Assembly: GCA_025451045.1 (NCBI GenBank)
Contig: JANWLD010000001.1
Span: 5,812 to 69,811, forward strand
Length of the DNA: 64,000 nucleotides
Reading direction: 5' to 3'
Source: Candidatus Saccharimonadales bacterium
GTDB lineage: Bacteria; Patescibacteriota; Saccharimonadia; Saccharimonadales; 2-12-FULL-41-12
This document shows, one piece after another, positions 1 through 64,000 of this stretch (position 1 is the first letter of the stretch; every line of letters starts with the position of its first letter). The position numbers and the translations under genes are program-made. The notes below the pieces were generated by a model. It was given only the letters and a program-made list of their open reading frames with translations. It did not search any database and had not been told where the DNA came from.

Positions 1-184
1 CATGGTGTATCCTGGCGCCACCGTCCCGAGGAGCATTGTAATCATTGGAGTAAGTAGCCTTCCCTATCACCGGAAAAACAATAAAACGAGCCGCCTGAAC
101 CCGGATTGTCAGACTAACACTATCTACTACCAAGCAACCGATGAAAATTAACAGGAATAGGGTCGTTTTTATTGTTTTTGTCAT
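1..184 (-). CDS. M23/LytM-like peptidase, N-terminal fragment (gene continues beyond left edge)
   Basis: Edge-truncated, not in ORF track. Minus-strand ATG at 184-182. Translation is MTKTIKTTLFLLIFIGCLVVDS (signal/TM-like), then FPVIGKATYSNDYNAPRDGGARIHH, which resembles the segment leading into the HxxxD zinc motif of M23 peptidases. Confidence 0.4.
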   Translation of the reverse strand, partial: MTKTIKTTLFLLIFIGCLVVDSVSLTIRVQAARFIVFPVIGKATYSNDYNAPRDGGARIHH

Positions 185-214
185 GATTTTTTTGTTTTTG
201 CTATAAGCTTTTTT

Positions 215-223
215 ATTGTATCA
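215..223 (-). promoter_or_regulatory. extended -10 box TGATACAAT (candidate promoter of the edge gene)
   Basis: Minus-strand TGATACAAT about 30 nt upstream of ATG 184. Part of the recurring motif ATTRTGCTTATGATAYAAT, also at 18958-18980 and 36449-36475. Confidence 0.4.
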
Positions 224-236
224 TAAGCACAATCAG

Positions 237-265
237 TTGATAAAATTACGTCTTTGTTGTATTAT
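237..265 (+). promoter_or_regulatory. sigma70-like promoter TTGATA-17-TATTAT
   Basis: TTGATA 237-242, 17-nt spacer, TATTAT 260-265. Only 8 nt precede ATG 274 and there is no Shine-Dalgarno, so the transcript may be nearly leaderless. Confidence 0.4.
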
Positions 266-273
266 ATATTAAT

Positions 274-714
274 ATGAACAATCCAGATACTCCTGGGATT
301 CCCTCGGCGGAGTCAAAATCAGACAAACAGCAGTTCAATTTTAGGGTTAGCGAAGACCAGTATGAAACGTTGAGAGCTTGGGGTTATATTGATGGTTTCG
401 GCCCTAAAAACGTAGGCAATCTATCAAAATTTCTGGTAGAAGAAGCTCTGTCGGAGCCGGAAGAAGATCTGCTTGAGAGGATTCCTGCAGAAAGAGTAAG
501 TGATGAAAATCTGGAACACCAGGTCAATATAAGATTAGATAAGAAGCCTGCAAAATTCTTGGTCAGGCTAGCGGCACAGCAAACTTTAAAGGCCGAACGC
601 ACAATAATTCCTACGCAAATAATCCGGCATATAGTTTTGGGATCTATGGAAGAAGCTGTAGCTAACACGCCTCAGATTCTCCAAGCCAAAAAAGCCGCCA
701 AAGAAAACGGTTAA
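274..714 (+). CDS. hypothetical protein, possible tandem ribbon-helix-helix-like DNA binder
   Basis: 146-aa ORF. Two internal strand+helix repeats (FNFRVSEDQYETLRAW; VNIRLDKKPAKFLVRLAAQ) are reminiscent of RHH folds. No family recognised with certainty. Confidence 0.5.
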   Translation: MNNPDTPGIPSAESKSDKQQFNFRVSEDQYETLRAWGYIDGFGPKNVGNLSKFLVEEALSEPEEDLLERIPAERVSDENLEHQVNIRLDKKPAKFLVRLAAQQTLKAERTIIPTQIIRHIVLGSMEEAVANTPQILQAKKAAKENG

Positions 715-723
715 AATATATCT

Positions 724-969
724 ATGGCCGAGAAATCGCCGAAGGATAATGAAGGAGTAGCTGAAAGAGGAAGTAGGTTCTTTAGGAACCTAAATGCTGT
801 TGGCGCTGTTGCCCTATTCGGTGTCGGCATCGCCGTACCAGCCGGAGCGGTAGCTTTCAACACTCTGGCCGCCATCAATGCGGTTCAGGCCGGCGGATTT
901 GAAGCGGCCCGGCGTCATTTTCAGAAAAAACGCCAACAAAAAGCTATTTTCAAGCCAAAAAAGAGTTAA
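724..969 (+). CDS. small membrane protein, hypothetical
   Basis: 81-aa ORF 10 nt after the previous stop. Central hydrophobic stretch AVGAVALFGVGIAVPAGAVAF, basic C-terminus. Confidence 0.4.
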   Translation: MAEKSPKDNEGVAERGSRFFRNLNAVGAVALFGVGIAVPAGAVAFNTLAAINAVQAGGFEAARRHFQKKRQQKAIFKPKKS

Positions 970-1047
970 AGATTGTATTTGCATAAGCATTATTAAATAA
1001 ATTCGGCAAAAATATACCATAAATGACATGTGAAGTATAATTAAGCC

Positions 1048-1602
1048 GTGATTTTAGTCATCGATAACTACGATTCATTTACTTATAACCTCGTCCAGCA
1101 GATTGAAGCGCTAGGCAAGGCCTGTGAAGTTCATTTTAATGACAAAATCACGGTGGCCGATATAAACCGGATGAATCCTGAGAAAATAATCATTTCCCCC
1201 GGCCCCGGCACCCCTGATGATGCCGGCGTTTCAAACGAAGTTATTAAAAAGTTTTATAAATCCACACCAATACTTGGTGTCTGTCTGGGGCACCAGTGTA
1301 TTGGTGTAGTTTTCGGCGCGAAATTGGCCCATGCCAAAACCGTAATGCACGGCAAGACTTCGACTATAAGCCATGATTCTGATGGAATCTTTAAAAATAC
1401 CAGCCGGAAAATAATAGCCGCCCGATACCACTCACTGGCTTTAGAGCAAATAAAAAGCCCGCTTAAAATAACTGCACGGGCTGAAGACGATACGGTTATG
1501 GCCTTGCAACATGAGGACTTCCCTGTTTACGGAGTTCAATTTCACCCTGAATCATTCTTAACAAAAGACGGCCAAACGATGGTAAGAAACTTTTTGCAAT
1601 GA
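1048..1602 (+). CDS. pabA: glutamine amidotransferase component II of aminodeoxychorismate/anthranilate synthase
   Basis: 184 aa. Class-I GATase motifs GPGTPDDAG, LGVCLGHQCIG (Cys nucleophile), VQFHPES. GTG start, ATGA overlap with the downstream chorismate-binding gene. PabA and TrpG cannot be separated by eye. Confidence 0.85.
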   Translation: MILVIDNYDSFTYNLVQQIEALGKACEVHFNDKITVADINRMNPEKIIISPGPGTPDDAGVSNEVIKKFYKSTPILGVCLGHQCIGVVFGAKLAHAKTVMHGKTSTISHDSDGIFKNTSRKIIAARYHSLALEQIKSPLKITARAEDDTVMALQHEDFPVYGVQFHPESFLTKDGQTMVRNFLQ

Positions 1603-2840
1603 AAAAAGTTGTTAATGTCACATCAGATTTTGAAGCCTTATTGCTTCATCTTGGACCTAAGGCCAAGAATGTCTGCCTGCTGGGCAGCAGCTGGACGGAA
1701 AAATTAGCTTGGAACCCAGTAAAGTGCCTTATCATCAATAACGCAGAAGCTTTCAATGAGGTAAAGCTTCATCAGTTTATCTTAGATGCCCAGAATAAGA
1801 AGCATTTGGTTACCGGGTTTTTAAGCTACGAACTGGGACATATACTGCATGGACTGCCAAGAAACAAAAAACAGGGCTCAAAGCTACCTTTGGCAGTCTT
1901 CCTCGCTTATGACAATTATCTGGAAAAAGCCGGCAATAAAATTTACGCTCATTTTGAAAGAGATGATTTTTTGGAAGAACTCAAAAAATTAGATAAATCT
2001 TCACCAAGCAAGCCCGGCCAACAGCCACAACTATCTTATAAAACACTCTGGGACAAAGAATCATACAACAAGGCTTTTTCCAAAATTAAGAATTATATCT
2101 ATGACGGAGTAATCTATCAGATTAACCTGACCCAGGAAATGCAAGCATCTTATAGCGGTGATCCGCGGACTTTGTTCGCCGAACTGTCAGCGGGAAACAC
2201 CGCTAAAATGAAAACTTACTTTGAGGCAGAAGATTTCGAGCTTTTAAGCTTTTCTCCCGAACGGTTTGTGCGAACACAAAGCAGAACTATAGAAACAACT
2301 CCGATAAAAGGTACCCGACCGCGCGGTGAAAATAAAATTCAAGACAAGAAAAACGAGCAGGATTTGCTGGATGATGACAAAGAAAAAGCCGAGCTGAACA
2401 TGATAACCGATTTGTTACGCAACGATTTGGGCAAAGTTTGCGCCGTCGGCAGCGTTAAGCTAAAAAGCCAGCGCCAAATCGAAAGATTAACCTCGGTAAT
2501 TCACACTTTCTCGCACATAGAAGGCCGACTCAAGCCGGAAATTACGCCATTTACCGCCTTGCTGTCGATGTTCCCCGGCGGTTCGATTACTGGCTGTCCA
2601 AAACGAAAAGCTATGGAGATAATCGACGAACTGGAAATGTCAGCCCGCGGTGCCTACTGCGGCAGCATGGTTACTATCGACAGATACGGCAACCTTGATT
2701 CCAACATTCTCATCCGCACCGTCATTAAAAGCGGCGAGCGGCTGTCTTTGTCAACCGGCAGCGGCATAGTATATGACTCGGCTCGGGAAAAAGAGTACCA
2801 AGAGACCTTGGATAAGGTCAGGCCAATTATTCAAGCTTAA
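1599..2840 (+). CDS. pabB: aminodeoxychorismate synthase component I-like chorismate-binding enzyme
   Basis: 413 aa. Motifs SPERFV, FPGGSITGCPK, ARGAYCGS, ILIRT typical of chorismate-utilising enzymes. Could alternatively be anthranilate synthase I. Confidence 0.8.
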   Translation: MKKVVNVTSDFEALLLHLGPKAKNVCLLGSSWTEKLAWNPVKCLIINNAEAFNEVKLHQFILDAQNKKHLVTGFLSYELGHILHGLPRNKKQGSKLPLAVFLAYDNYLEKAGNKIYAHFERDDFLEELKKLDKSSPSKPGQQPQLSYKTLWDKESYNKAFSKIKNYIYDGVIYQINLTQEMQASYSGDPRTLFAELSAGNTAKMKTYFEAEDFELLSFSPERFVRTQSRTIETTPIKGTRPRGENKIQDKKNEQDLLDDDKEKAELNMITDLLRNDLGKVCAVGSVKLKSQRQIERLTSVIHTFSHIEGRLKPEITPFTALLSMFPGGSITGCPKRKAMEIIDELEMSARGAYCGSMVTIDRYGNLDSNILIRTVIKSGERLSLSTGSGIVYDSAREKEYQETLDKVRPIIQA

Positions 2841-3913
2841 AAACTGACGTAGGTTCGGGCTTTTTTCTGGTCTTTTATCGGTCCAAGGTAATCATTTATG
2901 TCTTTGAAGTTGAAAATGATATGCGCGGCTTTTATACTGCCGTCTTTTTGGGATAGATTTTTGACTATTTCCAGCCCGTAGCCGACATTAATAATGCCAG
3001 AGGTCTGGCCGGGTTTCAGTTTAAACAGCGCGTCTACTGTCGCCGGGGAGATATCGCGGTTGTTTTTGTTGATATTAAAGCCGAACTCACCGCCGGAATT
3101 TTTGGTCGAGGGGTCTTCGGAGACTTTTTTAGCAACGACCGCGAAATCTTTGCCACTGTTAATGTCGGCCAGCGCTTTTTGAGCCTTGTCAGTCGCCTCG
3201 CTATCTAATGCGGCTTTGACTTTCTCTTCCAGAATTTGCTGTTTCAAACTTCGTTTGAAGTCATTGACCGACCAGTTCCAAAATTCACGCAGCACGTCCT
3301 GAAATTCCTTGTCAGAACTGCCTATCCGGTTTTGGCTTTTTATCAGGGTAATTCGGTCATTTACTTCTTTGTCGGAAACGTTGATACCCTTTTCACTGGC
3401 TATTTCTTTGACGTAGGCATCATTAATAACTTGTTGCACGGCGCGTTTTTTAAACTGTTCCAGCTGGCGTTTGCCTGACTCGCTATTAAAATCAACGCTC
3501 TGCTGTGTCCGGTAGTAATGTTCATAGTGGTTAATCTCAAAAAGATAACTCTCGTATGAAACGAAGTCCGAGCCGATTCTTGCCAACGGAAATGGAATGA
3601 CTTTAGCCACCTGATAAAGAAAGGGGGAGGAAGTTTTAACCCTATAAAGAGCTGCCGTGCAATAAACAAAAAAACCAACAATAGCGGCAATGGCTATTAT
3701 CAAGGATATTTTGACCAGCCGGTGTTTGGGTTGTCGCAGAGGATATTTGTATTTACGCGCGCTATCCAGCACTTCTTCGCGGTGATCGGCCAGATTTTCA
3801 TTGGTAATCCGGTTATCCAACGGTGTTTTATCGGCGGGTTTGCGGTTTATTTTGAGTTTGTTTAAGACTTTTTTATGCTTCTTCATTTTTCCCTTCGTCA
3901 TCATCCGCCTCAC
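2837..3913 (-). CDS. membrane-anchored parvulin-type peptidyl-prolyl isomerase (PrsA/SurA-like)
   Basis: 358 aa. N-terminal TM anchor LIIAIAAIVGFFVYC, helical SurA-N-like region, C-terminal PpiC motif SGGEFGF...GYGLEIVK. Stop codons of this gene and pabB share the palindrome TTAA at 2837-2840. Confidence 0.75.
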   Translation of the reverse strand: MRRMMTKGKMKKHKKVLNKLKINRKPADKTPLDNRITNENLADHREEVLDSARKYKYPLRQPKHRLVKISLIIAIAAIVGFFVYCTAALYRVKTSSPFLYQVAKVIPFPLARIGSDFVSYESYLFEINHYEHYYRTQQSVDFNSESGKRQLEQFKKRAVQQVINDAYVKEIASEKGINVSDKEVNDRITLIKSQNRIGSSDKEFQDVLREFWNWSVNDFKRSLKQQILEEKVKAALDSEATDKAQKALADINSGKDFAVVAKKVSEDPSTKNSGGEFGFNINKNNRDISPATVDALFKLKPGQTSGIINVGYGLEIVKNLSQKDGSIKAAHIIFNFKDINDYLGPIKDQKKARTYVSF

Positions 3914-4427
3914 GCGATTGCGGCGGCGGGTTTGTTACGATTCCTTTGTCCCTTAGTACTTTTAGTATCTTTTGCTGAATCTTTTCAGGATGGTGCACTT
4001 CATGAATCACCAAATCACCTACGAAAGTCTGCATCATTATTGTACCAAATCCAAGCACAGTCTGATTGAAGCCGGCGACTTCATAATTAACCATCTGTAC
4101 TTGGTTCAAACCGATATCAACAACGCTTCTGGTCCATAGGCCTTTTTGGGTAATCTGGAGCAAGCGCTGGTCGGTAACAATATAGATACTAAAATACCAG
4201 CTAATGTATGAAGGTATAAAAAACAGCAGGCCAATCACCATACCGATTAGCAGACCGCCAAACAGATAGCTGTACTCGGGTTTGATAAGCGACGGGACAG
4301 TTCCTAAAAGTAATGCTATCAGGCCAATGAGCAAGCCTTTGCGCATAACAATCGGGTGCTTTCTAAAGACAAATAGCAGTTCTTCGTCTTCTAACTGGTC
4401 AGGAAAATGTTTATCTTTACTAGACAT
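3873..4427 (-). CDS. membrane protein with bacterial PH-like (YdbS/YdbT-type) domain
   Basis: The ORF track starts at TTG 4457; ATG 4427 (MSSKDKHF) is preferred. Two TM helices, then a PH-like pattern (YIVTDQRLL...), acidic tail. Confidence 0.5.
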   Translation of the reverse strand: MSSKDKHFPDQLEDEELLFVFRKHPIVMRKGLLIGLIALLLGTVPSLIKPEYSYLFGGLLIGMVIGLLFFIPSYISWYFSIYIVTDQRLLQITQKGLWTRSVVDIGLNQVQMVNYEVAGFNQTVLGFGTIMMQTFVGDLVIHEVHHPEKIQQKILKVLRDKGIVTNPPPQSREADDDEGKNEEA

Positions 4428-4475
4428 ATACAAACAGTTTACTCTAGTGGCTTTCAACCGTAAATAACTAGGGGT

Positions 4476-4569
4476 CCCCGCAAAATGAGGAATATTTTGC
4501 GGGGTGAGGAGAAACGACGCTAGACCCCGCTAAATTTTGGCCACTGGATTGTTAAAATTCAAGCGGGGT
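4476..4569. other. two tandem GC-clamped stem-loops sharing CCCCGC/GCGGGG
   Basis: Hairpin 1 is 4476-4504: CCCCGCAAAAT / ATTTTGCGGGG, 11 bp, 7-nt loop. Hairpin 2 is 4524-4569: ACCCCGCT/AGCGGGGT plus a 6-bp AT extension, 15-nt loop. No U-tract on either strand. Confidence 0.6.
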
Positions 4570-4586
4570 TGAAGTTAGTTTTGACG

Positions 4587-4661
4587 TGGCGCCCTTGTCT
4601 GGACTCGAACCAGAATCTAATCCTTAGGAGGGACTTGTTCTATCCGTTGAACTACAAGGGC
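4587..4661 (-). tRNA. tRNA-Arg (anticodon CCT)
   Basis: 75-nt cloverleaf: acceptor GCCCTTG/CAAGGGC, D stem GTTC/GAAC, anticodon stem AGTCC/GGATT with loop CTCCTAA, T stem TCTGG/CCAGA with loop TTCGAGT, discriminator G, encoded CCA. Confidence 0.9.
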
Positions 4662-4686
4662 ACATGGCATTACTAGCCTAATAATG

Positions 4687-5151
4687 CTAGTTCCGCTCGC
4701 TAGATTCGTAAATATGCCTGTATTCGGATTTGTCATATTCAAACAGCTCACTAGCATCAAAGAACATCTTCACCTCTTCTTTGCCGCGTTGTTTACTGTC
4801 AGAAGCGTGTATCAGGTTGCGGCCGGTACCGATGGCCATATCGCCCCTGATAGTCCCGGCTTCAGCTTCGCGCGGGTTAGTCGCGCCAACGATGATTCGG
4901 ACTGAATTCACGCACTCAAAGCCTTCCCACGCCATTACTACCACTGGTGAGCTCTTCATGAACTCTTCCAAACCAGTGTAAAAGTCTTTTTCAAGGTGTT
5001 CTTTGTAATGTTCCTGCAACAGCTCGCTTGATAAGCTCAGCATTTTTATACCGATGAGCTTCAGCCCTTTTTGTTCCAACCTTCGGATAATTTCACCAAC
5101 TAGTCCTCTCTGCAGAGCGTCGGGCTTGGCGATAATCAATGTTTTTTCCAA
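4687..5151 (-). CDS. ndk: nucleoside diphosphate kinase
   Basis: 154 aa. IIAKPDA and active-site NLIHASDS motifs. TTG start preceded by AAGGA. Confidence 0.9.
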   Translation of the reverse strand: MEKTLIIAKPDALQRGLVGEIIRRLEQKGLKLIGIKMLSLSSELLQEHYKEHLEKDFYTGLEEFMKSSPVVVMAWEGFECVNSVRIIVGATNPREAEAGTIRGDMAIGTGRNLIHASDSKQRGKEEVKMFFDASELFEYDKSEYRHIYESSERN

Positions 5152-5210
5152 ATTTATTTTCCTTGTTTAATTACTGGCAATAATTATAACAGATACAAAA
5201 AAGCGCATGA

Positions 5211-5238
5211 GGTATGATGTATTAGGTATAAGGCAAAA
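5211..5238. repeat. heptad array, GGTA flavour
   Basis: GGTATGA TGTATTA GGTATAA GGCAAAA, in phase, directly upstream of xerC ATG 5241. Confidence 0.6.
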
Positions 5239-5240
5239 AT

Positions 5241-6158
5241 ATGAAGTTTACAAAATTAAAAACGGATTTTTTAGAATATCTGGAAATCGAACAGAACCGT
5301 TCGCAAAACACGATTGCTAACTATGACCACTATCTAACGCGATTAAGTGACTTTGCCGGCGATATCAGCGTATCTGACATTAATGAAGAACTGGTACGCA
5401 AATGGCGGCTGTGGTTGAATCGGCTGGGTACAAACACGTCTGACGAACTACAGAAAACCACTCAAAATTATCACTTGATTGCACTGCGAAGCTTTTTAAA
5501 ATTTTGTGCCAAAAGAGGCATTGACGCTTTAGCGGCGGATAAGATAGAGCTGTCCCGGACCAAAAGAAGCCAGGTTACTTTCCTAAATGAGGCAGAAATG
5601 GAGCGTTTGCTCGGCGAGCCGGACACTACTAAAGAAAGCGGCCTGCGCGACAGGGCAATACTGGAATTGCTTTACTCCAGCGGACTAAGGGTTTCCGAGT
5701 TAGTTGCGCTTAATAAAGACCATATAAATTTAGCTCGCCGGGAATTCATGGTAAGAGGTAAGGGCCAAAAAGACCGGCCGATATTCGTAAGCCCTGAAGC
5801 TACCAACTGGATAGAAAAATATCTTGAAAGACGCACTGATAATTCTACGCCTTTATTTATAAGGCTGGGCGGCAGCAAGAATATTGACCGATCCGGCAAC
5901 CATCTGCGTTTGACGGCCAGAAGCATTCAAAGAATGGTGGCAAGGTATGCCCTTTTAGCCGGTATTACCAAGCATGTCAGCCCGCACACTCTCAGGCATA
6001 GTTTCGCTACGGATCTATTGATGAACGGCGCGGATTTGCGCTCAGTCCAGGCAATGCTCGGCCATAGCAATATCTCGACAACCCAGATTTACACCCACGT
6101 CACCGATCCGCATCTTAAAAATGTCCATGAAAAGTTCCACAGGCGCAAAAATCAATAA
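5241..6158 (+). CDS. xerC: tyrosine site-specific recombinase XerC/XerD family
   Basis: 305 aa. N-terminal SAM-like domain and catalytic region LRHSFATDLL...GHSNISTTQIYTHV (R-H-R-Y set). Confidence 0.85.
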   Translation: MKFTKLKTDFLEYLEIEQNRSQNTIANYDHYLTRLSDFAGDISVSDINEELVRKWRLWLNRLGTNTSDELQKTTQNYHLIALRSFLKFCAKRGIDALAADKIELSRTKRSQVTFLNEAEMERLLGEPDTTKESGLRDRAILELLYSSGLRVSELVALNKDHINLARREFMVRGKGQKDRPIFVSPEATNWIEKYLERRTDNSTPLFIRLGGSKNIDRSGNHLRLTARSIQRMVARYALLAGITKHVSPHTLRHSFATDLLMNGADLRSVQAMLGHSNISTTQIYTHVTDPHLKNVHEKFHRRKNQ

Positions 6159-7226
6159 TTAATTACAGGCTGGGTCGGAAGTACTTTGGGCATCTGCGAA
6201 GCCCGAAGGGATAATTTGCAGTAATTTGCAAATAGCATCAGATGTCTGGATGGAAAATTCCGGATAAACCCCATTGCCGTATTGGTTCAAAGGAATCCTT
6301 ACCTGAAGACGTTTTAATATATCATTGGCCCTGCCGGTTGAATCTATCATCATCTGCCCGCCTTTAAAACTTATCGGGTCGCCGGCGGAATTAACGCCTG
6401 TAATTTCAACCTCATTATTCTTATAAACCGAACGCAGATGTAACAATAACTTACTGCGGTTTATGTTATCTATCTTTATAGTGCAAATACCACTGGCCGC
6501 ACTACACCCGCCGGTCCACTTTACGCCTTGCTTTGACGGACCGGTGATTCCATCCGTATAATGCTTGGTCGGTATTGCTGCCTGGCGGGGAGAAACAAAA
6601 GCCACGAAGTCTTTTTTTATCAAATCATCTCTTGTGGTCGCCGTTGGGTCAATCAGTTCGATTCTCAGCACGCCGGCATCACAATTATCAAGGCTCGGGG
6701 GGAAATTCGTTCCGGTGCAACCCGAAAAATCATAGGCTGTATTATTTGGCACTTTCCAGGTAAAGGTTAGGGTTGAGATAGGATTGCTGCTGTCATCTTC
6801 GAGCGGCATTAAAACCGAAGAGTCAACCCCTACGTCCGAGAAAATTATTGAATCCGGCGTAGCATCGTAAAGTACGCAGGAATATGAATTGACATCCTGG
6901 CCGACAATACTTGAATATCCGGGAAATTGGTTTCCGGTTTCAGCGCCGGTTATGCCGTTGCAGTTGGTTTTGCTTTCCGGGGCCCGATTAGCGGCTACTG
7001 GGTCGTTGGCGTACTTCGTATAGTAGTCTTTCGCGTCGTTTACGCCGGATTCAGCCGCATAAAACGCCTGGCTGTTAAGCTGCCTATCCAGCGCCTGCCT
7101 TTGTTCCCTGTTGGCATTTTTGGTCATAGATATGACGATTAAAGACAACAATGTCATTATCAGTATGACTATAACCATAGAGGCTATGCCCTTTTGGTTT
7201 TTGATTATTGTTTCTTTTTTCTGCAT
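6159..7226 (-). CDS. PilX-N-like pilus-associated protein (minor pilin/tip candidate)
   Basis: 355 aa. N-terminus KGIASMVIVILIMTLLSLIVISM followed by ...YAAESG, typical of PilX_N-type proteins. First (3'-most) gene of the minor-pilin run; Cys-rich C-terminal domain. Confidence 0.55.
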   Translation of the reverse strand: MQKKETIIKNQKGIASMVIVILIMTLLSLIVISMTKNANREQRQALDRQLNSQAFYAAESGVNDAKDYYTKYANDPVAANRAPESKTNCNGITGAETGNQFPGYSSIVGQDVNSYSCVLYDATPDSIIFSDVGVDSSVLMPLEDDSSNPISTLTFTWKVPNNTAYDFSGCTGTNFPPSLDNCDAGVLRIELIDPTATTRDDLIKKDFVAFVSPRQAAIPTKHYTDGITGPSKQGVKWTGGCSAASGICTIKIDNINRSKLLLHLRSVYKNNEVEITGVNSAGDPISFKGGQMMIDSTGRANDILKRLQVRIPLNQYGNGVYPEFSIQTSDAICKLLQIIPSGFADAQSTSDPACN

Positions 7227-7248
7227 TTTAAATAGTCAACACTTATGG

Positions 7249-7887
7249 TTATTCTACACGACCAGTTAGCGTAGTTTCAAGCTCTGACACCGCGCAGAAG
7301 CTGCTTCCTGCTATTCCAGATTTGCAAAGCGCGGCGGCGGGATCGACGCTAGGTAGTAGATTACCTCCGTTGTCATAAGTAGTAAGCAGGTCATTGTCGC
7401 CGTATGCAACCTTTATTTTGATATTAAAAGGATCAGCGTTGGAAACATCAAACCGCAACAAGCGCATATTTTGGCCCAGCATCTCAGAACCGCCTGTAAA
7501 ATCACCCGGGCTGCAACTGCTCTGTGAAGGACGTTTATCGCGGTACAAAGCCTGGTTGCTACCGCTAACCTGCTGGTTAAGAACATAAGTATACCTATCA
7601 GGGCCGAAACAACGGGTTTTTATAGTTGCTTCGCTTCCATCGGATTCTGTTAGGTAACTGTTGACCGAATCCGCCGTAGAAAATTGCAAAGAACGCGACA
7701 CATCCTCCATGACCGACCTAGCGGTCTCGTGTACGCGGTTGGAAGTCAGGCTTTTGTAATAAGCCCGTCCTATAGCTATTATCCCCGCACTGGCTACCAA
7801 AAGCACTACGCTGAAAACCACTGTAGTAATCATCAATTCAACGATAGTAAAGCCCTCTTTACTCGGTTTTTTTAAATTCAACTTCAT
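7249..7887 (-). CDS. type IV minor pilin (prepilin-type N-terminal cleavage/methylation domain)
   Basis: Leader MKLNLKKPSKEG|FTIVELMITTVVFSVVLL. ATG 7887 is preferred over the ORF-track start 7911, which overlaps the upstream gene by 20 nt. Confidence 0.7.
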   Translation of the reverse strand: MKLNLKKPSKEGFTIVELMITTVVFSVVLLVASAGIIAIGRAYYKSLTSNRVHETARSVMEDVSRSLQFSTADSVNSYLTESDGSEATIKTRCFGPDRYTYVLNQQVSGSNQALYRDKRPSQSSCSPGDFTGGSEMLGQNMRLLRFDVSNADPFNIKIKVAYGDNDLLTTYDNGGNLLPSVDPAAALCKSGIAGSSFCAVSELETTLTGRVE

Positions 7888-7891
7888 AGGC

Positions 7892-9106
7892 TTAAGGGGA
7901 CGTACCTTCATAGACTATCGATTGCAATCCGAAATTAACGTCATTAACACCGGGTCTCCAGTAGTCGTTATCCCAGGTTATCTTCAGCGTAGAAGTAGGC
8001 TGGTTAGCGAACTGCAAGTCCGAAAACGTATATGTATGAAGCGTCTTGCAGTTATCGGTCGAATAAGAAGGCATGTCCGCGGTTGTTGAGCCGCCCGGGT
8101 AATCAATCTTTATATGATAACTATACCCCGGCGGCGGCGGGAAACAGGTACCCCCCGCCGGCGCATTGAAATAGTTTAAGGTAATGTTATAGGTACCAGA
8201 AGTAGGGATTAATGAATAGGTAACATTTGCCGGGTTTCCGGGCGGTGTTACCCCATTACCGGGTACCGTAGTGTCGGCACCGCCGGAAAGCCAGAAGACT
8301 TCGTTAGTAAAATCCGGGTCTGTTTTAAAGCAGTCGCCAACGCAGTTCAGATAAGCCTGTGCGCTTCCGGTAATACTAATACTGCAGGTAAGCGCATCAG
8401 GGGGTCCAGCCGGAGCGCTAAATAATGCCGGGCAATGTATGCAGGTATTAGTTGATATGTCCAGGTATCTATTAGCAGCGCAATTCGGCGGTGGATCGGC
8501 TTCGGAACCATACCCGGCGTCATATGAATCATCGTTACTGGCATCGCCGTCGCTCGGATGACAGCCCGGGTCATCTATATCTACCTTACTGTCGCCATCA
8601 TTATCCACGTCGTCGGCACAGACCGGATCAGTGCCAATAGTAGCCAAAGACGCCGCCGGAAGCTTATAGGACAAAGCTAGCGTCTGCTGTGGCGCGCTAG
8701 TAAGCGAGCTCCACGTGGTAGTAACGGTATAAGTATTGGTCGTAGTGTCGTACACTATGGCCGTTTTATAACGTCCCTGCCCGTTGTCCTTTGTGCCTTT
8801 GTTGCATTTAGTAGCGAGTGTTGTGGGCTTAGGCGGAATACCGCTAGCCGGGGTGCCGTCATCAAAACATTTATAGTGCGAGCCTTCCCAGTCCGTTGTA
8901 GGCTGTAAATAATTGCGGAGGAGTTCCAGTTGTTGTTCGCTTATTTTTTGTGCCTCTCCGCGCTCCTGAGACTGCTGGATGTATTGGCTGCTTCGGTTAG
9001 ACAGCGAATATGAAATGGTCAAAACCAAGCTTATAATAGCAATGGAAATCAAAACCTCGACTATCGTGTCGCCTTCTGAATTTTTTAGCAGTTTTTTTAT
9101 GGACAT
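7892..9106 (-). CDS. large type IV minor pilin with Asp-rich Ca-binding-like insert
   Basis: ATG 9106 gives MSIKKLLKNSEGD|TIVEVLISIAIISLVL (pilin-like N-terminus). The ORF-track start 9199 lies inside the upstream gene. Contains DDVDNDGDSKVDIDD. Confidence 0.7.
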   Translation of the reverse strand: MSIKKLLKNSEGDTIVEVLISIAIISLVLTISYSLSNRSSQYIQQSQERGEAQKISEQQLELLRNYLQPTTDWEGSHYKCFDDGTPASGIPPKPTTLATKCNKGTKDNGQGRYKTAIVYDTTTNTYTVTTTWSSLTSAPQQTLALSYKLPAASLATIGTDPVCADDVDNDGDSKVDIDDPGCHPSDGDASNDDSYDAGYGSEADPPPNCAANRYLDISTNTCIHCPALFSAPAGPPDALTCSISITGSAQAYLNCVGDCFKTDPDFTNEVFWLSGGADTTVPGNGVTPPGNPANVTYSLIPTSGTYNITLNYFNAPAGGTCFPPPPGYSYHIKIDYPGGSTTADMPSYSTDNCKTLHTYTFSDLQFANQPTSTLKITWDNDYWRPGVNDVNFGLQSIVYEGTSP

Positions 9107-9921
9107 GGCGTATCTATCTTTACATTTACTATAGTCTGGCTGCTGCCAGTTGCCAATTCGATTACCGCTTCGCGGTTTGAACCTTGCTCTTGCAAGCAAA
9201 TCCGTATGCCCTTGCTTGCTCTGGTTACACTGGTGGCATTTAATGCCGCGACCCTGTTAATAAAAGTAGCGCTTGAGGTATTTGTGGTGTTGCCTGTTAC
9301 AACCGCCAAGCTTGCCCGGCTGTTTAGCCCCGTGTTGATTGCCGAGCCGCCGGACACAGTAGATACTATGGCTAGCCCGGATATATTGCCGTTAGTGTCA
9401 GCACGCTTGACAGCATTAATTTGAACCCCTGAAACCAAAGAAGCATGTTCAATCAAATTACTAAGCTCGCTTAGAGCGTGCGGTTGCGCTTCTGTTATGC
9501 TGGTTACCGGCTGGTCTGATCCGGCTACGGCGCGGCGGCCGACTACCGTGTAGATATCCATTTTTGACTTATTGGCAGCGCTTGATGAGGCGTTCGGAGC
9601 GAACTGGATGGCCCGGCCGACGAAAATACAATCCGTGTTGGTTCCCTGGTTGGCAGAAACAGTTGTATTTATTGTAGGTGCCCCAGTGCCGCTAACCGAA
9701 CAGGAAAAGCCGTTAGTAGTCGGATAAAACCCTGTCTCTACATCATTTAATACATCTTGGATGTTTTGGGCGAAGGTGTTGACGCTTTCAGTAAATTGTG
9801 TCCGGCGGTTTTGCTGGTTATAAGTTACCAATGCGCTGATAAACAATGCGGAGCTGACAGTTAGGACAATAATCACTTCTATAATCGTATAACCGCCTCT
9901 AGTGTGGCGATAGTGGTTCAT
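9097..9921 (-). CDS. type IV minor pilin
   Basis: 274 aa. MNHYRHTRGG|YTIIEVIIVLTVSSALF prepilin signature. Confidence 0.7.
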   Translation of the reverse strand: MNHYRHTRGGYTIIEVIIVLTVSSALFISALVTYNQQNRRTQFTESVNTFAQNIQDVLNDVETGFYPTTNGFSCSVSGTGAPTINTTVSANQGTNTDCIFVGRAIQFAPNASSSAANKSKMDIYTVVGRRAVAGSDQPVTSITEAQPHALSELSNLIEHASLVSGVQINAVKRADTNGNISGLAIVSTVSGGSAINTGLNSRASLAVVTGNTTNTSSATFINRVAALNATSVTRASKGIRICLQEQGSNREAVIELATGSSQTIVNVKIDTPCP

Positions 9922-9928
9922 AAGCCAA

Positions 9929-9937
9929 ATTATAGCA
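9929..9937 (-). promoter_or_regulatory. extended -10 box TGCTATAAT upstream of the minor-pilin genes
   Basis: Minus-strand TGCTATAAT ends 7 nt before ATG 9921 and there is no SD. This implies a leaderless or near-leaderless start. Confidence 0.35.
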
Positions 9938-9951
9938 TAAGGGTAATAGAT

Positions 9952-9979
9952 GTATGGGGTATAAAGTATTAGGTATGAA
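9952..9979. repeat. heptad array, GGTA flavour
   Basis: GTATGGG GTATAAA GTATTAG GTATGAA: GTA at 9952, 9959, 9966, 9973. Confidence 0.6.
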
Positions 9980-9981
9980 GC

Positions 9982-9998
9982 CAGCGGCTTCGCCGCTG
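9982..9998. other. GC-rich hairpin downstream of pilD
   Basis: CAGCGGC-TTC-GCCGCTG, 7-bp stem. No U-tract on the pilD strand. Confidence 0.4.
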
Positions 9999-10025
9999 TT
10001 CTTCTGTCGTTTCATACTATATACG

Positions 10026-10862
10026 TCATACGTTATACAAGCTCAGGTAGTGGTTAATTATTGAAGTGCCGAATAATTGGACGATTATTGCGGCCATTAT
10101 CAGAAACGGCCCGAAAGGAATCCGTGATTTAGGACCGATTTTTTTGGTAAACATCATTGGCAGGGAGTAAACCGTTCCCAGCAGTGACGCCAAAAACAGC
10201 ATCAACAGGGCCGGCCAGGGGCCGCCGACGAGCAACCCGAGCAAAAAGCCAAGCTTAACATCGCCGCCGCCTATCCAAGAGCCTTTTGAGACCTGAAATA
10301 GCACATAAAACAGCCCGCCGCCTATCAACATCCCAATGATACTACTCTTTATAATATCGGTGTCCTGAGCGGCTAACGCACTGATGACTACACCTAGTAT
10401 CGCAATAAATATTAGAGGAAAAATTACCTTATTCGGTAATATCATATATTTTATATCATATATGGTTAGTATCATGAAGCCAGCTACAAACACCAGCCAA
10501 AGGGCAAAAGCAGCTGCATTTTGGCCCGATGACAGGTCATACGGCCAAAACAAGTAGGAAAACACGAACAGTAGCACCGTAGAGGCCTCTACCAGCGGAT
10601 ATTGCGGACTGATAGGCTGATTACAATACCGGCATTTTCCGGCTAGTATCAGCCAGCTAAATAGCGGTATCAGGTCTTTGGCGCCCAACATATGGCCGCA
10701 GTGCGGACAAAGGCTTCGGCCGCTTCTGATGGAATATTTAGCCCTTTCGCTGTTAGCCGCCTTGGGATGTTCTTCCCGCCAGTGCAAACGATACACAAAA
10801 GCATTTATAAAACTTCCCAGGCACAAACCAAGAATAACCAAGCCGATTATTATCATTAGCAA
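10026..10862 (-). CDS. pilD: prepilin peptidase / N-methyltransferase (A24 family)
   Basis: 278 aa polytopic membrane protein. Zn-finger CPHCGH...CRYC and catalytic-Asp motif GGGDVKL. Confidence 0.9.
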   Translation of the reverse strand: MLMIIIGLVILGLCLGSFINAFVYRLHWREEHPKAANSERAKYSIRSGRSLCPHCGHMLGAKDLIPLFSWLILAGKCRYCNQPISPQYPLVEASTVLLFVFSYLFWPYDLSSGQNAAAFALWLVFVAGFMILTIYDIKYMILPNKVIFPLIFIAILGVVISALAAQDTDIIKSSIIGMLIGGGLFYVLFQVSKGSWIGGGDVKLGFLLGLLVGGPWPALLMLFLASLLGTVYSLPMMFTKKIGPKSRIPFGPFLIMAAIIVQLFGTSIINHYLSLYNV

Positions 10863-10874
10863 TATGGTATCACA

Positions 10875-10907
10875 CCAAAAGAAAACGGGGCTTATTGCCC
10901 CGCTTTT
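10875..10907 (-). terminator. intrinsic terminator/attenuator after pilA
   Basis: Minus strand reads AAAGCGGGGC-AATAA-GCCCCGTTT followed by TTTTCTTTT. Located between the pilA stop (10925) and the pilD start (10862). Confidence 0.6.
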
Positions 10908-10924
10908 CTAAGAAACCGTAGATG

Positions 10925-11377
10925 TTAACCCTGCTGGCAAGTCGATGTGAAAGTACCTGCACCAGTTTCAGTTCCATAGACCACTACTACAGCTCTTGCC
11001 GGACCTCCTTGTGCCACGGTACCGTTACAAGTCGCCCCCGTGTAAACTTGGGCGTGGTCGGTAGTTTCTGCAGTTGTAGCCATAGCAGCTAAGTTCCAGT
11101 TACCGGCTCCTGCCGCTGGTGCATTGGCATAGTATCCAACGTTAGTAACTGCATCAAGCTGGGCTGCTGTAGGTAAAGTCCCGTTGTTATTTGAAGCATA
11201 CTCAGCCACCCCTCCTAGCAAAGATGATATATCATTCTTCCTTTGCGTGTTACGGCTGTTTCTTTGAAGCGCCGGTACCGCTAAGAATACTATAAGCAAG
11301 ATAAGCCCTGCTATTGCTAACACAATCAAGACTTCGATGATTGTGAAGCCTTTTTGTTGTTTTTGTAATTTTTTCAT
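10925..11377 (-). CDS. pilA: major type IV pilin
   Basis: 150 aa. MKKLQKQQKG|FTIIEVLIVLAIAGLILLIVFLAVPALQ. Strong promoter and RBS (GGTGAGGA) upstream, terminator downstream. Confidence 0.85.
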   Translation of the reverse strand: MKKLQKQQKGFTIIEVLIVLAIAGLILLIVFLAVPALQRNSRNTQRKNDISSLLGGVAEYASNNNGTLPTAAQLDAVTNVGYYANAPAAGAGNWNLAAMATTAETTDHAQVYTGATCNGTVAQGGPARAVVVVYGTETGAGTFTSTCQQG

Positions 11378-11418
11378 TATTTCCTCACCCTTTATACATT
11401 TAACTTCTTATGCTTTGA

Positions 11419-11447
11419 ATATTACTGCATGAAAATACTAAATGCAA
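11419..11447 (-). promoter_or_regulatory. sigma70-like promoter TTGCAT-17-TAATAT (pilA)
   Basis: -35 TTGCAT at 11447-11442, 17-nt spacer, -10 TAATAT at 11424-11419. The same hexamer pair occurs upstream of two MPEQ-family genes. Confidence 0.55.
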
Positions 11448-11455
11448 GCTTTTTT

Positions 11456-12676
11456 TTATTTAACTATGGTCTGGCCTGCCAAACCGTAGATTGGCAGAAG
11501 TACGGCCGCTACTACAATAAACGCGACTACACCTAATATAACCATCAGAACCGGCTCGATTATCGTTGAAATCGCCTTTATCTGGTTATCGACCTCTTTT
11601 TCGTAATAATCGGCAGTTTTTTCCAGCATATCTTCCAAAGCGCCCGATTCCTCCCCTATTCTAAGCATATTAGGTACCAGTACTAAAAAGTTCGGGTCGC
11701 CTTCCAGCGCAGTGGCCAGGGATTTGCCGCCCTTTACTTTCTCGATAGCGTTTTTAATCGACCTCTCTATATGCACATTGTTAATGGCCCGGCTGACCAC
11801 TTCCAGCATCTTGATAAGCGGTATTCCGCTGGAAACCAGCGTTGAACCGGTGCGCGCAAAACGAGCCATATAAACTTTCATAAACAACGGTCCAATCGGC
11901 GGGACGGTCATCTTGAGCTTGTCGATAACCTGTTTGCCCGGACCGGTACGGGCATAACGGGTAGTCGCGATAACAGCAATAATTATGAGTATTAATACCA
12001 CCCACCAGTACTTCGTGACAAAATGTGAAACACCTAAAAGAGCTTTGGTTATAAAAGGTAGGTTAGCGCCAGGGATGTCCTTGTAGATTACTTCCACTTG
12101 CGGCATGACTTTTACCACCATGAAGCCCACGACTCCGCCCATTACCAAAAGTACTATCGCCGGATAAGCCATAGCGCCGCGGATTTTACCGGCAATTTCG
12201 GCGTCCTTTTCCTGTTGGTTGGCGATGCGCTCCAAGGCGTTATCTAAAGTTCCAGACACTTCTCCAGCGGCAACCATGTTGATGTAAACATCATTAAAAA
12301 CCCTTGGATGCTGAGATAAAGCTTCAGACAAGGCTTTCCCGCCTTCTACATCGGTAATAATCTGGTTGATTACTACTTTGAACGCTTTGTTCTCGGTTTG
12401 GCTTACTACGTTGCGCAGGCTTTGGACCAAAGGCAGGCCGGCATTAATCAGCGTTGACATCTGGCGTGAAAAAATCACCTTGTCTTTGGTCGCAATACGG
12501 TTTCTGAATTTGGAAATAGGGTTAGAAGAAGGGCCAGTAAGCGGTTTTATCTCAAGAGGCGCCAAGCCTTCTTTGCGGATAAGTTTGGCGGCGGCGGCTT
12601 CGTTGTCGGCTTGTACTTCTGCTTTTATTTTTTGGCCGGTTGCCGGATCCCGCGCCGTATATGAAAAAGTTAACAC
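11456..12676 (-). CDS. pilC: type IV pilus platform protein (T2SS F family)
   Basis: 406 aa, duplicated GspF domains, 3 TM segments. GTG start with GGAGG RBS. Confidence 0.9.
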   Translation of the reverse strand: MLTFSYTARDPATGQKIKAEVQADNEAAAAKLIRKEGLAPLEIKPLTGPSSNPISKFRNRIATKDKVIFSRQMSTLINAGLPLVQSLRNVVSQTENKAFKVVINQIITDVEGGKALSEALSQHPRVFNDVYINMVAAGEVSGTLDNALERIANQQEKDAEIAGKIRGAMAYPAIVLLVMGGVVGFMVVKVMPQVEVIYKDIPGANLPFITKALLGVSHFVTKYWWVVLILIIIAVIATTRYARTGPGKQVIDKLKMTVPPIGPLFMKVYMARFARTGSTLVSSGIPLIKMLEVVSRAINNVHIERSIKNAIEKVKGGKSLATALEGDPNFLVLVPNMLRIGEESGALEDMLEKTADYYEKEVDNQIKAISTIIEPVLMVILGVVAFIVVAAVLLPIYGLAGQTIVK

Positions 12677-12695
12677 GTCGCAACCTCCGGTTGCT

Positions 12696-12768
12696 TAGGT
12701 TCTAGCGAATAGGGACTAGTGAATAGGCCAAACCCTAAAACCTCTAACCTATGACCTATGACCTTATG
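12696..12768. repeat. inverted pair of heptad arrays (TAG x5, then CCT x5)
   Basis: TAG at 12696, 12703, 12710, 12717, 12724. CCT at 12734, 12741, 12748, 12755, 12762. Followed by hairpin ATGATGT/ACATCAT at 12766-12792. Confidence 0.75.
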
Positions 12769-12793
12769 ATGTTGAGTAAAGCGAGACATCATT

Positions 12794-13876
12794 TTAGCTT
12801 CTCATTAACCTGTCTAATTCTTCTATATCTATGGCAAAGTTACGGGCTTCGTCATAAGTAATGGTACCGGCATGTATCAGGCTGACTAAAGTTTTGTCCA
12901 TGGATTGCATTCCATGTTCCGCGCCGGTTTGGATTACCGCGTCAAGCTGGTGGCTTTTGCCTTCTCGAACTATATTTCTTACGGCCGGAGTAGCTATCAG
13001 CACTTCTGCCGCCGCTATTCTGCCGCCGCCAATGGTAGGTACAAGCCGCTGGGCGCAAATGGCCATTAATATATTACTGAGCTGGGCTCGTATTTGCGGT
13101 TGCTGGTGGGGCGGGAACACGTCTATCATACGGTCAATACTCTGAGACGCGCTGTTAGTATGAAGCGTCGCGAACACAAGGTGCCCTGTTTCAGCGATAG
13201 TTATAGCCGCCGCGATAGTTTCCAAATCGCGCATTTCACCGATAAGAACCACATCGGGGTCCTGGCGCAGACTGCTACGAAGCGCGGCTGAAAACGAATA
13301 AGTGTCATAATGGACTTCACGCTGGACAACTACAGCTTTCTTGCTTTTGTGGGTGTATTCTATGGGGTCTTCAATCGTTACTATATGCGAAGGCCGCTCA
13401 CTGTTAATCTGGTCCACCAAAGCCGCCAAAGTCGTGGACTTGCCAGAGCCGGTTGGGCCGGTAACCAATACCAGTCCCCGTGGATATTCGGAAAACTTTT
13501 CTATGGTTTTGGGCAATCCCAGTTGGGCAATTGTACGGATTTCATTAGGAATTAACCTTAAAGCCGCCGCGAGGTTGCCGCGCTCATGGAAGGCATTGAC
13601 CCTGAATCGTCCAAGGTCGCCAAAAGCAAAGCTGAAATCAAATTCCTTGTCTTTGAGCAAAATCTGCTTTTGCTCATCGTCTAAAATAGCAAATATCAAC
13701 GTTTCGACGGACTCTTCTGTCAGCGCCGGCGCGCCATGGACGGCTATCAGACTGCCGTCGATCCGAAGCATTGGCGGCAAACCGACTTGAATATGCAAGT
13801 CCGAGGCGTTCTTTTTGATTACGTCTTCCAACAGTATTTCTATTTTCAGATCAGCTCCAGCCATGTTATATCCCAT
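12794..13876 (-). CDS. pilT: twitching-motility retraction ATPase
   Basis: 360 aa. Walker A GPTGSGKST, Asp box, His box ATLHTNSA, PilT-type length. Confidence 0.9.
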   Translation of the reverse strand: MGYNMAGADLKIEILLEDVIKKNASDLHIQVGLPPMLRIDGSLIAVHGAPALTEESVETLIFAILDDEQKQILLKDKEFDFSFAFGDLGRFRVNAFHERGNLAAALRLIPNEIRTIAQLGLPKTIEKFSEYPRGLVLVTGPTGSGKSTTLAALVDQINSERPSHIVTIEDPIEYTHKSKKAVVVQREVHYDTYSFSAALRSSLRQDPDVVLIGEMRDLETIAAAITIAETGHLVFATLHTNSASQSIDRMIDVFPPHQQPQIRAQLSNILMAICAQRLVPTIGGGRIAAAEVLIATPAVRNIVREGKSHQLDAVIQTGAEHGMQSMDKTLVSLIHAGTITYDEARNFAIDIEELDRLMRS

Positions 13877-13883
13877 CCTTCAT

Positions 13884-15680
13884 TTACGCGTTATCCTCCG
13901 CCGCCACGCGGTTAACTTCGGCTATTGAGGTATATCCGGCCAGTGCCTTAAGGTAACCGTCTTCTCTCATAGTTACCATGCCATTAGCTACCGCCGCTTT
14001 TTGTATTTCGGTGCTTGTGGAGTGTTTGAGTATCAGTTGTTGAATCATCTCATCCACCTGAAAGACCTCGTATAACCCCATGCGACCTTTGTACCCCCCT
14101 GGTGTCTCCGGGCTATCTTTACCCTTGAACAAAGTATAACCGTTTTGGCTGGCCAGAGGCAAGTCCGGGAAACCGAGATCTTCAATGACAGCTTTTCTTG
14201 AAGCCTCGTCCTTTGGTAGCAAGCGGCCGATACTTTTTTGTACGGCTTCCGTTTCGATAACATCGGACTGATATTTTTCCTTGCTGTCAGCTAGCCGGCG
14301 TACCAGCCGCTGGCCGATGACAGTATGCACGGTCGAGGCTATCAAAAACGGCTCTATCCCCATATCGAGCAACCGCGGCAAGATGCCCGCAGCCGAATTG
14401 GTATGAAGAGTAGAAAATACCAAGTGGCCGGTCAATGCGGCCTGTACAGCCAACGTAGCGGTTTCTTTGTCGCGGATTTCTCCAATCATTACCACATCGG
14501 GGTCCTGGCGCAGGATTGATCTTAGGCCAGACGCAAAGGTCAAGCCAACTTCCGGATTAACTTGTATCTGGTTAATCCCGTCCATTTTATATTCCACAGG
14601 GTCTTCAAGCGTAACGATATTTATAGTGTCATTTTTTATTTCCTGGATAAGCGCGTACAACGAAGTTGACTTGCCCGAGCCGGTCGGGCCGGATGTAAGT
14701 ATCATTCCGTTTGGTCTTTTAATACTTCTTCTAATGGTCCGAAGCGCGCGGCCATGATAGCCCATGTCTTCAAGCTTTAGGCTGGTGCCGGTCTTGTCCA
14801 GCAACCTGATAACAACTTGCTCCCCCCATACGACTGGCGATATAGCGATACGCAAATCAATAGCAGTATCCTGATCGATTGCCACAGTAAATCCGCCGTC
14901 TTGAGGTATTCTGTGTTCATCAATTTTTAGATTGCTCAAGATTTTTATTCGGGAAATCAATGGCGGTTCTGTGGATTTTGGAAGTTTCATTATTTCGCGC
15001 AAAACGCCGTCTATCCGACAGCGGATTTTTAGTTCATGTTCCAGCGGTTCAATATGGACGTCACTAGCGCGGTGCTTGGCGGCATATTCCAAAATAGTGG
15101 AAAGTGCCTTGCTGATTGGAGAATCTTCTACGATGGTTTTTATTTGGGTTTCAGCTTTGGTTTTGGTTTTGTCAACTAGCAGTTGCTGGACATCTATGGA
15201 GTCGCTCATTGCCTTGGCCACGTCTGCTTCTACATCGTCGGCATATTGGCGCAAGACTTGTCTTATACCTTGCTCGCTGGCTGTGTAAACTTTAATCGGG
15301 CGGTTTATCCTCTTCGCCAGATAATCCACGGCCTGGACGTTGTCCGCGTCCAACATGGCTACTACCAGCCTGCCCTTTATTTGTCCAAGCGGTACGGCCA
15401 TGTATCTTTCAGCTATTTCCTTTGGTATTACCCTTAGTAATCTTTTATCAATACGCGCGTCCATCAGGTTTACATACGGTATATGATTGACTTTCGCGAT
15501 AATCTTGGTCAAGGCTTCGTTGGGTAAATGGCCTTCCTTTACCAAAAATCCGAAAAAGGGCGTAGATGAAGTCTTGGCTTTTTCTTTAAGAACAGCCAAT
15601 TTAGCATCTGTAAGATACCCCTCTTTGACCAAGTTTTCTTCTACCATTTTCTGGCTAGCTACTGATAAAACACTACTCAT
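13884..15680 (-). CDS. pilB: type IV pilus assembly ATPase (GspE/PilB family)
   Basis: 598 aa. N-terminal GSPII-like domains, Walker A GPTGSGKST, STLHTNSAAG. ATG overlaps the stop of the upstream four-helix-bundle ORF (ATGA). Confidence 0.9.
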   Translation of the reverse strand: MSSVLSVASQKMVEENLVKEGYLTDAKLAVLKEKAKTSSTPFFGFLVKEGHLPNEALTKIIAKVNHIPYVNLMDARIDKRLLRVIPKEIAERYMAVPLGQIKGRLVVAMLDADNVQAVDYLAKRINRPIKVYTASEQGIRQVLRQYADDVEADVAKAMSDSIDVQQLLVDKTKTKAETQIKTIVEDSPISKALSTILEYAAKHRASDVHIEPLEHELKIRCRIDGVLREIMKLPKSTEPPLISRIKILSNLKIDEHRIPQDGGFTVAIDQDTAIDLRIAISPVVWGEQVVIRLLDKTGTSLKLEDMGYHGRALRTIRRSIKRPNGMILTSGPTGSGKSTSLYALIQEIKNDTINIVTLEDPVEYKMDGINQIQVNPEVGLTFASGLRSILRQDPDVVMIGEIRDKETATLAVQAALTGHLVFSTLHTNSAAGILPRLLDMGIEPFLIASTVHTVIGQRLVRRLADSKEKYQSDVIETEAVQKSIGRLLPKDEASRKAVIEDLGFPDLPLASQNGYTLFKGKDSPETPGGYKGRMGLYEVFQVDEMIQQLILKHSTSTEIQKAAVANGMVTMREDGYLKALAGYTSIAEVNRVAAEDNA

Positions 15681-16072
15681 TTGTTTTGACCTCCGTCAAA
15701 ACTAGGTTCTAGGTCATAGGTTTTAGGTTCTAGATTCTTATATAAGGAAAAAAGCATTTTCTGAATTTCCGTTAAACTGCCTATTAAATTACCGACTTCT
15801 CGCTTGTAAACATCTTGTGCAATCAATAGCTGGGTCTCGAGTTCTCCAGCTGAGCCGCGGGCTATATTTAAAAATTGCCTATACTCTTTTCTGCTATTCC
15901 TTTGATTTCCTTCGGCTATATTACTGGGTATTGAAACTGCGCATCGTTGCAATTGGCTTGATAGACCAAATTGCTCTGTTTTGGGTAGTTTGGCGGTAAA
16001 TTTATAGACATCCTTGGACAATTGAAAAGATTTCTGCCAAACAATTAAGTCTTTGTAAGAAGAAATAACCAT
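15677..16072 (-). CDS. four-helix-bundle protein (S23p / 23S rRNA intervening-sequence protein family, Avd-like)
   Basis: 131 aa. Family hallmarks LIVWQKS, SQLQRCAVSIPSNIAEG, ARGSAGELETQL. The C-terminal 15-18 aa (NLEPKTYDLEPSFDGGQNK) are read from the heptad array at 15703-15737. Confidence 0.85.
   Translation of the reverse strand: MVISSYKDLIVWQKSFQLSKDVYKFTAKLPKTEQFGLSSQLQRCAVSIPSNIAEGNQRNSRKEYRQFLNIARGSAGELETQLLIAQDVYKREVGNLIGSLTEIQKMLFSLYKNLEPKTYDLEPSFDGGQNK
15703..15737. repeat. heptad array, TAGG flavour (left bracket of the four-helix-bundle gene)
   Basis: TAG at 15703, 15710, 15717, 15724, 15731. Contains TAGGTTTTA at 15717-15725. Confidence 0.8.
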
Positions 16073-16114
16073 TAGTATTAACTATAACCTACCGTTAGCG
16101 TTGTATCCATAAAA

Positions 16115-16149
16115 CCTAACCCCTGTCCCCTACAACCTACTCCCTATTC
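16115..16149. repeat. heptad array, CCTA flavour (right bracket, inverted polarity)
   Basis: CCT at 16115, 16122, 16129, 16136, 16143. TAAAACCTA at 16110-16118 is the exact reverse complement of 15717-15725. Confidence 0.8.
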
Positions 16150-16150
16150 T

Positions 16151-16387
16151 TTAAAATGGTTGCGGATTAGTTGTGTCGCCTATCTGTATAAGCTTGGTCG
16201 GGTCTATGGCATTGTTGTTAAATACTGCCGGGTCAGGTGTTTGAAAATCCGCGTTTATTGGTTGGACAGTTTCAGCTGTAAGGTTACGTTGGCTAGCGGA
16301 AGTAAAGAATATTTTTGAAATCACCACAGAGAACACCGCCGCGAACACAGCAACTATGACAATTACCATGATGTCTTTGCGTCGCAT
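16151..16387 (-). CDS. small single-pass membrane protein (PilP position)
   Basis: 78 aa, TM IMVIVIVAVFAAVFSVVISKIFF. Start overlaps the upstream stop. The functional label comes from position only. Confidence 0.4.
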   Translation of the reverse strand: MRRKDIMVIVIVAVFAAVFSVVISKIFFTSASQRNLTAETVQPINADFQTPDPAVFNNNAIDPTKLIQIGDTTNPQPF

Positions 16388-17055
16388 TATTTCACTACCT
16401 CGCTTTTGACATTAAGGTTTTTTTCCGGCTGGAAGAAAGTTTTGGCTGTAATTGTAACTTTCAATTGCCCGCCCTGGCTTGTTAATGCAAGCTGATGTAT
16501 TTGCATCGGCCTGATTGAGCGCTCAAATAACTGCATCAATTCTTTTACTCGCTGGTCTCCGGTTGCAACTTCCACGCTGAAAGGCATTTCAACGGGTTTT
16601 GGCTCTTCCGAGGTACCTTTGGCGGATTGGCTCACTTCATCGTCATTACCGGTAATCGAAGTTATGCTGTAGTCGTGGTCTTTAAGAAGTTTTTCTATGC
16701 TGGTTGTTAGGGCCGGAAAGTCATATTTGCTTGGCAACGCATCTAGTATTATGCGCGGGTTATCCCCGTCCTTGTCGGCATCACCCTGTGGATTTCCTCC
16801 AAGTACATTGGTGGTTTCATTAGAAAACGCTTCGTAAGATGTAACTAGCTGGTCGGAAGCTGCCAAGTTATCCTTGAGGGTGTGGAGGGCTTTTTCCTTC
16901 TGCGATGAAACTTTGCTTTGGTATCTCATCTGCGAATAAAGCGCTTTGGAAGCTACTAGCGAAAATACCGCCAGAAAAGTAGCTATACCGATAGCCAAAA
17001 TTATCGTGGCATAAGCTTTGTCTATGGCCAGTTTCTTGGTTGAGAACTGCGGCAT
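16387..17055 (-). CDS. pilO: PilO-like pilus assembly protein
   Basis: 222 aa, N-terminal TM plus coiled-coil plus C-terminal domain. Contiguous with pilN/pilM (ATGA-type junctions). Confidence 0.5.
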   Translation of the reverse strand: MPQFSTKKLAIDKAYATIILAIGIATFLAVFSLVASKALYSQMRYQSKVSSQKEKALHTLKDNLAASDQLVTSYEAFSNETTNVLGGNPQGDADKDGDNPRIILDALPSKYDFPALTTSIEKLLKDHDYSITSITGNDDEVSQSAKGTSEEPKPVEMPFSVEVATGDQRVKELMQLFERSIRPMQIHQLALTSQGGQLKVTITAKTFFQPEKNLNVKSEVVK

Positions 17056-17792
17056 TAGTTACCTCCCCCTTGGTCAGGTTGTGGAACAAACAGGTTGCTA
17101 GGTTTTTCCGTTTCCGATCGGGTGGTGATTTTCTTTGGTATATTCAATTTTACTGCTTTGCCTTCGCTGTCGCCTTGCGCCAGGTTCTTTACGTTTGAGA
17201 AAATAGCCGGGTCAAAGGAAAACTGAAGTTCGTAGGTTATATCGCCCTGTCCTTGCTGGCTACCGACAGAGTTAACAGCAAATGACTGTAAGACGACGTT
17301 GCTGAACGCCTTGCCCTCGCTCGGGTTGTCGCCGGATACCTGGAAATCAGTAAACTTCAAAGTGTCGGCAAATTTATTAACCGTGCTAAGCGCGTCAGCA
17401 TTGCCCTTAATAACTATAGTGTTCGCATCAAAATCAACGTCAACATCGGAAATAGTCGCTTGCGAAGGAGTAGTTTGGACTAGATAATCAAACAGCCTGG
17501 AGCTAATCACCTTGTGTTCATGGAGCTCCGGCAAGCTGTTAAGTTGGTTTTGTATCGTCAATATTTTGTCCAAATCCTGTTTTTGTTTAAGCTCTTCCGT
17601 AGCCGACGCGATATCTTTGGTCAGTGCCGTAACATAATGCTTCTGTGAAAACCGCACATAGATAAACAGCGCGATAAAGATTACCAAAAAGAAAGCCGAG
17701 ATGATAGCCGAAAGCCCTATCATTAGGCGTTTTTGCCGCTTGGCGCGAATATAGTGAAGTTTTACGTCCGGCAGTAAGTTTAATTGCGCCAT
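17055..17792 (-). CDS. pilN: PilN-like pilus assembly protein
   Basis: 245 aa. The conserved N-terminal INLLP-type motif is present as LNLLPD, followed by a TM helix. Confidence 0.6.
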   Translation of the reverse strand: MAQLNLLPDVKLHYIRAKRQKRLMIGLSAIISAFFLVIFIALFIYVRFSQKHYVTALTKDIASATEELKQKQDLDKILTIQNQLNSLPELHEHKVISSRLFDYLVQTTPSQATISDVDVDFDANTIVIKGNADALSTVNKFADTLKFTDFQVSGDNPSEGKAFSNVVLQSFAVNSVGSQQGQGDITYELQFSFDPAIFSNVKNLAQGDSEGKAVKLNIPKKITTRSETEKPSNLFVPQPDQGGGN

Positions 17793-18832
17793 TATTCGTT
17801 TCTCTCCGCCAGTCCAACCGCTACGCTAAATGTATTTGATACGGCCATAAGTTCGTTTTGTTTCTGCTGGGGATAAGCAACCCCAGCCCACGCATTGCCG
17901 ATTTCCACCTCTATGCCAAATTTGTTAGCAATATACAGGGGAAACTCGGGCAAAGTCGAGGCCGCTCCGGACAAGACAATCCGTTCCATTTTGGCGTCCT
18001 GATACCGGCTTTGGAAGAACTTGATTGACTTGCTTATATCCGTAACCAGCAAATCAACCGTGTTGATAATCCCTTGGTAAATTTGTCCTTCTAGTTTTTC
18101 TTGGCTTAGTCCGAATTTGTAAACAAAATCTTTGGCTTGAACTTCATCTATATTAAGATTCTGGCTGGCCGCCCGGATAAAAGCTTCCGAGCCAGTTGGT
18201 ATGGAACGTGTAAGCCGGGGAATACCTTTCATAGTAATTACTATGTCGGTAGCTGTCTCCCCTACATCAACTAATAGATGGGGCGCTGTAGTTCCGGGAC
18301 GTATCAAAGACCGTGCCAAAGCCAAATTATCCGGCTCAAAGGCTATAACATTAAGGCCGATCCCTTCCAATATATCCAATCTCTTTTCAGCGAAGTCGTT
18401 CGATACGCTGGTTATTAGCACTTCAACCTTGTTAGCATCCACCGGCGAATCGCCCAAAAGGGCCCAGTCTATCTTGGACTCGGCAGGCGGCGTAGGTATA
18501 ATCGAATCCGCTTGATATTCAATAGTCTTTCCTAGCTCCGCCGGAGCCAGACGTTCAATATCAATAATGGAAGTAAAAACCCTTGATGATGGCAAGCCTA
18601 CGGCAACATCCTTGGCATGGATACCGGTAGTAGACAGAAGTTGTTTGATTGCTTGTGCGAGTTTCTGCTGGTCTGCTTTTGAGTCACTTTCGGAAGCTTT
18701 GCGTTCTATCGGGGCAGAGCCATAACGAAGAAGCTGTTTATTGCTCGGGGTGTTAGATAGTTGAACTACCCTAATACCGGTAGTACCAATATCAAGGCCA
18801 AAAAACTCATTTACCCCGCTCAATAAACTCAT
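17792..18832 (-). CDS. pilM: type IV pilus assembly ATPase-fold protein PilM
   Basis: 346 aa. Actin/FtsA-like fold start FGLDIGTTGIRVVQL. First gene of the pilMNO block. Confidence 0.85.
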   Translation of the reverse strand: MSLLSGVNEFFGLDIGTTGIRVVQLSNTPSNKQLLRYGSAPIERKASESDSKADQQKLAQAIKQLLSTTGIHAKDVAVGLPSSRVFTSIIDIERLAPAELGKTIEYQADSIIPTPPAESKIDWALLGDSPVDANKVEVLITSVSNDFAEKRLDILEGIGLNVIAFEPDNLALARSLIRPGTTAPHLLVDVGETATDIVITMKGIPRLTRSIPTGSEAFIRAASQNLNIDEVQAKDFVYKFGLSQEKLEGQIYQGIINTVDLLVTDISKSIKFFQSRYQDAKMERIVLSGAASTLPEFPLYIANKFGIEVEIGNAWAGVAYPQQKQNELMAVSNTFSVAVGLAERNE

Positions 18833-18854
18833 AGAGCAAGCCCCCTTTGCTGAG

Positions 18855-18889
18855 GTATGAAGTATGGATTATTTTGTATGCTGTGCTTA
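18855..18889. repeat. heptad array, GGTA flavour (degenerate)
   Basis: GTA/TTA/GTG at 18855, 18862, 18869, 18876, 18883, in the pilM 5' leader. Confidence 0.5.
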
Positions 18890-18957
18890 TTTTGTTTTTT
18901 TTGACTTATCATCGTAGCCCACCCTCTCTCGGCGAGAGGTTCTAACAATACCTCCGA

Positions 18958-18966
18958 ATTATATCA
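18958..18966 (-). promoter_or_regulatory. extended -10 box TGATATAAT (candidate pilM operon promoter)
   Basis: Minus-strand TGATATAAT within the conserved ATTATGCTTATGATATAAT, about 125 nt upstream of pilM. Confidence 0.4.
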
Positions 18967-18977
18967 TAAGCATAATA

Positions 18978-19012
18978 AGCTACAAGCTCAAAGCTAAGAG
19001 CTGAGAGCTGAA
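18978..19012. repeat. heptad array, AGCT flavour (left bracket of the four-helix-bundle pseudogene)
   Basis: AGCT at 18978, 18985, 18992, 18999, 19006. Confidence 0.75.
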
Positions 19013-19028
19013 ATGATAAAATGTCCGG

Positions 19029-19373
19029 ATGGTTACCCAATCGTTCAAAGATCTAATCGTCTGGGAAAAATCAAATAAGCTGGCCGTGGATATTTATAAA
19101 ACCTTTTCTAGTTGCAAGGACTTTAGTTTTCGAGACCAAATACAACGAGCGTCTGTATCTATTATGAATAACATTGCCGAAGGTTATGCCCGAAGGAGTG
19201 ATGCCGCTTTCAAGAATTTTTTAAAAATTGCCAAAGGCTCAGCGGCATAAGTTGAGTCTATGCTTTTTCTAGCAGAAGAATTAGAATACATCAACAAGCT
19301 ATCCCAAGAAAAACTAACTGAGCAAACAGAAGAGGTGTCAAAACTGCTTTCCGGATTCATAAAAAAGCTCTAG
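19029..19373 (+). pseudogene. four-helix-bundle protein gene interrupted by a single in-frame TAA
   Basis: The 73-aa ORF (LIVWEKS, ASVSIMNNIAEG, AKGSAA) stops at TAA 19248-19250, exactly where the family and the intact paralog have Glu (GSAGELETQL). The same frame continues VESMLFLAEELEYINKL...KKL to TAG 19371-19373. Confidence 0.75.
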
Positions 19374-19406
19374 CTCTGGACTCTTAGCTCTCAGCTTTTA
19401 GCTAAA
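19372..19406. repeat. heptad array, AGCT flavour (right bracket, pyrimidine-rich version)
   Basis: AGCT at 19372, 19386, 19393, 19400, with GACT at 19379. Shares AGCTGAGAGCT (as reverse complement) with 18978-19012. Confidence 0.7.
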
Positions 19407-22353
19407 GTACTGGTGGCAAAGTGGTTATGTACTGATAAGGCTGTCCGGTTGAAGCATCATTAAATATCGGGGTATATAGATATAGCTCGGGGCTAAAGTT
19501 GAAAATTTCTGCGGCATTTGTACCGGTTCCGGCTGAAAAATCACTAGGCACTTCCTTAGACGTTGATTCCCGCAAAGAATGGGCTACTCTTGAGAATTTA
19601 ACATTCTTTGCCACGAACGCGCCGTTTATAACCAGCTGGTTACGGCAGTTGGCGTAAAATGTATCAATGTTGGTGTACGGCGTACCATTGTTCTGCGTAC
19701 AGGTGTAGATTACTCCGCCGGTAGCAGCATCCTTAGGCTGGGCTACATACAGCCCATCCAAACGGGTTACAGTATTTTTAATTCTGATATCGCCTTGGGC
19801 GATAATCGCTAGATAACTGCCGGGCTGAAACGTGATATTACCCCTTATAGTTACATTGCCTTTTACGAATATCGTAGCCTGCTTGGTAAACTCTCCGCCT
19901 GCCGTAATCACCAAGTTACCATTTTTTAAGAACTGCGTCGGTTTGCCAGCGTTAAGAGCATCAACCAGATTATTCAACTTGGCAATAGTATTAGAGCCGG
20001 CGGCGGCTTTTTTATAGCCCGTTTTTAGGGTGGAATAAAAATCCTTCGTACAGACAGCTTGGCCCGCGTAGAACCCGCCATCGTTTGGTTGGTCGCTGCC
20101 TCCGCCGCCATTGGCAAGAGTATTGGCAAACGTCAGGCCCGTCGGCCAGGTTGGTGAACTTGTCCTTGTGCTGGCGCTGCCAAAGCCTGATATCTGGTCC
20201 AGGGCAATCGCCGCGAACTGCACGCCCGAGCCGCCTTTGGTGGATTCTGTTGACCTGTAAGCGCTTATCTTCTGGGCATTGCCGGTCGTATCACACGTAT
20301 CTCCGGTTCTGAAGTTACTGCCGCTTACTACATCCGCGCCATAAGCTTTCAGATACGGCCGGTCATATATATACTGCTGGGCTTTTTGGGCACAGTTACC
20401 TTGTGTATCAGCCGAGAAGTTATTGCCTGGCCCTATCCAGCCAAAAGTCTGGCCGACACAAAAGTCATTGTCGTCCATAAAGTATTTATCGCCAGCATGG
20501 TTAGGCCGCGGATCGGTACTCCACTGATAAACAACAGGAGTAGAGTTGCGTCCGGACTGGCTGTTAATTATCTGATTAACGCCTCCGTAAAGTTTCTTTC
20601 TCGCTTTGGCGGTATAATCAACCGATATATTCCCATTGTATGGAGGATCCGAAGGTATTCCAAAGAAGGGTCCGGGGGCAGCCCTACCACTGTAAGTTAC
20701 ATTATTAGGGTCTTCGGCCGTAGGTGATAAGTCTACAGAAGTAGAAAGGCTAAGGTCAAATCGTTTGTATACATCATAAGAAGTAGGGGTGCAATCAGCC
20801 ACTACCAGATCGCTACCTTGTACTCCTGGATTGGGATCAAAGTCATAATACAGCTTAGCTCCGACTCCATAATTGCCTATATTCCACCCTGGTTCAACAA
20901 TGCCATCTGAGCCGTCCCATGTGTTCCACTCGTCTGGGTCACCTTTAGGAATTCCGTCTGGAGCGGCCGGATTGTACCAGAAACCAACCGGACTACCCGG
21001 ATTGCTTGAAAGTATTAGAGGTCTGCCGTCAACTTTTGCCGGAAGTGGATCCACTCCTTCTGGAGTACCGTTATTATGAACATGGGCCGTGACACCAAAT
21101 CCACTGCGTGATTGCACTCCATTAGGCCTGCCCGATACATTTCCCTGCACACTTAAATCACAACTTGCGTTATAACAAGTGTATGTATGAGTATTATTTG
21201 ATGGATCATAACCATTATCTATACCCGTTGGTTCATACCAGAAGTAGCTGGTGCCATTACGTTTATGCCATTTTCTAATTACTTGAGTAGTTATAGTTTT
21301 AGTATGGGGTTTATAGAACCAGGTTTTGTCCTGATTATAACCAGGCCCTCCGTTCAACACAGCATAATCCCCGCTAGCAGTTTTAGCGTCGCCGGGTTGA
21401 GGGACTAATACATTTCCATTTGCGTCTGTTACTCTTACATATGTCTCAGTATCTCTCCATCTTGGAGAGCCGTTAGGTGTGCCGGCACCTGTATCATATG
21501 CTCCCCACCCGTTTACATATAGTTTTTCACAACGACCAACCGTGATCGGAGGGGTAGGATTATGTGCATTAGGATGCCAAGTCAGATTAATCAATACAGT
21601 AGCGCCATTTGTTGTTTTAAAATGCCTATTTATGTCTGATCCTTGATATATTGTAGTCCCCCTATCTATTATCTGAATCGTCCAATTGCCTCCATATCTG
21701 CCTTCCTCGCCGGGTGGATTATTAATAGACGATATCCAAAAATCTGTTGCTTTGAAACTATTTGAGCTAATGTCCCACTCCTCGCAGTCTAAAACCCAGC
21801 CATTTCCAAATTGGGCAATCTTCCCGTTTGGCCGCATACAGGGTACGGCATTTTCGGCGGCAGGTGGGCAATCAGCAGTATTGCCCGGGCCAAGGACACT
21901 CCAACCATCACAGCCATAACTTACATAGCCTGATTGGTAGCCACCTAAACTCCCATCCCAACCTATTCTCTCCCCTGTCTTAAACCAATGCTGGCTGTCG
22001 CGTCCTTTTGTACCCACCGGCCATTCAAAAATTCTGGCATCTCGATTATAAGTACTCGGGTCAACATCACTGGGAACCCCGTAGTTACCCGCAGGAAGTT
22101 TAGATTTTAACTCATAGCCAACATTTATAGGGTCCCCTTTAGTATTGACGGCATGTACTCTAAGCCCGGCCATGCCATGTGCGCTCTGCCCGGAAGCAAT
22201 ACCCCAATACTGACTGGGGTTATCTTGGGCGGAACCGTTTTCCGGGGCCCATGGACTACAATCAAGTGCGGAAACCTTCCCGCTGGGCATCAATAAAAAC
22301 ATACCGGTAAAGGCTACTATCGCGACAATTATTTTAGTTTTCAGACTAAACAT
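19402..22353 (-). CDS. 983-aa secreted/surface protein, no recognisable family
   Basis: ATG 22353 gives MFSLKTKIIVAIVAFTGMFLLMPSGKVSALD (signal peptide). The ORF-track GTG 22431 lies inside the upstream gene. Rich in G/N/T/W/Y/P with many Cys. The C-terminal third has beta-helix-like repeats (VKGNVTIRGNITF, IIAQGDIRIKN, LVINGAFVAKNVKF). Confidence 0.7.
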   Translation of the reverse strand: MFSLKTKIIVAIVAFTGMFLLMPSGKVSALDCSPWAPENGSAQDNPSQYWGIASGQSAHGMAGLRVHAVNTKGDPINVGYELKSKLPAGNYGVPSDVDPSTYNRDARIFEWPVGTKGRDSQHWFKTGERIGWDGSLGGYQSGYVSYGCDGWSVLGPGNTADCPPAAENAVPCMRPNGKIAQFGNGWVLDCEEWDISSNSFKATDFWISSINNPPGEEGRYGGNWTIQIIDRGTTIYQGSDINRHFKTTNGATVLINLTWHPNAHNPTPPITVGRCEKLYVNGWGAYDTGAGTPNGSPRWRDTETYVRVTDANGNVLVPQPGDAKTASGDYAVLNGGPGYNQDKTWFYKPHTKTITTQVIRKWHKRNGTSYFWYEPTGIDNGYDPSNNTHTYTCYNASCDLSVQGNVSGRPNGVQSRSGFGVTAHVHNNGTPEGVDPLPAKVDGRPLILSSNPGSPVGFWYNPAAPDGIPKGDPDEWNTWDGSDGIVEPGWNIGNYGVGAKLYYDFDPNPGVQGSDLVVADCTPTSYDVYKRFDLSLSTSVDLSPTAEDPNNVTYSGRAAPGPFFGIPSDPPYNGNISVDYTAKARKKLYGGVNQIINSQSGRNSTPVVYQWSTDPRPNHAGDKYFMDDNDFCVGQTFGWIGPGNNFSADTQGNCAQKAQQYIYDRPYLKAYGADVVSGSNFRTGDTCDTTGNAQKISAYRSTESTKGGSGVQFAAIALDQISGFGSASTRTSSPTWPTGLTFANTLANGGGGSDQPNDGGFYAGQAVCTKDFYSTLKTGYKKAAAGSNTIAKLNNLVDALNAGKPTQFLKNGNLVITAGGEFTKQATIFVKGNVTIRGNITFQPGSYLAIIAQGDIRIKNTVTRLDGLYVAQPKDAATGGVIYTCTQNNGTPYTNIDTFYANCRNQLVINGAFVAKNVKFSRVAHSLRESTSKEVPSDFSAGTGTNAAEIFNFSPELYLYTPIFNDASTGQPYQYITTLPPVL

Positions 22354-23293
22354 AGACGTTATACTCCAGACGTTTTTTGGCCTCTTCAATATATTGTTTG
22401 AAGCCCGTCTTAGCACCACCGCCAGATGCACTGTCTAAATTAATGATTACAAAATAGGATTCAGCCGTACTGTCGCCATTTTCGGAATCTGACGCCCTGA
22501 CTATAAAAGGTCCGCTCGTTTGCCCTGTTTGCAAGAGCTTGCCGTTTTGCCGGATAGAATTTATATCAATAAGCTCAAATGGCTCTGAAGCAGTATCAAA
22601 CATGCCGGAATGGCCCAGCGTGGGATAAACTTTTTTGCCGACTATCGGATCATTCTGTTCAATTTTCATTGCCTGTTCAAAAGTAATTTTACCGGAGTTT
22701 ATATTATCACGTAGTCGAGTTATCAGATCCTGCGCGTATTTTTTGTCTTTGGCGATAGCCAACGAGTTGCCTAATTTAGGGTCGGCGGCCTTTTCTTCTG
22801 GCAATAATGCGGATTTATAAGGTACATGTCGGCTAAAATGAGCTACTAAAAACTTTCCTTTATAAATACCCCTGTTATTAGCAGTTAATTTATTAAAGTA
22901 AGCTTGGTTGACCTTGTTCTGGTAGGCATATTTATTTTCGATCTTTTGTTTTTCAATCCCTTTGCCCCATTGTGCTTCAATTTCTTGGTCGCTGACTGTA
23001 ATATTCTGCTCTTTTGCCAATTCTTCCGATAGATATTTATCGGCTAGTACTCCAGCTGCATCATGGTTACTTATCTCTTGGTTATTGCCTTTTAAATCCC
23101 GTACTTCGTCTTCATATATCTTGTGTCCGGCGGCTTGGGCATAGATTTTGCTATTAGACTTGTTTACTTTGTCGCCAAAAATCATCCAGCCAACGCCGAC
23201 TAAAACAGCAAGAACCACTATAGTTAAGCCGATGATTCTCTTATTTTTGAAGTTCGGCTTTTTTATAGATGCCGGGAGTTTTAGTTTTGACAT
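22346..23293 (-). CDS. membrane-anchored SurA-N/parvulin-like chaperone candidate
   Basis: 315 aa, TM IIGLTIVVLAVLVGVGWMIF. Overall pattern is similar to the PPIase at 2837-3913 but with a degenerate parvulin region. An 8-nt overlap (ATGTTTAG) with the 983-aa gene suggests translational coupling. Confidence 0.45.
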   Translation of the reverse strand: MSKLKLPASIKKPNFKNKRIIGLTIVVLAVLVGVGWMIFGDKVNKSNSKIYAQAAGHKIYEDEVRDLKGNNQEISNHDAAGVLADKYLSEELAKEQNITVSDQEIEAQWGKGIEKQKIENKYAYQNKVNQAYFNKLTANNRGIYKGKFLVAHFSRHVPYKSALLPEEKAADPKLGNSLAIAKDKKYAQDLITRLRDNINSGKITFEQAMKIEQNDPIVGKKVYPTLGHSGMFDTASEPFELIDINSIRQNGKLLQTGQTSGPFIVRASDSENGDSTAESYFVIINLDSASGGGAKTGFKQYIEEAKKRLEYNVYV

Positions 23294-23322
23294 GCTTTAT
23301 TCTAATGCTTACTCTAGCATTT

Positions 23323-23350
23323 AATATAGCACGTATCGAGAGGTATTCAA
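23323..23350 (-). promoter_or_regulatory. promoter TTGAAT-16-TGcTATATT
   Basis: -35 at 23350-23345, extended -10 at 23331-23323, upstream of ATG 23293. Confidence 0.4.
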
Positions 23351-23362
23351 TTAAATCAACGG

Positions 23363-23941
23363 CTATTTATATTTTTTAGCTGTCTTTGCAAATATTTTCT
23401 CAGCTAGAACTTTGCCGCTTCTTAATACTTTTTGCTTTATTAAAACTCTTGCCTTGCCTTTTATATAAAAGTCGGAGTTTTTTGGCTCGTGAATACTTGG
23501 CAAATCCGCCGTGCCGGCTTCGCCTCCGGCATTTTCTACATAAATATTTACCCAATAACCAGTCGAGCTTACCCACTTACCGCCTTTGCGGCCTTCAAAT
23601 TGTGAAAAACCTGCGCGTACAAAACCAGCATCCACACATACTTGCGAATATGGCTCATAAAAAGCATGTAGTAGATTTATCTGCCTCATATATTTACCAG
23701 CGTGCAAGATTTTTGCCGCTCGTATTTCCGGCCGGATCAAGCCTTCTTCTAAGCATCCTTCTTTAAGGCTGGAGATTGTGGCTTCCGGTACATCTGCTGC
23801 TTGGACTGGTTCGGGGTTGGCTTGTTCATTAGCCGCTATTGCACCACCGACAAGACCAATGGTGCCAATTAAGCCAATGGCTAACTTTTCTTTCGTAGTT
23901 TGCTTTAGGGTTTCAAATCGTGATGGGTCTTGCTCGGGCAT
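23363..23941 (-). CDS. MPEQDPSRFE-family membrane-anchored protein, paralog A
   Basis: 192 aa. MPEQDPSRFETLKQ, a TM helix, EQANPEP, then a Cys-containing C-domain. Clearly alignable with 24802-25581 (EATISSLK.ECL.EGL.RPEI...LPSIHEP). Confidence 0.65.
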   Translation of the reverse strand: MPEQDPSRFETLKQTTKEKLAIGLIGTIGLVGGAIAANEQANPEPVQAADVPEATISSLKEGCLEEGLIRPEIRAAKILHAGKYMRQINLLHAFYEPYSQVCVDAGFVRAGFSQFEGRKGGKWVSSTGYWVNIYVENAGGEAGTADLPSIHEPKNSDFYIKGKARVLIKQKVLRSGKVLAEKIFAKTAKKYK

Positions 23942-23964
23942 ATAAAAACTCCGTTACTTCTAAT

Positions 23965-23993
23965 ATATTACCAGAATTAACAAAAATATGCAA
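23965..23993 (-). promoter_or_regulatory. promoter TTGCAT-17-TAATAT
   Basis: -35 at 23993-23988, -10 at 23970-23965. The 5' UTR (..AACGGAGTTTTT..ATG) is conserved with the copy at 25608-25636. Confidence 0.5.
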
Positions 23994-24055
23994 ACCTTAT
24001 TTCAGGCTTGTATTCTTTTATCCTCTTTTCTTCCTGCAAATATGATCTAATAAGG

Positions 24056-24169
24056 TTAGCGGCTTGGTTGTTGTCGCCAAGATTTTTGTACTGATGTATA
24101 GGTTAGGGTTCGACTTTCCTTCGTGCTTTGCTTGATAATTTCGAATTTGGAGGAATCTTGTTCGGGCAT
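24056..24169 (-). pseudogene. truncated remnant of an MPEQ-family gene
   Basis: ATG 24169 gives MPEQDSSKFEIIKQSTKES, matching the family N-terminus. It then diverges and stops after 37 aa, with no TM or C-domain. Confidence 0.6.
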
Positions 24170-24182
24170 TGGTTAAAAGCGA

Positions 24183-24782
24183 TTAACAGTAGTCGGACTT
24201 AGAGCCAACTCTTATTGTTTTACTAGTTTGAGCAAGTATATGTCTGTTTTTTGTAACCTTATTGATAAAAGTAACAGTCCTAGAACTTTTTTTATCCCCT
24301 GGGACACAGACACTTACCCCCGGGTATCCTTCGTTTGAGTAAACTCTTGCATCTTTTTTCTGAGCTTCTAATCCATCAGCTATCCCTGTATCGGCAGTGG
24401 TTTTACGTACTAGCGGGAAACATTTATTTCTATAAATTCCATGACATGCCACAATTTTAACTTTTACTCTGGCATTAAACGCAACGCTATTGGCTTCAAG
24501 AATTTCAGTGCACTCACCGGAGGCACCCGGATAATTGCCTTCTACTTCAATAACCATGCTTTTACCGCTTAAGCCGATGCGTTCAGCTTTAGTCCCGGTC
24601 GGCGGCTTTGCCAATTGCTCGGCGCAATCTTGAAGGGTTGGGGTTGCTTCGGCGGCAATGGCTGGTTCGGGGTTGGCTTGTTCAGTTACGGCTACTCCGC
24701 CGGCTAGGCTGACTATGCTTAAGCCAATGGCTAATTTTTCTGTGGCTGTGTGCCTTAGGGCTTCGAATCGGGATTCGGGCAT
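24183..24782 (-). CDS. MPEQ-family membrane-anchored protein, paralog B (divergent C-domain)
   Basis: 199 aa. MPESRFEALRH, TM, EQANPEP. The C-domain differs from A and C. Confidence 0.6.
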   Translation of the reverse strand: MPESRFEALRHTATEKLAIGLSIVSLAGGVAVTEQANPEPAIAAEATPTLQDCAEQLAKPPTGTKAERIGLSGKSMVIEVEGNYPGASGECTEILEANSVAFNARVKVKIVACHGIYRNKCFPLVRKTTADTGIADGLEAQKKDARVYSNEGYPGVSVCVPGDKKSSRTVTFINKVTKNRHILAQTSKTIRVGSKSDYC

Positions 24783-24801
24783 TTGTGCTACCTAAATTAA
24801 C

Positions 24802-25581
24802 TTAAATAACTATATGGCCTTTTTTGTGCGAAATTTTGGCCTTTATTGCAAATGTCTTTTCAGCTACGACTTTGCCGTTTTTATTTACTACTCTGCTTTT
24901 TTCCAATACTCTGGCACGCTCTCCGTGTTTTACATAGTAGTCGGCGTCTCTAGGTTCGTGAATACTTGGTAATTCAGTAAAGCCTGCTACGTGAGTATTG
25001 ATATTATTTATAGTCACCCAATCCCCAGATAAACTTCTCCATTTACTATCTCCGGAACCTTTGGCTTGAAACATGCCTACGGCACTAAGTTCAAATTTAC
25101 CGTCGCATTTTTCAGACAAAGGTTTAAAATCTTCCTTCAATACGTTTACTTGCCTTAAGTACTTTCCTGCTCGAAATACAGTAGCTTCTTCTATTTCCGG
25201 GCGGGTCAATCCTTCTTTTATACATTCCTGCTTCAAGCTTGAGATTGTGGCTTCCGGGTTTTCGTCATTAGCAAGTCGTCCTTCTGTTGAGGAGACACCG
25301 CCTGTTTTGTGCTTGCTTGAATGTTTCGAGCTAACACCGCCCATGGCAGCCGTATTTCGACCGGTATTCTTATTGTGATGTGTGGTTTTAATAGATGGTC
25401 CAAGCCCACCGGACAGAGCCTCTTGGTTATGTCCGCCGTACGCAACTGGTTGTTCCGCGTCAGCTACTGCCACCAGCCCCAAGGTTGCGCCAAGGCCCAA
25501 AGCTGTGATTTCGCCAATAGCTTTTAGCCTATTAATATTTTGTTTTAACGATTCAAATCGTGATGGGTCCTGTTCAGGCAT
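24802..25581 (-). CDS. MPEQDPSRFE-family membrane-anchored protein, paralog C
   Basis: 259 aa. Same N-terminus and C-domain as paralog A, with an extra Gly/His/Ser-rich linker. Confidence 0.65.
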   Translation of the reverse strand: MPEQDPSRFESLKQNINRLKAIGEITALGLGATLGLVAVADAEQPVAYGGHNQEALSGGLGPSIKTTHHNKNTGRNTAAMGGVSSKHSSKHKTGGVSSTEGRLANDENPEATISSLKQECIKEGLTRPEIEEATVFRAGKYLRQVNVLKEDFKPLSEKCDGKFELSAVGMFQAKGSGDSKWRSLSGDWVTINNINTHVAGFTELPSIHEPRDADYYVKHGERARVLEKSRVVNKNGKVVAEKTFAIKAKISHKKGHIVI

Positions 25582-25607
25582 CGGTAAAAACTCCGTTTAT
25601 TAACGAT

Positions 25608-25636
25608 ATATTACCAGATTTAATAAGTTTATGCAA
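25608..25636 (-). promoter_or_regulatory. promoter TTGCAT-17-TAATAT
   Basis: -35 at 25636-25631, -10 at 25613-25608. Confidence 0.5.
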
Positions 25637-25651
25637 GATTTTAAATAATGG

Positions 25652-25698
25652 TTGACTTAAAGTTATAACTAAAGGTATACTTATAGAGTAACTTTAAG
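25652..25698 (+). promoter_or_regulatory. TA-operon promoter with operator-like inverted repeats
   Basis: TTGACT 25652-25657, 18-nt spacer, TATACT 25676-25681. Perfect palindrome AGTTATAACT at 25661-25670. CTTAAAGTTA at 25656-25665 is inverted at 25689-25698. Confidence 0.5.
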
Positions 25699-25706
25699 GA
25701 TATATC

Positions 25707-25916
25707 ATGACAATAATAGGTTTAAAAGAACTGCGACAAAACGCCAGCGAAATAGCCGAGCGAGCTCAAAAAGGTGAAAGGTTTACCGTGGTAAAACGCA
25801 CTAAACCGGTTTTTACCATAATTCCCCCGCAGGAAGATGACTCAGAACTGAATGAGTGGTTGGACGAATATATTAACAAAAATCGGGAACTCCTAGAGTC
25901 GCTTGCGGATAAATGA
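25707..25916 (+). CDS. phd: Phd/YefM-type antitoxin
   Basis: 69 aa. The N-terminus IIGLKELRQNASEIAERAQKGERFTVVKRTKPVFTIIP matches the Phd/YefM pattern. ATGA overlap with doc. Confidence 0.8.
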   Translation: MTIIGLKELRQNASEIAERAQKGERFTVVKRTKPVFTIIPPQEDDSELNEWLDEYINKNRELLESLADK

Positions 25917-26302
25917 TCTTTCTAACAGTAAAAGAAATTGTTCTACTTCATGACAGAGTGGTGAATGAAACCGGCGGTAGCTTAGGGATAAGAGAACCTG
26001 GGTTACTGAGCGCAATCGCGGAAAAACCACAAGCAAGCTTTGGCGGAAAGGAACTCTACCCTACTGTCTTTGATAAATCTGCTGCTATATTCGAAGCTTT
26101 GTGTAACTACCATGTATTTATAGATGGGAACAAGCGCACAGCTATAACAATTCTGGAATATTTTTTATATAGAAACGGCTTGGTATTGGACGCAGACAAA
26201 GACCAAAAAGAAAAATTTACGCTTAACACAGCTGCAAACAATCCTGACTTGGCAGATGTCGCGCGGTGGATAAAAAAACACAGTAAAAAGGCCAAAAAAT
26301 GA
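25913..26302 (+). CDS. doc: Doc (death-on-curing) Fic-fold toxin
   Basis: 129 aa. Fic/Doc motif HVFIDGNKRTA. Confidence 0.85.
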   Translation: MIFLTVKEIVLLHDRVVNETGGSLGIREPGLLSAIAEKPQASFGGKELYPTVFDKSAAIFEALCNYHVFIDGNKRTAITILEYFLYRNGLVLDADKDQKEKFTLNTAANNPDLADVARWIKKHSKKAKK

Positions 26303-27384
26303 GTCTATCGATTGGGATTGTGGGATTGCCAAATGTCGGCAAATCCACGCTTTTTAACTCCTTAACTGGCAATATGATACTAGCCGCCAATTACCCATTT
26401 GCCACGATTGAGCCGAATACCGGCATAGTGCCGGTTCCCGACCCGCGCCTGGAAAAACTGGCCGAAATGTATAGTTCAAAAAAAGTTGTTCCTGCAGCAG
26501 TCACCTTCGTAGATATAGCCGGCCTAGTAGCCGGCGCAAGCGAGGGCGAAGGCCTCGGTAATCAGTTTCTTGGTCATATCAGAAGCTGCGCGGCTATCTG
26601 CCATGTCGTCAGGGCTTTTGAAGATAGCAACGTCCAGCATGTCGACAGCGTACATAGCCCTAAAAAAGACATTGAAACTATAAATACTGAACTAGTCCTC
26701 GCCGATTTACAAACTATTGATAAAAGATTGGCAAAAATTGAAAAGGAAGCCAAAGCGAACCCAAAAATCCGGCCGTTTGTTGAAGAAATCAAAAAAGCAA
26801 AGGGCGTATTGGACGAAGGCACGCCACTTTTTGCCAGCTCTTTGCTCTCTGCTTTTAGCTCCGAGCTCCTGGCTGACTTGCAGCTTATAACAATGAAACC
26901 TGTAATCTACTTATTTAACGTGGATGAAACTACTCTAGCGGACGAGAAAAAACAGGCTGAATTGAAAGCTTTGGTCGGTAATGCCAAAGCTGTATTTGTC
27001 TGCGCCAAACTGGAGGAAGAACTTAAAGGCCTGTCCGACGACGAAGCACAAGAGTTACTTCAAACCTACGGCGTCAACGAACGCGGCCTGGACAAAGTCA
27101 TCCATAGCGCTTACGAAGCGCTGGGTTTGCAAAGCTTTTTAACTGCCGGGGAGAAGGAAGTCCGTGCCTGGACAGTTAAAAAAGATGCGACCGCGCCGCA
27201 AGCCGCCGGCGTAATCCATACCGATTTCCAGCGCGGCTTTATCGCCGCCCAAGTGATAAATTATGATGACTTGGTATCGAGCGGCTCGGAAAGCGCGGCC
27301 AAAGCCGGCGGGAAAGTCGCAACCGTTGGCAAAGACTACATAATGCAACCCAACGACGTAGTGGAGTTCAGATTTAATGTGTAA
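26299..27384 (+). CDS. ychF: ribosome-binding ATPase YchF
   Basis: 361 aa. G1 GIVGLPNVGKSTLFN and a C-terminal TGS-like domain. ATGA overlap with the doc stop. Confidence 0.9.
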   Translation: MSLSIGIVGLPNVGKSTLFNSLTGNMILAANYPFATIEPNTGIVPVPDPRLEKLAEMYSSKKVVPAAVTFVDIAGLVAGASEGEGLGNQFLGHIRSCAAICHVVRAFEDSNVQHVDSVHSPKKDIETINTELVLADLQTIDKRLAKIEKEAKANPKIRPFVEEIKKAKGVLDEGTPLFASSLLSAFSSELLADLQLITMKPVIYLFNVDETTLADEKKQAELKALVGNAKAVFVCAKLEEELKGLSDDEAQELLQTYGVNERGLDKVIHSAYEALGLQSFLTAGEKEVRAWTVKKDATAPQAAGVIHTDFQRGFIAAQVINYDDLVSSGSESAAKAGGKVATVGKDYIMQPNDVVEFRFNV

Positions 27385-27391
27385 GACTTTG

Positions 27392-27419
27392 AGCTCTAAG
27401 CTTTTAGCTGTAAGCTAGG
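27392..27419. repeat. heptad array, AGCT flavour
   Basis: AGCT at 27392, 27399, 27406, 27413, between the ychF stop and ABC ATPase ATG 27427. Confidence 0.65.
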
Positions 27420-27426
27420 ATAAGAC

Positions 27427-28197
27427 ATGGATGCGCTTGATATTGTCGGTCTGGAAAAGACCTATGACAGTGGTACCAAGGCACTTCGCGGAATCGACCT
27501 AAAGATTCCCGAGGGGTCGTTTTTCGGTCTGCTTGGACCGAATGGAGCCGGTAAATCCACGCTTATCCACTGCCTGATGGGTTTGGCCATCCCGACCAAG
27601 GGACAGGCCAGCATCTTCGGCCATGACGTGGTAACGGATGCTAGGCAGGCCCGCAGCAAAGTCGGCCTAGCGCCCCAAGAAGTCAACCTGGATTGGTTTT
27701 TGAACGTTGAAGACACGCTGGATTTTCACGGCGGCTACTTTTCTATGCGTAAAAAAGACCGCAAAAAGCGCATTGAACAGCTTTTAAAAGACTTTTCCCT
27801 GACTGATAAGCGAAAAGACCGGACGATGTTTTTATCCGGCGGCATGAAGCGCCGGGTATTGCTGGCGCGGGCACTGATGCACCGGCCAAAATTTTTAATC
27901 TTGGATGAGCCTACCGCTGGCGTGGATGTAGAGCTTCGCCTGCAGCTATGGAAATACATGCGGGAGGTCAACAAAGCCGGCACGACCATTTTGCTGACTA
28001 CGCATTATATCGAGGAAGCCGAACAGTTGTGCGACAATATAGCGCTGATTAACAAGGGTAAGATTATCAGGACCGGCACCAGCGATGAGCTGAAAAAAAG
28101 CTACAAACAAAAGACCCTGGAGGATGTATATCTGAAAGTTGTCGGACGCAGTGAACTGGCGCGGACTACTTTGGACCAAAGCGAGGTCAGCAAATAA
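27427..28197 (+). CDS. ABC transporter ATP-binding protein
   Basis: 256 aa. Walker A GPNGAGKST, signature LSGGMKRR, Walker B LILDEPT. Confidence 0.9.
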   Translation: MDALDIVGLEKTYDSGTKALRGIDLKIPEGSFFGLLGPNGAGKSTLIHCLMGLAIPTKGQASIFGHDVVTDARQARSKVGLAPQEVNLDWFLNVEDTLDFHGGYFSMRKKDRKKRIEQLLKDFSLTDKRKDRTMFLSGGMKRRVLLARALMHRPKFLILDEPTAGVDVELRLQLWKYMREVNKAGTTILLTTHYIEEAEQLCDNIALINKGKIIRTGTSDELKKSYKQKTLEDVYLKVVGRSELARTTLDQSEVSK

Positions 28198-28976
28198 TGG
28201 AAGGGCTGGTTTATCGCTGGCTGCCGTTTTGGACGGTTCTGCGGCGCGAATTGGCGCGTTTTTGGGGAATCAAACGCCAGACTATTTTTGGGCCGCTGCT
28301 CGAAACTTATCTGTATATCAGCATTTTTGGCGCCGCGCTGGGCAGCCGGATAAATCAACTGGACGGATACAGCTACATTGTCTTTATTATTCCCGGACTT
28401 TTGATGATGAGCTTTTCGATGAATATATTTATCAACAATTCGTTTTCTATCCTGCAGCAGAAACTCCAGCGGGCAATTGATGATCAGCTGGCTTCGCCGG
28501 TGTCCAATACCGAACTGCTGGCCGCTTTCGGGCTGGGCGGTTTCTTCCGGGCATCGATAATCTCGGCAATAACCTTTATAACGGCGAAAGTGTTGATACC
28601 GGATTTGCCGGTGGTTCATCCTTTGATGTTTGTGTTAAGTTTTATTTTTATCGGTTTGTTCTTCGCCATGGCCGGAGTATTGGTTGGCCTGCGTTCTGAA
28701 AAATTCGATGATGTTAGCTTTTATCAAAGTTTCATTCTGCAGCCGCTTATTTTTCTTGGCGGGGTGTTTTATTCGGCCAGCTTGTTGCCGCCTCTTTTTG
28801 AAACTTTAACCCGCTTTAACCCGATATATTACATGATTAACACCTTGCGCTACTCAATGCTCGGCACTGCCGACATTAATCCCGAACTTAGTCTGCTGGC
28901 GATTGCCGTGGCTGGCCTGATACTTTTAGCTATCAATTACCGGCTGTTTAAACGCGGTTATAAACTGCGCTCTTAA
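28197..28976 (+). CDS. ABC-2 type transporter permease
   Basis: 259 aa, about 6 TM helices. Start overlaps the ATPase stop. Confidence 0.8.
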   Translation: MEGLVYRWLPFWTVLRRELARFWGIKRQTIFGPLLETYLYISIFGAALGSRINQLDGYSYIVFIIPGLLMMSFSMNIFINNSFSILQQKLQRAIDDQLASPVSNTELLAAFGLGGFFRASIISAITFITAKVLIPDLPVVHPLMFVLSFIFIGLFFAMAGVLVGLRSEKFDDVSFYQSFILQPLIFLGGVFYSASLLPPLFETLTRFNPIYYMINTLRYSMLGTADINPELSLLAIAVAGLILLAINYRLFKRGYKLRS

Positions 28977-28990
28977 TGGACTTGTCTGCC

Positions 28991-29938
28991 TTACTGGTTT
29001 TCTATCATCTTGGTAAGTTCGGTAATTTGTTTTAAACTGCCGCCTTCGCTCATGATAACCAACGCGTAGCTTCGGCTGCCATGGGTAATGATACCGGCAT
29101 CATTGGCCACGCCATTCATCTCGCCTATTTTGTCGGCTACTCGGCAGTCTTTACAGCCTTTGCTTATACCCTCATTGTTTATCTGCTGGTAAAGCGTATC
29201 AAAAACAAAGCGGCGGGCATTGTCGCTAAGTATTTGGCCCTTTTGTAGCCGTATTAACAGTTCTCCCACGTCCGAAACGGTCGTGACCCGGCCGTCTGTG
29301 CCTGAAATGCTGGTATGGACAAAGCCGTTCTTGCGGTTTAATCCGTTGACTACGCCCCAGCCAATATAGTTGCTTAGGGTTTCAGCGCACGGACTATCTG
29401 ATTTTTGCAGCATCTCCTCCACGCACTGGCTTATATTGGTCCAGTCCGACGTCCAAGTATAAGCCCATTTATCATACGGAAGTTTGCTTTCCAGGGCTTC
29501 TAGCAAGAATAATTTGTATAAGCTGGCCGCTGGCAATACCATGTTCGGATTAATCTCCACAGAGTTGCCGTCTTTAAAATCATACAAAAACACCGACCAT
29601 TTCTGATCTTTAGGAAAATCATCCAACTTCTCTCTTATCAGTTCAGTCAGGGCTTCATTATTCTGTTCGCCGACAGCCGGTAGTTCATCCTGTTTGGGTT
29701 CGGGGGCGGCCAGTGCCGATTGGCTGATTGCCACGGGGTGTTTCTTTTGAAGCTCAAGGAGGTGGTTAAATGCCGGCACCACGAAGTACGCAAACATGAA
29801 AAAAACACCGCCGATGGTAAGCATGGTACTTAGATACAATGCTGCCCGTTTGGAGCGTCTATTCACATAGACGACACCATGGCGATGATGAAAATATTTA
29901 GTCCGTCCAAAATCCGAAAATTTTTGTATGTGTTTCAC
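28991..29938 (-). CDS. membrane-anchored class-A beta-lactamase-like serine hydrolase
   Basis: 315 aa. TM anchor, SxxK as SLYK, SDS (SDN-like), KIG (KTG-like). GTG start without a clear SD. Confidence 0.55.
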   Translation of the reverse strand: MKHIQKFSDFGRTKYFHHRHGVVYVNRRSKRAALYLSTMLTIGGVFFMFAYFVVPAFNHLLELQKKHPVAISQSALAAPEPKQDELPAVGEQNNEALTELIREKLDDFPKDQKWSVFLYDFKDGNSVEINPNMVLPAASLYKLFLLEALESKLPYDKWAYTWTSDWTNISQCVEEMLQKSDSPCAETLSNYIGWGVVNGLNRKNGFVHTSISGTDGRVTTVSDVGELLIRLQKGQILSDNARRFVFDTLYQQINNEGISKGCKDCRVADKIGEMNGVANDAGIITHGSRSYALVIMSEGGSLKQITELTKMIENQ

Positions 29939-30282
29939 TTGAGCGAATCGTTTTTATTTAAGAGAGCCCGCAGAAAAATCTTAACTCGATTGAGTTGAAT
30001 ATTTCCCTGCTAGGCTCCCAGTTTTTGTTGTTTTAGCGTTTTGTTTCGCTTTTCCAGCAACCAAAGTTGCCTGCGACTAAATTACCACAGTAAGAAATCG
30101 GCGCAAGGTCATTTTTTTGTGCACGAAATTCGGGCGCGTGAACAATTATTTTTTATCTTTGTTAACTACTCTTTACAGGTATAAATATGTCCTCTATTAA
30201 CCGCAGTTAAGACAGATACCGGCTTGTGGATAACTTTTCCCTCTTTAGACCGTGTGTAAATAATTTATTCGCGGATGGCTTA

Positions 30283-30942
30283 TCACCAGCTGAGAGTGAT
30301 GTTTTTCATTGTTTCAACGATAGTTTGGTGATCAGGCAGTTGGTTATCTTCATAATAATGATCGGTATCCATATAGGATTCTACTACGCTAAGACAGCAT
30401 ATCTCGTCCGTTAAAAGATGCATCTTGTCCACTGCGGCCACACTGGCTACCGGAGTAACTGCTAGAATTCTTTTGGTTTTTATCGGCTTTAAAAAATCAA
30501 TCGCTACATCGAGCGACAAGGCGTTTCTCAAACCATCAGAGACTAAAATAACCGTATGGTTTTTAAGCAAGCTTTTAGGAATATTTGCCTCTTCCTCGTC
30601 TATTCTGTTCAGTTTTTGAAAAGTCATCATTCGCTTTTCCTCAATAATAGAACGATAGTCAGCATTAAGAACTTCCAGCTCCCCGGTGGAATATTCTCTG
30701 TTATAGGTAAACGTCCCGGCAGCGCTCATAGTGGCTATGGGTTTTTGTTCCCCGGGAAGTTCTACCTCTTCCATCACTAACAAAAATAGCGATGTGTGCA
30801 GCCTTTGAGCAATCTCAGCCCCGACAACTACTCCGCCTTCACTCAAGCTGATAATAACGCAATTTTGTTTCCTATACGCGCCGAGTTTATCAGCAATTAG
30901 TTTTCCTGCCTCTTGGCGATTAGTGAAATACCTCATATTCAA
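30283..30942 (-). CDS. phosphoribosyltransferase-family protein
   Basis: 219 aa. Type-I PRT-like core (VILVSDGLRNALS region), similar to the 'putative phosphoribosyl transferase' family. Confidence 0.55.
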   Translation of the reverse strand: MNMRYFTNRQEAGKLIADKLGAYRKQNCVIISLSEGGVVVGAEIAQRLHTSLFLLVMEEVELPGEQKPIATMSAAGTFTYNREYSTGELEVLNADYRSIIEEKRMMTFQKLNRIDEEEANIPKSLLKNHTVILVSDGLRNALSLDVAIDFLKPIKTKRILAVTPVASVAAVDKMHLLTDEICCLSVVESYMDTDHYYEDNQLPDHQTIVETMKNITLSW

Positions 30943-30985
30943 ACGCTAGTTTACCATGCTAACGCTTATAAGATTACAAAATTAA

Positions 30986-31708
30986 TCAAAGCGTCTTGAG
31001 CAAATAGAATCTTTCAACGTTGCCTTTTGGCCCGGCAACTTTTGAATCTGCCTTATTAACTACCTTATAGGTTTTGGCTGACCAATTTTCAAAGTCTTTT
31101 AATATTTTTCGGCGGATAGTCTCATTCTTAATTACTCCCTTGTGCTTGTATCCTTCCGCTTCCGCTTCAAATTGCGGCTTTACCATAGCGACTATCAAAG
31201 AGTCCGGGGTTAGCAGTTTTAAGAGATGATCTAATACCAATCTTATACTTATAAAAGATACGTCAATAAGGCAATAATCAACTTTTGTACTCAGCTTACT
31301 TATATTTCTGATGTCGGTTCTCTCATGCAGTTCAACAATCGGACTCAGCCTTAGGCGGGCGTCCATCTGCTGTTTGCCGACATCCACGGCAATAATTTTA
31401 GTGGCTCCGTGTTGAAGCGCGAAGTCTGTGAACCCACCAGTACTGCTGCCTACGTCAAGTACTGCCTTCCCGCGAAAATCAAGTTCGAAGCTGCTAGCAA
31501 CCGACTCAAGCTTCAAAGCGGCCCGTGAAACGTATTTAATTTCAGATGTTAGTTTAACAACATCATTTTTTGCAATATTTGAATTTGATTTCTTAATTAT
31601 CTTTCCGTTTATGGTTACATGTCCTAGTTTTATATAGTTCTCTGCCTGACTTCTAGTTGCAGCTAAACCCTTTGCTACAAGATAATTATCCAGCCTTATA
31701 CGATTCAT
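30986..31708 (-). CDS. tlyA: TlyA-family rRNA 2'-O-methyltransferase
   Basis: 240 aa. N-terminal S4 domain (RLDNYLV...SRSQAENYIKLGHVTINGK) and SAM motif DVGSSTGGFTD. Confidence 0.85.
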   Translation of the reverse strand: MNRIRLDNYLVAKGLAATRSQAENYIKLGHVTINGKIIKKSNSNIAKNDVVKLTSEIKYVSRAALKLESVASSFELDFRGKAVLDVGSSTGGFTDFALQHGATKIIAVDVGKQQMDARLRLSPIVELHERTDIRNISKLSTKVDYCLIDVSFISIRLVLDHLLKLLTPDSLIVAMVKPQFEAEAEGYKHKGVIKNETIRRKILKDFENWSAKTYKVVNKADSKVAGPKGNVERFYLLKTL

Positions 31709-31710
31709 GC

Positions 31711-32277
31711 TTAAGCTTTTTTTCGTTCGCGATAATTGCCCGTTGTGGTATCCACACTGACGATATCACCCGTTTTGATGAAAGCCGGAACTTTGATATT
31801 TACCCCGGTTTCAAGCCTTGCGCCCTTAGTCAGTGCTGAGCTGGTGTCACCTCGTACCGCGTCTTCGGCATATTCTACCGTTAAGTATACGTTTTTCGGT
31901 ACTTCAACGTTTATCACTTTTGCGTTAAAGCTTTGGGCGATAACCTCCTGCCCTTCCTTCAAGTACTGGCCCTGTTCGCCTATCACCGGCTTTGGCACTT
32001 CAAAAGTTTCATACGAGTCATTGTCCATGAAATACAAATTGTTACCGTCTGCATACAAAAACTGGGCATTTGAATTTTTAATTTCGGCGTCAGTGACAGA
32101 ATCATTACCCTTGAAGGTTTTGTCTAGTACCTTGCCGTCCGACAAGCTCTTAATTTTCACATTGACTATTGAGCCGCCTCGACCCATAACCTTCTGGCTG
32201 TATTCCACGACTTTATAAGGAACACCATCCAACTGGAAAATCGTACCTTTCTTTAAATCAGTTATAGATAAACTCAT
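31711..32277 (-). CDS. efp: elongation factor P
   Basis: 188 aa. KKGTIFQLDGVPYKVVEY with three-domain length. The loop tip reads MGRGG (Arg33) instead of PGKG. Confidence 0.9.
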   Translation of the reverse strand: MSLSITDLKKGTIFQLDGVPYKVVEYSQKVMGRGGSIVNVKIKSLSDGKVLDKTFKGNDSVTDAEIKNSNAQFLYADGNNLYFMDNDSYETFEVPKPVIGEQGQYLKEGQEVIAQSFNAKVINVEVPKNVYLTVEYAEDAVRGDTSSALTKGARLETGVNIKVPAFIKTGDIVSVDTTTGNYRERKKA

Positions 32278-32305
32278 TTTCGCTCCTTTTCAGTCGCTTA
32301 GTTTA

Positions 32306-32369
32306 TAGGGGTTAGGTTTTAGGGGTTAGGTAGTTTGCTAGAACCTAGTCCCTAGCACCTTTAACCTAC
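32306..32369. repeat. inverted pair of heptad arrays (rpsR|efp junction)
   Basis: TAG at 32306, 32313, 32320, 32327. CCT at 32344, 32351, 32358, 32365. 32325-32367 is identical to 32625-32667. Confidence 0.8.
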
Positions 32370-32370
32370 T

Positions 32371-32574
32371 TTAACCATTTTGGACAAATGGAAGCAAAGC
32401 GATATGCCGAGCGCGTTTGATGGCAACAGCCAGTCTTCTTTGCTGGCTTTCTGATAGCCCTGTTTTTTTGCGAGGTTCTATCTGTCCGTATTGATTAACG
32501 TAGCGCTGCAAAGTCTTGAAATCTTTGTAGTCAAAAAATGCTACGTCTGTTCTGTGTTTAAAAATCTTCGCCAC
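32371..32574 (-). CDS. rpsR: 30S ribosomal protein S18
   Basis: 67 aa, [21 protein letters not shown] start after AAGGAGAAC. Confidence 0.9.
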
Positions 32575-32598
32575 TTATGTTCTCCTTTCAGTTGAACT

Positions 32599-32669
32599 TA
32601 GTTATTAGTTGCTAGTTGTTAGTCGTTAGGTAGTTTGCTAGAACCTAGTCCCTAGCACCTTTAACCTGT
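32599..32669. repeat. inverted pair of heptad arrays (ssb|rpsR junction)
   Basis: TAG at 32599, 32606, 32613, 32620, 32627. CCT at 32644, 32651, 32658, 32665. Confidence 0.8.
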
Positions 32670-33140
32670 TTAGAATGGGATGTCGTCGAGATTGATAGGC
32701 TCATCATCAACATCCTCAATCTTTACTTCTTTATCACTTTTTTTAGAAGCAGGCTTCTTTGGTGTCGGTTCACTGTCGTTTGACGGTTCATGTCCGCCAC
32801 CGCCTTCACCACGTCCGCCAAGAAAAGTAACGTCTTGGGCAATCACTTCAAGCTTGCTGCGTTTTTGGCCATCTTGTTCCCAACTGCGGCTTTGCAAGCG
32901 TCCGCTGACCAGCACCGGCCGGCCTTTGGTTATATATTGTGCGACCCTCTCTCCAAGTGCGGCCCATGCCACTACGTCTACAAAGTCAGTCGCTTCTTTC
33001 CATTCGCCATCTTGCCCTTTATAACTTCTGTTAAGGGCCAAACTAAAACTGCAAACACTCTGCCCGCTTGGGATTTGCCGCAGTTCAGGGTCGCGGGTTA
33101 GGTTGCCCATCAAAATTACTTGGTTAAAACTCCGTGCCAC
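32670..33140 (-). CDS. ssb: single-stranded DNA-binding protein
   Basis: 156 aa. OB fold start NQVILMGNLTRDPELR, Gly-rich linker, acidic tip DLDDIPF. GTG start. Confidence 0.9.
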   Translation of the reverse strand: MARSFNQVILMGNLTRDPELRQIPSGQSVCSFSLALNRSYKGQDGEWKEATDFVDVVAWAALGERVAQYITKGRPVLVSGRLQSRSWEQDGQKRSKLEVIAQDVTFLGGRGEGGGGHEPSNDSEPTPKKPASKKSDKEVKIEDVDDEPINLDDIPF

Positions 33141-33164
33141 TTTGTTCTCCTTTCAGTCGAACTT

Positions 33165-33241
33165 AGGTTATAGCTGCCAGGTTCTAGGTTAGAGTTGTCT
33201 TCTTTTACTATAACCTATCCACTCGAACCTGTAACCTCGAT
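33165..33241. repeat. inverted pair of heptad arrays (rpsF|ssb junction)
   Basis: AG at 33165, 33172, 33179, 33186, 33193 (AGGTT x3). AACCT at 33212, 33226, 33233. A 13-nt T-rich centre. Confidence 0.75.
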
Positions 33242-33243
33242 TA

Positions 33244-33627
33244 CTATTCTTGTTTTTCGTCTTCTTCAGCTTCTTCGGTCTCGCCGCGTTCAGCCGCTTT
33301 CTTGGCTTTTTCAGCTTTGGCTTCTTCGGCTTTGGCAATTGCTTTAAGGTCAGGACGAGTTATGAGGTAACGAATTACTTCATCGGTAATGTTCAGCGTT
33401 GATTCTACTTTAGCCACACCCTCTGCCGGCATCTCAACTGTATAAAATACATAGACGGCGTGATCCTGCTTATTGATTTTATAAGCAAGTTTTTTCTTGC
33501 CCCAATTATCGGCTTTTATAACCTTGCCTTTGCTTTCGGAGATGATTTTTTCAATCTTAGCCATTGGTTTGCTAAGATCTATCTCCAGTTGCGGATCGAA
33601 TAGAACTGCTACTTCGTATTGAATCAA
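33244..33627 (-). CDS. rpsF: 30S ribosomal protein S6
   Basis: 127 aa, MIQYEVAVLFDP..., acidic C-tail. Double stop TAG TAA. Confidence 0.9.
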   Translation of the reverse strand: MIQYEVAVLFDPQLEIDLSKPMAKIEKIISESKGKVIKADNWGKKKLAYKINKQDHAVYVFYTVEMPAEGVAKVESTLNITDEVIRYLITRPDLKAIAKAEEAKAEKAKKAAERGETEEAEEDEKQE

Positions 33628-33690
33628 AGATTCCTCCTTCGGTTAACGCCTACACGCATACAAGCTGTAAGCTGAGTTAATTGTCAAAGA

Positions 33691-33719
33691 ATTGTAACAG
33701 AGTCACCCCTGTTAGTCAA
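33691..33719 (-). promoter_or_regulatory. promoter TTGACT-17-TACAAT (rpsF operon)
   Basis: -35 at 33719-33714 abuts the upstream stop codon. -10 at 33696-33691. GGAGG RBS before ATG 33627. Confidence 0.55.
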
Positions 33720-34148
33720 CTATGCCCTTCTGGCTTGTCTGGCTTGTCGATTATTTTTAAATCTTCTACTGTGCCGGCTTAATACAGCATCAGCCTGTCT
33801 TCTTTCTTTAGCAGTGATTCTACGCGGCATCCGAGGGAAACCAGACTCAGTTGTTTCGCTTTCAGTTGTTTCGCTTTCAGTTGTTTCGCTTAATGATACT
33901 GGGGTGTCCCTATTAGCCCTTACGATTCTTCTACTATTTAATCGACGCTTAGTTCTAGCTATTTCAGCCCCTCTCTTGCGAAGAAAATTTATAAGTTTTC
34001 CTTCATCCCATTCCAGTTCTACAGTCTTTGATTCAGAGACTTCGCCGGTCTCAGCATTAACCGTTATCCCCCCTGTAATTTCACTTAAATTAAGGATTTC
34101 ATGGGTTTCGCCAGATGGCGCCCCACCGTTATTATTTCCTAAACTCAT
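33720..34148 (-). CDS. hypothetical basic protein with ETTES x3 repeat
   Basis: 142-aa ORF with Arg/Lys-rich halves separated by SETTESETTESETTES. Confidence 0.45.
   Translation of the reverse strand: MSLGNNNGGAPSGETHEILNLSEITGGITVNAETGEVSESKTVELEWDEGKLINFLRKRGAEIARTKRRLNSRRIVRANRDTPVSLSETTESETTESETTESGFPRMPRRITAKERRQADAVLSRHSRRFKNNRQARQARRA
33847..33891. repeat. perfect 15-nt tandem repeat x3
   Basis: TCAGTTGTTTCGCTT at 33847, 33862, 33877. It encodes the ETTES repeat. Confidence 0.9.
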
Positions 34149-34218
34149 CTTTTTTGCCTCTTTTTATAAAATTAAATGTCCGTTAAAACAAATACCATAA
34201 AGCAAATCATAAGTCCAG

Positions 34219-36420
34219 TTACTTCAGTGGGTCTTCGGGCTCGTCTGGCATATCGTCATAAACATCGCCGTCGGAGCTAGTGCCGCCGAATACTTCGTCC
34301 ATACTGCTAACCAATACCTCGCGGGGCCGTGAACCATCGGCATGGCCTACTATTCCCTGCTCTTCCATAGCTTCAATCAAACGCGCGGCTCTAGCATAAC
34401 CAACTCGCAGGCGGCGCTGCAGTAGACTGGTACTGGCTTTTCGGCCTTCAATCACTACCTGTACAGCGTCGTGCCAGAGATCATCATCGGCATCCTGTCC
34501 GCCAAAGTCGGAAACCACCCCGCCTTTGCCAATTTGGACTGGCTGGCTAACAACTTCTTCGTCATATTGCGGCGGCCTTTGTTGGCGCAGAAAATCATTA
34601 ACTTTTATCGTTTCCCCGTCAGATATATGTGCGGCTTGTACGCGTTTAGGTTTTGGCATATTCGCTGTCATCAGTAACATATCGCCTTGTCCGAGCAATT
34701 TTTCAGCGCCGGCGCCATCAATAATCGTCTTGGAATCAACCTGGCTGGTAGTCGTAAAGGCAATTCTGGCCGGTACATTTGCTTTAATCAATCCGGTTAT
34801 CACGTCTACGCTCGGCCGCTGGGTGGCCAAAATCAGATGGATTCCGGCGGCGCGGGCTTTTTGGGCAATACGGGCTATCAATGACTCTACGTCGCGGGCG
34901 GCCATCATCATCAAATCCGACAATTCATCGATAACAATTACCACGTAAGGCATGCCCTCTTCTTTTTTAAGGTTATTGTACTCAACTATATTGCGTTTGC
35001 CAGCTTCAGCCATTGTCCGAAGCCGCCGTTCCATTTCAGCTACTGCCCATTTGAGCGCGCTGATACATTTTTCCGGCTCGTGGATTACCGGGCTTAACAG
35101 ATGAGGAATGTCATTATAAGGAGTAAGTTCGACTTGTTTCGGGTCCACCATTATTAGCTTAAGGTCCGACGGGCTGTACCGATACAGCATACTGGTCAAA
35201 ATCGTGTTTATCATGACTGATTTTCCGGAACCGGTTTGTCCGGCTATAAGAACATGGGGCATTTTGGCCAAATCTGCGATAATCGGGTGGCCGGCAATAT
35301 CTTTGCCGATTACGAAGTTCAAATTTCCTTTTTCCTTCTGCCATTTGTCAGACGTGAGGACGCCGCTCAGACGTACCGTGGATGCTTTGACGTTTGGTAC
35401 TTCGATACCAACCAGACGCTTGCCCGGAATCGGCGCTTCTATCCTGATTGATGTCGCGGCCAAATCCAGCGCCAAGTTGTTATCCAGTGCCGTGATTTTT
35501 TGTAGTTTGGTGCCGGGCGGCGGCTTCAGAGTAAATTGGGTAACCCGCGGACCGATGTTAGCCCCTTCCATCTCAACGTTTATATTGAAGTTATTCAGCG
35601 TCTCACGGATAATTTCGGCATTGGTTTGCACGTCACCGGCGTCGGCCTTGTCCTGTTTTTGGTTAAGCAAATCAATCGGCGGGAATTTCCAATCAATGTC
35701 ACTTGAAGTCGTTAAAGCCTCGTGGTTTTCACTGTCCGACAGCTTCTTGGCGGTGTTCTTCAAGCTGGACAAACGCGGCTTTTCCTCGGCATCGGAAGAG
35801 TGCTCGGTGGGTACGCCTTCGTTCAGTTTCAAACCGCCCTGCTTGGCCTTGAGCTCAGACAAATCGGTATCTTGTTCTTTCTTTTGGGTAAAGGGTTTGA
35901 ACAGAAGCAATAATTTTTTGAGCGAGATATCAAATGCCAAGAAGAAGAAAAGTATAGAAACTACCAGCATGGCAATACCGGCCGGGATTTTGTCCAGCGC
36001 CAACAGCATCGCGTTGCCAATGACTTCTCCGACATAGCCGCCATTGCCGCCAGTAACATCTCCTGTAACAGAGTCCTTGGTTGCAAATAACGTATGGCAG
36101 GCTATTGATAAAGTCACGATGAAACCAATCATGCTGGCAAATTTTATCAGCGGAATTCGCCGGTCTTCGCTTTTGAATTTATGTACACCGAAAAATATCA
36201 AAGCCAAAGGCGTAAGATAAGCTACCCAGCCAAGGGCGTTATACACTTGTTCGAACATCCCGACCGGTAAACTGCCCCCTGTACCAAAGCCCCCTAGAAG
36301 CAAAAAGAAGGCAAAAACAAACATCAAGATGGCAAAAGATAATTGCCAAAAGCCGTTATCAGCCGGCTTGGAGTCGGTTTTCTTAACCGGTTTTTTTGCG
36401 CGTTTTTTCTTTTTGGCCAT
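34219..36420 (-). CDS. ftsK: DNA translocase FtsK/SpoIIIE
   Basis: 733 aa. N-terminal TM helices, linker, motor with Walker A GQTGSGKSV, C-terminal gamma (winged-helix) domain. Confidence 0.9.
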   Translation of the reverse strand: MAKKKKRAKKPVKKTDSKPADNGFWQLSFAILMFVFAFFLLLGGFGTGGSLPVGMFEQVYNALGWVAYLTPLALIFFGVHKFKSEDRRIPLIKFASMIGFIVTLSIACHTLFATKDSVTGDVTGGNGGYVGEVIGNAMLLALDKIPAGIAMLVVSILFFFLAFDISLKKLLLLFKPFTQKKEQDTDLSELKAKQGGLKLNEGVPTEHSSDAEEKPRLSSLKNTAKKLSDSENHEALTTSSDIDWKFPPIDLLNQKQDKADAGDVQTNAEIIRETLNNFNINVEMEGANIGPRVTQFTLKPPPGTKLQKITALDNNLALDLAATSIRIEAPIPGKRLVGIEVPNVKASTVRLSGVLTSDKWQKEKGNLNFVIGKDIAGHPIIADLAKMPHVLIAGQTGSGKSVMINTILTSMLYRYSPSDLKLIMVDPKQVELTPYNDIPHLLSPVIHEPEKCISALKWAVAEMERRLRTMAEAGKRNIVEYNNLKKEEGMPYVVIVIDELSDLMMMAARDVESLIARIAQKARAAGIHLILATQRPSVDVITGLIKANVPARIAFTTTSQVDSKTIIDGAGAEKLLGQGDMLLMTANMPKPKRVQAAHISDGETIKVNDFLRQQRPPQYDEEVVSQPVQIGKGGVVSDFGGQDADDDLWHDAVQVVIEGRKASTSLLQRRLRVGYARAARLIEAMEEQGIVGHADGSRPREVLVSSMDEVFGGTSSDGDVYDDMPDEPEDPLK

Positions 36421-36448
36421 ATATTCCTAGAGGTTTATATCAGAGATA

Positions 36449-36457
36449 ATTGTATCA
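36449..36457 (-). promoter_or_regulatory. extended -10 box TGATACAAT (ftsK)
   Basis: Minus-strand TGATACAAT 28 nt upstream of ATG 36420, within ATTATGCTTATAAATGATACAAT. Confidence 0.4.
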
Positions 36458-36548
36458 TTTATAAGCATAATCAAGCTATTGGCATATTATAGCAAAAATT
36501 ACTACAAAAGTCAAGGCTACGCTTAAGCTTTTCCGGGAGAATCTTAAA

Positions 36549-38600
36549 TCAGTCGATTCGGGCGTCTTGGTTGAGTAGCTTGGAGCGCATCTCAGCGAAG
36601 CGTTTCTGCAAAGCTTCGGCTTCTTGTTGAGGATTTTTTTGGTCCGGTTGTTTAGACTGTTGGCCGTTTTTTGGCGCCGGTCGACGTTGGCCACCAATAA
36701 CATTTACCACTGGTATGACTATCGGGCTTCGCCCTGTTTGGTCATATAGAAAATGGGTCACGTGCTCTTTAAGTTCTATCTTAAACCTATCTAAATCTAC
36801 TCTTTTAAAACGCTGGGCAACTGCCCTTTTCAGCTCTATTCTAAAGGCGTTCATCAGCTCTTCTTCATTCTTCATATAGATGAAGCCGCGGCTGATGATG
36901 TCCGGGCTGGTCATTAACTGGCCAGTTTTCTTATCAACCGTCAGGATGACTGCAACTAAGCCCTCACTGCTGAGCATCAGACGGTCTTTGACGACCACGC
37001 TGCTGACTATCGCGCCGGTTTGGTCGACCAGTACGGTACCATGCGGCACTTTCTCGGCCAGTTCCATTGTGTCCTTGCTGAAAGCAATTACATCCCCATT
37101 GTCGACGTTCAAACAGTTTTTACGAGGTATGCCATGCTCTATAGCCAGTTCTATGTGATATTTCTTAGCGGTATAATCACCATAAATCGGCACGAAGAAC
37201 TTCGGGTTTATCATATCTATCATATCGCCATATTCTTCACGGCTAGCGTGACCGGATACATGAAGCGGGCCGCAACCATCAACATCGCGGCTTTCATGAC
37301 GGAAGATATGGACGTTTTTCTTATACATATCATCTACCATTGTCCTTACCGAAGCATCATTACCGGAATACGGTATCGGGGTACTGGACAGAACTACGGT
37401 ATCTTGTTCCTTCAGTTTAATATGTTTATGATCGCCGGTAGCCATTCGTTGCAAGGCCGAATTCGGTTCGCCCTGCGAACCTGTACAGACAACCACTACT
37501 TCACCATCTTTTAGGTTAGGTACGCTGGCAATCGGCACGAATGTGCCTTTCGGCACTTTGACAAAACCGTTTCTAATAGCCATTTCAAGCGTACTTATCA
37601 TGCTACGCCCGTCCATTGTTACTTTTTTATTATGGTGTACGGCTGCATTTATCAGCATCTGAACCCGGTTCATATTGGTTGAGAACAAGCTGATGAAAAT
37701 TCGGCCTGGCGCCTGCTCCATGATATCTTTGAAGCTTTGCTCAATTGTACTTTCCGATGGTGTTCGACCCGGACGGTCAGAAGTAGTGCTTTCACTCAGT
37801 AGTGCTAAAACACCTTCATTACCGAGCTGTTTAAGACGTTCAACGTCTGTTTTCTCATGGTCCAGCGGATTTGGGTCTAACCGGAAATCACCGGTGTTAA
37901 TAAGCCTGCCGACCGGTGTATCTAGCACGATGCAGGTACTACCCGGTATGGAATGGGTTATCCGGACCAATTCAACAAAGAATTCACCGATTTTCAGCCG
38001 TTCGTTATTATTCTCATTCATCACTACGGTCTTTAGTTCAAAACCTTCCGGCATTGGAAGACCGAAATTCTCAAAGATTTCCTCAACCCGACCAATGGTG
38101 AACCGGCTACCATAGACCGGTGCCGGGTATTTTGGCAAAATATGCGGCAGGCCGCCGATGTGATCCAGGTGGCCGTGGGTGATGATATAAGCCTTAAGTT
38201 TGTGTTTAATAGTTTCTAGATAGGCCGTATCGGCTATGCCATAGTTAATGCCCGGCAAATCCACGCCTAGGTCACTTCCACAGTCCATAATTACAGCGTC
38301 ATTCTTGTATTCGACTAGCAGCGTGTTCTTTGAGCCGCCGCCATTCATACCGCCAAGTCCGACAAATTTCAGTTTGGGACTATCGTCGATAAAATTAGCA
38401 CGCGGCCGCGGACTGGCCTTATTATTCCCTGCTTTGTTTTCAGCCGTCAGATACTGGCTGGCTATTCGGTGGGCATCCTCATTCGCCCTTTTTTGGGCGC
38501 GTATAGCCGCCCCTCGGCTGGACGGCCTACGGCCGTTACCATTAGCTTGTGGTTTGTTCCCCGGGTTCTTTGGCCGGGGCGTTTTTGAATTTTTTTCCAT
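36549..38600 (-). CDS. rnj: ribonuclease J
   Basis: 683 aa. Basic low-complexity N-extension, metallo-beta-lactamase motif HGHLDHIGG, beta-CASP and C-terminal domains. Confidence 0.9.
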   Translation of the reverse strand: MEKNSKTPRPKNPGNKPQANGNGRRPSSRGAAIRAQKRANEDAHRIASQYLTAENKAGNNKASPRPRANFIDDSPKLKFVGLGGMNGGGSKNTLLVEYKNDAVIMDCGSDLGVDLPGINYGIADTAYLETIKHKLKAYIITHGHLDHIGGLPHILPKYPAPVYGSRFTIGRVEEIFENFGLPMPEGFELKTVVMNENNNERLKIGEFFVELVRITHSIPGSTCIVLDTPVGRLINTGDFRLDPNPLDHEKTDVERLKQLGNEGVLALLSESTTSDRPGRTPSESTIEQSFKDIMEQAPGRIFISLFSTNMNRVQMLINAAVHHNKKVTMDGRSMISTLEMAIRNGFVKVPKGTFVPIASVPNLKDGEVVVVCTGSQGEPNSALQRMATGDHKHIKLKEQDTVVLSSTPIPYSGNDASVRTMVDDMYKKNVHIFRHESRDVDGCGPLHVSGHASREEYGDMIDMINPKFFVPIYGDYTAKKYHIELAIEHGIPRKNCLNVDNGDVIAFSKDTMELAEKVPHGTVLVDQTGAIVSSVVVKDRLMLSSEGLVAVILTVDKKTGQLMTSPDIISRGFIYMKNEEELMNAFRIELKRAVAQRFKRVDLDRFKIELKEHVTHFLYDQTGRSPIVIPVVNVIGGQRRPAPKNGQQSKQPDQKNPQQEAEALQKRFAEMRSKLLNQDARID

Positions 38601-38614
38601 TTATTTAATATTCC

Positions 38615-39223
38615 TTACTTATTTTCATTATTAATTAGTTCAATTATCTCTGGCACTGTTTCAAAATCACTTATGAGTGTTTCGCGCATCGCGCCGTTAT
38701 ACAGGGCCGCCGCCGGATGAAACAGGGGCAGGATAACCACCCTGTCGTTTCCTAACCTGATGCGTTTCGGCTGGCCATGTACCGTGCTTATTTTCATCTC
38801 CGGCAGAAAATATTCCATACTGTGCCGGCCTAATGTCGCGATGATTTTCGGCCTGATAATATTAATCTCCTGAAGCAGATACGGCCAAAAAGCTTTCTTT
38901 TCATCTGGTAATGGATCACGGTTGTTCGGCGGACGGTATTTGACGATATTACTTATATAAACGTCTTTCCGCTCCATGCCGACTAAAGCCAGCATTTCAT
39001 CCAAGAATTTGCCAGCGGCACCGACGAACGGTTCACCCTGTAAATCTTCGTTCTTGCCCGGCGCTTCGCCGATGAACATTACTTCCGCATTGGGATTACC
39101 GACTCCCATGACAAGGTTCGTGGCATTCTCAGCCAAATCCGCGCAGATATTTTTAGCCTTGATATCTGCCTTAAGCTGGCTGAGAAGTGTTGCTTTATCG
39201 TTCTTTTGCTTTACCTTTTGCAT
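38615..39223 (-). CDS. uracil-DNA glycosylase, family 4-like
   Basis: 202 aa. GEAPG.NED and PFVGAAG motifs. Only one Cys in the whole protein, so the 4Fe-4S ligands typical of family 4 are absent. Confidence 0.75.
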   Translation of the reverse strand: MQKVKQKNDKATLLSQLKADIKAKNICADLAENATNLVMGVGNPNAEVMFIGEAPGKNEDLQGEPFVGAAGKFLDEMLALVGMERKDVYISNIVKYRPPNNRDPLPDEKKAFWPYLLQEINIIRPKIIATLGRHSMEYFLPEMKISTVHGQPKRIRLGNDRVVILPLFHPAAALYNGAMRETLISDFETVPEIIELINNENK

Positions 39224-39431
39224 CTGTTTTCACCTGACGGTACGCTATCCGCACCAAATTGTTCAACCCGCCGATAAAAAGCAGCAGGCCTGCTAACCAT
39301 TGCCACAGGCTACCGGTGTCAATGGCCTGTGAAATCACTATATATGCCAAAGCTATCTCAATCGCGGCAAATGTCAGTTTACCGCTTCTTGTCTGATGGA
39401 ATTTATCAATTTTGGCAATTGTTTTATGCAT
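39195..39431 (-). CDS. small two-TM membrane protein, hypothetical
   Basis: 78-aa ORF with two hydrophobic helices. Overlaps the UDG start by 29 nt. Confidence 0.4.
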   Translation of the reverse strand: MHKTIAKIDKFHQTRSGKLTFAAIEIALAYIVISQAIDTGSLWQWLAGLLLFIGGLNNLVRIAYRQVKTDAKGKAKER

Positions 39432-39440
39432 ATCAACCTC

Positions 39441-41570
39441 TTATTTAGCGCCCTTGGCCGCTTTCATGCTGAGTTGTAGTCTACCTCGATCATCGATTGC
39501 AAGCAGTTTAACATCGACACGATCGCCTTCTTTCACAACATCACCCGGGCTTTTTACGCGCTCATCGCTCATTTCAGACACGTGTACCAAGCCTTCTTTG
39601 CCCGGCAGTATTTCAACAAAAGCGCCGAAGTCCAGCACGCTAACTACCCGGCAATCTTTGTAAACTTTTCCGACTTCCGGCTCGGCTATGATGGTCTGTA
39701 TGAACTGGATAGCGCCGTCAATGCTCTTTTTGTCCGGACTGGCAATCATCACTGTTCCATCATCTTTTATGTCGATTTCCGCCCCTGTTTCGGCAATAAT
39801 CTTATTAATTGTTTCGCCGCCTTTGCCGATAACTTCGCGGATTTTTTCCGGATTAATTTTAATGCTTTCGACTTGCGGAGCGTATTTGCTGATTGCTTTT
39901 CTTGGCCGCTCAATGGTATCTAGCATGTGTTTCATAATATGAGCCCGGCCTTTTTTAGATTGGGCTAAGGCTTGCTTCAAAATATCTACCGGCAGGCCAT
40001 GGACTTTCATGTCCATTTGTAGCGCCGTAATGCCTTTTGGCGTCCCGGCTACCTTGAAGTCCATGTCTCCGGCAAAGTCTTCTGCATCGGCAATGTCGCT
40101 CAAAATAAAGGGTTTACCGTCTTTACTTAGCATCAGTCCCATGGCAATTCCGCTAACCGGGGCCGTAATTGGCACACCGGCGTCCATCAACGCCAAACAG
40201 CTGGAGCAAGTCGCCGCCATCGACGTACTGCCGTTTTGACTCATTATCTCAGTTACCGAGCGAATAGTGTAGGGAAAATCAGCTTCGGCAGGTAGAACCG
40301 GAAGTAACGCCCTTTCTGCCAGGTAGCCGTGTCCGATTTCCCGTCTCCCCGGCCCCATTAGTCTTTTCACTTCACCGACGGTATATCCTGGAGCGTTATA
40401 GTGGTGCAAATACCTTCTCTCGTCATCTCGCTCCATGGTATCGACAATCTGCGCATAGCTAAGCGGTGCCAGCGTGACGATGTTCAAAGCCTGAGTTACG
40501 CCTCTGGTGAAGATACTTGAGCCATGCGTACGAGGCAGTAGGCCTACTTCGCTGGATAATGTGCGAATTTCATCCATTGTCCGGCCGTCAGGACGGATAT
40601 TGAACTCGGTAATCTCTTTGCGCACATCTTTGTGAAGCGCCAGTGTGAACGCATCGTCATATTCCCGGCGTAATTCGGCAAAAGTTTCCTCGCCAAGTTC
40701 TTCAGCGAATCGCTCTTCCATTTGGTCGCGCAAATCACGGACCATTTGGTTGCGTTCGGGGTACGGCATGCGTAAGTTCTTGCCCAATTTGCCTTCCAGC
40801 CAGCTTTCTACCTCTGTTTGAATCTTTTCATCGGGTAATGACAGGTTATATTCCTGCTTGGTAACACTTATTTTTTCAATTAGTTCATTCTGCAATTTTA
40901 TTGCTGGCTGGAGTTGTTTATGAGCAAACTCCATTGCCCCGATTACGTCTTCCTCAGAGGCTTCATTAGCGCCGGCTTCTACCATCATGATGCCGCTTTT
41001 TGTACCGGCTACAACCAAGTCAAGCGGACCTTCGTTGAGCTCTTTGCTGGTAGCAAAAGCTTTATATTTACCGTCGACCATGCCGACACGAAGGCCTGCT
41101 ACCGGACCTTCAAAAGGCGCTCCAGACAGCATAAAAGCCGCGCTCATGGCAATCATTGCTATGGCATCTGGCCGGAAGTCCGGATCCATACTCAGAACCG
41201 TCGCAACTCCTTGGGCTTCATGGCGATAGCCTTTGGGCCACAGTGGCCGAATTGGCCGGTCAATCAGCCGGCCGATAAGTATAGCGTCGTCGCTGGGGCG
41301 GCCTTCCCTTTTGATAAACCGGCTGCCGCTGATTTTGCCAGCCGCATACATTTTTTCCTCATAATCAATACTAAGCGGGAAATAATCAAAGCCTTGCAAC
41401 GGTTTGTCACCGACCATGGCCGTACCAAGCACGACAGTGTCACCATATCTGGCAATAACCGAAGCGCTGGAACGGAAACCGACCCGGCCTACCTCGAGGG
41501 TTAGTTCTTTACCACAGAAGTCAGTACTTACTTTTATAATCTTCTTACCATATGGATTAATAGTACTCAT
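39441..41570 (-). CDS. pnp: polyribonucleotide nucleotidyltransferase (PNPase)
   Basis: 709 aa. Two RNase PH domains, KH (GKGGETINKI) and S1 (GKVYKDCRVVSVLDFGAFVEI) domains. Confidence 0.95.
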   Translation of the reverse strand: MSTINPYGKKIIKVSTDFCGKELTLEVGRVGFRSSASVIARYGDTVVLGTAMVGDKPLQGFDYFPLSIDYEEKMYAAGKISGSRFIKREGRPSDDAILIGRLIDRPIRPLWPKGYRHEAQGVATVLSMDPDFRPDAIAMIAMSAAFMLSGAPFEGPVAGLRVGMVDGKYKAFATSKELNEGPLDLVVAGTKSGIMMVEAGANEASEEDVIGAMEFAHKQLQPAIKLQNELIEKISVTKQEYNLSLPDEKIQTEVESWLEGKLGKNLRMPYPERNQMVRDLRDQMEERFAEELGEETFAELRREYDDAFTLALHKDVRKEITEFNIRPDGRTMDEIRTLSSEVGLLPRTHGSSIFTRGVTQALNIVTLAPLSYAQIVDTMERDDERRYLHHYNAPGYTVGEVKRLMGPGRREIGHGYLAERALLPVLPAEADFPYTIRSVTEIMSQNGSTSMAATCSSCLALMDAGVPITAPVSGIAMGLMLSKDGKPFILSDIADAEDFAGDMDFKVAGTPKGITALQMDMKVHGLPVDILKQALAQSKKGRAHIMKHMLDTIERPRKAISKYAPQVESIKINPEKIREVIGKGGETINKIIAETGAEIDIKDDGTVMIASPDKKSIDGAIQFIQTIIAEPEVGKVYKDCRVVSVLDFGAFVEILPGKEGLVHVSEMSDERVKSPGDVVKEGDRVDVKLLAIDDRGRLQLSMKAAKGAK

Positions 41571-41895
41571 ACAACCAATATCCTTTCTGCTCCGACAAAT
41601 TCTGAATAGCTACAATCTACATGCCGCTCCTCTTCGTATCCATTGGATACGATTCCTTCGCCTGATGTAGCTTGAAATCTACTCAGAGATTTATCTCGCA
41701 CTTGAAAAATATTGTTCGCATGAGTACTTGTGCTCATATTGGTTATGTAATCCTTCCTGGAGTAACAGGGTTCAATGGTACTCTGCTAAAGCTACGAACC
41801 ACTGTGCTCTATCACTCCGGTTGTTATTTGTCATTTACAATTTACAGCTCACATTTTTATTCAAATGTGAAATGATAACTCTAAATTTAAAGGTG
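41571..41895 (-). promoter_or_regulatory. long structured rpsO-pnp intergenic leader
   Basis: 325 nt with no credible ORF. Nested hairpins at 41608-41672 (AGCTACA/TGTAGCT enclosing GTATCCA/TGGATAC) and 41759-41818 (GGAGTAACA/TATCACTCC enclosing CAATGGT/ACCACTG). AT hairpin TCACATTT/AAATGTGA lies just after rpsO. Confidence 0.5.
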
Positions 41896-42162
41896 CTATT
41901 TACGAATGCCCAGCTTCTTGATAAGTTCAAGATACTTTTTTGGCTCATTTTCAGCTAAGTATTTAAGCAGTCTTTTTCGTTTGCCTACCATCTGAAGCAG
42001 TCCCCTTCGGGCGGCGAAATCTTTTTTATTAACCTTTAAATGCTCGGTTAGCTCAGTAATGCGCGCAGTCAATATACCGACTTGGGCTTCAGGTGAGCCG
42101 CTATCTTTCTTGTCCTTAGCCAAATCAGCGATTATAGCCTGTTTTTTCTCAGTAGAAATCAT
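41896..42162 (-). CDS. rpsO: 30S ribosomal protein S15
   Basis: 88 aa, GSPEAQVGILTARITELTEHLK...GLLQMVGKRKRLLKYL. Confidence 0.9.
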   Translation of the reverse strand: MISTEKKQAIIADLAKDKKDSGSPEAQVGILTARITELTEHLKVNKKDFAARRGLLQMVGKRKRLLKYLAENEPKKYLELIKKLGIRK

Positions 42163-42208
42163 TCGTTATCTGTTACTCTAGCACACTCTTATCTGTTTTT
42201 CAACAATT

Positions 42209-42523
42209 CTATATAGGAAGGTCGGGATTAGGCCCTGTGTCACGCATGTGCCGTGCTTGTTCTTCTATTTTTGCCTGGACTTCCGCGGATTCAGGGTTAA
42301 TCATCCCTGGTGGTTCAGACACTTCTTGTACAATCTTGTCCAGTGCTGACAGGTGCATAATTTTAGGTTCTTCTCCCGGGTAACGTGGTTTTATAAACCG
42401 TGGCCTGTCTACTTTTTCTAACTCTAATTGAGCTTTAAGTCTTCGTGATAAACGACCGTCTGGCTCGCATTGCTCCGGCATGGATTCATATTTTGTTTTA
42501 ATTTTTATAGGTCTATGACTCAT
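42209..42523 (-). CDS. hypothetical protein
   Basis: ATG 42523 (MSHRPIKIK) is preferred over the ORF-track TTG 42559, which overlaps truB. No recognisable family. Confidence 0.4.
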   Translation of the reverse strand: MSHRPIKIKTKYESMPEQCEPDGRLSRRLKAQLELEKVDRPRFIKPRYPGEEPKIMHLSALDKIVQEVSEPPGMINPESAEVQAKIEEQARHMRDTGPNPDLPI

Positions 42524-42536
42524 AACTGCAAGTATA

Positions 42537-43205
42537 TCAAGTTTGGGTGATTTTGTCAATAGCCACCTCTGTTGGAGAAATGGCTTTTTCTATAGAAAAT
42601 TGCCCTATTTCTGTCCTTCTCAGCTCTGTTAAATACGCTGCTGTGCCTAGTTTTTGGCCAATATCTTCGGCAAGCGAGCGTATGTAAGTGCCTGAAGAGA
42701 CTTTAACAGTGAATGAAACCAGCGGATAATCATAAACTACATCTGTTATTTCATAGATTTTGACTGTCCGGGGCTCTATTTTGACCTCTTTTCCCTCTCT
42801 TGCCAATTTATAGGCTCGTTTTCCATCTACTTTTACGGCTGAATAGGCCGGCGGCATCTGTTCGTACGTATCCATAAAATACGCGATAGCGTTTTTAATC
42901 GACGTTTCATCGGGTTTTTTAACCGAAACTTTAGTTATTTCACCTTCGGAATCTCCGGTAGAGCTGGTCTCACCCAGTTTTATTACCGCTTCATAAGTTT
43001 TATCCAATTTGCTGAACTCAGCTGCCCTCTTGGTATAATTACCTGCCACCAAGACTAATAAACCGGTTGCCATCGGATCAAGTGTGCCGGTGTGGCCGAT
43101 TTTTATCTTCTGTCCAGCTTCTTTTTTCAGGATGTTGCGGACCTTAGCCACGACATCATGCGACGTCCAGCCCTTTGGTTTATTAACAAGTATTATTCCA
43201 TTCAC
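42537..43205 (-). CDS. truB: tRNA pseudouridine-55 synthase (short form, no PUA domain)
   Basis: 222 aa, catalytic motif [14 protein letters not shown]. Confidence 0.9.
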
Positions 43206-43250
43206 TTTAAAATCTTAGCAAATTCCTAAACTTATACCGCGTTGGCAGTG

Positions 43251-43269
43251 TTCCGGACTTTGTCCGGAA
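43251..43269. other. perfect 8-bp hairpin between the DHH-like gene and truB
   Basis: TTCCGGAC-TTT-GTCCGGAA. No U-tract. Confidence 0.5.
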
Positions 43270-43290
43270 GCAGGTCAATGCGGCATAAGG

Positions 43291-44796
43291 CTAGGAACTA
43301 GGGGGCAAGTATGGGGGTGGCGTAGGCGGCGGCGGGTTATCGTTGCTGTTAAGATTAGAGTCAAGTTCGGTTGAACCGATGTTTTCCCGTGGTTCGGGCC
43401 GCGGATTTTCGGTTTCAGCCGTCTCTTCAGCTTGGAGTACCGCGTCGCGGACAGCATCCAAGTCAGAATCACCAGAGCTGGCTGGTGTTGTAGAGCCAAC
43501 GACTGTGCTGTCATCTAAATGCGGGCTGGCTACGGCTTTTTCGATTTCGATAAGCGTTTGGCTGTCATCAACATCGGGCAATCCGGCAGATTTGGCCGCA
43601 TCGTCGTCTTCAGATTCGGGAATCAGCGTATCCGGCGAAGAAGAACTATCATTATCGTCTTCGCGGCTTAGTAGAGGTGTTTCCGGCAGATTGCTGAGTG
43701 GATCGGTACTACCGGCATAGTGTTTGTCCTCGGATTCCGAATTGGCCGTTAGCTGGCCGGTAAACTCCGGCGGTTTATGCATAATCCGCGGTTTATTGTC
43801 CGGCGGGGATTCGTCGTCAACAACAGATTCATCCAGGACAGCCTGAGCCTCGTCATCTGATAGTGGTTCAGGCGGCGGGGGTGGCGGTAAATCTTCAGTT
43901 TCAATTTTTTCGGCAATCGGCTCTTCAGGTTTTTTCTCAACCGATTCATGCTCAATTTCCAGTAACCCGCCTTCGGCTTCCTCGTCATTTTTCAGACTAT
44001 CGGAAGTCTGATTACCTGCCCCTTCTTCCAACTGCGTACTGACCAGCTGGGTACTGGCACCCGCAGACATTAACAGTCCGGCGACTGACATGGTGTGCGG
44101 CGCGGCTTTGTCGTTGCTGTATCTGTCGGTTTCGGCGACTATTCCGGTCAAAAGCGCAGTGGAGTTCTGCTCATCAAAGATTTTGTTGTCCAGTTCCATC
44201 GCGACATCGGCTACCATTTCACACAGGCTGCTGGCCCGATTGTCAGTCCAGTTGATAGAACCGATTCGGCTTTTTTTATCAATATTAATTGAAACAACGG
44301 CCGCGTCATGGAGTATCCGGCCATGGGCTAAAATAGCTTGATCGATATGGCTCTTGTCCTGCACCCCGAGTGCAACGATGGCGTCAACATTAAAGTCGCC
44401 TTGGCTGAATTTCAAATCTTTTTCGTCAATACTGGTTTTATAAGGCGTAATAAATATCTTTACGATGTCTTCCTCTATTTTGTAACGGAGTTTGTCGGCT
44501 TTGGCCTTGTCGAGCGCGATTATAAAGTCCCGCAGGCTGTCAGTGTCTTTTTCTAGTGTTTTTTCCGGTTTTAAGAAGTCAATGGTCGAAGGCACCTTGC
44601 CGCTGAATACCGCGTTGGCGTGTTTATTCAGTTTGTTCAAAATCAAAGTCAGGCCGATACAGGCGGCAAATTGGTCAACTGTCGGGTCAGTGCTGACGGT
44701 TACTAATATACTGCTTGATGACTTTAGTTTTTCTACGACCTGTTCAAACTCGTCCTTGGCCGGAGCATCGTCTGTTGCATTGTCTGAAGGTTTCAT
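43291..44796 (-). CDS. DHH-family (NrnA-like) protein with degenerate catalytic motifs and a long acidic/Pro-rich tail
   Basis: 501 aa. The N-terminal ~250 aa follow the DHH/DHHA1 pattern, but motif I reads STDPTVD and motif III reads INIDKK instead of DHH. The C-terminal half is low-complexity (PPPPPPEP, NPPPPTPPPYLPP). Confidence 0.6.
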   Translation of the reverse strand: MKPSDNATDDAPAKDEFEQVVEKLKSSSSILVTVSTDPTVDQFAACIGLTLILNKLNKHANAVFSGKVPSTIDFLKPEKTLEKDTDSLRDFIIALDKAKADKLRYKIEEDIVKIFITPYKTSIDEKDLKFSQGDFNVDAIVALGVQDKSHIDQAILAHGRILHDAAVVSINIDKKSRIGSINWTDNRASSLCEMVADVAMELDNKIFDEQNSTALLTGIVAETDRYSNDKAAPHTMSVAGLLMSAGASTQLVSTQLEEGAGNQTSDSLKNDEEAEGGLLEIEHESVEKKPEEPIAEKIETEDLPPPPPPEPLSDDEAQAVLDESVVDDESPPDNKPRIMHKPPEFTGQLTANSESEDKHYAGSTDPLSNLPETPLLSREDDNDSSSSPDTLIPESEDDDAAKSAGLPDVDDSQTLIEIEKAVASPHLDDSTVVGSTTPASSGDSDLDAVRDAVLQAEETAETENPRPEPRENIGSTELDSNLNSNDNPPPPTPPPYLPPSS

Positions 44797-44939
44797 CTTT
44801 TTATTTTACTTTTTTTGTTTATGCTTAACTAGGGCTCACTATACAACCGATGAAGAATTCTGTCTAGCGTATTTTTGGATTTTTTGTTAAAGTGGTGGTA
44901 AAGTATAAAATTTAAACTAATAAGGAAGCTACAAATCAT

Positions 44940-45311
44940 ATGCCTATTATCAAGTCGGCTCAAAAACGGGTCAGAAGCGCTAAAAAAGCCACCATCCGGA
45001 ATTTGCGGACCAAACGCCAGCTTAAATCGGCCATAAAAAATGTTCGAAAAGCCGTTGATACCGGTAAGAAATCTACTGAGAGAGAGTTAAACGAGGCCAT
45101 CAGCGCAATTGACAAGGCTGTCAAAAAAGGCGTCATTCATAAAAACAAGGCCGCCCGCCAAAAAAGTCGTCTGGTTGCCGCTTTTAAAAAATCCGGCGGC
45201 AAAATTACCGGCTCCGCAGGCAAAAAGACTACCGTTAAAAAAACCGTTCCTAAGAAAACGTCAGCCAAACCTAAAAAAGCTTCCCCTATCAAAAAGTCTT
45301 CTAAGAAATAG
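44940..45311 (+). CDS. rpsT: 30S ribosomal protein S20 with Lys-rich C-terminal extension
   Basis: 123 aa, MPIIKSAQKRVRSAKKATIRN. About 35 extra K/T/S-rich residues. Confidence 0.9.
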   Translation: MPIIKSAQKRVRSAKKATIRNLRTKRQLKSAIKNVRKAVDTGKKSTERELNEAISAIDKAVKKGVIHKNKAARQKSRLVAAFKKSGGKITGSAGKKTTVKKTVPKKTSAKPKKASPIKKSSKK

Positions 45312-46260
45312 ATATCAGCAGGTTTTTGAGAGCATCGTCGGCATCAATCGAGCTGGTTTTTAGCTGCCTATCCAGCTCGACCAGTTTAGCTAACGTGTTT
45401 CGTATTTGTTCGCGGCCCATACGCTGAGCGATAGAGTGGGTCTTGTTAAGCGTAAACGGCTTTAATCCGCTAGTTTTCATGATTTCCGCGTCACTGCGGC
45501 TACTGGCAGCATCAATCATCGCAACCAAATGCATTTGCCAAACTATCAGGCCAAAGATTTTCAGCGGTTCCTCGCCCTGGATTCGTTGCTGTTCATATAT
45601 ATGCATGGCCTTTCTGCTGTTTCCACCAAAGGCCGCGTCTAGTAAGTTAAAAATGGTAGTCTGCGGGCTGGCTTCGGTCAATAATTCGATGTTTGCTCTT
45701 GAGATATCTTTATCATAATCGATAAGTTTCTTAAGCTCGTTGGCCGCTAGTTCTTGACCAATCCCAACTCTTTGCACCAAATAATACGCATCGGCAAAGC
45801 TTAATTTTGCACCCATTTTTTTTGCCTCGTTTGTCAGCCAGTTGGCCAGCTCGCGTTCATCCGGTTCGTTGAATTCTGTCAAATCAGCCTGTTTTTTCAG
45901 ATATTTATAATAAGTGCCTCGTTTGTCGATTTTCGGCTCAACAATTATCAGTTCATTGCCGGTTTCAGCTTTATCTATCAATCCTTCAATGTTCTCATTA
46001 GCTTCTTTAATCGTACCCAGCTCATATACAACCACCAGTTTTTTCTCAGCCAAAAACGGTACTGACTCTATAGCTGCGACTATTTGGTTGTATTCAGCCT
46101 CTTCGCCGTCTATTATCTCAACGCTCAGTTCGCCGTATTGTTTTGCGAACTCGGCTTTTGAATCTCTGATAGCCCGCTTGAGCGCAAAGCTGTTCTGTCC
46201 TATGAAAACTCTCGTCATGTAATTAGAATAACAGATTAAAGTTTCTGGCAGCGAGGGCAA
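45301..46260 (-). CDS. holA: DNA polymerase III delta subunit
   Basis: 319 aa. Length, position and pattern (…FLAEKKLVVV…, helical C-domain) fit HolA. Convergent 11-nt overlap with rpsT. Confidence 0.7.
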   Translation of the reverse strand: MPSLPETLICYSNYMTRVFIGQNSFALKRAIRDSKAEFAKQYGELSVEIIDGEEAEYNQIVAAIESVPFLAEKKLVVVYELGTIKEANENIEGLIDKAETGNELIIVEPKIDKRGTYYKYLKKQADLTEFNEPDERELANWLTNEAKKMGAKLSFADAYYLVQRVGIGQELAANELKKLIDYDKDISRANIELLTEASPQTTIFNLLDAAFGGNSRKAMHIYEQQRIQGEEPLKIFGLIVWQMHLVAMIDAASSRSDAEIMKTSGLKPFTLNKTHSIAQRMGREQIRNTLAKLVELDRQLKTSSIDADDALKNLLISIS

Positions 46261-47102
46261 AGGTGCGTGCCGCGGCCGACCACGCGTATTTTAATGATGG
46301 CCGTTCCACAGCGCGGACATGGCTGGTTCTCCCGCCGAAAAACCCGGGCAAATTTCATGTAACTGCCTTTTTTGCCCTCGGCGTCAACGTAATTTTTATC
46401 CGTTGAGCCGCCTTTTTTGATAGAAAGTTTGAGCACATAGATAAGTTCTTTATACAGCTCGTCCAGTTTCTTGTCCGATACGTCGCGAACACGTTTTTCC
46501 GGATGGATTCTCGCTCCCCATAGCGCCTCATCGGCGTAGATATTGCCCACCCCAGCGATTATTGTCTGATCCATCAGCACCGGTTTTATCCGGCTGTTTG
46601 GACGCTTTTTTAGTCGTTCTTTGAACTGTTTGGCAGTAAAATCGGCGGATAATGGCTCTGGCCCGAGTTTTTTGAAAAAGTCGGTGTTCTCTACCTCGAC
46701 CGTTGGCACTAATCTGGCCCAGCCAAATTTCCTCTGGTCGTTGAAAAACAGCTTAGCCAAGCCCAGATTGAATATCACCCTCGTGGATTTATCCGGCAAC
46801 TTACCGACCAGTGAATCTGATGGATGGCCAGCGCTGAATACAGCGGATTCGGAGCGAAAAACCAGCTGTCCGGTCATCTTCAAGTGGATAATCAAACTAT
46901 ACTCAGTAGATAAGTCGATTATCAGGACTTTTGCCCGGCGCCGGACTTGAGTAATACTAGCGCCTACCAGGAATTTATCCGTATCATTTTTTGCATTCGG
47001 AAACGACTTGGACCAATCGAACTTTACCGACTTGACCGTCAATCCGGGCAATAACTTAGACAATCCTGACCGTACAGTTTCAACCTCAGGTAATTCCGGC
47101 AT
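46236..47102 (-). CDS. mutM: formamidopyrimidine-DNA glycosylase
   Basis: 288 aa. N-terminal MPELPEVE, H2TH, C-terminal zinc finger CPRCGT...CPRCQ. Confidence 0.9.
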   Translation of the reverse strand: MPELPEVETVRSGLSKLLPGLTVKSVKFDWSKSFPNAKNDTDKFLVGASITQVRRRAKVLIIDLSTEYSLIIHLKMTGQLVFRSESAVFSAGHPSDSLVGKLPDKSTRVIFNLGLAKLFFNDQRKFGWARLVPTVEVENTDFFKKLGPEPLSADFTAKQFKERLKKRPNSRIKPVLMDQTIIAGVGNIYADEALWGARIHPEKRVRDVSDKKLDELYKELIYVLKLSIKKGGSTDKNYVDAEGKKGSYMKFARVFRRENQPCPRCGTAIIKIRVVGRGTHLCPRCQKL

Positions 47103-47125
47103 AGGTGTTATTATAAGACCAAACC

Positions 47126-47362
47126 ATGGATTCTATAAAAGATGTACTCAAAGACAAGGATTTTGAGCAACCCGACGAAATCCAACAGATTAAAGATTTT
47201 GTAAAATCCAAATTTGACGAAGAACCAGCCGTCAAAATTACTAAAAACAGCATCATCATTTCTGTCAGCAGTGCATCATTAGCCGGTGCATTGAGGATGC
47301 ATCTCCACCACCTCAGCAAACAGCTTCAGACCGACAAAAAACTGCTTTTAAGAATCAACTAG
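47126..47362 (+). CDS. small hypothetical protein (weak DUF721/DciA-like resemblance)
   Basis: 78-aa ORF. The segment IIISVSSASLAGALRMHLHHL resembles the DUF721 core. Not certain. Confidence 0.35.
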   Translation: MDSIKDVLKDKDFEQPDEIQQIKDFVKSKFDEEPAVKITKNSIIISVSSASLAGALRMHLHHLSKQLQTDKKLLLRIN

Positions 47363-47377
47363 CGGCCAAGCGGCTTC

Positions 47378-47617
47378 CTAAACTTCAAATTTTTCTATGT
47401 GGTCAGTTAAGTTTTTTAAGAATTCTTTCGCCTGTGCTCTCGTGAGCGCAATCCGGCTGACAATATTTTGCTGTTCAGCTCCCGGCATAGCCTGTGAGAA
47501 GTTCAATGTAACGACGTTCTCGTTCGAACCGATAAGATATCCGTCCGCATAAAGAACCGGTACTTTGTTTACATCCACATTAAAATTCACCTTTTTCTGG
47601 TCTTTATCATTAGCCAT
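47378..47617 (-). CDS. DUF3467-like small protein
   Basis: 79 aa. Pattern YADGYLIGSNENVVTLNFSQ...VSRIALTRAQAKEFLKNL fits DUF3467. Confidence 0.5.
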   Translation of the reverse strand: MANDKDQKKVNFNVDVNKVPVLYADGYLIGSNENVVTLNFSQAMPGAEQQNIVSRIALTRAQAKEFLKNLTDHIEKFEV

Positions 47618-47682
47618 AGTTACTCCTTTCCGTAAGCTCTATTATCGCAAATTTAAAAATAAAAATCTCAGATTATGCTCAT

Positions 47683-47766
47683 GCTTGCCTCGTAGTGAGC
47701 CTTCGAGCCTATTTGCCTTTGGCAAATACTATGCGTAGCAACTCGAAGATCTACTACGGGGCTTGC
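47683..47766. repeat. hairpin element copy 1 (MITE-like or structured-RNA candidate)
   Basis: Outer stem 47691-47707 / 47742-47758. Inner perfect hairpin ATTTGCC-TTT-GGCAAAT at 47711-47727. GCTTGC occurs at both ends (47683, 47761). Confidence 0.6.
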
Positions 47767-47793
47767 AAAAGTGAACTATAAATTGTAGAGTTT

Positions 47794-48423
47794 TTGGTAA
47801 TGAATCTTGTTGCTACTGCTGAAAGGGAGCGGGCTAAAGCTGCTCCAGAATCTGCTGAGTCTTTATTTAGACTAGCAAAAGGCAACCGCTTGCTTGCTAT
47901 GTTTAAAAAGTTGGAAGAATTAGATAGGAAGTTCAAAGGCGTGATAATCCCTACCGACAAAGACCGTGCGGCAAGTCCTCGCTTCGTAATAGTTAAAGGC
48001 AAGGAACTACGCCATCAGGCCAGGCATCTTCGTAAAGCTGAACTGGGCGACGAAAACTTTTATGAGAATCTAACCGCTAAAATTCCAAAACTGGCTAAGC
48101 CCAAAAATATCGTCATAGACCATACGGATATAACCCCGAGTGGGAGAGGCCATCATTTATCTATAGGCTTTGACGAAGACAGTACTCAAGCCCTAGACGA
48201 AGAACGATGTGAGGTGCTTACGGCACTGGAAGAAATGGCTGACGTTCCAGACGATGGAGGATTAGATTGGCATCTGTATAATCCTGATATGTTGGCTATG
48301 TTTGTAAGATCTTCCGTACCGAAAAAAGAATCAGCTATCGAAACCGTTGCGAATTATATACAAGCCCATTTACCTATGAAAATTGTACTTGAACCTATAT
48401 ATAACCCCGTGGACCAAGTGTAA
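47794..48423 (+). CDS. hypothetical protein
   Basis: 209-aa ORF, no family recognised. Convergent with polA. Confidence 0.45.
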   Translation: MVMNLVATAERERAKAAPESAESLFRLAKGNRLLAMFKKLEELDRKFKGVIIPTDKDRAASPRFVIVKGKELRHQARHLRKAELGDENFYENLTAKIPKLAKPKNIVIDHTDITPSGRGHHLSIGFDEDSTQALDEERCEVLTALEEMADVPDDGGLDWHLYNPDMLAMFVRSSVPKKESAIETVANYIQAHLPMKIVLEPIYNPVDQV

Positions 48424-48424
48424 T

Positions 48425-51043
48425 TTAAAGCTCTCCCCAATTCTTACCGATAGCAGTGTCTACAGTTAGTTTGATCGGCAATTTATAGACATTTTCCATG
48501 ATATCTTTTAGCTCATGAGCCAGTTTGTCGGCTTGGTTTTGGGGTGTTTCAACCAATATGGAGTCATGGATTTGCAGGAGCATTTCGCTGTCTTTGTATT
48601 TTTCCAAGTGATCTTGAGCTTTGACCATAGCTAGTTTCATGATATCCGCGCAGGTGCCTTGCAGGGGCATGTTTATTGCCGCGCGCTCAGCCGCGGCTCG
48701 AACGGCAAAATTGGAGGATTTGATATCAGGCGTCGGGCGGCGGCGGCCGAATAGCGTTTCAACGTAACCTTGAGCATTAGCCTGCTTCTTAATCTTGTTC
48801 ATGTAGTCCAAAATCGGGGCTCTTAACTCAAAATATTTGTCGATAAACTCTTTAGCGGCTGCAAACGTCATACCGGTTGCTACGGAAAGGCCATGCGGAC
48901 TCATTCCATATAAAATCCCAAAATTAATGACCTTGGCATCGCGGCGCATGTTTTTGGTTACATCCTCCGGTTCGCGGCCATAAACTTGTGAAGCCGTTGC
49001 CGTGTGCACATCCACATCACGGTTAAACATATCAATCAGTTCTTTGTCTTTGGCCAGAAGTGCCGCCATTCGCAGCTCGAACTGACTGTAGTCGGCACTA
49101 ATTAGCGCCTTGCCCGGGTCAGTTACAAAAGCCGTTCGGATTTTGCGGCCCAAATCCGTGCGTACAGGAATATTTTGCAAATTGGGATCACTGCTGGAAA
49201 GTCGCCCAGTCGGCGCTGTTGTTAGGCTGAAAGTTGTATGCAGGCGGCTGTTTTCATCGACCATCTCCGGCAAGGGTTCGACATATGTGTTCATCAGTTT
49301 GGTAACTTCGCGGTATTTGGTTATCAAATCGATTATCGGATGCGCGCTGCGTAGTTTGTCCAACTCGTTGGCGGCTGTCGAATAAGTCGTCTTGCCCTTT
49401 TTGATGCCCTCGGTCGGGAGATTCAATTTATGGAACAAAATATCCGAAAGCTGGGCCGGGCTGGAAATATTGAACTCCTGATTGGCATGTCCGTAAATCT
49501 GTTGCTCTATATCGCTGATGGTGTCTTTGAGCTGTTCGGCGAATTTACGCAGATAATCAACATCCAGCGTGATGCCGATATATTCCATCTCGGCTAATAC
49601 CGGGATTATCGGCCATTCGATTTTTTTAGCGAAACCGGCAATCTTCTGTAAATCTTTGAAGTCTTTTTGCTGATGCTCATATAGTTTGCGAATAACAGAG
49701 ATTTCTTCGTTATTCGTGCCATCCATTCCCTGCAAATGTACGTCCAGCTCAGTTTCGGCTAACTCGCTAAGGCTTTGCTCGCGGCGCAAAGGGTTTATCA
49801 AAAATGCCCCAATGAGCGTGTCATGCTTTATCTTTTTCGGATGAATTCCTAAGGTTCTGAGTATCTGAAGTGTCGCCTTCAGGTTATGGCCGACCAAGTC
49901 CGCGCTTTCGATGTAACTTCCCAGCTTTTTTTGCACGCTTTGCGCGCTTAATGCCGTCAAGTTCAAAGTATATGATTGCTTTTCACCGGGTGAAATCGTC
50001 AGGGCCAGCGGCTCTTTGCCATGCGGTTTCTCGCTGACACCGTAGGCTATCAACTCACTCGTCTTAGGCAGAGTCAAAGCCTCCAGCTCCTGCTCGGTAG
50101 TAATTTGGTTCGCATCGGGCAGTGTGACTTGCTTTGATTTTTTCACCTCCTGCTTTTCGGGTAAATGCATATACTCCGGCAGCTGGCGGGCCAGCGTGCG
50201 GAATTCCAGTTTCTGCAACACTTCCTGTACTTTTTTAGGGTCGCATTTGCTACCGTCAACTTCAGCCAAGTTCAATTTAATCGGCGCGTCCGTCCAGATA
50301 GCCGCCAGCTTTTTACTCAAATAAGACGACTCTTTGCCAATCTCCAGTTTTTTGGCCAGTGTATCTTTAAGCAGGCCGATATTTTCATAAACTCCGTCGA
50401 GTGTTTTATGGTCATTCAACAGCTGTTTAGCTGCCACCGGACCAACGCCCGGCACACCCGGAATATTATCGGAACTGTCGCCAACCAGTGCTTTATAATC
50501 CAAAAATTGTTCGACTTTTATGCCATATTTGGTTTCAAAAGTTTCCGGGCTATAAAGATGTATCTCACTAAAGCCTCTCTTTAGCGCGTAGACTTTGGTG
50601 TGATCATTGACTACCTGCAATAAATCTAAATCAGAGGTAATAAGCAGACTGTTTATGCCCTTTTTGCCTGCCTGTGCCGCCAAAGTGCCCATTATGTCAT
50701 CGGCTTCGTAATCATCAAGCTCATAAAGCGGCCAGCCGAAAGCCTCCAGCAGCTCGTGAAGCAGTGGAACCTGCTCATAAAAGTCAGCCGGCGCGGGTTT
50801 GCGCCCGGCTTTGTATGCCGGATAGAGTTCAAGCCTTTTTCGAATATTGGTTTTTGGCTTATCCCAAGCCACGCATACATAATCAGGATCTAAGCGTTTG
50901 ATGACTTCCAGTGCCATGGCCGCGAAACCATAAACTCCTCCGGTCGGCGTACCATCGTTCGTCGAAAGGTTCGGCATCGCGTAATAACCACGGTAAAAAA
51001 CACTCTTCCCATCAATAATCGCGAATTTCTTGGCCTCCGCCAT
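48425..51043 (-). CDS. polA: DNA polymerase I
   Basis: 872 aa. 5'-nuclease domain, 3'-5' exo-like domain, and polymerase motifs DYSQFELRMAA, RRDAKVINFGILYG, QIHDS. Confidence 0.95.
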   Translation of the reverse strand: MAEAKKFAIIDGKSVFYRGYYAMPNLSTNDGTPTGGVYGFAAMALEVIKRLDPDYVCVAWDKPKTNIRKRLELYPAYKAGRKPAPADFYEQVPLLHELLEAFGWPLYELDDYEADDIMGTLAAQAGKKGINSLLITSDLDLLQVVNDHTKVYALKRGFSEIHLYSPETFETKYGIKVEQFLDYKALVGDSSDNIPGVPGVGPVAAKQLLNDHKTLDGVYENIGLLKDTLAKKLEIGKESSYLSKKLAAIWTDAPIKLNLAEVDGSKCDPKKVQEVLQKLEFRTLARQLPEYMHLPEKQEVKKSKQVTLPDANQITTEQELEALTLPKTSELIAYGVSEKPHGKEPLALTISPGEKQSYTLNLTALSAQSVQKKLGSYIESADLVGHNLKATLQILRTLGIHPKKIKHDTLIGAFLINPLRREQSLSELAETELDVHLQGMDGTNNEEISVIRKLYEHQQKDFKDLQKIAGFAKKIEWPIIPVLAEMEYIGITLDVDYLRKFAEQLKDTISDIEQQIYGHANQEFNISSPAQLSDILFHKLNLPTEGIKKGKTTYSTAANELDKLRSAHPIIDLITKYREVTKLMNTYVEPLPEMVDENSRLHTTFSLTTAPTGRLSSSDPNLQNIPVRTDLGRKIRTAFVTDPGKALISADYSQFELRMAALLAKDKELIDMFNRDVDVHTATASQVYGREPEDVTKNMRRDAKVINFGILYGMSPHGLSVATGMTFAAAKEFIDKYFELRAPILDYMNKIKKQANAQGYVETLFGRRRPTPDIKSSNFAVRAAAERAAINMPLQGTCADIMKLAMVKAQDHLEKYKDSEMLLQIHDSILVETPQNQADKLAHELKDIMENVYKLPIKLTVDTAIGKNWGEL

Positions 51044-51071
51044 AAGGCTAATTATACAGGGGTTTTAAGAT

Positions 51072-52013
51072 TTAAGCAGTTGCGGCTTCGTGTAGTAATT
51101 TTGCCGTCAACACAGCTTGGCGCAAACCCGTATATGGATTCTGAAAGTTGGTTGAATCTGCTTTTTGTTCTTCTGTTTTGGCAATCGGGAAACTATCTGT
51201 TCGTATAAATACATCGGGGGCCTCTTCTGAATCGAATTTTGGACTCACATTTGCCTTTATTGCTTGTCTGAACTGAACAGCTAATTGAATTCCGGCGTTG
51301 GCCACCCGTGCGAAAGTTACCGGTATATCTGGTTCAAATAGTTTTTCATAACTTACTTCGTGATCTTCTTCGCTTAATTTAATGCTACGGCTAAAACTAT
51401 CTGCAAGTTTTTCACCGCTATCAGTGTCATAAGAGGTCAAAATTGCTTGAGCTCCGGCTTCGTTTAAAACAGGCAGTACATATCTTGTAGCAAATTCGCT
51501 TTCAGTAGGATATCTGCCATGTTCTACATAAAATTTTTCAACGTTCAGATTAACTTGTTCTGATTTAATTTTGCCCATGACTCTATTACCGGTAACCACA
51601 CGAACCTCCGGCCCAAGGGTGCCTTCGCCGATAGCTTCAGCTACAAGTTTAGTTGTTCGGTCCTGCCAGTTGGCGACCGCGCCGGTTATGACCGTAAATG
51701 CAGGGCCCGGGCCCAAATCACCTATTTTCAAATCCGGCGTCCACAGGCTTCTATCCAAAGGTTTTTGTACGCCGGATCTATCAAGCAAATCAGCTGCTGT
51801 TTCAAGGTCTATAGCATCAACTTCTTCGTTAGCCCCAAGAACTTTATTCTTGCCTAGAACACCTACTAACTTATACATTTCCTGAGGGTCAGGAGCATTA
51901 TCAAGCTCGAAGTTCAACCGTTCGGCAATTTCAGGTATAAGACCGCCGGCCAGCTCATAGACGTTGTCGCCTAGCTCAAAAGTACTAAAGTCTCTCTCTG
52001 CAACTTCACTCAT
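51072..52013 (-). CDS. hypothetical protein
   Basis: 313-aa ORF, acidic, no family recognised. Confidence 0.45.
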   Translation of the reverse strand: MSEVAERDFSTFELGDNVYELAGGLIPEIAERLNFELDNAPDPQEMYKLVGVLGKNKVLGANEEVDAIDLETAADLLDRSGVQKPLDRSLWTPDLKIGDLGPGPAFTVITGAVANWQDRTTKLVAEAIGEGTLGPEVRVVTGNRVMGKIKSEQVNLNVEKFYVEHGRYPTESEFATRYVLPVLNEAGAQAILTSYDTDSGEKLADSFSRSIKLSEEDHEVSYEKLFEPDIPVTFARVANAGIQLAVQFRQAIKANVSPKFDSEEAPDVFIRTDSFPIAKTEEQKADSTNFQNPYTGLRQAVLTAKLLHEAATA

Positions 52014-52061
52014 TTAAGTAAATTATACCTGCGAAGTCCAAACCATAAAATTGCTTATGCT

Positions 52062-52631
52062 TTATAAGTACTGCCTAAGGTCTTGTTCGATAGTCAATTT
52101 AAGTTTTTCTTTATCGTTGGAATTGTTTTCGATAAACTCGTCGCATAACTTTTTTACCTCGCCCACTGCCAAAGTTGCTTCATCACCGTACACATTCATT
52201 TCATCCTGTTCTTCGCGCAAGAATTCCTCGTAAGTTTTGCTGTCTTCTGCGCTTCGGTTGCGACTGGTTATTCTCTTATACCTAATTTCCGGCTCAGCAT
52301 CTACCCAGACCATCACTCCGCCAAGCCGATGTATTTGTTCAACTTCGCCAATATTGCGAATGCTTGAAATAACAAGGCCTTTGTATTTTTGTGCTTCTGA
52401 ATTGAAAATCTCAATTGCTTTATCAACCAATACGGCCAATCCGAATTCGCGCCGCCATTGGTCGCCAAGCTCACGCATGTTTTCACGTTTTATCGGTTTG
52501 TTTCGTTTTTTTAGCTCATCGCGCAGGATATCAGTAACTGAAACGAACAAGTATCCCCAGTCTTCCTGCAAAATCTGGCCGACCGTATCTTTTCCGCTGC
52601 CGTTCGTCCCGGCAATCCCAATAATCTTCAT
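52062..52631 (-). CDS. P-loop nucleotide/nucleoside kinase-like protein
   Basis: 189 aa. Walker A GIAGTNGSGKDT and the overall size of the dephospho-CoA / dNMP kinase-like folds. Substrate unknown. Confidence 0.55.
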   Translation of the reverse strand: MKIIGIAGTNGSGKDTVGQILQEDWGYLFVSVTDILRDELKKRNKPIKRENMRELGDQWRREFGLAVLVDKAIEIFNSEAQKYKGLVISSIRNIGEVEQIHRLGGVMVWVDAEPEIRYKRITSRNRSAEDSKTYEEFLREEQDEMNVYGDEATLAVGEVKKLCDEFIENNSNDKEKLKLTIEQDLRQYL

Positions 52632-52656
52632 CTGTTATATTCTAACAGTAATAGCT

Positions 52657-52680
52657 TTATTTGATGTAGTCGTGGAGTTT
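52657..52680 (-). repeat. displaced duplicate of the rpoD 3' end
   Basis: Minus strand AAACTCCACGACTACATCAAATAA (KLHDYIK*) versus the real rpoD end AAACTCCACGACTATATAAAATAA (52804-52781). 22/24 identical, and both differences are synonymous. Confidence 0.75.
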
Positions 52681-52776
52681 GCCCAGTAGTGAGCTTTCGT
52701 GGATATCTCCGCCAAGTGGCGGGGATACTTGGCTTTGCACTTGCAAAGCCGCACGAAAGTCTACTACTGGGTTTGC
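52677..52776. repeat. hairpin element copy 2
   Basis: Outer stem 52682-52701 / 52752-52771. Two inner hairpins at 52705-52726 and 52731-52750. GTTTGC at both ends (52677, 52771). Confidence 0.6.
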
Positions 52777-52780
52777 AGGC

Positions 52781-53875
52781 TTATTTTATATAGTCGTGGA
52801 GTTTTTTGGCATCTTTGTGTTTTCTGAGCTTGGCTAACGCTTTGGCTTCAATCTGTCTTATACGCTCGCGGGTAACTGAAAATTCCTGGCCGACTTCTTC
52901 CAGCGTATGGCTTTTGCCATCTTCCAACCCGAAACGCAGCTTCAAAATCTTCTGTTCGCGTTCGGTCAGGCCAGAAAGCATGTCTTTAACATGTTCTTTG
53001 AGCAAACTGCCGGTTGCTGACTCTTCGGGGCTGACGGTGTCCTCGTCCTCGATGAAATCACCCAGCACACTGTCTTCTTCATCATCGCGCACACTGGCAT
53101 CCAGCGAGTGGATATCCTGCTTAATCTTCATGATGTGCTCAACCTTGGCAACATCCATTTCCATCGCTGTAGCGATTTCTTCGTTGGTCGGTTCGCGGTT
53201 AAGTTCTTGGGTCAGTCGCCTCTGAGTCCTGAGCAGTTTATTAATCGTTTCAAACATATGCACCGGAATTCGGATTACCCTAGCCTGATCGGCAATTGCG
53301 CGGGTAATCGCCTGTCTAATCCACCAAGTCGCATAAGTAGAAAATTTAAATCCTTTGTCCGGGTCAAACTTCTCTACTGCGCGAAGTAATCCCGTATTGC
53401 CTTCTTGGATAAGGTCCAAAAGATCCAATCCGCGGCCAACGTAGCGCTTGGCGATACTGACAACTAAGCGCATATTGGCTTCGGCCATCTGGTCTTTTGC
53501 CCGCTTATCACCCGCGACAACTTTTTGAGCTAGGGCCAGTTCTTCATCGGGTTTAAGCAGCGGAATCTTACCGATTTCGCGAAGGTACAAACGAACCGAA
53601 TCATCAGCGATATCATCCATGTATACCTTGTCGTCAAGCTCTAACTCTTCGCCGTCATCACCGGTCCAGTCATCGCTCATACTAACCGCGCTGCCGGTAA
53701 CCTGTATGTTCAAATCCGCGAGTTCGGAATAAAGTGAATCCAAAATTTCGGCGTTTTCCGGAGTTTCCGGAATCTTCTCAAAGATGACGTCCTGGTCAAT
53801 CTTACGGTCTTTTTTAGCTTTTTTAAGTAGTTCCTTTTTAGCTTCTTCCAGCTGTTGCTTCTTGTCTTCCGTCAT
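52781..53875 (-). CDS. rpoD: RNA polymerase primary sigma factor
   Basis: 364 aa. Regions 1.2-4.2 including [19 protein letters not shown] and the region 4 HTH. Confidence 0.95.
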
Positions 53876-53883
53876 ATAAATCC

Positions 53884-55641
53884 TTACGTTTCTTTTGTCT
53901 GATTAAGTAATTTGTCCAAATCACGAACACGGGCCAAAATTTGTTCATGTTTTGCTTCGTCGGTACTGGCAAGCAGCGCCGATAATTTCTTTTTTTGGTC
54001 TTTTACAAAATATTCAATGATTTTTGCTCTCAAGCGCGCCGCTTCGTATTGAAGCTCCAGCGTATCCACTTTGGCGTAAAGTTCTTCGAACTGTAATACC
54101 AATATTTTAACATAATCGCTGATGTTCTCCAACTTAGAGAGTTTATCCGTGTCGCTGTTGAAATCCGGGTTTGCCTTCAGAAAATCCAATATTTTTACCT
54201 GTTCTGGCTTAACTAGCATATGCTCTGACAAAATATCCAGATAATTGCGTACAGTTGGCACCATCAGGCTTAGGCATAGCAACCTGTCAATCACGCGGGC
54301 CTTATCATGCTCCTCTTTGGAAATAACGTTTGAGGCCATGCTGGGTTTTTTCAATCTCTGAACAAAGTTATCTTTGGTCCCGGCCAGCTTACTGCGAAAA
54401 GCCGCGGCATCAATCCCGGACATCTCTGACACCAGTTGGACATAATGGTCTTGTTCTACCGGATCTTCAATATCTTTTATTACCGCCGTTAATTTGCCGG
54501 TAAATTTCTTCTTTCCCTGCGCGGTTTTAATATCAAACTCATCTTTGTATACATTTATCAGCCAATCGACCGCGTATTCCGCGTCAGAAATCGCCTTTTC
54601 CCATAATTTCGGGTCTTTCTTTATTAGCTCGTCAGGGTCTTTGCCCTCCGGGATACTGATGATGCTCAAATCCACGCCGGCTTTTGAGGCTACCGGTATG
54701 GCCCGCTCTGCCGCTTCCAAGCCAGCCCTGTCCTGGTCAAATGCCAGTCGGACATTGGGCGAAAATCTCGACAGTGTTTTCAGTTGGTATTCGGTCATAG
54801 CCGTCCCGGCGCTGGCTACCACTTGCTTGTACCCAGCCTGATGCGACGCGATTACATCCAAATTGCCCTCGGCAACTACTCCATAATCTTTGTCACGAAT
54901 TGCCTGTTTGGCCAGATGAAGCCCATACAAGTGCCGGCTCTTGTCATACAGCGGCGTGCTAGGCGTGTTGATATATTTCGGCGCGTTATTGTCTTCAGCC
55001 AACAATCGCGCCGTAAAGCCTATCGGATTGCCCACAGAGTCGCATAGCGGCACCATGATTCGCCCGCGAAACATATCAAACGACCGGCCGCCCCGCTTGC
55101 TACTAAGACCAGCCAGCTTCAGTTCATTCTCGCTGTAGCCTTTTTTGCGCAGGAAATTGGTTAGCGCGCTGCCATTATCAGGACTGTAGCCTAGTTGAAA
55201 ATCAAGCATTGTCTGCTTGGAAAAACCGCGTTTCTTTCTAATATACTCCAGCGCTTCTGAGTTTTGGACTAAGTGTTTTTGGTAAAATTTGACCGCTGAG
55301 CTTATGGCTCCCTGGAGTTTTTGTTTATCCACTCCGGGCTTGCCTGATGAACCGCTTTTGAACTGTTCCAAGTCCACGCCGGCCTTGCGAGCCAGCAGTT
55401 CCAACGCGCCCCTGAAATCTAATCCTTCAACCTCTTGGATAAAAGTAAACATATCGCCGCCCCTGCTGGAAGAAAAATCATGCCATATCTGCTTCTCCGG
55501 ACTAACTATAAAACTCGGCGTTTTCTCATTAGTAAACGGACTTAGCCCCTTGAAGTTGCGGCCGGTGCGTTTTAACTTCACATATTCGCTGACTACGTCC
55601 TCGATACCCAGCCGGGCCTTTACCTCACTCACCGCATCCAT
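53884..55641 (-). CDS. dnaG: DNA primase (zinc ligands of the N-terminal domain all substituted)
   Basis: 585 aa. Has NEKTPSF, the RNA-polymerase core and TOPRIM (EGNLDVIA). The zinc-ribbon positions read S34, T37, D55, S58. Confidence 0.9.
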
Positions 55642-55648
55642 ACCTCTA

Positions 55649-55690
55649 AGGTTATAGGTTATAGGTTATAGGTTCAAGAATAAGAATTAA
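55649..55690. repeat. tandem heptad array AGGTTAT
   Basis: AGGTTAT x3 (55649-55669), then AGGTTCA, then degenerate AGAATAA GAATTAA. Starts 8 nt upstream of the dnaG ATG. Confidence 0.85.
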
Positions 55691-55732
55691 CGAGTTTCAC
55701 TTAGGCTGTACGCTTATGGTTTAATTAAAACC

Positions 55733-56713
55733 ATGGTAAAAGCATCGGAATCAGCCAAGCATGCCTATACTTACATACCGCCTTCCGTACAAAAGTCGAT
55801 GACTGAACATATGGAAAGAAACATGCCGGGGCACCTCAAAAAGTACCAGCAAGGACAAGGCCACATACCGGAGCATGTTCAAAATACCATGGCCCAGCAT
55901 CTGAACAGGAATATGCCCGGGCACATGAAGCAATATGTAAACCCTTATTTGGACCAGCAAGTGGTAAATCCTCGTGCAGGCAATAGTGTATCACCGGTGG
56001 CATCTTCTCCTTCGCGACCGGCCGTGCACCCCGCCAAAGCCCGGAGTTCCACTCGTCAAGACGATAACTTATTCGCGCCGGATCATCCTGTTACCCAGCC
56101 GCAAGAGCCTAATTCAGCCGACCAGCTGCCTGAAGCGGACAACAATCCCTATGGTTTTATTATGAATCCCCAGAAACCGCCGCGCCGTTCGTTTTCTTTC
56201 GGCGGTGGAAACAATATGGTACAGAAAATCGCAGTTATAGGCGGCGGTTTGATAGCCTTGATAATAATTTTTTCGGTGGCGTCCAGTTTCTTAAATGGCG
56301 CCGACAATGCCCAGAAAGATAAACTAATCAGCCTGGCAAATGTTCAAGCGGAAATCATCCGAATGGTAGATACCGCCAGCGAAAATCTAAGTGACCAAAG
56401 CCTTTTATATAAAGCTTCGACGGTCAAAATAAGCGTAGAATCGTCGCAAAAAGAAGTTCTTTCCGCCCTCACCGACCGTGGCAAAAAAGTAAAAGACGAA
56501 GATATAGCCGTACAGAATCCGGCAAACGACGCGGCGTTGAGTGAAGGCCAACAAAACAGCCGCTATGATGAAGCCTACAGCCAGCTTTTAGACGAACAAC
56601 TAGCCGATTACCGCCAACAGTTACAAGCCGTCTATGACTCCGGCAATCCAAACGAACAGGAAATGGCCGTTTCAGCGAACGAACAGTTAAAACTTTTGGT
56701 TACTCAAAAGTAG
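55733..56713 (+). CDS. hypothetical single-pass membrane protein with His/Met-rich N-terminal repeats
   Basis: 326 aa. Repeats EHMERNMPGHLKKY / QHLNRNMPGHMKQY, a Pro-rich linker, TM IAVIGGGLIALIIIFSVA, and a helical ectodomain. Confidence 0.5.
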   Translation: MVKASESAKHAYTYIPPSVQKSMTEHMERNMPGHLKKYQQGQGHIPEHVQNTMAQHLNRNMPGHMKQYVNPYLDQQVVNPRAGNSVSPVASSPSRPAVHPAKARSSTRQDDNLFAPDHPVTQPQEPNSADQLPEADNNPYGFIMNPQKPPRRSFSFGGGNNMVQKIAVIGGGLIALIIIFSVASSFLNGADNAQKDKLISLANVQAEIIRMVDTASENLSDQSLLYKASTVKISVESSQKEVLSALTDRGKKVKDEDIAVQNPANDAALSEGQQNSRYDEAYSQLLDEQLADYRQQLQAVYDSGNPNEQEMAVSANEQLKLLVTQK

Positions 56714-57044
56714 GCACCGAACCTTCCACTTTAGCTACTAAATTATAACTGTGCAGAATAAGCCCTTTTATGTCCTCCCACGGCAACTGGCCGGATAGAA
56801 CAATCGTATTCCAATGTTTTTTGCTCAAATGGTACCCCGGCATCACAGTTTCGTATTTGTCGCGCAAAATCTCAGAAAGTTTAGGGTCGCATTTCAGGCT
56901 TATCCGGACAGGATTCGATTTTTCCGGAATTAGGGCAAACATTTTGTCGCCGGTTTTATACACCGCGACATCCTCGCCAAATGGATAATCAAGCCTCGCA
57001 TTCGGCATCGAAAGCACATATTGTTCAACGCTTTTATGATCCAT
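56700..57044 (-). CDS. MmcQ/YjbR-family protein
   Basis: 114 aa. The pattern YPFGEDVAVYKTGDKMFAL...HLSKKHWNTIVL fits the YjbR family. Confidence 0.65.
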   Translation of the reverse strand: MDHKSVEQYVLSMPNARLDYPFGEDVAVYKTGDKMFALIPEKSNPVRISLKCDPKLSEILRDKYETVMPGYHLSKKHWNTIVLSGQLPWEDIKGLILHSYNLVAKVEGSVPTFE

Positions 57045-57095
57045 AGTCTTGGGATATTATATAGATAAATAGCAAATATATTAAACACAAGCTTG

Positions 57096-57124
57096 TTGAC
57101 AAAAAAGGTACTTTGTGCTAGACT
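57096..57124 (+). promoter_or_regulatory. promoter TTGACA-17-TGcTAGACT
   Basis: TTGACA 57096-57101, 17-nt spacer, TAGACT 57119-57124 with TG at -15/-14. Confidence 0.45.
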
Positions 57125-57158
57125 TTAGCTCAGAAAGGTCAAAATAAAAAATACAAAA

Positions 57159-57650
57159 ATGACTAGGCCAATTCAACCAGAAAACGGAAACGGTATTACT
57201 CCGGCAAACGAACCAATGCTTGCGCCGGATGTAAATTCCGAAACAGATTACACCAGATACCTCCACGGAGAAGGCGTTGTCCCTGGCTCCGAAGCCGAAC
57301 GACATATACTGGCCGGGCGCCAGCTTCATATGGATGCCAAGGCACGGGAACAAGAATTTAAAACCGGATCAAATGTTGCGGTAGCAGATGCGCCTGTAGA
57401 TATTCCGGCGGAAGAAGAGTCGTTGCTGGGCAACAGTGGCGACAGGACAGAAGCCGGACGGATTCGCAGTGCCCGCAAGGATGAACTAGCCGCTTTACCG
57501 GAAGAAAAGTTGTTTATAAAGCCAGCAGAAGCCCGAGACTTAGGCTCAAGGGCTGTCCAAAGGGCCAAAGAAGCACCGGCGGGCTCGGAAATTACTGTTA
57601 GAAAAGTAGACAAAGACTCGTCTGTATTAGACTCTAATCCAATTTTTTAA
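57159..57650 (+). CDS. hypothetical protein
   Basis: 163-aa ORF, charged and probably disordered, no family recognised. Confidence 0.4.
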   Translation: MTRPIQPENGNGITPANEPMLAPDVNSETDYTRYLHGEGVVPGSEAERHILAGRQLHMDAKAREQEFKTGSNVAVADAPVDIPAEEESLLGNSGDRTEAGRIRSARKDELAALPEEKLFIKPAEARDLGSRAVQRAKEAPAGSEITVRKVDKDSSVLDSNPIF

Positions 57651-58182
57651 GCGCTTCGATGTAATATTGCAATTCGGCTATTGAGGCTTGGATGTCGTCA
57701 AATGCCCTATGTACTTCCTTTTTGGCAAAGTTGACACTATATTTGGATTGCATCAGGATTTTAAAACTGGTTACATCCAGCATCCGGTAATGCAGAAGGT
57801 TTTCGACTTCCGGCCAGTGAGATTTGATAAAAGCCCGGTCGTTATGGATTGAATTGCCGGCTAAAATAGCCGGCTCGCGGCCAAATTGGGCTTTGATAAA
57901 GCCGACCAGTTCGTGCACTATTTCCTTCTCGTCCCTGCCCTCGTTTTTTATCCGGTCAACCAAGCCGCTAGCTTTATGCTGGGCTTTGGACCAGTCGTTC
58001 ATATTTTCTAATGATTCATTGGATTGAGCGATTGTCGACTCGTAAGAAGCCAGTGTTTTAAAATCAAAATCAGTCACCTCGCAAGCGACTTCAATAATCT
58101 TATCTTTGGCCGAATCAAGGCCGGTCATTTCCAGATCAATCCAGAGCAGTTTGGTTGGCACCAGATGCTTATCTATTTTCAT
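57634..58182 (-). CDS. orn: oligoribonuclease
   Basis: 182 aa. DEDDh exonuclease motifs LLWIDLEMTGLD and GNSIHNDRAF. Confidence 0.9.
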   Translation of the reverse strand: MKIDKHLVPTKLLWIDLEMTGLDSAKDKIIEVACEVTDFDFKTLASYESTIAQSNESLENMNDWSKAQHKASGLVDRIKNEGRDEKEIVHELVGFIKAQFGREPAILAGNSIHNDRAFIKSHWPEVENLLHYRMLDVTSFKILMQSKYSVNFAKKEVHRAFDDIQASIAELQYYIEALKKLD

Positions 58183-58214
58183 TGGGTTTAATTATAACCT
58201 GCTATGATTTATTT

Positions 58215-58931
58215 ATGCACCGGAAACTTCTTGTTGCTTCGATATTGCTTATGCTACTCGGCGGTTATTTGATCTTTTTCCGGTCGGATAGCAAAGTAGC
58301 CGCGCCGCCGCCAAACGCAGCCAGTGGCAAAACCGGTTCTATAAAACTTGGCGGCGATGAAACCGGCAAATACACCATTGATAATCAAAACAGCGTTTAT
58401 TTCATCGTTAATAAACAACGCGGACTGGATAGTAGCTTTATACCAAAAAATCTGGCAGCCATAGGTGGCAACCAGTTGCGCTCGGATGCGGCTAACGCGA
58501 TGAGCCAGTTAATCACAGCGGCCAACGTAGACAATATAAACTTCAAGATTATCAGCGGTTACCGCTCATACAATGACCAAGCCGGGGTTTATGGCGCCTA
58601 CGTTAAAAAGGACGGGGTGGCCAAGGCCGACACCTACAGCGCCCGGCCGGGCCATAGTGAACACCAGCTTGGCCTGGCCACCGACCTAGGTACTGGTACT
58701 TGCGACCTGCAAACCTGTTTTGGCGATACCGCCGGCGGTAAATGGCTACTTAAAAATTCTGCTAAATACGGCTTTATAGTCCGCTACCAAAAGGGGAAAG
58801 AAAACCTGACCGGCTACCAATACGAGCCTTGGCACATCCGTTATCTTGGTATCGGCTTGGCGACAAAAGTACACAAATCCGGCTTGACCTTAGAGCAATT
58901 CTTCGGCCTGTCGCCAGCTATTTCTTACTAG
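58215..58931 (+). CDS. D-alanyl-D-alanine carboxypeptidase (VanY/M15B family)
   Basis: ATG 58215 ([15 protein letters not shown] signal anchor) is preferred over ORF-track 58155. Motifs SGYRSY and [10 protein letters not shown]. Confidence 0.8.
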
Positions 58932-59325
58932 ATTCTTTGGGATCAAAAGCCAGACAAGCAGAATTGATGCAGTAGCGTTTACCGGTTGTATTTTTCGGGC
59001 CGTCATCAAAGACATGGCCAAGATGGCTGCCGCAATTGGCGCAAGTTACCTCAACGCGCTGTATCCCCAACGAATCATCGTCGTGCAACTTTACGGCGTC
59101 GGATTTGGCTATATCATAAAAGCTCGGCCAGCCGGAACCTGACTCAAACTTGTGGTCACTGGAAAAAAGTTCCGCTCCGCAGGCCGCGCATTTGAACATG
59201 CCTGCTCGTTTTTCATTCAAAAGTTCGCCGGTAAATGGCGTTTCAGTCCCGGATTGGCGCAAAATCCGGTACTGCTCGGGAGTCAACCGTTTCTTCCATT
59301 CTTCTTCACTCAACTGCATCGCCAT
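58918..59325 (-). CDS. msrB: peptide-methionine (R)-S-oxide reductase
   Basis: 135 aa. CxxC...CxxC zinc site and catalytic region [10 protein letters not shown]...RYCINS. Confidence 0.9.
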
Positions 59326-59349
59326 AACTTATATTATGACAGGTCTGCT

Positions 59350-60723
59350 TTAGAAAGGTGCGTCTTCAGGATGACGCTCAATGGTTATAGGTTTATTAGC
59401 CGCCCAAGTTACGGCATTGGGGATTTGATGCCCGTACATATTTTTACAGAAGACCGTCCATTCCCGGCCGTCCGGCCCTTCAACATGGTGTGTTTCATCG
59501 GCGAAGCTTTCATATTTGTTCATAAATACGGCCTCCGGAGCAGCTCGCCAGAAGAACCCTCCGCTAGCCTCAGTGTCGCTGGCAATCAGCTCTAAAATCT
59601 GGTCGGCAATGCCGCGGCCTTGTTCGCCGGGAGTAACTGCCAATTTATCCATATAATGCGCATTGAAGCCGTCCACTTCTCTAACGATGCCAATACCGTC
59701 ATACCTTTGCGGAGTTATATAAATACTGTGTCCATCCAGTTCTAGTCGACTAAAATAATCTTCCCTCAAATGGCCGCCGAAAGCATCTTCAATCAGCTCT
59801 TGTGTTCTTTTCAAGTCCAGGCCGTTCATATTATCTGATCGACTGATAGCTATATCCCGGGTTATCAGCGTGCCAGCGCCTTCGTGGGTAAAAAGCTCTG
59901 GGATAATGAAACTCGGATGAGTAATAACACCGTCTTCCCTAACACCGTTCTCTCCCATAAGAGCCAACACTGCGCTTACTTTCTTTTCCATGCCGCCTTT
60001 AATGATGTTACTTTTTATCAACTCATCTGCTTTTTTCGCAGTAAGGTTAGGAATAATCCTGCCTGAGTCATCCATTACGCCACCGGGTTTAGTCAGGGTG
60101 ATAAATTTCTCCGGTTCCAAGATTTCAACAAGTTTAGCCGCCGCATCGTCGCCGTTAATGTTGGCGCTTTTAAGCTGGCCGCCGACCATAACCTCTCCCA
60201 AACAGGCTATTATCGGAATCTTGCCGTCTCTTACAATCCGCGCGATTCTTTCAATATCTATATCGGTAGGTGTACCTACCATACCCAATTTTTGTTCATC
60301 TTTGAGCTCCGCTTTAAAAGGCCGGCTCATAGTTGTTCCTAGTATGTTCTGGCTGGCTAAACTATTTTTTATTTCAGAGCTTACCCCCTTAAGCGCGCTT
60401 TCCACCCCTTCCATTGCAGCTGCTGAAGTTATCCTATCGCCGTCGATTCTTTCCTCAGGAATATTCCGTTCATTAAGTATTCTGTTAATTTGTGGACCGC
60501 CCCCGTGTACCAGAACCGGCAGATAGCCTAATCTGCTCAAATGTGCAACTGACCCGCTGAGCTGGTCTAAATAATCGCCTTGGGCCATTTCGCCGCCGAC
60601 TTTAATCACGGCGAATCTTTCCGGGCTGCCTTCAATAGCACCGTCTATCTGATCTAAATATTCTCCGGCTTCAGGGCCTATGGATCGTTTAAGATCGTCC
60701 CTAAACACATTTCCTGTTGACAT
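59350..60723 (-). CDS. amino-acid-kinase + GNAT fusion (N-acetylglutamate kinase/synthase-like)
   Basis: 457 aa. N-terminal AAK domain (VIKVGGE, VLVHGGGPQI) and a C-terminal acetyltransferase-like domain (QGRGIADQIL). Confidence 0.65.
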   Translation of the reverse strand: MSTGNVFRDDLKRSIGPEAGEYLDQIDGAIEGSPERFAVIKVGGEMAQGDYLDQLSGSVAHLSRLGYLPVLVHGGGPQINRILNERNIPEERIDGDRITSAAAMEGVESALKGVSSEIKNSLASQNILGTTMSRPFKAELKDEQKLGMVGTPTDIDIERIARIVRDGKIPIIACLGEVMVGGQLKSANINGDDAAAKLVEILEPEKFITLTKPGGVMDDSGRIIPNLTAKKADELIKSNIIKGGMEKKVSAVLALMGENGVREDGVITHPSFIIPELFTHEGAGTLITRDIAISRSDNMNGLDLKRTQELIEDAFGGHLREDYFSRLELDGHSIYITPQRYDGIGIVREVDGFNAHYMDKLAVTPGEQGRGIADQILELIASDTEASGGFFWRAAPEAVFMNKYESFADETHHVEGPDGREWTVFCKNMYGHQIPNAVTWAANKPITIERHPEDAPF

Positions 60724-60778
60724 ATACTAAATTATAGCACAAAAATACATTTTTGTAAATACCTTTTACTGGGGTGGG

Positions 60779-61168
60779 TCAGGTCTTTTTATCCAGTTTT
60801 TCCAGCTTTAGGGCTTTGACCGCGAAATACACAAGCGCGGCGACGGTTATGAAGCTTATCATCACAGATATAAATGCTCCGTAGGCAAATACTGCTTCTT
60901 TGGCGCCGACTGTCAGGGAAAAAGACTTTTCATTCAAATTACCACTGCCCGGAAGCACCAGTCCCAATATCGGGTTGATAAAGCTGGCTATGGTCTGGTC
61001 GACCACGGCTTTTACCTGAACACCGAGCACCAGTCCGATAGCTAGGCCGACAACTCCTTGTTTGCGGATAAAATTCATAAAGCCGTCTAATTGTGATTTG
61101 GCTTTGACGTTAACTTTTTTAGCTTTTGATTTAGCCTTGGCAGCGGCCGGTTTTAATTCTTCGGGCAT
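60779..61168 (-). CDS. mscL: large-conductance mechanosensitive channel
   Basis: 129 aa. Core FMNFIRKQGVVGLAIGLVLG...FINPILG with two TM helices and a Lys-rich N-extension. Confidence 0.8.
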   Translation of the reverse strand: MPEELKPAAAKAKSKAKKVNVKAKSQLDGFMNFIRKQGVVGLAIGLVLGVQVKAVVDQTIASFINPILGLVLPGSGNLNEKSFSLTVGAKEAVFAYGAFISVMISFITVAALVYFAVKALKLEKLDKKT

Positions 61169-61197
61169 CTTTACTCCTGATTTCTCCCACCGATTAC

Positions 61198-61827
61198 TTA
61201 TCTATTATATATAAACTTGGTGATGTCGTCCGGTTTTTTAGCGATATAGTCCGGCTTTGCCTTCTCTATGCCGGCTTTGCTTTGCAGCCCCCACGTCACG
61301 CCGATAGTATTCATTCCGGCCTTTTTGCCGGCCTCAATATCGCGTATTTCATCGCCTATCATCCACGAATCCCCAGCGGCATATTTAGACTTGAGCAATT
61401 TTTTTAAAGCGTTGGCCTTGCCGAATATCGGCGAACCCTGGAGTATCGTTACCCGGGTATTAAAACCGTTGTTTTTCAAAATTTTCGCCACTGTTTCCCG
61501 GTCATTGGAGCTGAGGATATAAATATCATTTTTTTCTGATAGTTTAGTTATGGCTTCCGGCATCCCGGCAAAAAGCTTGATGTCCGCGGCATGTTTCTTG
61601 TACTCATCCCGGCCGAGCCTGAGCAGTTTTGGCAATTGCCAGATTTTTATCTCTGCCCAGCGCATAATTTCGCGCGGACTGCTTTTTTTAAGTCGAAAAT
61701 AGTCTTTGCGGGTCAACTTTGGCCAATTATACTGTTCGGCTAGCGGCTTGTATATTTCCAGCATCACATCTTCCGCATCGGCTATGGTGCCGTCAAAGTC
61801 CAGCACTATTGCTACTTTATATTTCAT
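61198..61827 (-). CDS. HAD-superfamily hydrolase (phosphoglycolate phosphatase-like)
   Basis: 209 aa. Motif I VLDFDGTIADA and motif IV MIGDEIRD. Confidence 0.75.
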   Translation of the reverse strand: MKYKVAIVLDFDGTIADAEDVMLEIYKPLAEQYNWPKLTRKDYFRLKKSSPREIMRWAEIKIWQLPKLLRLGRDEYKKHAADIKLFAGMPEAITKLSEKNDIYILSSNDRETVAKILKNNGFNTRVTILQGSPIFGKANALKKLLKSKYAAGDSWMIGDEIRDIEAGKKAGMNTIGVTWGLQSKAGIEKAKPDYIAKKPDDITKFIYNR

Positions 61828-61829
61828 TG

Positions 61830-63500
61830 CTACATCTTTTCTGGTATTACAATGCCGAGTAGTCTTAAGCCACTGCTTAGTACGTCTGCATAGCTCCTTA
61901 CAAGTTGCAGTCGTAAGTCCGCGCGCGGATCATCTATAACCCGATTGGTCTCATAAAAGCGATTAAAGGTTTGGGACAGTTCATAAAGATAAGTACAGAT
62001 ATGGTGTGGTGACAGTTCTTCCAAAGCCAGAGTAAGCACTTCCGGATACATCGAGATTTTCCGCGCCAACGAGCGTTCTTTTGGTTCTAAATCCAAGCTC
62101 TGGGCTCTGGGCTCTGGGCTCTGGACTTTGTCTAATATGCTTTTTGCCCGAACATAGGCATATTGCAAATATGGCCCGCTGTTGCCTTCCAGACTGGCTG
62201 ACTGTTTTGCATCAAATATTACGTCACTGCCAAGGCCTGATTTTAGGAATGAATATTTGACCGCAGCCAACACTATTTCGGGCGTAACCGCCGGGTTTAC
62301 CTCTTTGGATGAGTTTTCGGCCAAGTCCAATATATCGACGGCTTTGATGATATTACCTTGGCGGCTGCTCATCTTTTGCGCTCCCGGCAGTTTGACCATG
62401 CCATGGGTTAGATGGGTAGTTTTAGAGGCCAGCTCCGGCGCGAATTTTTTGATACTTGCCAATACAACCTGCATGTACTGGCTTATCTCGTTGGCGGTTA
62501 TTACTATTGAGCGATCAAAAGCGTAATCTTTTTCTTTTTGCAGGATTAGTCCGACTTCTTTGGCTTCATAAGTCGGCAACCCTTCTTTGGTTATGAACAC
62601 GCGGGTATGCAGGCCGTCTTTTTCGCCCTCGTAGACTACCGCGCCGTCAGACTCCGAATAGATTTTCGGGGTGTTTTCTTTGACTTTCGCCTGCCCTAGC
62701 TCAGCAACGGTACTTTCCGGATAATATTTTTCAAACTTTATGCTGACCCGAGCATAGAACTTATCAAAATAATCATAGCTCCAAGCTCGGGTTGTCCAAT
62801 AAATATTACCTAGCGGCGAATCTTCGTCTTTTTTAGTCGCTACCTCATATATTCTTTTGTTTAATTCGGCGATTTCGCTTTTGGCTTGTTCGCTTTCCTC
62901 ATATGCCTTATTGCCTTTGGTGTAACATTCGCCCAGCCAATCGGCTCGTTTATCTTCATTAATCTTGTCCAGCTCATCTGGTTTTTCGCCGTCCAGCTCC
63001 TTGATTACCGTCCAGAGGCTTTTGGCGACATGAAGCCCCACGTCGCCGCCGTAATTTACCCGGTGCACCTGCGCGCCAGCCGCTTCAAAGAGATTGGAAA
63101 TAGCATCACCGACGACTGAGGTATAAAGATGACCAGCGTGCAGGACCTTAAATGGATTCGGGTCGGAATACTCGGTCACGACTTTTTTACCGGACAGACT
63201 TTTGGCCGGTTTATGCGCGTTTTTGATTGAGGTGAACAAAACCGAATCCTTGAGAGTAATATTAATAAAGCCAGGCCCGGCTACGCTGACCTCGGCTATC
63301 TGTTCGTTTTTCTTTAGTTCCAAGGTGATTTGCCGGGCAATTTCAACAGGGCTTTTACTTAGTTCTTTGCTTAATTTCAAAGCCACGTTCGAAGAAAAAT
63401 CCCCGAACTTCTCCTCCGGCCGACTTAGCTCAACTTCAACATTACTATTAAACAGTTCCGAACAAACTGTTCTTATTTGTTTTTTTAACTCCTGCACCAT
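61830..63500 (-). CDS. argS: arginine--tRNA ligase
   Basis: 556 aa. HIGH-type HAGHLY, KMSKS-type KMSSRQG, and a DALR anticodon-binding domain. Contains an in-frame heptad array. Confidence 0.95.
   Translation of the reverse strand: MVQELKKQIRTVCSELFNSNVEVELSRPEEKFGDFSSNVALKLSKELSKSPVEIARQITLELKKNEQIAEVSVAGPGFINITLKDSVLFTSIKNAHKPAKSLSGKKVVTEYSDPNPFKVLHAGHLYTSVVGDAISNLFEAAGAQVHRVNYGGDVGLHVAKSLWTVIKELDGEKPDELDKINEDKRADWLGECYTKGNKAYEESEQAKSEIAELNKRIYEVATKKDEDSPLGNIYWTTRAWSYDYFDKFYARVSIKFEKYYPESTVAELGQAKVKENTPKIYSESDGAVVYEGEKDGLHTRVFITKEGLPTYEAKEVGLILQKEKDYAFDRSIVITANEISQYMQVVLASIKKFAPELASKTTHLTHGMVKLPGAQKMSSRQGNIIKAVDILDLAENSSKEVNPAVTPEIVLAAVKYSFLKSGLGSDVIFDAKQSASLEGNSGPYLQYAYVRAKSILDKVQSPEPRAQSLDLEPKERSLARKISMYPEVLTLALEELSPHHICTYLYELSQTFNRFYETNRVIDDPRADLRLQLVRSYADVLSSGLRLLGIVIPEKM
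62096..62130. repeat. heptad array, AGCT/GGCT flavour, inside the argS CDS
   Basis: AGCTCTG GGCTCTG GGCTCTG GGCTCTG GACTTTG. Encodes KVQSPEPRAQSL on the minus strand. Confidence 0.8.
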
Positions 63501-63515
63501 CTGTAGAAAAGTATA

Positions 63516-64000
63516 TCAGTCTTTAGCCTCAAGGTTGGCTTTGACTTGGCCATAAGCGTCCCGAAAAGCTATGCCGGAAGCCACAAGTTCATAAACTTGT
63601 TTGGTTGCGAATAAATCTTCAGTCATTGATTCTTTCAGCTTATCTTCGTTGACTTTAATTTTTGGAACAACTTCAATAAGCAACTTAAGAGTTGAGGTAG
63701 TTATTTCTACCGACTTTATAAGCGGTTCCTTGCCCAGCTGCAAATCCCTATGAAACCCGCTGGAGAGTCCCGTTAATAGCAGCTGTAGTTGACTCTGATA
63801 ACCGGTTACCAAGGCTCCATTGCCTCGCATGATTTCAAATAAATCATAGTTATTTTTGTTGGGCATTATTGACGAACCGGTAGTATATTCTTTCGGTAAA
63901 GAAAAATAACTGAATTCTTGAGTTGTAAAAAGCATCATATCACTGGCAAACTTACTCGCTAAAAGTGAAATCTGGCCCATCTGCGCAACCGTTGAAAGCT
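63516..64000 (-). CDS. argH: argininosuccinate lyase, C-terminal part (gene continues beyond right edge)
   Basis: Signature GSSIMPNKNNYD (GSSxMPxKxN). The frame stays open upstream of the ORF-track Met through to position 64000. Confidence 0.85.
   Translation of the reverse strand, partial: LSTVAQMGQISLLASKFASDMMLFTTQEFSYFSLPKEYTTGSSIMPNKNNYDLFEIMRGNGALVTGYQSQLQLLLTGLSSGFHRDLQLGKEPLIKSVEITTSTLKLLIEVVPKIKVNEDKLKESMTEDLFATKQVYELVASGIAFRDAYGQVKANLEAKD

Follow-up and report, generated by a model that had tools for sequence, protein, structure and literature searches.

A probable gene-less copy of a PF05635 foldback cassette at the pilT–pilC junction of a Candidatus Saccharimonadales bacterium

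PF05635 (S23p) has been an orphan family since rRNA intervening sequences (IVSs) were described in the early 1990s. A homologue is the DGR accessory protein Avd (bAvd), a pentameric four-helix bundle binding both nucleic acid and a reverse transcriptase. The intergenic heptamer repeats of bacteria (STRR, TAACTGA and the Geobacter sites) are, to our knowledge, also unexplained. Genes of the PF05635 family were noted earlier wedged between cas genes and in rRNA insertions of CPR bacteria, and the family is listed in PMC10053308. Ahead of its S23p ORF the IVS of Coxiella carries two to four tandem heptamers, GACAGAT, and RNase III makes its 5' cut at the first of them (PMC4990558). Paired arrays in Geobacter metallireducens have been catalogued as class 1-3 global-regulator sites and proposed to bind IHF/HU (Aklujkar 2009, PMC2700814). 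The TAACTGA repeats of Beggiatoaceae and the cyanobacterial STRR heptanucleotide repeats are intergenic tandem heptamers located just upstream of start codons (PMC4679880).

The element described here separates pilT from pilC in a 64,000-nt stretch of a Candidatus Saccharimonadales contig (JANWLD010000001.1; hereafter the window), where all genes around the spacer lie on the minus strand (Table 1). The rRNA IVSs of Leptospira, Coxiella and CPR bacteria resemble the full sibling cassette upstream of pilB, as they too carry an S23p/PF05635 ORF with complementary arms around it, and they are regarded as selfish, a further likeness to the present elements. They differ in several respects. IVSs lie inside 23S/16S rRNA, whereas the elements here occupy operon junctions in mRNA, the spacer lying between pilT and pilC; none of 40 PF05635 loci examined with Rfam fell in any rRNA gene. 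Unlike an IVS, the spacer copy either lost the PF05635 ORF or never carried it, its arms are arrays of degenerate heptads in place of a continuous stem, and it is apparently translated through, as predicted from its reading frame. In contrast to DGR Avd, no RT, template repeat or variable repeat was found near any element in the window.

The Geobacter sites also resemble the spacer: each comprises a pair of arrays, one per strand, with about 3-5 tandem units of 7-9 nt in an array and about 100 nt from one array to the other, set between neighbouring co-directional genes (proB–proA and moaA–mosC, for example); they differ in unit sequence, and PMC2700814 draws no link to PF05635 or translation. 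In STRR and TAACTGA repeats, stop triplets at period 7 close reading frames. Descriptions of them give direct repeats of identical heptamers, all facing one way, that lack an inverted partner and an associated gene, whereas the spacer has degenerate units and a second, inverted array. REP/REPIN-RAYT systems and the Correia/NEMIS MITEs are likewise short palindromic non-coding copies, scattered and co-transcribed at operon junctions, with a rarer protein-coding version between the same repeats. Unlike these systems, the present elements encode no Y1 or other transposase fold, just a four-helix bundle, and their arms are tandem heptads.

Table 1. Coordinates of the features discussed, in positions of the window.
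Feature	Position	Strand	Remarks
pilB	13884-15680	-	Pfam T2SSE
pilT	12794-13864/13876	-	Pfam T2SSE
pilC	11456-12676	-	Pfam T2SSF
pilT–pilC spacer	12677-12793		117 nt
pilT stop codon TAA	12794..12796	-	
pilC start codon GTG	12674..12676	-	
Bridging (relay) ORF, 40 codons	12670..12792	-	
7-bp hairpin ATGATGT/ACATCAT, 13-nt loop	12766..12792 (stems 12786-12792 / 12766-12772)	-	both predicted folds
5' arm on mRNA strand, five heptads, core (T)AGG; CCT array on + strand	12734..12764	-	
Centre/loop between arms, 7 nt	12727..12733		
3' arm on mRNA strand, five heptads, core CTA; TAG array on + strand	12696..12726	-	
Shine-Dalgarno hairpin GCAACC-GGA-GGTTGC, presents or sequesters the new pilC SD (GGAGG)	12680..12694	-	predicted fold
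Full sibling cassette	15677..16145	-	3 kb away, upstream of pilB
AGG-core array of full cassette	16115-16145	-	
PF05635 ORF, 131 aa, four-helix bundle	15677-16072	-	E 1.5e-37
CTA-core array of full cassette	15703-15733	-	
Gene-less sibling, TAG/CCT cores, rpsR–efp	32299..32367	-	gene identities from translations
Gene-less sibling, ssb–rpsR	32599..32667	-	gene identities from translations
Gene-less pair, other unit family GTAT/ATAC, pilD stop to next gene	9952..10038	-	
Second PF05635 cassette, AGCT-core heptad arrays	18978..19403	+	HMM match 19020-19247, E 4.8e-22

A preliminary description of this DNA had placed five phased TAG heptads and five phased CCT heptads in the 117-nt spacer, and both sets were recovered: on the plus strand TAG starts at 12696, 12703, 12710, 12717 and 12724, and CCT at 12734, 12741, 12748, 12755 and 12762, both at a period of 7. 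The centre between the arrays, reported as 8 nt, counts as 7 nt. On the mRNA strand the 5' arm reads AAGGTCA, TAGGTCA, TAGGTTA, GAGGTTT, TAGGGTT and the 3' arm CTATTCA, CTAGTCC, CTATTCG, CTAGAAC, CTAAGCA. The 7-bp hairpin reported beside the pilT stop is present in both folds that we predicted, and the spacer does contain a word complementary to one in the arrays elsewhere: CTAAAACCT occurs at 12735, and its reverse complement AGGTTTTAG at 15718 and 32314, within the TAGGTTTTA words at 15717 and 32313. Inside pilT, directly upstream of its stop, GAGAAG is a remnant of the ancestral pilC Shine-Dalgarno sequence. Searches for conventional signals were negative: at the gathering threshold no Rfam family matched the spacer (a tRNA is the sole Rfam match in the window) or any of the 40 PF05635 loci scanned, no intrinsic terminator was found on its minus strand, and a promoter scan (-35/-10) gave one promoter-like match against 1.0 expected. 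We therefore rejected a terminator or promoter, as the scan results do not rise above chance.

The periodicity extends well beyond this junction. The window contains 20 arrays of at least four phased identical 3-mers at period 7; the same count gives 0-4 arrays at periods 5, 6 and 8-11, and 0.4 +/- 0.6 in Markov-1 random sequence, so the pattern is far above chance. Heptanucleotide tracts are common products of slippage and pilus genes are often phase-variable, a general precedent for reading the spacer as a simple-sequence contingency locus. The units, however, are non-identical outside a 3-4-nt core, which makes slipped-strand mispairing unlikely, and slippage cannot produce inverted pairing; the length of 117 nt moreover leaves a relay frame open across the spacer. 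With 20 arrays where 0.4 are expected, chance fares no better, and we regard an origin by chance or slippage as scarcely credible.

Pairing of a TAG array with a CCT array (TAGx5 with CCTx4-5) occurs four times in the window, and three of these pairs are gene-less; the pairs other than the spacer start at 15703/16115, 32299/32344 and 32599/32644. The pair starting at 15703/16115 belongs to the intact cassette upstream of pilB and has the same TAGG/CCTA cores as the spacer. The two elements that flank rpsR agree base for base over 42 nt, covering the centre and one arm, and diverge in the remaining arm, which suggests local gene conversion or half-element copying. Coherence of units within the window is partial, limited to the TAGG and AGCT families, and the copies have just the 3-4-nt core in common. 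The second PF05635 ORF is probably a pseudogene, because an in-frame TAA at 19249 replaces the invariant Glu of its GSAAE motif. Solo (half) heptad arrays were also seen at 5207-5233, 27392-27416, 55649-55674, 62097-62124, 26837-26874 and 18856-18879; at least three of them (5207, 27392, 55649) stand directly 5' of a Shine-Dalgarno sequence and start codon, a layout resembling that of the Beggiatoaceae TAACTGA repeats.

The association of inverted heptad arrays with PF05635 genes recurs across many phyla. An alignment of PF05635 homologues yielded 80 loci from more than 10 phyla (Patescibacteria, Proteobacteria, Bacteroidota, Planctomycetota, Acidobacteriota, Clostridia and others, plus one archaeon); the results hold for the subfamily reachable from our query, at least about 45% identical to it, and not necessarily for DGR Avd proteins. 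Over 165 nt on the upstream side, the strongest self-period is 7 at 60/80 loci, and downstream of the gene it is 7 at 65/80, the rest being mostly 8 or 9 and concordant on both sides. An explicit array finder recovered arrays on both sides at period 7 in 50 of the 80, at 8 in seven and at 9 in two; among 400 random pseudo-genes from the same loci, which served as controls, period 7 appeared on both sides of six. The flanking consensus units are reverse-complementary (at p-1 or more of p positions) in 37/59 cassettes versus 0/400 controls. Units differ between loci, and arrays range from 2 to 19 units, with the run of phased identical cores peaking at 4 upstream and 5 downstream. In 53 of 75 cassettes the genes on either side point the same way as the PF05635 gene. 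The 3' array starts within the ORF itself: CTAGAAC CTAAAAC C encodes the conserved C-terminus KLEPKT, with the TAG of the third unit as the usual stop. Two gene-less heptad pairs were also noticed in other phyla, in a planctomycete (L009:43-133, AATGACC/GGTCATT) and a flavobacterium (L056:3071-3170, GTACAAT/TTGTACT), each near the PF05635 cassette of its own genome and separate from it.

The spacer follows this cassette plan. Its TAGx5 and CCTx5 arrays are inverted, the pattern of 37/59 PF05635 cassettes, and it separates two co-directional genes, as the plan expects. In both arms the G-rich strand points toward the centre when read 5'->3' (skew +0.23/-0.17), an arrangement shared by 33/40 cassettes and 13/15 gene-less elements. 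We considered whether a G-rich upstream arm marks orientation relative to transcription and rejected this, since an inverted repeat reads alike on both strands; G-rich-inward arms thus define a structural type of palindrome rather than a polarity. An HMM search of the spacer found no remnant of a PF05635 ORF, and the sibling with the same cores (15677-16145) has an intact one. The likening of the spacer to an empty version of the cassette around the four-helix-bundle gene, with nothing between its arms, is upheld, and that gene is PF05635 (E 1.5e-37). Probably the spacer is a gene-less (miniature) copy of the PF05635 foldback cassette that inserted between pilT and pilC and is tolerated through relayed translation; within this reading, the identity of the spacer and its insertion are well supported. 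It appears to belong to a widespread variant of IVS-type elements that is apparently undescribed: our full-text literature search returned no paper linking PF05635 genes to flanking inverted arrays or gene-less copies, which does not prove that none has been published.

That the spacer is an insertion, as the preliminary description had proposed, is borne out by the alignment of related junctions that it had called for. PilT homologues place the organism in Candidatus Saccharimonadales. Among 81 related pilT–pilC junctions, most are compact: 61 measure 1-19 nt, 5 measure 29-76 nt and 15 measure 96-167 nt. In the two closest relatives (L001 and L002) the gap is 1 nt and the pilC Shine-Dalgarno sequence (GAGGAG) lies within the last pilT codons. 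Inverted heptad-array pairs account for 11-12 of the 15 long spacers, with a different unit in each (for example CAATTAT, TTTACAG, TTACAGA, GAGTCAC, AATGTTC, GTATTAN, CTTACTA and CAGTNNN), and three are plain long hairpins. When mapped on a neighbour-joining tree of PilT, most long spacers occur singly beside compact junctions. This scatter implies a junction that was ancestrally compact and has been hit repeatedly, and the comparison supports well the view that pilT–pilC is a recurrent insertion site that was once gap-free. The plain hairpins, long non-periodic inserts in L112, L115 and L161 (z -4 to -5 in the first two), each carry a bridging ORF, which implies that the junction accepts several kinds of palindromic element.

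Comparison of filled with empty junctions revealed neither a recognisable target-site duplication nor a target motif. Although inverted arms are present, the elements thus differ from MITEs and REPINs in this respect, and also in that copies within a genome mostly do not match in sequence: near-identical copies with a cognate transposase or RAYT were not found. Just one of 30 pairs of elements within a relative's pil locus has matching units, and REPIN-like coherence of units within a genome was accordingly rejected for the relatives. No full PF05635 gene occurs at pilT–pilC in the 81 relatives, and Saccharimonadales pil loci hold 39 arrays versus no PF05635 gene in about 500 kb. With units mismatched within loci and arrays far outnumbering genes, the data demonstrate neither copying and pasting by a resident master element nor the decay of full cassettes, and neither fits cleanly. 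Upstream of pilB, the PF05635 cassette is present in the window, L165 and L166, absent in L001 and L002, and reduced in L003 and L004 to its 5' arm and a stump of 39-41 codons. L165 has another, divergent PF05635 gene upstream of pilM (L165:1264-1596), and because of it the whole pil operon seems to attract such cassettes.

These cassettes upstream of pilB indicate what is conserved in the arms. In the orthologues of the window, L165, L166 and L003, the AGG cores upstream and the ACCT cores downstream are invariant in exact 7-nt phase, while the bases between them drift. As the upstream arm is non-coding, retention of its cores points to purifying selection on the phased cores. Conserved phased cores would also suit paired sites for a host DNA-binding regulator of the IHF/HU type, as proposed for the class 3 sites of Geobacter metallireducens, where PMC2700814 lists eight cases in which two sets of five tandem heptanucleotides, one per strand, separate neighbouring genes. 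The units, however, differ among elements of one genome and at one and the same junction, so no single regulator could recognise them all; the elements sit inside operons and not at promoters, and the link of arrays to PF05635 genes is universal. A host regulator is therefore a very unlikely explanation. Under the reading of the spacer as a cassette copy, the arms are most likely predicted binding sites, in phase, for the pentameric PF05635 protein, with about five units per arm. The PDB relatives of the PF05635 ORF, 2gsc (XCC0516) and 2rld, have five chains each, and XCC0516 is an assembly of five four-helix bundles in the reference quoted in PMC3936711; the match between about five units and a pentamer is a purely numerical one. 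We also sought a code by which each protein recognises its own unit. It received weak support, as the protein-unit correlation (Mantel r=0.155) is driven by close relatives and identical units accompany proteins merely 45-54% identical.

The phased stop triplets had been taken to close all six reading frames. Three plus-strand and two minus-strand frames are indeed closed, but sense frame 1 runs without a stop across all 117 nt, and this error was an informative one. The ATG of the relay ORF lies 1 nt after the pilT stop, the ancestral position of the pilC start, and its TAA falls within pilC, 4 nt beyond the first base of the GTG. Three heptads fall in register with this frame and read AAG, GAG and TAT, with no stop, while six of the remaining seven contain stops (hypergeometric p = 0.03). 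Bridging ORFs span 16 of 18 elements versus 3.3 expected from shuffles (P<5e-6), beginning no more than 13 nt beyond the preceding stop codon and ending at -2 or +4 of the downstream start. This over-representation implies that an open frame, and not frame closure, is what appears to be selected. All 15 long pilT–pilC spacers, heptad or not, have a bridging ORF of 33-56 codons, and the GTAT/ATAC element at 9952-10038 has one of 38 codons; the two gene-less siblings of the ribosomal operon (ssb–rpsR and rpsR–efp) have none. The PF05635 ORF upstream of pilB reads through its 3' array until its stop overlaps the pilB ATG (ATGA), an extension found in three orthologues, and may play the same relay role. 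TAG is the commonest triplet in the units (19/48), and a stop is present in about half of them; stop codons were accordingly rejected as an essential property of the unit.

It might be argued that the 40-aa ORF is itself the feature of interest, a small protein gene in which the heptads are incidental. The ORF does have an ATG and is tightly coupled at both ends, and all 15 long pilT–pilC spacers have a counterpart. However, the peptides of the 16 bridging ORFs (33 to 56 aa) are unrelated to each other in sequence, the periodicity is 7 nt and not 3, and arrays without an ORF occur at ssb–rpsR and rpsR–efp. A small protein gene is thus a highly improbable account of the spacer.

Instead, the position and frequency of the bridging ORFs suggest, with strong statistical support, a relay of translational coupling that keeps pilC translation tied to that of pilT. 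A small hairpin encloses the relay start codon in L003, in L162 and in the window, where the codon forms part of the 5' stem of the 12766..12792 hairpin. Ribosomes terminating on pilT would melt this small hairpin and reinitiate at the ATG 1 nt beyond the stop; they would then translate 40 codons through the ladder and the Shine-Dalgarno hairpins, and termination 4 nt inside pilC would permit initiation at the new Shine-Dalgarno sequence and GTG. The operon may tolerate the insert because translation is relayed across it, and the element itself would be a selfish or neutral passenger. Shine-Dalgarno regions supplied by elements have a mean folding energy of -8.2 kcal/mol, compared with -5.0 kcal/mol for those of other genes (P=0.02). 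A stem-GGA-stem hairpin (for example GCAACC GGA GGTTGC) holds such Shine-Dalgarno sequences at 12680-12694 and 15684-15701 in the window and at 14 related loci. The 15-nt hairpin GCAACCGGAGGTTGC is common to the window and a distant relative, L101, though their heptads differ.

A different role, in RNA, can be imagined for the spacer as a host-selected element, its ladder hairpin serving RNase III/RNase E processing or transcript stabilisation so that pilT and pilC mRNA levels become uncoupled, like REP/BIME or Correia elements, with no relation to the PF05635 protein. Elements of this kind sit within co-directional operons, and many in the relatives fold as regular ladder hairpins with 4-6-bp rungs, most junction elements reaching z -2.5 to -5. 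RNase III is also known to cut rRNA IVSs, in Coxiella at the first heptamer (PMC4990558). Fold prediction on the spacer, one of the checks proposed beforehand, is less encouraging. Its 7-bp hairpin is predicted, and its complementary ends are predicted to form a stem as a weak ladder hairpin, but the sense-strand fold does not exceed shuffled sequence in stability (z -1.0 to -1.5; antisense strand, z -0.7 to -3.1). Positions compared between arms comprise 858 Watson-Crick pairs, 70 transversions, 23 sense G-U and 28 antisense G-U. The mismatches thus show neither a G-U wobble bias nor strand asymmetry (23 vs 28), the signs of selected RNA pairing, and transversions are commoner; selection for RNA pairing of the arms is not supported. 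Moreover, conservation or complementarity extends to just 3-4 of the 7 positions, most relatives do without a spacer, and a relay ORF implies that ribosomes melt the structure. We consider a host-selected RNA element unlikely. In the gene-less cassette copy that we favour, the arms may form a weak ladder hairpin secondarily, which RNase III could cut as it does in rRNA IVSs; on sequence grounds, they are candidates for PF05635 sites or for such a hairpin.

In summary, the association has three parts: PF05635 genes lie almost always between inverted 7-9-nt arrays, gene-less copies occur at operon junctions, and a recurrent hot spot carries an apparently selected frame for translation through the insert. 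It is tempting to speculate, although we hold this as a tentative and on balance doubtful proposal, that PF05635 IVS proteins and inverted heptad arrays belong together in a single pan-bacterial class of mobile foldback element that has gone unrecognised, in which the pentamer measures or binds arrays of about 5 x 7 nt and gene-less copies colonise operon junctions, where relay ORFs domesticate them. If true, this would unify rRNA intervening sequences, the paired sites of Geobacter and possibly STRR-type repeats under a single mechanism. The association offers testable hypotheses, namely binding of the arrays by the protein, processing by RNase III and relayed translation. Further, the finding matters for genome annotation, because spacers of this kind get called spurious small ORFs or regulator sites.

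Follow-up and report, generated by a model that had tools for sequence, protein, structure and literature searches.

We analyzed a 64,000-nucleotide (nt) stretch of a Candidatus Saccharimonadales contig (referred to as the window here), in which a short gene interrupts a pilus operon. As the sequence-only reading of this DNA had described, a gene for a 131-amino-acid four-helix-bundle protein (termed FHB1 here) lies between the gene of a 78-amino-acid pilus protein and pilB. It is bordered by two arrays of 7-nt units that are complementary to each other, and we refer to the gene together with these arms as cassette 1 (Table 1). The periodicity claimed for the arms holds to the nucleotide, with five TAG trinucleotides at period 7 on one side (15703, 15710, 15717, 15724, and 15731) and five CCT trinucleotides at the same period on the other (16115, 16122, 16129, 16136, and 16143), and so does the exact complementarity of the 9-mers at 15717-15725 and 16110-16118. 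These 9-mers are part of 30-nt arms with 77% complementarity (15703-15732 and 16110-16139). Read on the sense strand, the 5' arm consists of about five purine-rich heptads (GGGAG TAGGTTG TAGGGGA CAGGGGT TAGGTTT TATGG), and the 3' arm reads CTAGAAC CTAAAAC CTATGAC CTAGAAC CTAG. The periodic AGG core of the 5' arm is retained in the orthologs from two related genomes, L001 and L002, despite saturated synonymous sites.

The reading frame of FHB1 continues through the 3' array, as had been proposed, its tail NLEPKTYDLEPSFDGGQNK being the translated array; in total, the 3' arm and the former pilB leader supply the last ∼19 residues. Because pilB occupies positions 13884-15680, the TGA of FHB1 overlaps the pilB ATG as ATGA, in agreement with the overlap noted earlier, and the same stop-to-start junction takes the form TAATG in L001 and TAGTG in L002. 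At the other end, a strong Shine-Dalgarno sequence is absent from the spacer between the 5' arm and the start codon. Promoter-like consensus sites are not enriched over shuffled sequences, leaving a promoter or terminator of the cassette's own unsupported. Given the apparent lack of a convincing promoter, the cassette is most readily understood as being read as part of the host transcript. The TATAGT hexamer before the ATG also occurs in L001, L002, and a further related sequence (L163), which we record only as a lead.

Table 1. Positions of the two cassettes and of the ORF-less inverted arrays in the window
Feature	Positions	Strand	Description
5' arm, cassette 1	16110..16150	minus	Directly after the stop of the 78-aa gene
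Spacer, 5' arm to ATG	16073..16109	minus	Weak promoter-like match TGGATA-17-TATAGT
FHB1	15677..16072	minus	131-aa four-helix-bundle protein, PF05635 / TIGR02436
3' arm, cassette 1	15703..15737	minus	Complementary to the 5' arm; lies in the last part of the FHB1 ORF
Retained pilB leader ttttgacGGAGGtcaaaacaaATGA	15677..15702	minus	pilB Shine-Dalgarno and 4-nt stop/start overlap
5' arm, cassette 2	18974..19012	plus	AAGCTAC AAGCTCA AAGCTAA GAGCTGA GAGCTGA
FHB2 pseudogene	19029..19373	plus	Four-helix bundle, antisense to flanking genes
3' arm, cassette 2	19372..19404	plus	Inverse complement of 18974-19012
ORF-less hairpin	12696..12769	minus	TAGG/CCTA type, pilT-pilC spacer
ORF-less hairpin	32297..32367	minus	TAGG type; 67-aa ORF in rpsR (S18) position to efp
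ORF-less hairpin	32597..32667	minus	Between ssb and the 67-aa ORF in rpsR position
ORF-less hairpin	33163..33239	minus	AGGTT/AACCT type, rpsF-ssb spacer
Weaker ORF-less inverted pair	9949..10031	minus	GGTAT / ATAC type, downstream of the prepilin peptidase gene

FHB1 belongs to the S23p family, which has thousands of members, including the Avd proteins of diversity-generating retroelements (DGRs), and for which we know of no function outside DGRs. The protein matches PF05635 with an E value of 1.5e-37 (128.5 bits; cut-off, 33.8) and TIGR02436 with 125.3 bits (cut-off, 24), and it carries the motif Q/GxxRxxxSxxxNxxE, with Q40, R43, S47, N51, E54, and E77 invariant in our family alignment (A1). 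Its matches among known structures are 2gsc (E = 5.6e-20) and 2rld (E = 5.3e-9), each with five chains per entry, identifying FHB1, as judged from its sequence, as a homolog of pentameric proteins. Its core is basic (pI 9.6). Profile searches recognized no nuclease or recombinase domain in FHB1 but PF05635 only, and an HUH/Y1 transposase domain was not found; neither the PADLOC defense-system models nor the phage genomes searched gave a match. With Avd, FHB1 shares a homologous basic four-helix bundle, which is pentameric in Avd. The Avd models themselves also match FHB1 weakly (PF22296, E = 0.003, 18.5 bits; NF033474, 24 bits), as would be expected if the locus were the remnant of a DGR of which only the avd gene had survived. 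We consider such an origin exceedingly improbable, since both scores are much lower than the curated cut-offs (40 and 80 bits, respectively), the neighbors are pilus genes and a gene for a 1,009-amino-acid protein without a Pfam match, with no reverse transcriptase among them, and no pair of template and variable repeats was noticed near the cassette in a 651-nt repeat scan. Moreover, the flank of the cassette is a repetitive heptad stem rather than a DGR spacer, and most of the 80 other loci are likewise wedged between ordinary co-directional genes.

That the gene is not an ancestral part of the operon emerged from the comparison of pil operons that the earlier reading had called for: 80 related Saccharibacteria operons have a median of only ∼20 nt at this place. 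The cassette is a lineage-specific insertion of ∼450 nt, shared among the related pil operons compared by only two close relatives, L001 and L002. It was inserted in the ancestor of a narrow Saccharibacteria clade, right behind the stop codon of the 78-amino-acid pilus gene and before the pilB ribosome-binding site, and the FHB1 frame was lengthened through the 3' arm to end on the pilB start codon. Since then, the protein has been maintained by purifying selection, with a dN/dS of ∼0.1 among the window, L001, and L002 (pN, 0.11 to 0.14; pS, 0.59 to 0.82). An ungapped dN/dS for pilB was disregarded, indels having made it invalid. Paralogs in Nostoc similarly differ at 31 nucleotides and at no amino acid. 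No target-site duplication was seen when filled and empty pil sites were compared, the compared sequences being diverged. Apparent 2.5-kb matches to PilB were not counted as inserts, because they are cross-matches between PilB and PilT.

A domesticated regulatory module would fit with a cassette that has long been inherited vertically at a single site under purifying selection, with an ORF that ends precisely at the pilB start in each of the three genomes, and with the retained pilB Shine-Dalgarno sequence. Such a module would set the ratio of pilMNO to pilBTC expression by means of an internal processing site or stem and of translational coupling between FHB1 and pilB, and a selfish origin would no longer be relevant. 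We regard this as quite unlikely, given that the 80 related operons work without the cassette and that the same module is found in unrelated operons elsewhere (rpmE-prfA, cas operons, and 80 different contexts), which makes any pilus-specific role secondary. Family genes have been described as wedged into cas operons (PMC3936711).

In order to assess the flanks of other family genes, which the sequence-only reading had suggested might be systematically bordered by inverted period-7 arrays, we examined 85 family loci sampled by sequence similarity from many phyla. Significant complementary arms (z > 3) were present at 67 of them, and 57 exceeded a z of 5. Among 358 control genes, the corresponding numbers were 16 (∼4%) and 8, and an arm score of at least 14 was reached by only 3. 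The unit period in 48 clean arms was 7 in 40 cases, 8 in 6, and 9 in 2, with median numbers of units per arm of 4.7 and 4.8 (about 4 to 5 units in 34 to 35 of the 48). Furthermore, the arms adjoin the ORF closely, leaving a gap of 13 nt to the ATG and starting again at position +2 from the stop codon. Each locus has its own unit, the downstream unit always being the inverse complement of the upstream one, and the units covary with protein relatedness. Gene-free heptad arrays do occur in many spacers of the window, and the number of units slips in Nostoc and Coxiella, as it would if the arms were slippage-prone simple repeats of spacers that enclose the gene by chance and have no functional link to it. 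However, the arms at 67 of 85 loci, their locus-specific inverse complementarity, and the rarity of comparable arms among the controls contradict this idea, which we consider highly improbable.

With respect to transcription, the sampled genes are oriented sense to their co-directional neighbors in 54 cases and antisense in 3. In addition, the arms have a G-rich-first polarity at 61 of the 67 loci; this polarity is unchanged by reverse complementation and thus cannot orient the element relative to transcription, and Shine-Dalgarno-like units ahead of the ORF may be its cause. A role of the 5' arm as a translation insulator was also considered, since a period not divisible by 3 might bring a stop codon into every frame; however, stop codons in all three frames were found in only 19 of 48 5' arms (versus 10 of 48 3' arms), so that this idea does not hold in general.

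A second, decayed four-helix-bundle cassette, which had been missed earlier, lies at 18974-19404 and has a different heptad with an AGCT core. Its gene, FHB2, encodes a protein 44% identical to FHB1 and is interrupted by an in-frame TAA at 19248-19250, where the other aligned family members have a glutamate. In plus-strand RNA, the two arms of this cassette form 20 contiguous base pairs, 2 of which are G-U. The relative L001 carries a third unit at the spacer of cassette 2, and the spacer upstream of pilM has different occupants in related genomes, with differing units and in both orientations.

Heptad arrays are not restricted to the two cassettes. The window contains 17 period-7 arrays, compared with 0 to 6 for the other periods between 4 and 12 and none in shuffled sequences, and triple 4-mers at period 7 number 53, compared with 0 to 8 at periods 5, 6, 8, and 9. 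The sequence TAGGNNNTAGGNNNNAGG alone occurs 8 times, versus 0.02 expected, and the two cassettes carry the two heptad cores that are most frequent in the window. The four ORF-less inverted arrays that had been listed before were all recovered, together with a weaker pair (Table 1). The array at 32597-32667 is an 87%-identical copy of that at 32297-32367, with one half identical and the other arm decayed (TAGTT). By predicted folding, these hairpins reach z scores of only −0.3 to −2, and the only Rfam match in the window is one tRNA. ORF-less arrays and cassettes have unit type and G-rich-first polarity in common, and a decay series can be drawn from the intact gene through the FHB2 pseudogene to an ORF-less 120-nt loop in L002. 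The proposal that the ORF-less arrays are empty versions of the cassette is therefore plausible; most simply, they are decayed or nonautonomous relatives.

The element might alternatively move at the DNA level, with the arrays serving as subterminal protein-binding repeats or hairpin-forming ends and the four-helix-bundle protein as a DNA-binding or mobility factor that works with host enzymes. ORF-less hairpins would then be nonautonomous copies moved in trans, as with REP elements and the RAYT transposase. Both systems have a single gene between inverted short repeats, repeats that are also scattered gene-free in operon spacers, and a repeat type that tracks the gene clade; they differ in that FHB1 does not belong to the HUH/Y1 enzymes and shows no known catalytic motif and that the cassette repeats are tandem 7-mers instead of single imperfect palindromes. 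Several of the above observations favor such an element, namely, the variable occupation of the spacer upstream of pilM, the core that the ORF-less hairpins share with the intact FHB1 arms, the 87% identity of two of these, and the units that travel with the gene. The arms of young cassettes are perfectly mirror-symmetric, variant units included (as at locus L013), and protein identities of ∼50% across phyla imply horizontal spread. Likewise, mismatches in the arms of the 67 loci show no excess of wobble pairs (60 G-U versus 67 A-C), so that RNA-level selection was not supported and the arms may owe their complementarity to maintenance at the DNA level, not to selection on the sense RNA. On the other hand, the protein has no recognizable nuclease or recombinase domain, a target-site duplication was not seen, and there is no sign of recent transposition: the one identical protein examined (P0045), which is recorded on many contigs, was at the rpmE-prfA site in all 10 places listed. 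Use of the host transcript is indicated instead by the strong sense bias and by how closely the arms adjoin the start and stop codons, neither of which a symmetric DNA end would require. Taken together, we consider a DNA-level element unlikely.

Since 1993, intervening sequences (IVSs) that carry an S23p ORF have been known as an oddity of rRNA genes. To our knowledge, the module of gene plus repeats has so far been described only there. The 23S IVSs of Leptospira, Coxiella burnetii, and Brucella have the protein family in common with cassette 1, and in both the ORF has the orientation of the host transcript and is placed in the loop closed by a stem of terminal inverted repeats. The likeness is closest for Coxiella, whose IVS has three GACAGAT heptamers and a degenerate GACAGAA right before the S23p ATG; these heptamers differ in number among strains and lie inside the terminal inverted stem, within which RNase III cuts (PMC4990558). 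Cassette 1, too, has tandem heptamers in its 5' stem near the ATG. The differences are that FHB1 resides in a protein-coding operon instead of helix 9, 25, or 45 of rRNA, that its stop codon fuses it to the host gene that follows, and that strong purifying selection acts on it, in contrast to the Coxiella ORF, which is in decay and apparently not translated (PMC4990558).

The suggestion that an IVS-like cassette resides in an mRNA operon is thus supported by the lineage-specific insertion, the inverted arrays at most of the sampled family loci, and the same design in the Coxiella 23S IVS. Moreover, conditions that the earlier reading had named for its refutation did not hold, since other family genes are flanked in this way and the gene is not ancestral in the operon. 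We assign a probability of roughly 0.6 to the reading that the locus is an IVS-type cassette whose landing site was a protein-coding operon instead of an rRNA gene, with predicted roles for an RNA stem, RNase III, and the protein. In its layout, the cassette comprises about five purine-rich 7-nt units, a short spacer, a basic ORF of ∼115 codons, and an inverse-complement 3' arm that begins at the stop codon. In the host RNA, the arms would form a long stem that is interrupted periodically by internal loops and that RNase III probably cuts, by analogy with the Coxiella IVS. The encoded protein may bind this stem, by analogy with the Avd pentamer of DGRs, in which all five protomers grip an RNA stem-loop via flipped-out bases; the 3' codons of avd are also part of an RNA duplex that is functional (10.1101/2023.10.23.563531). 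Stem formation would have to compete with ribosomes that translate into, or as far as, the 3' arm. When the whole of cassette 1 is folded, the minimum-energy structure does pair the two arms across ∼380 nt; however, with arms only 77% complementary, it is no more stable than shuffled sequences (z, −0.42). The missing G-U excess, the P0045 protein at one site, and the missing target-site duplication also speak against the IVS-type reading, as does the Coxiella protein that is apparently not made. Finally, an RNase III cut in the 3' arm would sever the tail of FHB1, which is awkward in view of the conserved pilB junction.

The data suggest that this compact, promoter-poor cassette occurs in rRNA genes in a minority of cases and for the most part sits between ordinary operon genes, and its cassette nature would account for S23p genes wedged into cas, pilus, ribosomal-protein, or translation-factor operons. 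For annotation, this carries the warning that such genes are insertions and not members of the operon. The element can be recognized in sequences by a concrete definition, namely, inverted arrays with units of 7 (occasionally 8 or 9) nt.

A further idea, which we hold tentatively and consider somewhat unlikely, is that S23p pentamers are the partners of dispersed heptamer arrays, each gene being autonomous within its cognate pair. A pentamer would recognize about five 7-nt units at once, on RNA or on single-stranded or hairpin DNA, and would act in trans on ORF-less arrays with the same core in operon spacers. Hints in this direction are the ∼4 to 5 units per arm, the pentameric homologs, the basic proteins, the flipped-out base contacts of Avd, the two commonest cores of the window, and the retained AGG core. 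This makes the family a testable candidate for the recognizer of bacterial tandem heptamer repeats. Such repeats are known as STRR in heterocystous cyanobacteria and as TAACTGA in Beggiatoaceae, where tandem 7-nt units lie in spacers, often near start codons, and have no known function or binding partner (PMC4679880; 10.1101/2022.06.06.494920). They are described as direct arrays, whereas those of the cassettes are inverted, and the literature that we found does not tie them to a flanked gene or to the S23p family. We infer a link between this family and the STRR and TAACTGA repeats. If the pentamer-array idea were true, it would tie together the rRNA IVSs, the non-DGR part of the S23p/Avd family, and STRR-type heptamers, covering the repeats of cyanobacteria, Beggiatoaceae, and Patescibacteria. 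Most of the plasmid records that match FHB1 (n = 30) come from heptamer-repeat genera, e.g., Nostoc, Calothrix, and Anabaena.

The pilus genes of the window all lie on the minus strand and run from pilM to the gene for prepilin peptidase (see the table). FHB1, the 131-amino-acid four-helix-bundle ORF ahead of pilB, is by profile match a clear member of PF05635 (128 bits) and TIGR02436 (125 bits), has the pentameric structures 2gsc and 2rld among its relatives, and scores far below the cutoffs for DGR Avd proteins. We could retrace in the sequence each feature that the sequence-only reading had reported around this gene: the period-7 arrays of five TAG and five CCT, exactly complementary 9-mers in the two arms, a C-terminal tail that is the translation of the 3' array, and an ATGA overlap of the FHB1 stop with the pilB start. 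The arms are 30 nt each and 77% complementary, and 7 is the uniquely overrepresented repeat period in the window.

Features of the window
Feature	Position	Strand	Context
prepilin peptidase	10026-10862	minus	
pilin	10925-11377	minus	
pilC	11456-12676	minus	
pilT	12794-13876	minus	
pilB	13884-15680	minus	
FHB1	15677-16072	minus	
78-aa membrane protein	16151-16387	minus	
pilO-position gene	16387-17055	minus	
pilN	17055-17792	minus	
pilM	17792-18832	minus	
FHB2	19029-19373	plus	cassette 18974-19404
FHB2 AAGCTNN arrays	18974-19012		AGCT-core heptads
their inverse complement	19372-19404		
1009-aa ORF	19402-22431		directly upstream of pil operon
ORF-less hairpin	9949-10031		downstream of prepilin peptidase gene; GGTAT/ATAC type
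ORF-less hairpin	12696-12769		pilT-pilC spacer; TAGG-type core
ORF-less hairpin	32297-32367		rpsF-ssb-S18-efp run; TAGG-type core
ORF-less hairpin	32597-32667		rpsF-ssb-S18-efp run; TAGG-type core
ORF-less hairpin	~33163-33239		rpsF-ssb-S18-efp run; TAGG-type core
GGTAT-type heptads	5202-5240		just upstream of start codon of ORF at 5241
GGTAT-type heptads	18851-18879		just upstream of pilM start codon
AGCT-core array	27386-27420		42-nt spacer, ORFs 26299-27384 / 27427-28197
AGGTTAT x4, perfect	55649-55676		divergent spacer, ORFs 53884-55641 (minus) / 55733-56713 (plus)
GCTCTGG x4, perfect	62097-62124		within 556-aa ORF 61830-63500 (minus)

The two closest relatives found (loci L001 and L002; family protein 79% and 77% identical to FHB1) carry the family gene at the same operon position; the arms there are again of the TAGG type, and the stop-on-start junction with pilB is preserved. 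A PilB-based scan yielded another 80 pil operons of Saccharibacteria in the gene order of the window, none of which has a family gene between the 78-aa gene and pilB; in these operons, the spacer has a median of 20 nt (12 nt in L084). Given this spacer of ∼20 nt in relatives without the gene, the comparison indicates that the cassette is an insertion, which entered between the 78-aa gene and the pilB leader, directly behind the stop codon of the former. Since insertion, the FHB1 protein has been conserved (pN of 0.11 to 0.14 versus pS of 0.59 to 0.82; dN/dS of ∼0.1), and in the 5' arm the periodic AGG core has persisted while the remaining unit positions changed. We saw nothing to indicate recent transposition. 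In all four related sequences examined, a TATAGT hexamer lies 5 to 10 nt before the family-gene ATG (window, 16081-16086; L001, ∼5993; L002, ∼5271; L163, ∼2494); it could be the −10 box of a near-leaderless transcript or merely the last arm unit.

To place this locus within its family, we used a family alignment to scan one genome from each species and retained the 80 loci that best matched two conserved peptide patterns, a sample that represents the better-conserved members of the family. These loci span Patescibacteria, Bacteroidota, Proteobacteria, Firmicutes, Planctomycetota, Acidobacteriota, Elusimicrobiota, and one archaeon; all 80 sit between long ORFs and none in rRNA. Most have a short-period tandem array upstream and the inverse complement of its unit downstream, the unit itself differing from locus to locus. 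With the window and L001/L002 copies included (85 loci), the arm complementarity score z exceeded 3 in 67 and 5 in 57, compared with 16 and 8, respectively, of 358 control pilus genes (median z, 0.03). Among 48 clean arms, the period was 7 in 40, 8 in 6, and 9 in 2, with medians of 4.7 and 4.8 units per arm, a gap of 13 nt from the 5' arm to the ATG, and a 3' arm beginning 2 nt past the stop. Where both neighbors are codirectional, the family gene is in sense orientation in 54 loci and antisense in 3. Unit similarity increases with protein identity (permutation P < 0.0005), so the gene and its arms share their inheritance. The family proteins have a basic median pI of 9.0.

This architecture is that of the intervening sequence (IVS) in Coxiella burnetii 23S rRNA, which has a 28-bp inverted stem at its ends; the 5' side comprises an AG-rich stretch, three tandem GACAGAT units, and a degenerate fourth heptamer, followed by the S23p ATG. 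The heptamer count differs between strains, and RNase III cuts mapped by RACE lie mid-stem, at the first repeat (PMC4990558). Unlike the Coxiella IVS, the window cassette lies outside rRNA. The insertion, the recurrent arms, and the Coxiella-type architecture support the main proposal of the sequence-only reading, an IVS-like cassette in an mRNA operon. Eighteen such family genes have been reported wedged within cas operons (PMC3936711). No description of family genes outside rRNA with inverted-array architecture was found in the literature searched, nor does its generalization to the family members sampled appear to have been reported there.

The window locus is a compact inserted cassette whose family gene is in sense orientation to the host operon and whose arms are complementary and paired in predicted folds. 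It would be transcribed together with the operon, its arms forming a stem that RNase III could cut, by analogy with rRNA, and that the basic, presumably pentameric protein may bind; in DGRs, one RNA stem-loop is touched via flipped-out bases by each of the five Avd protomers of the ribonucleoprotein (10.1101/2023.10.23.563531). Ribosomes that reach the end of the ORF, at or within the 3' arm, might compete with stem formation, and pilB translation would stay coupled through the extension of the ORF across this arm to the pilB start. The FHB1 arms do not match perfectly, and the fold predicted for the cassette is not better than those of shuffled sequences. Arm mismatches show no G-U excess, so that a DNA-level process (mirror-image duplication or template-switch correction of quasipalindromes) could be maintaining the arms.

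A second cassette, not among the earlier observations, holds FHB2, which is 44% identical to FHB1 and antisense to its flanking genes. Its arms pair into 20 contiguous pairs in the predicted fold. An in-frame TAA at 19248 falls where aligned family members have glutamate; by its sequence, FHB2 is a pseudogene, a decayed copy. The spacer upstream of pilM has a different occupant in each genome compared: in the window, the FHB2 pseudogene; in L001, an unrelated family gene of 110 aa flanked by AATGCTC/CATTG arms; in L002, arms of the TAGG type enclosing an AT-rich loop of 120 nt without an ORF; and in the further loci L090 and L102, family genes that lie on the opposite strand. The 1009-aa ORF has no Pfam match; its L001 counterpart has 888 aa.

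The four ORF-less inverted arrays listed by the sequence-only reading were also found, and there is a fifth at 9949-10031. All five hairpins occupy spacers between codirectional genes and have a common G-rich-first polarity; in all but the fifth, the core is of the TAGG type, like that of the intact cassette. The hairpins at 32297-32367 and 32597-32667, 300 nt apart, have 87% identity over 71 nt. Their sequences agree fully in one half; in the other arm GG has become TT or TC and pairing is lost. These hairpins are best read as decayed or nonautonomous relatives of the cassette.

Other heptad arrays stand alone: the GCTCTGG and AGGTTAT arrays have no inverted partner, the latter sharing the core of the FHB1 arms, and the array at 27386-27420, a single arm with the core of the FHB2 arms, makes up its spacer entirely. 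The GGTAT-type heptads resemble reported Nostoc and Beggiatoaceae heptamers near start codons; the Nostoc arrays occur genome-wide, their "interacting partner" being awaited (10.1101/2022.06.06.494920).

Nostoc, Calothrix, and Anabaena account for the majority of 30 plasmid records matching FHB1. Two plasmids of Nostoc PCC 7120, gamma (L173, 1507-1857) and alpha (L174, 1498-1848), encode the same family protein, WP_010994075.1, with 31 nucleotide and no amino acid differences. The gamma copy adjoins an ISL3 transposase gene, the 3' end of which lies upstream of the alpha copy; the copies differ by one unit in their 3' CTCTGCC array, for which no 5' partner array is present. In L140, a Saccharibacterium (metagenome contig Ga0207657_10000226), several pil spacers each hold a heptad hairpin of one common type (ACAGGAN/CCTGCCA), including the spot occupied by FHB1 in the window, with no family gene in the 8.8 kb examined. 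One further Saccharibacteria cassette is widespread: its identical protein (P0045) has index entries in 40 blocks of the collection and lies between rpmE and prfA in all 10 places listed (L163 to L172). The 5' arm has the rpmE stop codon TAG as its first unit, and the 3' arm is followed by the prfA ATG without a visible Shine-Dalgarno sequence.

Follow-up and report, generated by a model that had tools for sequence, protein, structure and literature searches.

A broken four-helix-bundle gene framed by inverted heptad arrays in a Saccharibacteria pilus cluster, and the same layout around its relatives in many bacterial phyla

The 23S rRNA of Leptospira, like that of Coxiella burnetii, contains an intervening sequence with an S23p open reading frame (ORF). 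RNase III excision of the Coxiella sequence has been shown experimentally; three or four GACAGAT heptamers, in a copy number that varies among strains, lie directly upstream of its S23p ORF, and the 5' cut falls at the first heptamer repeat (PMC4990558). Tandem 7-bp repeats, mostly intergenic and often arranged as convergent pairs capable of forming hairpins, have been described as the cyanobacterial STRR, the Xanthomonas GGGAATC and the Beggiatoaceae TAACTGA repeats; the Xanthomonas arrays have a modal size of about four full units, and the TAACTGA repeats are mainly direct and lie upstream of start codons (PMC2670836, PMC4692102, PMC4679880). Avd of the diversity-generating retroelements (DGRs) is a four-helix bundle homologous to the proteins considered here (PMC10053308), and its pentamers are positively charged barrels, described as 'similar to S23 ribosomal proteins', which contact a defined RNA element (bioRxiv 10.1101/2023.10.23.563531). 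The papers on STRR-type repeats make no link to PF05635 genes, and in the literature searched the only mention of gene and heptads together is a comment on the Coxiella intervening sequence, without any general description.

REP elements paired with a RAYT transposase (REPINs), and likewise MITEs, have a gene set between inverted short repeats, which are also found many times over in intergenic regions without it. TRAP and HutP are ring-shaped RNA-binding regulators that read regularly spaced NAG triplets, and the UAG-N4 repeats read by HutP have a 7-nt period.

The locus described here lies in a Saccharibacteria genome, within the window (the whole 64,000-nucleotide stretch of DNA that was analysed), between the stop of a large ORF and the putative promoter of pilM in a type IV pilus cluster. 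It is a cassette composed of a four-helix-bundle gene (gene 2) and two flanking arms; a paralogous cassette (gene 1) lies nearby. Their features are as follows.

15677 to 16150, minus strand: intact paralogous cassette, with gene 1 at 15677-16072 (131 aa; Pfam E = 1.5e-37)
17792 to 18832, minus strand: pilM, with PilM_2/FtsA domains on its homologues
18978 to 19012, plus strand: 5' arm, five AGCT-cored heptads whose 3-nt spacer varies (TRF period 7)
19013 to 19028, plus strand: spacer with TGaTAAAAT, in which a -10-like box (19016-19021) ends 7 nt before the ATG
19029 to 19373, plus strand: gene 2 (PF05635 / TIGR02436), 114 codons and a TAG stop, now a pseudogene
19248 to 19250, plus strand: in-frame TAA, in place of the invariant Glu E74 of the GSxxEvE motif
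19366 to 19406, plus strand: 3' arm, AGCTCT(a), AGCTCTG, GACTCTT, AGCTCTC, AGCTTTT and AGCTAAA (TRF period 7)
19402 to 22431, minus strand: large ORF, 1009 aa when started at a GTG; its TAG stop forms the first array triplet

With the TAA read as X, gene 2 matches Pfam PF05635 with E = 6.5e-34 (116.8 bits; cut-off 33.8) across the whole profile, positions 1-106 of 106, and TIGR02436 with E = 5.4e-32 (110.2 bits; cut-off 24). Its closest proteins come from Candidatus Saccharibacteria / Saccharimonadales, and its identity to intact 114-aa Saccharibacteria proteins reaches 76%. E74 is invariant in 26 of 26 aligned sequences, and the TAA can be obtained from GAA by one G-to-T change. The frame, with its single in-frame TAA, is not intact, and gene 2 is a pseudogene unless the TAA is an assembly error. 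It is not the remnant that the original prediction had seen in it: the gene is full-length, with one nonsense codon, rather than truncated. The copy in the window is a dead gene, of little consequence for the host. Judged from its letters alone, the placement of the -10-like box would be the layout expected for a leaderless mRNA, and a TAnnAT box, read by eye, stands 6-7 nt before the ATG in nine Saccharibacteria loci (L001-L007, L085 and L086). A consensus promoter scan did not report the -10-like box, because the scan requires a -35 hexamer.

In the 5' arm AGCT starts at 18978, 18985, 18992, 18999 and 19006, and the units are AGCTACA, AGCTCAA, AGCTAAG, AGCTGAG and AGCTGAA. In the 3' arm it starts at 19372, 19386, 19393 and 19400; the unit at 19379 is degenerate (GACTCTT), and an extra AGCT stands out of register at 19366. 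Re-reading the sequence confirmed the in-register positions that the original prediction had given for both sides; the AGCTs in its list for the right array are all present, but the one at 19366 had been missed. The two sides do share sequence in inverted orientation, as had been claimed: AGCTGAGAGCT (18999-19009) is the reverse complement of 19386-19396, and the top inverted repeat, 18978-19009 against 19372-19403, is 32 nt long and 81% complementary. Equally sound was the claim that the right array overlaps two stops, namely the TAG at 19371-19373 that ends the 114-codon frame, and the CTA at 19402-19404, which is the TAG of the minus-strand large ORF. For this convergent gene the predicted stop stands, whereas the predicted length of 983 aa is that from the first ATG, the ORF being 1009 aa long from the GTG.

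The AGCT heptad arrays around gene 2 are far from chance. A pattern of four AGCTN3 units with at most one mismatch occurs three times, against none in each of 100 dinucleotide-preserving shuffles. In the window, exact 4-mer chains of at least three copies number 18 at period 7 and 0-6 at periods 5, 6 and 8-11, and 50 kb of E. coli K-12 contained no period-7 exact 4-mer chain. Minimum-energy and centroid folds pair both arrays on both strands (z = -2.5 and -2.0). The AGCT/GACT units of the 3' arm resemble the arrays beside orthologous genes in L001-L007, L085 and L086.

The large ORF has no Pfam match, so that the giant surface protein of the original prediction is without confirmation. It is syntenic with ORFs of 929-1019 aa in four related genomes (L081, L082, L084 and L086), and is conserved upstream of pilM. 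A pilM promoter-like site (TTGAGC-17-TATGAT, 18991-18963, minus strand) adjoins gene 2's 5' arm at its outer end and runs into it, and the tgcttatgatataatt block at this site is conserved in relatives. The paralogous gene 1 is 44% identical to gene 2; the 5' arm of its cassette, made of TAGG heptads, lies within 16073-16150, whereas the CTA heptads of its 3' arm (15702-15738) are translated as the C-terminal tail of gene 1, the stop of which overlaps the ATG of pilB.

Heptad arrays also occur in the window without a family gene, as listed below.

9952 to 10038, no strand: hairpin with GTAT / ATAC heptad arms and a small GC stem in its loop
12680 to 12770, no strand: hairpin with TAGG / CCTA arms and a 5-nt loop, between pilT and pilC
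27382 to 27416, plus strand: solo AGCT-flavoured array, of the flavour of the gene 2 arms, between ychF and an ABC ATPase gene
32298 to 32367, no strand: heptad hairpin between efp and rpsR
32598 to 32667, no strand: heptad hairpin between rpsR and ssb

The hairpin between pilT and pilC is an insertion relative to L081 and L084, and the two hairpins that flank rpsR are identical over 38 nt (32630-32667 and 32330-32367). Because the same arrays occur as gene-less hairpins, they are not exclusive to the family gene. Arrays away from a family gene number about 0.17 per kb in the surveyed genomes; further paralogues as the source of these extra arrays can be set aside, since only five of 201 distant arrays are near another PF05635 ORF. 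Solo arrays match the flavour of the local cassette in 22% of cases, compared with 3.5% for other loci, and 78% differ in flavour from the neighbouring cassette.

The gene 2 cassette resembles the 23S rRNA intervening sequences in its PF05635 protein, in the position of the ORF between complementary stem-forming flanks, and in the decay of the ORF, which is also seen in Coxiella. The stem expected of such a sequence is present (32 nt, 81% complementary, in minimum-energy and centroid folds). However, in comparison with the Coxiella sequence the gene 2 cassette has heptad arrays on both sides and is antisense to its host operon. Location within 23S rRNA was ruled out, the cassette lying between the large ORF and pilM; an Rfam scan of the window found one tRNA only, and real 23S motifs were found around the gene in none of 80 related loci. 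The gene-less hairpins of the window fit the description of STRR-type hairpins, being intergenic inverted pairs of tandem 7-bp repeats, although the host is a Saccharibacterium rather than a heterocyst-forming cyanobacterium, and the flavours (AGCT, TAGG and GTAT) differ. An Avd of the DGR kind was likewise rejected: the Avd model NF033474 scores 24.2 bits on gene 1 (cut-off 80) and does not match gene 2, and there is no reverse transcriptase beside either gene, the neighbours being pilus genes and the large ORF. REP/RAYT elements and MITEs share with the cassette the layout of a bracketed gene and the potential to form hairpins. In contrast to the RAYT, the cassette gene is not a Y1 transposase and is without a known catalytic domain, no transposase lies between the gene 2 arms (the only ORF there is the four-helix-bundle gene), and the repeats are periodic arrays whose sequence differs from site to site within a genome. 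With TRAP and HutP the likeness is an analogy only, limited to one AG core per subunit; the proteins have unrelated folds, and no binding has been demonstrated for the family.

The association of gene and arrays was surveyed at 77 usable loci encoding relatives, from about 20 phylum-level groups, with 663 ORFs of at least 150 aa from the same loci as controls; an array was scored if a period-7 chain lay no further than about 120 nt before the gene or 150 nt after it. Such a chain is present beside 66 of the 77 family genes (86%) and 91 of the 663 controls (14%; Fisher p = 1e-38), and on both sides of 39 of the 77 (51%) against nine controls (1.4%; Fisher p = 1e-34). Chains with periods of 5, 6, 8, 9, 10 or 11 accompany only 0-5 of the 77 (0-6%). 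The original prediction, that gene and arrays co-occur beyond what local composition would give, is supported by these counts and by their specificity for period 7; it would have been refuted had arrays been equally common next to random genes, and at 86% against 14% occupancy they are therefore not. On this survey the gene-in-heptad-hairpin layout is typical of the PF05635 family across many bacterial phyla. Copies on IMG/VR contigs also carry arrays, and all 80 surveyed loci lie between protein-coding genes. Fifty-one of 62 cassettes are co-oriented with both neighbours, at a median gap of about 70 nt on each side; one of the 62 is antisense to its operon, as at gene 2. In the comparison of heptad flavour with protein identity between phyla the values were 53.2% against 46.7%, a result reached by none of 1000 permutations. 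Heptad flavour thus follows the phylogeny of the protein even from one phylum to another, so that the gene and its arrays travel together; the difference in flavour between the arrays at gene 2 and those at 15677-16150, pointed out before, holds and follows the same rule.

Comparison of related genomes indicates how the cassette comes and goes. Two proteins with 76% and 73% identity to gene 2 (P0001 and P0002) have their genes at the corresponding position between the large gene and pilM, and one of these two genes is inverted. The site is empty in L081, where TAGCT occurs once, whereas in the window TAGCT stands on both sides of about 429 nt, and L082 keeps only the 5' array and about 25-27 codons of the paralogous cassette. 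Taken together, the empty site, the inverted copy and the deleted remnant mean that gain, inversion and loss affect the cassette as a whole. The gene 2 cassette is absent from the nearest relatives; it is old at its site, the closest relatives of the gene sharing the spacer in two other genomes. For both sites in the window, some genomes of 82-85% PilM identity have a cassette and others lack it, and at the gene 2 site the cassette has been retained across lineages with 64-70% PilM identity. Of the marks of a transposon, gene 2 has inverted arms; the flanking TAGCT could be a target-site duplication only on the strength of one comparison (L081), and AGCT is itself the array core. The pilT-pilC junction reads TGAcGTG / TGAcATG in L081 and L084, and is filled by the TAGG hairpin in the window and by a CAATT hairpin in L082. 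At each filled junction GGAGG follows just after the 3' arm. The similarity at this hairpin is suggestive of target-site duplication but not convincing.

The architecture of the arms follows common rules. Arms of the same locus align with a median score of 32, compared with 15 across loci (p = 1e-33), and are thus complementary and locus-specific. Array lengths peak sharply at 30-33 nt, which corresponds to five cores with four intervening spacers, and fall off steeply from 34 nt onward; arrays of 30-33 nt make up 51 of 153 beside genes and 76 of 391 at gene-less sites. Mismatch rates at the seven heptad positions are 0.05, 0.02, 0.07, 0.12, 0.20, 0.15 and 0.14, a concentration within heptads that exceeds chance (p = 0.001) and sets a core apart from a variable spacer. 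Of the 5' arm consensus heptads 91% contain AG, as do 87% of those of the 3' arms after reverse complementation; for CT the share is 25-28%. The polarity is fixed, with a 5' AG arm and a 3' CT arm: among gene-sized and solo pairs there are 29 AG-then-CT pairs and no pure CT-then-AG pair. Array copy number differs between lineages, the orthologous site in L085 and L086 having arrays of 8-11 units. RNA-specific selection of the stem was not detected: G:U mismatches between the arms number 85 and A:C mismatches 92, without the expected excess of G:U, and mirrored unit variants between arms were no more frequent than in unit-permuted arrays (24.8 against 24.4, p = 0.36; 21 loci, low power). A role of the arrays as stop-codon insulators was rejected, because 5' arms close three frames in 38% of cases, compared with 39% for letter-shuffled heptads, and TAG is present in only 42% of consensus units, compared with AG in 91%.

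We consider the chances evenly balanced that the region is a decaying cassette of the intervening-sequence type outside rRNA, the arms of which pair in read-through RNA. On this reading the cassette would be a PF05635 gene in the loop of a long hairpin, with about five AG-core heptads in each arm. In a transcript reading through from the neighbours, on either strand, the arms would be expected to pair over about 20-30 bp, with the ORF looped out, and such a duplex may be a substrate of RNase III; this cleavage is inferred, having been shown only for the Coxiella homologue. Excision or insulation by RNase III would explain how the cassette is tolerated inside operons and stable RNAs. Several observations do not fit. 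The mechanism leaves the 7-nt ruler unexplained, since an RNase III stem needs no 7-nt period, AG core or length of 30-33 nt. The apparent -10 box between the 5' arm and the ATG in Saccharibacteria implies that the gene's own mRNA would lack the 5' arm. Furthermore, there is no sign of RNA-stem selection in either the G:U/A:C comparison or the unit permutation, and the antisense orientation of the gene 2 cassette is a rare arrangement (1/62).

Because these two tests gave no RNA-specific stem selection, pentamer-heptad binding is a serious rival, possible in our judgement without reaching even chances: the arrays would be binding sites, the cassette protein reading one AG-cored heptad per subunit and five per oligomer. 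The protein may bind DNA, the 5' array then being an operator immediately ahead of the -10 box and the 3' array its mirror counterpart, or single-stranded RNA, in which case binding competes with arm pairing; it would also bind, in trans, gene-less hairpins that match in flavour. The length mode of five cores, seen beside genes and at gene-less sites, the core-and-spacer architecture, the prevalence of AG (91% and 87% of arms) and the fixed polarity would all be expected of such sites, and the absence of G:U bias and of mirrored compensation suits motif arrays better than a selected stem. Two family members in the PDB, 2gsc, which is XCC0516 of Xanthomonas campestris, and 2rld, each hold five chains, and the Avd homologue is pentameric and contacts a defined RNA element (bioRxiv 10.1101/2023.10.23.563531); however, binding data exist for no family member outside the DGRs, and the invariant residues Q37, R40, N48, E51, E74 and E76 are, on our reading only, more suggestive of a site for a ligand or a metal than of a surface for nucleic acid. 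Heptad flavour co-varies with the protein, and solo arrays match the local cassette in 22% of cases rather than 3.5%, although the remaining 78% differ. Binding to five cores also does not account for the arrays of 8-11 units in L085 and L086, for the whole heptad, beyond its core, being common to both arms, or for the good arrays still present around the gene 2 pseudogene.

That cassette and gene-less hairpins are mobile DNA, with the arrays as terminal inverted repeats, the hairpins as non-autonomous, MITE- or REP-like derivatives, and an unidentified activity aiming insertion at gene junctions, we regard as unlikely. The patchy occurrence of cassettes at the two window sites in genomes of 82-85% PilM identity would be explained in this way, as would the pilT-pilC junction that is bare in L081 and L084 and holds different hairpins in the window and L082, and the exact 38-nt repeat linking the hairpins on either side of rpsR; the symmetry of G:U and A:C mismatches likewise suggests constraints at the DNA level. 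The TAGCT on both sides of the filled site, against one in the empty site of L081, points the same way, but it rests on one comparison with AGCT the array core, and target duplication at pilT-pilC is not established. Moreover, no transposase, integrase or nuclease was found in or near the cassettes examined, copies within a genome differ in flavour and so give no sign of recent bursts, and the cassette is kept at the gene 2 site across lineages with 64-70% PilM identity. A last possibility, to which we give very little credence and which is already disfavoured, is that there is no functional link, slippage-born heptamer repeats becoming terminator or stabiliser hairpins and the gene being merely tolerated or retained. 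According to the account of Mrazek (2007) in PMC4679880 and PMC4692102, heptanucleotide repeats are the commonest long simple repeats in many bacteria, and slippage was proposed as their origin; gene-less arrays are indeed frequent (about 0.17 per kb, with 5/201 near a further paralogue), and copy number varies between lineages, as it does in Coxiella. However, neutral slippage would not lead one to expect the AG core, the fixed polarity or the modal length, and the absence of a link is difficult to reconcile with occupancies of 86% against 14% (on both sides, 51% against 1.4%), with two arms that are at each locus always the same heptad, inverted, or with a flavour that follows protein phylogeny across phyla.

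At 50% identity the PF05635 family falls into 32,695 clusters; its annotation does not go beyond 'four helix bundle protein', and outside DGRs its function is not known. For heptamer repeats, too, the papers cited above give no established function (PMC2670836, PMC4692102, PMC4679880). The present survey joins the two by quantitative rules: arrays beside 86% of the genes, arms that complement each other, AG in the core, a fixed polarity and some five units. We tentatively suggest, in the absence of binding data and with more doubt than confidence, that PF05635 proteins and inverted arrays of about five AG heptads are one pan-bacterial protein-repeat system, in which a pentamer reads five heptads and the gene-less hairpins are non-autonomous or trans-bound partners. 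If true, such a system would underlie three phenomena that were described apart from one another and lack an explanation: the excess of heptamer tandem repeats in bacteria, the cyanobacterial STRR and Xanthomonas-type heptamer hairpins, and the ORF-bearing intervening sequences of 23S rRNA. If the link holds, annotators could recognise the cassettes and their gene-less derivatives, and both the function of the family and the role of heptamer repeats become testable by simple experiments.

Inverted heptad arrays enclose a broken gene (19029-19373), and on the plus strand of the window their two arms read as follows.

18978-19012, plus strand: 5' arm, five AGCT-core heptads (AGCTACA, AGCTCAA, AGCTAAG, AGCTGAG, AGCTGAA)
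19366-19406, plus strand: 3' arm, pyrimidine-rich (AGCTCT(a), AGCTCTG, GACTCTT, AGCTCTC, AGCTTTT, AGCTAAA)

The AGCT positions listed in the original prediction are right, but an AGCT at 19366 and a degenerate unit at 19379 had been missed. The arms show 81% complementarity over 32 nt. Four successive AGCTN3 units occur three times in the real window, compared with 0 in 100 dinucleotide-preserving shuffles. When a chain is defined as at least three exact copies of one 4-mer at a given spacing, the window contains 18 chains at period 7 versus 0-6 at periods 5, 6 and 8-11; in the 50 kb of E. coli K-12 scanned, no exact 4-mer chain at period 7 was found.

With its in-frame TAA read through, the enclosed frame matches the whole of the PF05635 profile (23S_rRNA_IVP; E = 6.5e-34) as well as TIGR02436 ('four helix bundle protein'; E = 5.4e-32). 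Because the profile is covered entirely and the TAA (19248-19250) falls at an alignment position where 26 of 26 sequences have Glu, the gene, as judged from sequence, is full-length and was killed by one nonsense codon. Its nearest relatives (up to 76% identity) come from Candidatus Saccharibacteria, where the 114-aa protein is intact. The window also contains an intact paralogue (15677-16072, 131 aa, 44% identical), with TAGG/CCTA heptad arrays on either side. This paralogue is translated through its own 3' array (15677-15745), in which the frame-0 unit is TAT and no stop occurs, and CTAGAAC-type units encode its C-terminal tail, LEPKTYDLEPS. The array is followed by GGAGG, and the TGA of the paralogue overlaps the ATG of pilB (ATGA; 15677-15683).

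The proposed association of PF05635 genes with inverted period-7 arrays was surveyed in relatives, scanned at one genome per species. The 80 loci are the best 80 of at least 563 confirmed matches to this query, mostly from metagenome-assembled genomes, and are not a random sample of a family of 32,695 clusters at 50% identity; flanks were usable in 77. Our own grouping from record titles gave about 20 phylum-level groups, among them Saccharibacteria, other Patescibacteria, Bacteroidota, Ignavibacteria, Acidobacteriota, Planctomycetota, Verrucomicrobia and Firmicutes. Within this best-matching set, a period-7 chain lies near either end of 66 of the 77 PF05635 genes versus 91 of 663 control ORFs, whose start codons are approximate (Fisher p = 1e-38), and on both sides of 39 of 77 versus nine of 663 (Fisher p = 1e-34). 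The observation is confirmed and the association supported. Chains at periods 5, 6 and 8-11 lie beside only 0-5 of the 77 genes, and most of the 11 'negative' loci (e.g. L001 and L004) have degenerate arrays recognizable by eye. The same layout is repeated in five loci on IMG/VR contigs. None of the best 80 genes is located in a 23S rRNA gene; the family name records the place of first sighting, not the usual location. Of 62 cassettes (gene plus flanking arrays), 51 are co-oriented with both neighbours, with gaps of about 70 nt (median), and only one is antisense to both, as in the window. The -10-like boxes ahead of the gene, in the window and in L001-L007, L085 and L086, were identified by eye. 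In five Saccharibacteria loci (L001, L002, L004, L005 and L007; about 130 nt past each match) the gene apparently lies directly upstream of a recF-like gene, by eye, and the 3' array both encodes the protein tail (S/P-A-K-D-Y, stop) and contains the ATG of the next gene (…TAGCTAATGGCT).

The arms of one locus carry the same heptad, inverted, and the heptad varies from locus to locus (median arm alignment score 32 within loci versus 15 across, p = 1e-33). Arrays are most often 30-33 nt long, a sharply defined mode equivalent to five cores and four spacers, with a steep drop from 34 nt. AG is present in 91% of 5' arm consensus heptads and 87% of reverse-complemented 3' arms, and CT in 25-28%. 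Polarity is fixed, with an AG-type 5' arm and a CT-type 3' arm in 18 gene-sized and 11 solo pairs, and neither class contains a pure CT-then-AG pair. Within the heptad, AGN is conserved and the final three positions vary (mismatch rates by heptad position 0.05, 0.02, 0.07, 0.12, 0.20, 0.15 and 0.14; concentration p = 0.001). Heptad type, or flavour, tracks protein similarity even across phyla: pairs matching at six or more of seven heptad positions have 53.2% protein identity versus 46.7% overall, a value reached in 0 of 1000 permutations.

Similar arrays occur without the gene. Away from PF05635 genes, the surveyed loci contain 0.17 period-7 arrays per kb versus 0.01-0.04 at periods 5, 8, 10 and 11, and a further paralogue lies near only five of 201 distant arrays. 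Many of these gene-less arrays are inverted pairs with the polarity and the 30-33-nt mode of gene-flanking ones, and 22% have the flavour of the local cassette, versus 3.5% for other loci. The window has them in the gaps separating ssb, rpsR and efp and in the pilT-pilC gap, and also after ychF and dnaG. One hairpin resembles a terminator nested within a heptad hairpin, as far as its sequence indicates:

9952-10038: gene-less hairpin with GTAT / ATAC heptad arms, its loop containing a GC-rich stem (CAGCGGC-TTC-GCCGCTG) and then TTCTTCT

GTAT and ATAC arrays also surround the pilM promoter region in the related locus L082. An exact 38-nt repeat, GTAGTTTGCTAGAACCTAGTCCCTAGCACCTTTAACCT (32330-32367 = 32630-32667), makes up the loop and the 3' arm in each of the two rpsR-flanking hairpins, whose 5' arms are unlike (TAGGGGT/TAGGTTT versus TAGTTGN); since the repeat is exact while the 5' arms differ, this points to a putative recent event around rpsR in which half a hairpin was duplicated or converted. 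A perfect GCTCTGG x4 (62097-62124) lies within the arginyl-tRNA synthetase ORF (61830-63500, minus strand). Dense multi-flavour arrays of up to 12 units surround short ORFs in two Ignavibacteria loci (L020, 2300-8510; L019, 6845-12864), where the unit tccttgtacaacgtaATTTTTAATTTGTCATTTTTAATTT occurs three times. The sole Rfam match in the whole window is a tRNA gene (4590-4661, minus strand). The window's gene-less hairpins fit what has been published on heptamer hairpins of unknown function, namely the cyanobacterial STRRs (PMC2670836), the GGGAATC arrays of Xanthomonas, which most often have four units and include 70 convergent pairs (PMC4692102), and the general excess of heptanucleotide repeats, as cited in PMC4679880. 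A CRISPR-repeat link in a figure legend of PMC10910872 may be real or may be a case of heptad arrays mistaken for CRISPR repeats.

The gene order large ORF-pilM-pilN-pilO-78-aa gene-pilB is kept in genomes with 82-85% PilM identity. At the studied site, the spacer of L081 is 80 nt long and contains TAGCT once, whereas in the window two copies of TAGCT enclose about 429 nt of array-gene-array; the gene is also absent from L082 and L084. Its two nearest relatives occupy the same spacer in the remoter L085 and L086 (PilM 64-68% identical). The L086 cassette is antisense to the operon, like the window copy (18978-19406), and that of L085 (520-1060) is sense, with the large ORF still next to the purine-rich arm and pilM next to the pyrimidine-rich one. 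By eye, the arrays of both have about 8-11 units, not five; those of L085 (about 8 and 11) alternate AGCT and AGTC cores. From the same-spacer relatives, empty sites and opposite orientations, we infer that the cassette is old, was lost in one clade and was flipped at least once, and that array lengths change. The paralogue's site is empty in L081 and L084, and in L082 (8685-8866) retains the 5' TAGG array and about 25-27 codons (MAISSYKDLVAWQKSFQPSKDVYKL; called as a 39-aa ORF) before a deletion to just before pilB. The pilT-pilC junction reads TGAcGTG / TGAcATG in L081 (about 11630) and L084 (about 11591); a TAGG hairpin occupies it in the window (12680-12770) and a CAATT hairpin in L082 (11791-11921), each followed by GGAGG ahead of the pilC start. 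In L086 (2589-2717) a CAATT/AATTG heptad hairpin, then GGAGG, separates pilM and pilN (annotated as a 54-aa ORF); these genes overlap (TAATG) in the window.

In the Coxiella 23S intervening sequence, 3-4 GACAGAT heptamers precede a decaying S23p ORF, and RNase III excises the element, cutting 5' at the first repeat (PMC4990558); this is the only experimental precedent for a cassette mechanism. Because the arms pair with each other in both the minimum-energy and the centroid structure predicted for each strand, most cassettes lie in co-directional strings and the Coxiella precedent exists, we commit to reading the studied cassette as of the intervening-sequence type, whose arms would pair in read-through RNA into an RNase III substrate; cleavage is inferred, from modelled folds and analogy. 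This leaves the 7-nt ruler unexplained, and selection on an RNA stem found no support either in mismatch type (G:U 85 versus A:C 92) or in unit compensation, variant units not being mirrored between arms. The arrays may instead be sites read by an oligomer, the cassette's own protein, a possibility that we hold only tentatively, at less than even confidence, in the absence of binding data. The core-plus-spacer pattern, universal AG, fixed polarity and five-unit mode are as expected for such sites; the family's PDB entries 2gsc and 2rld have five chains each, and the homologue Avd, a DGR protein, has been described as a basic barrel of five subunits, 'similar to S23 ribosomal proteins' (bioRxiv 10.1101/2023.10.23.563531).

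A transposon-like element would fit the cassette's presence in some genomes and absence from others, together with the repeated TAGCT, but no enzyme accompanies it. Neutral slippage alone is disfavoured as the origin of the arrays, since both arms of a locus share one inverted heptad that differs between loci, nearly all arm heptads contain AG in a fixed AG/CT polarity, and flavour follows protein similarity across phyla. Heptads as three-frame stop signals were tested and rejected.

As far as we found in the open-access literature, a gene-in-heptad-array rule has been described only for Coxiella, and the TIGR02436/Pfam curators may have noted it. The studied copy itself is unremarkable, a dead example of a cassette that is very common, and the strong, general result is that PF05635 genes reside between inverted arrays of about five heptads with an AG core.
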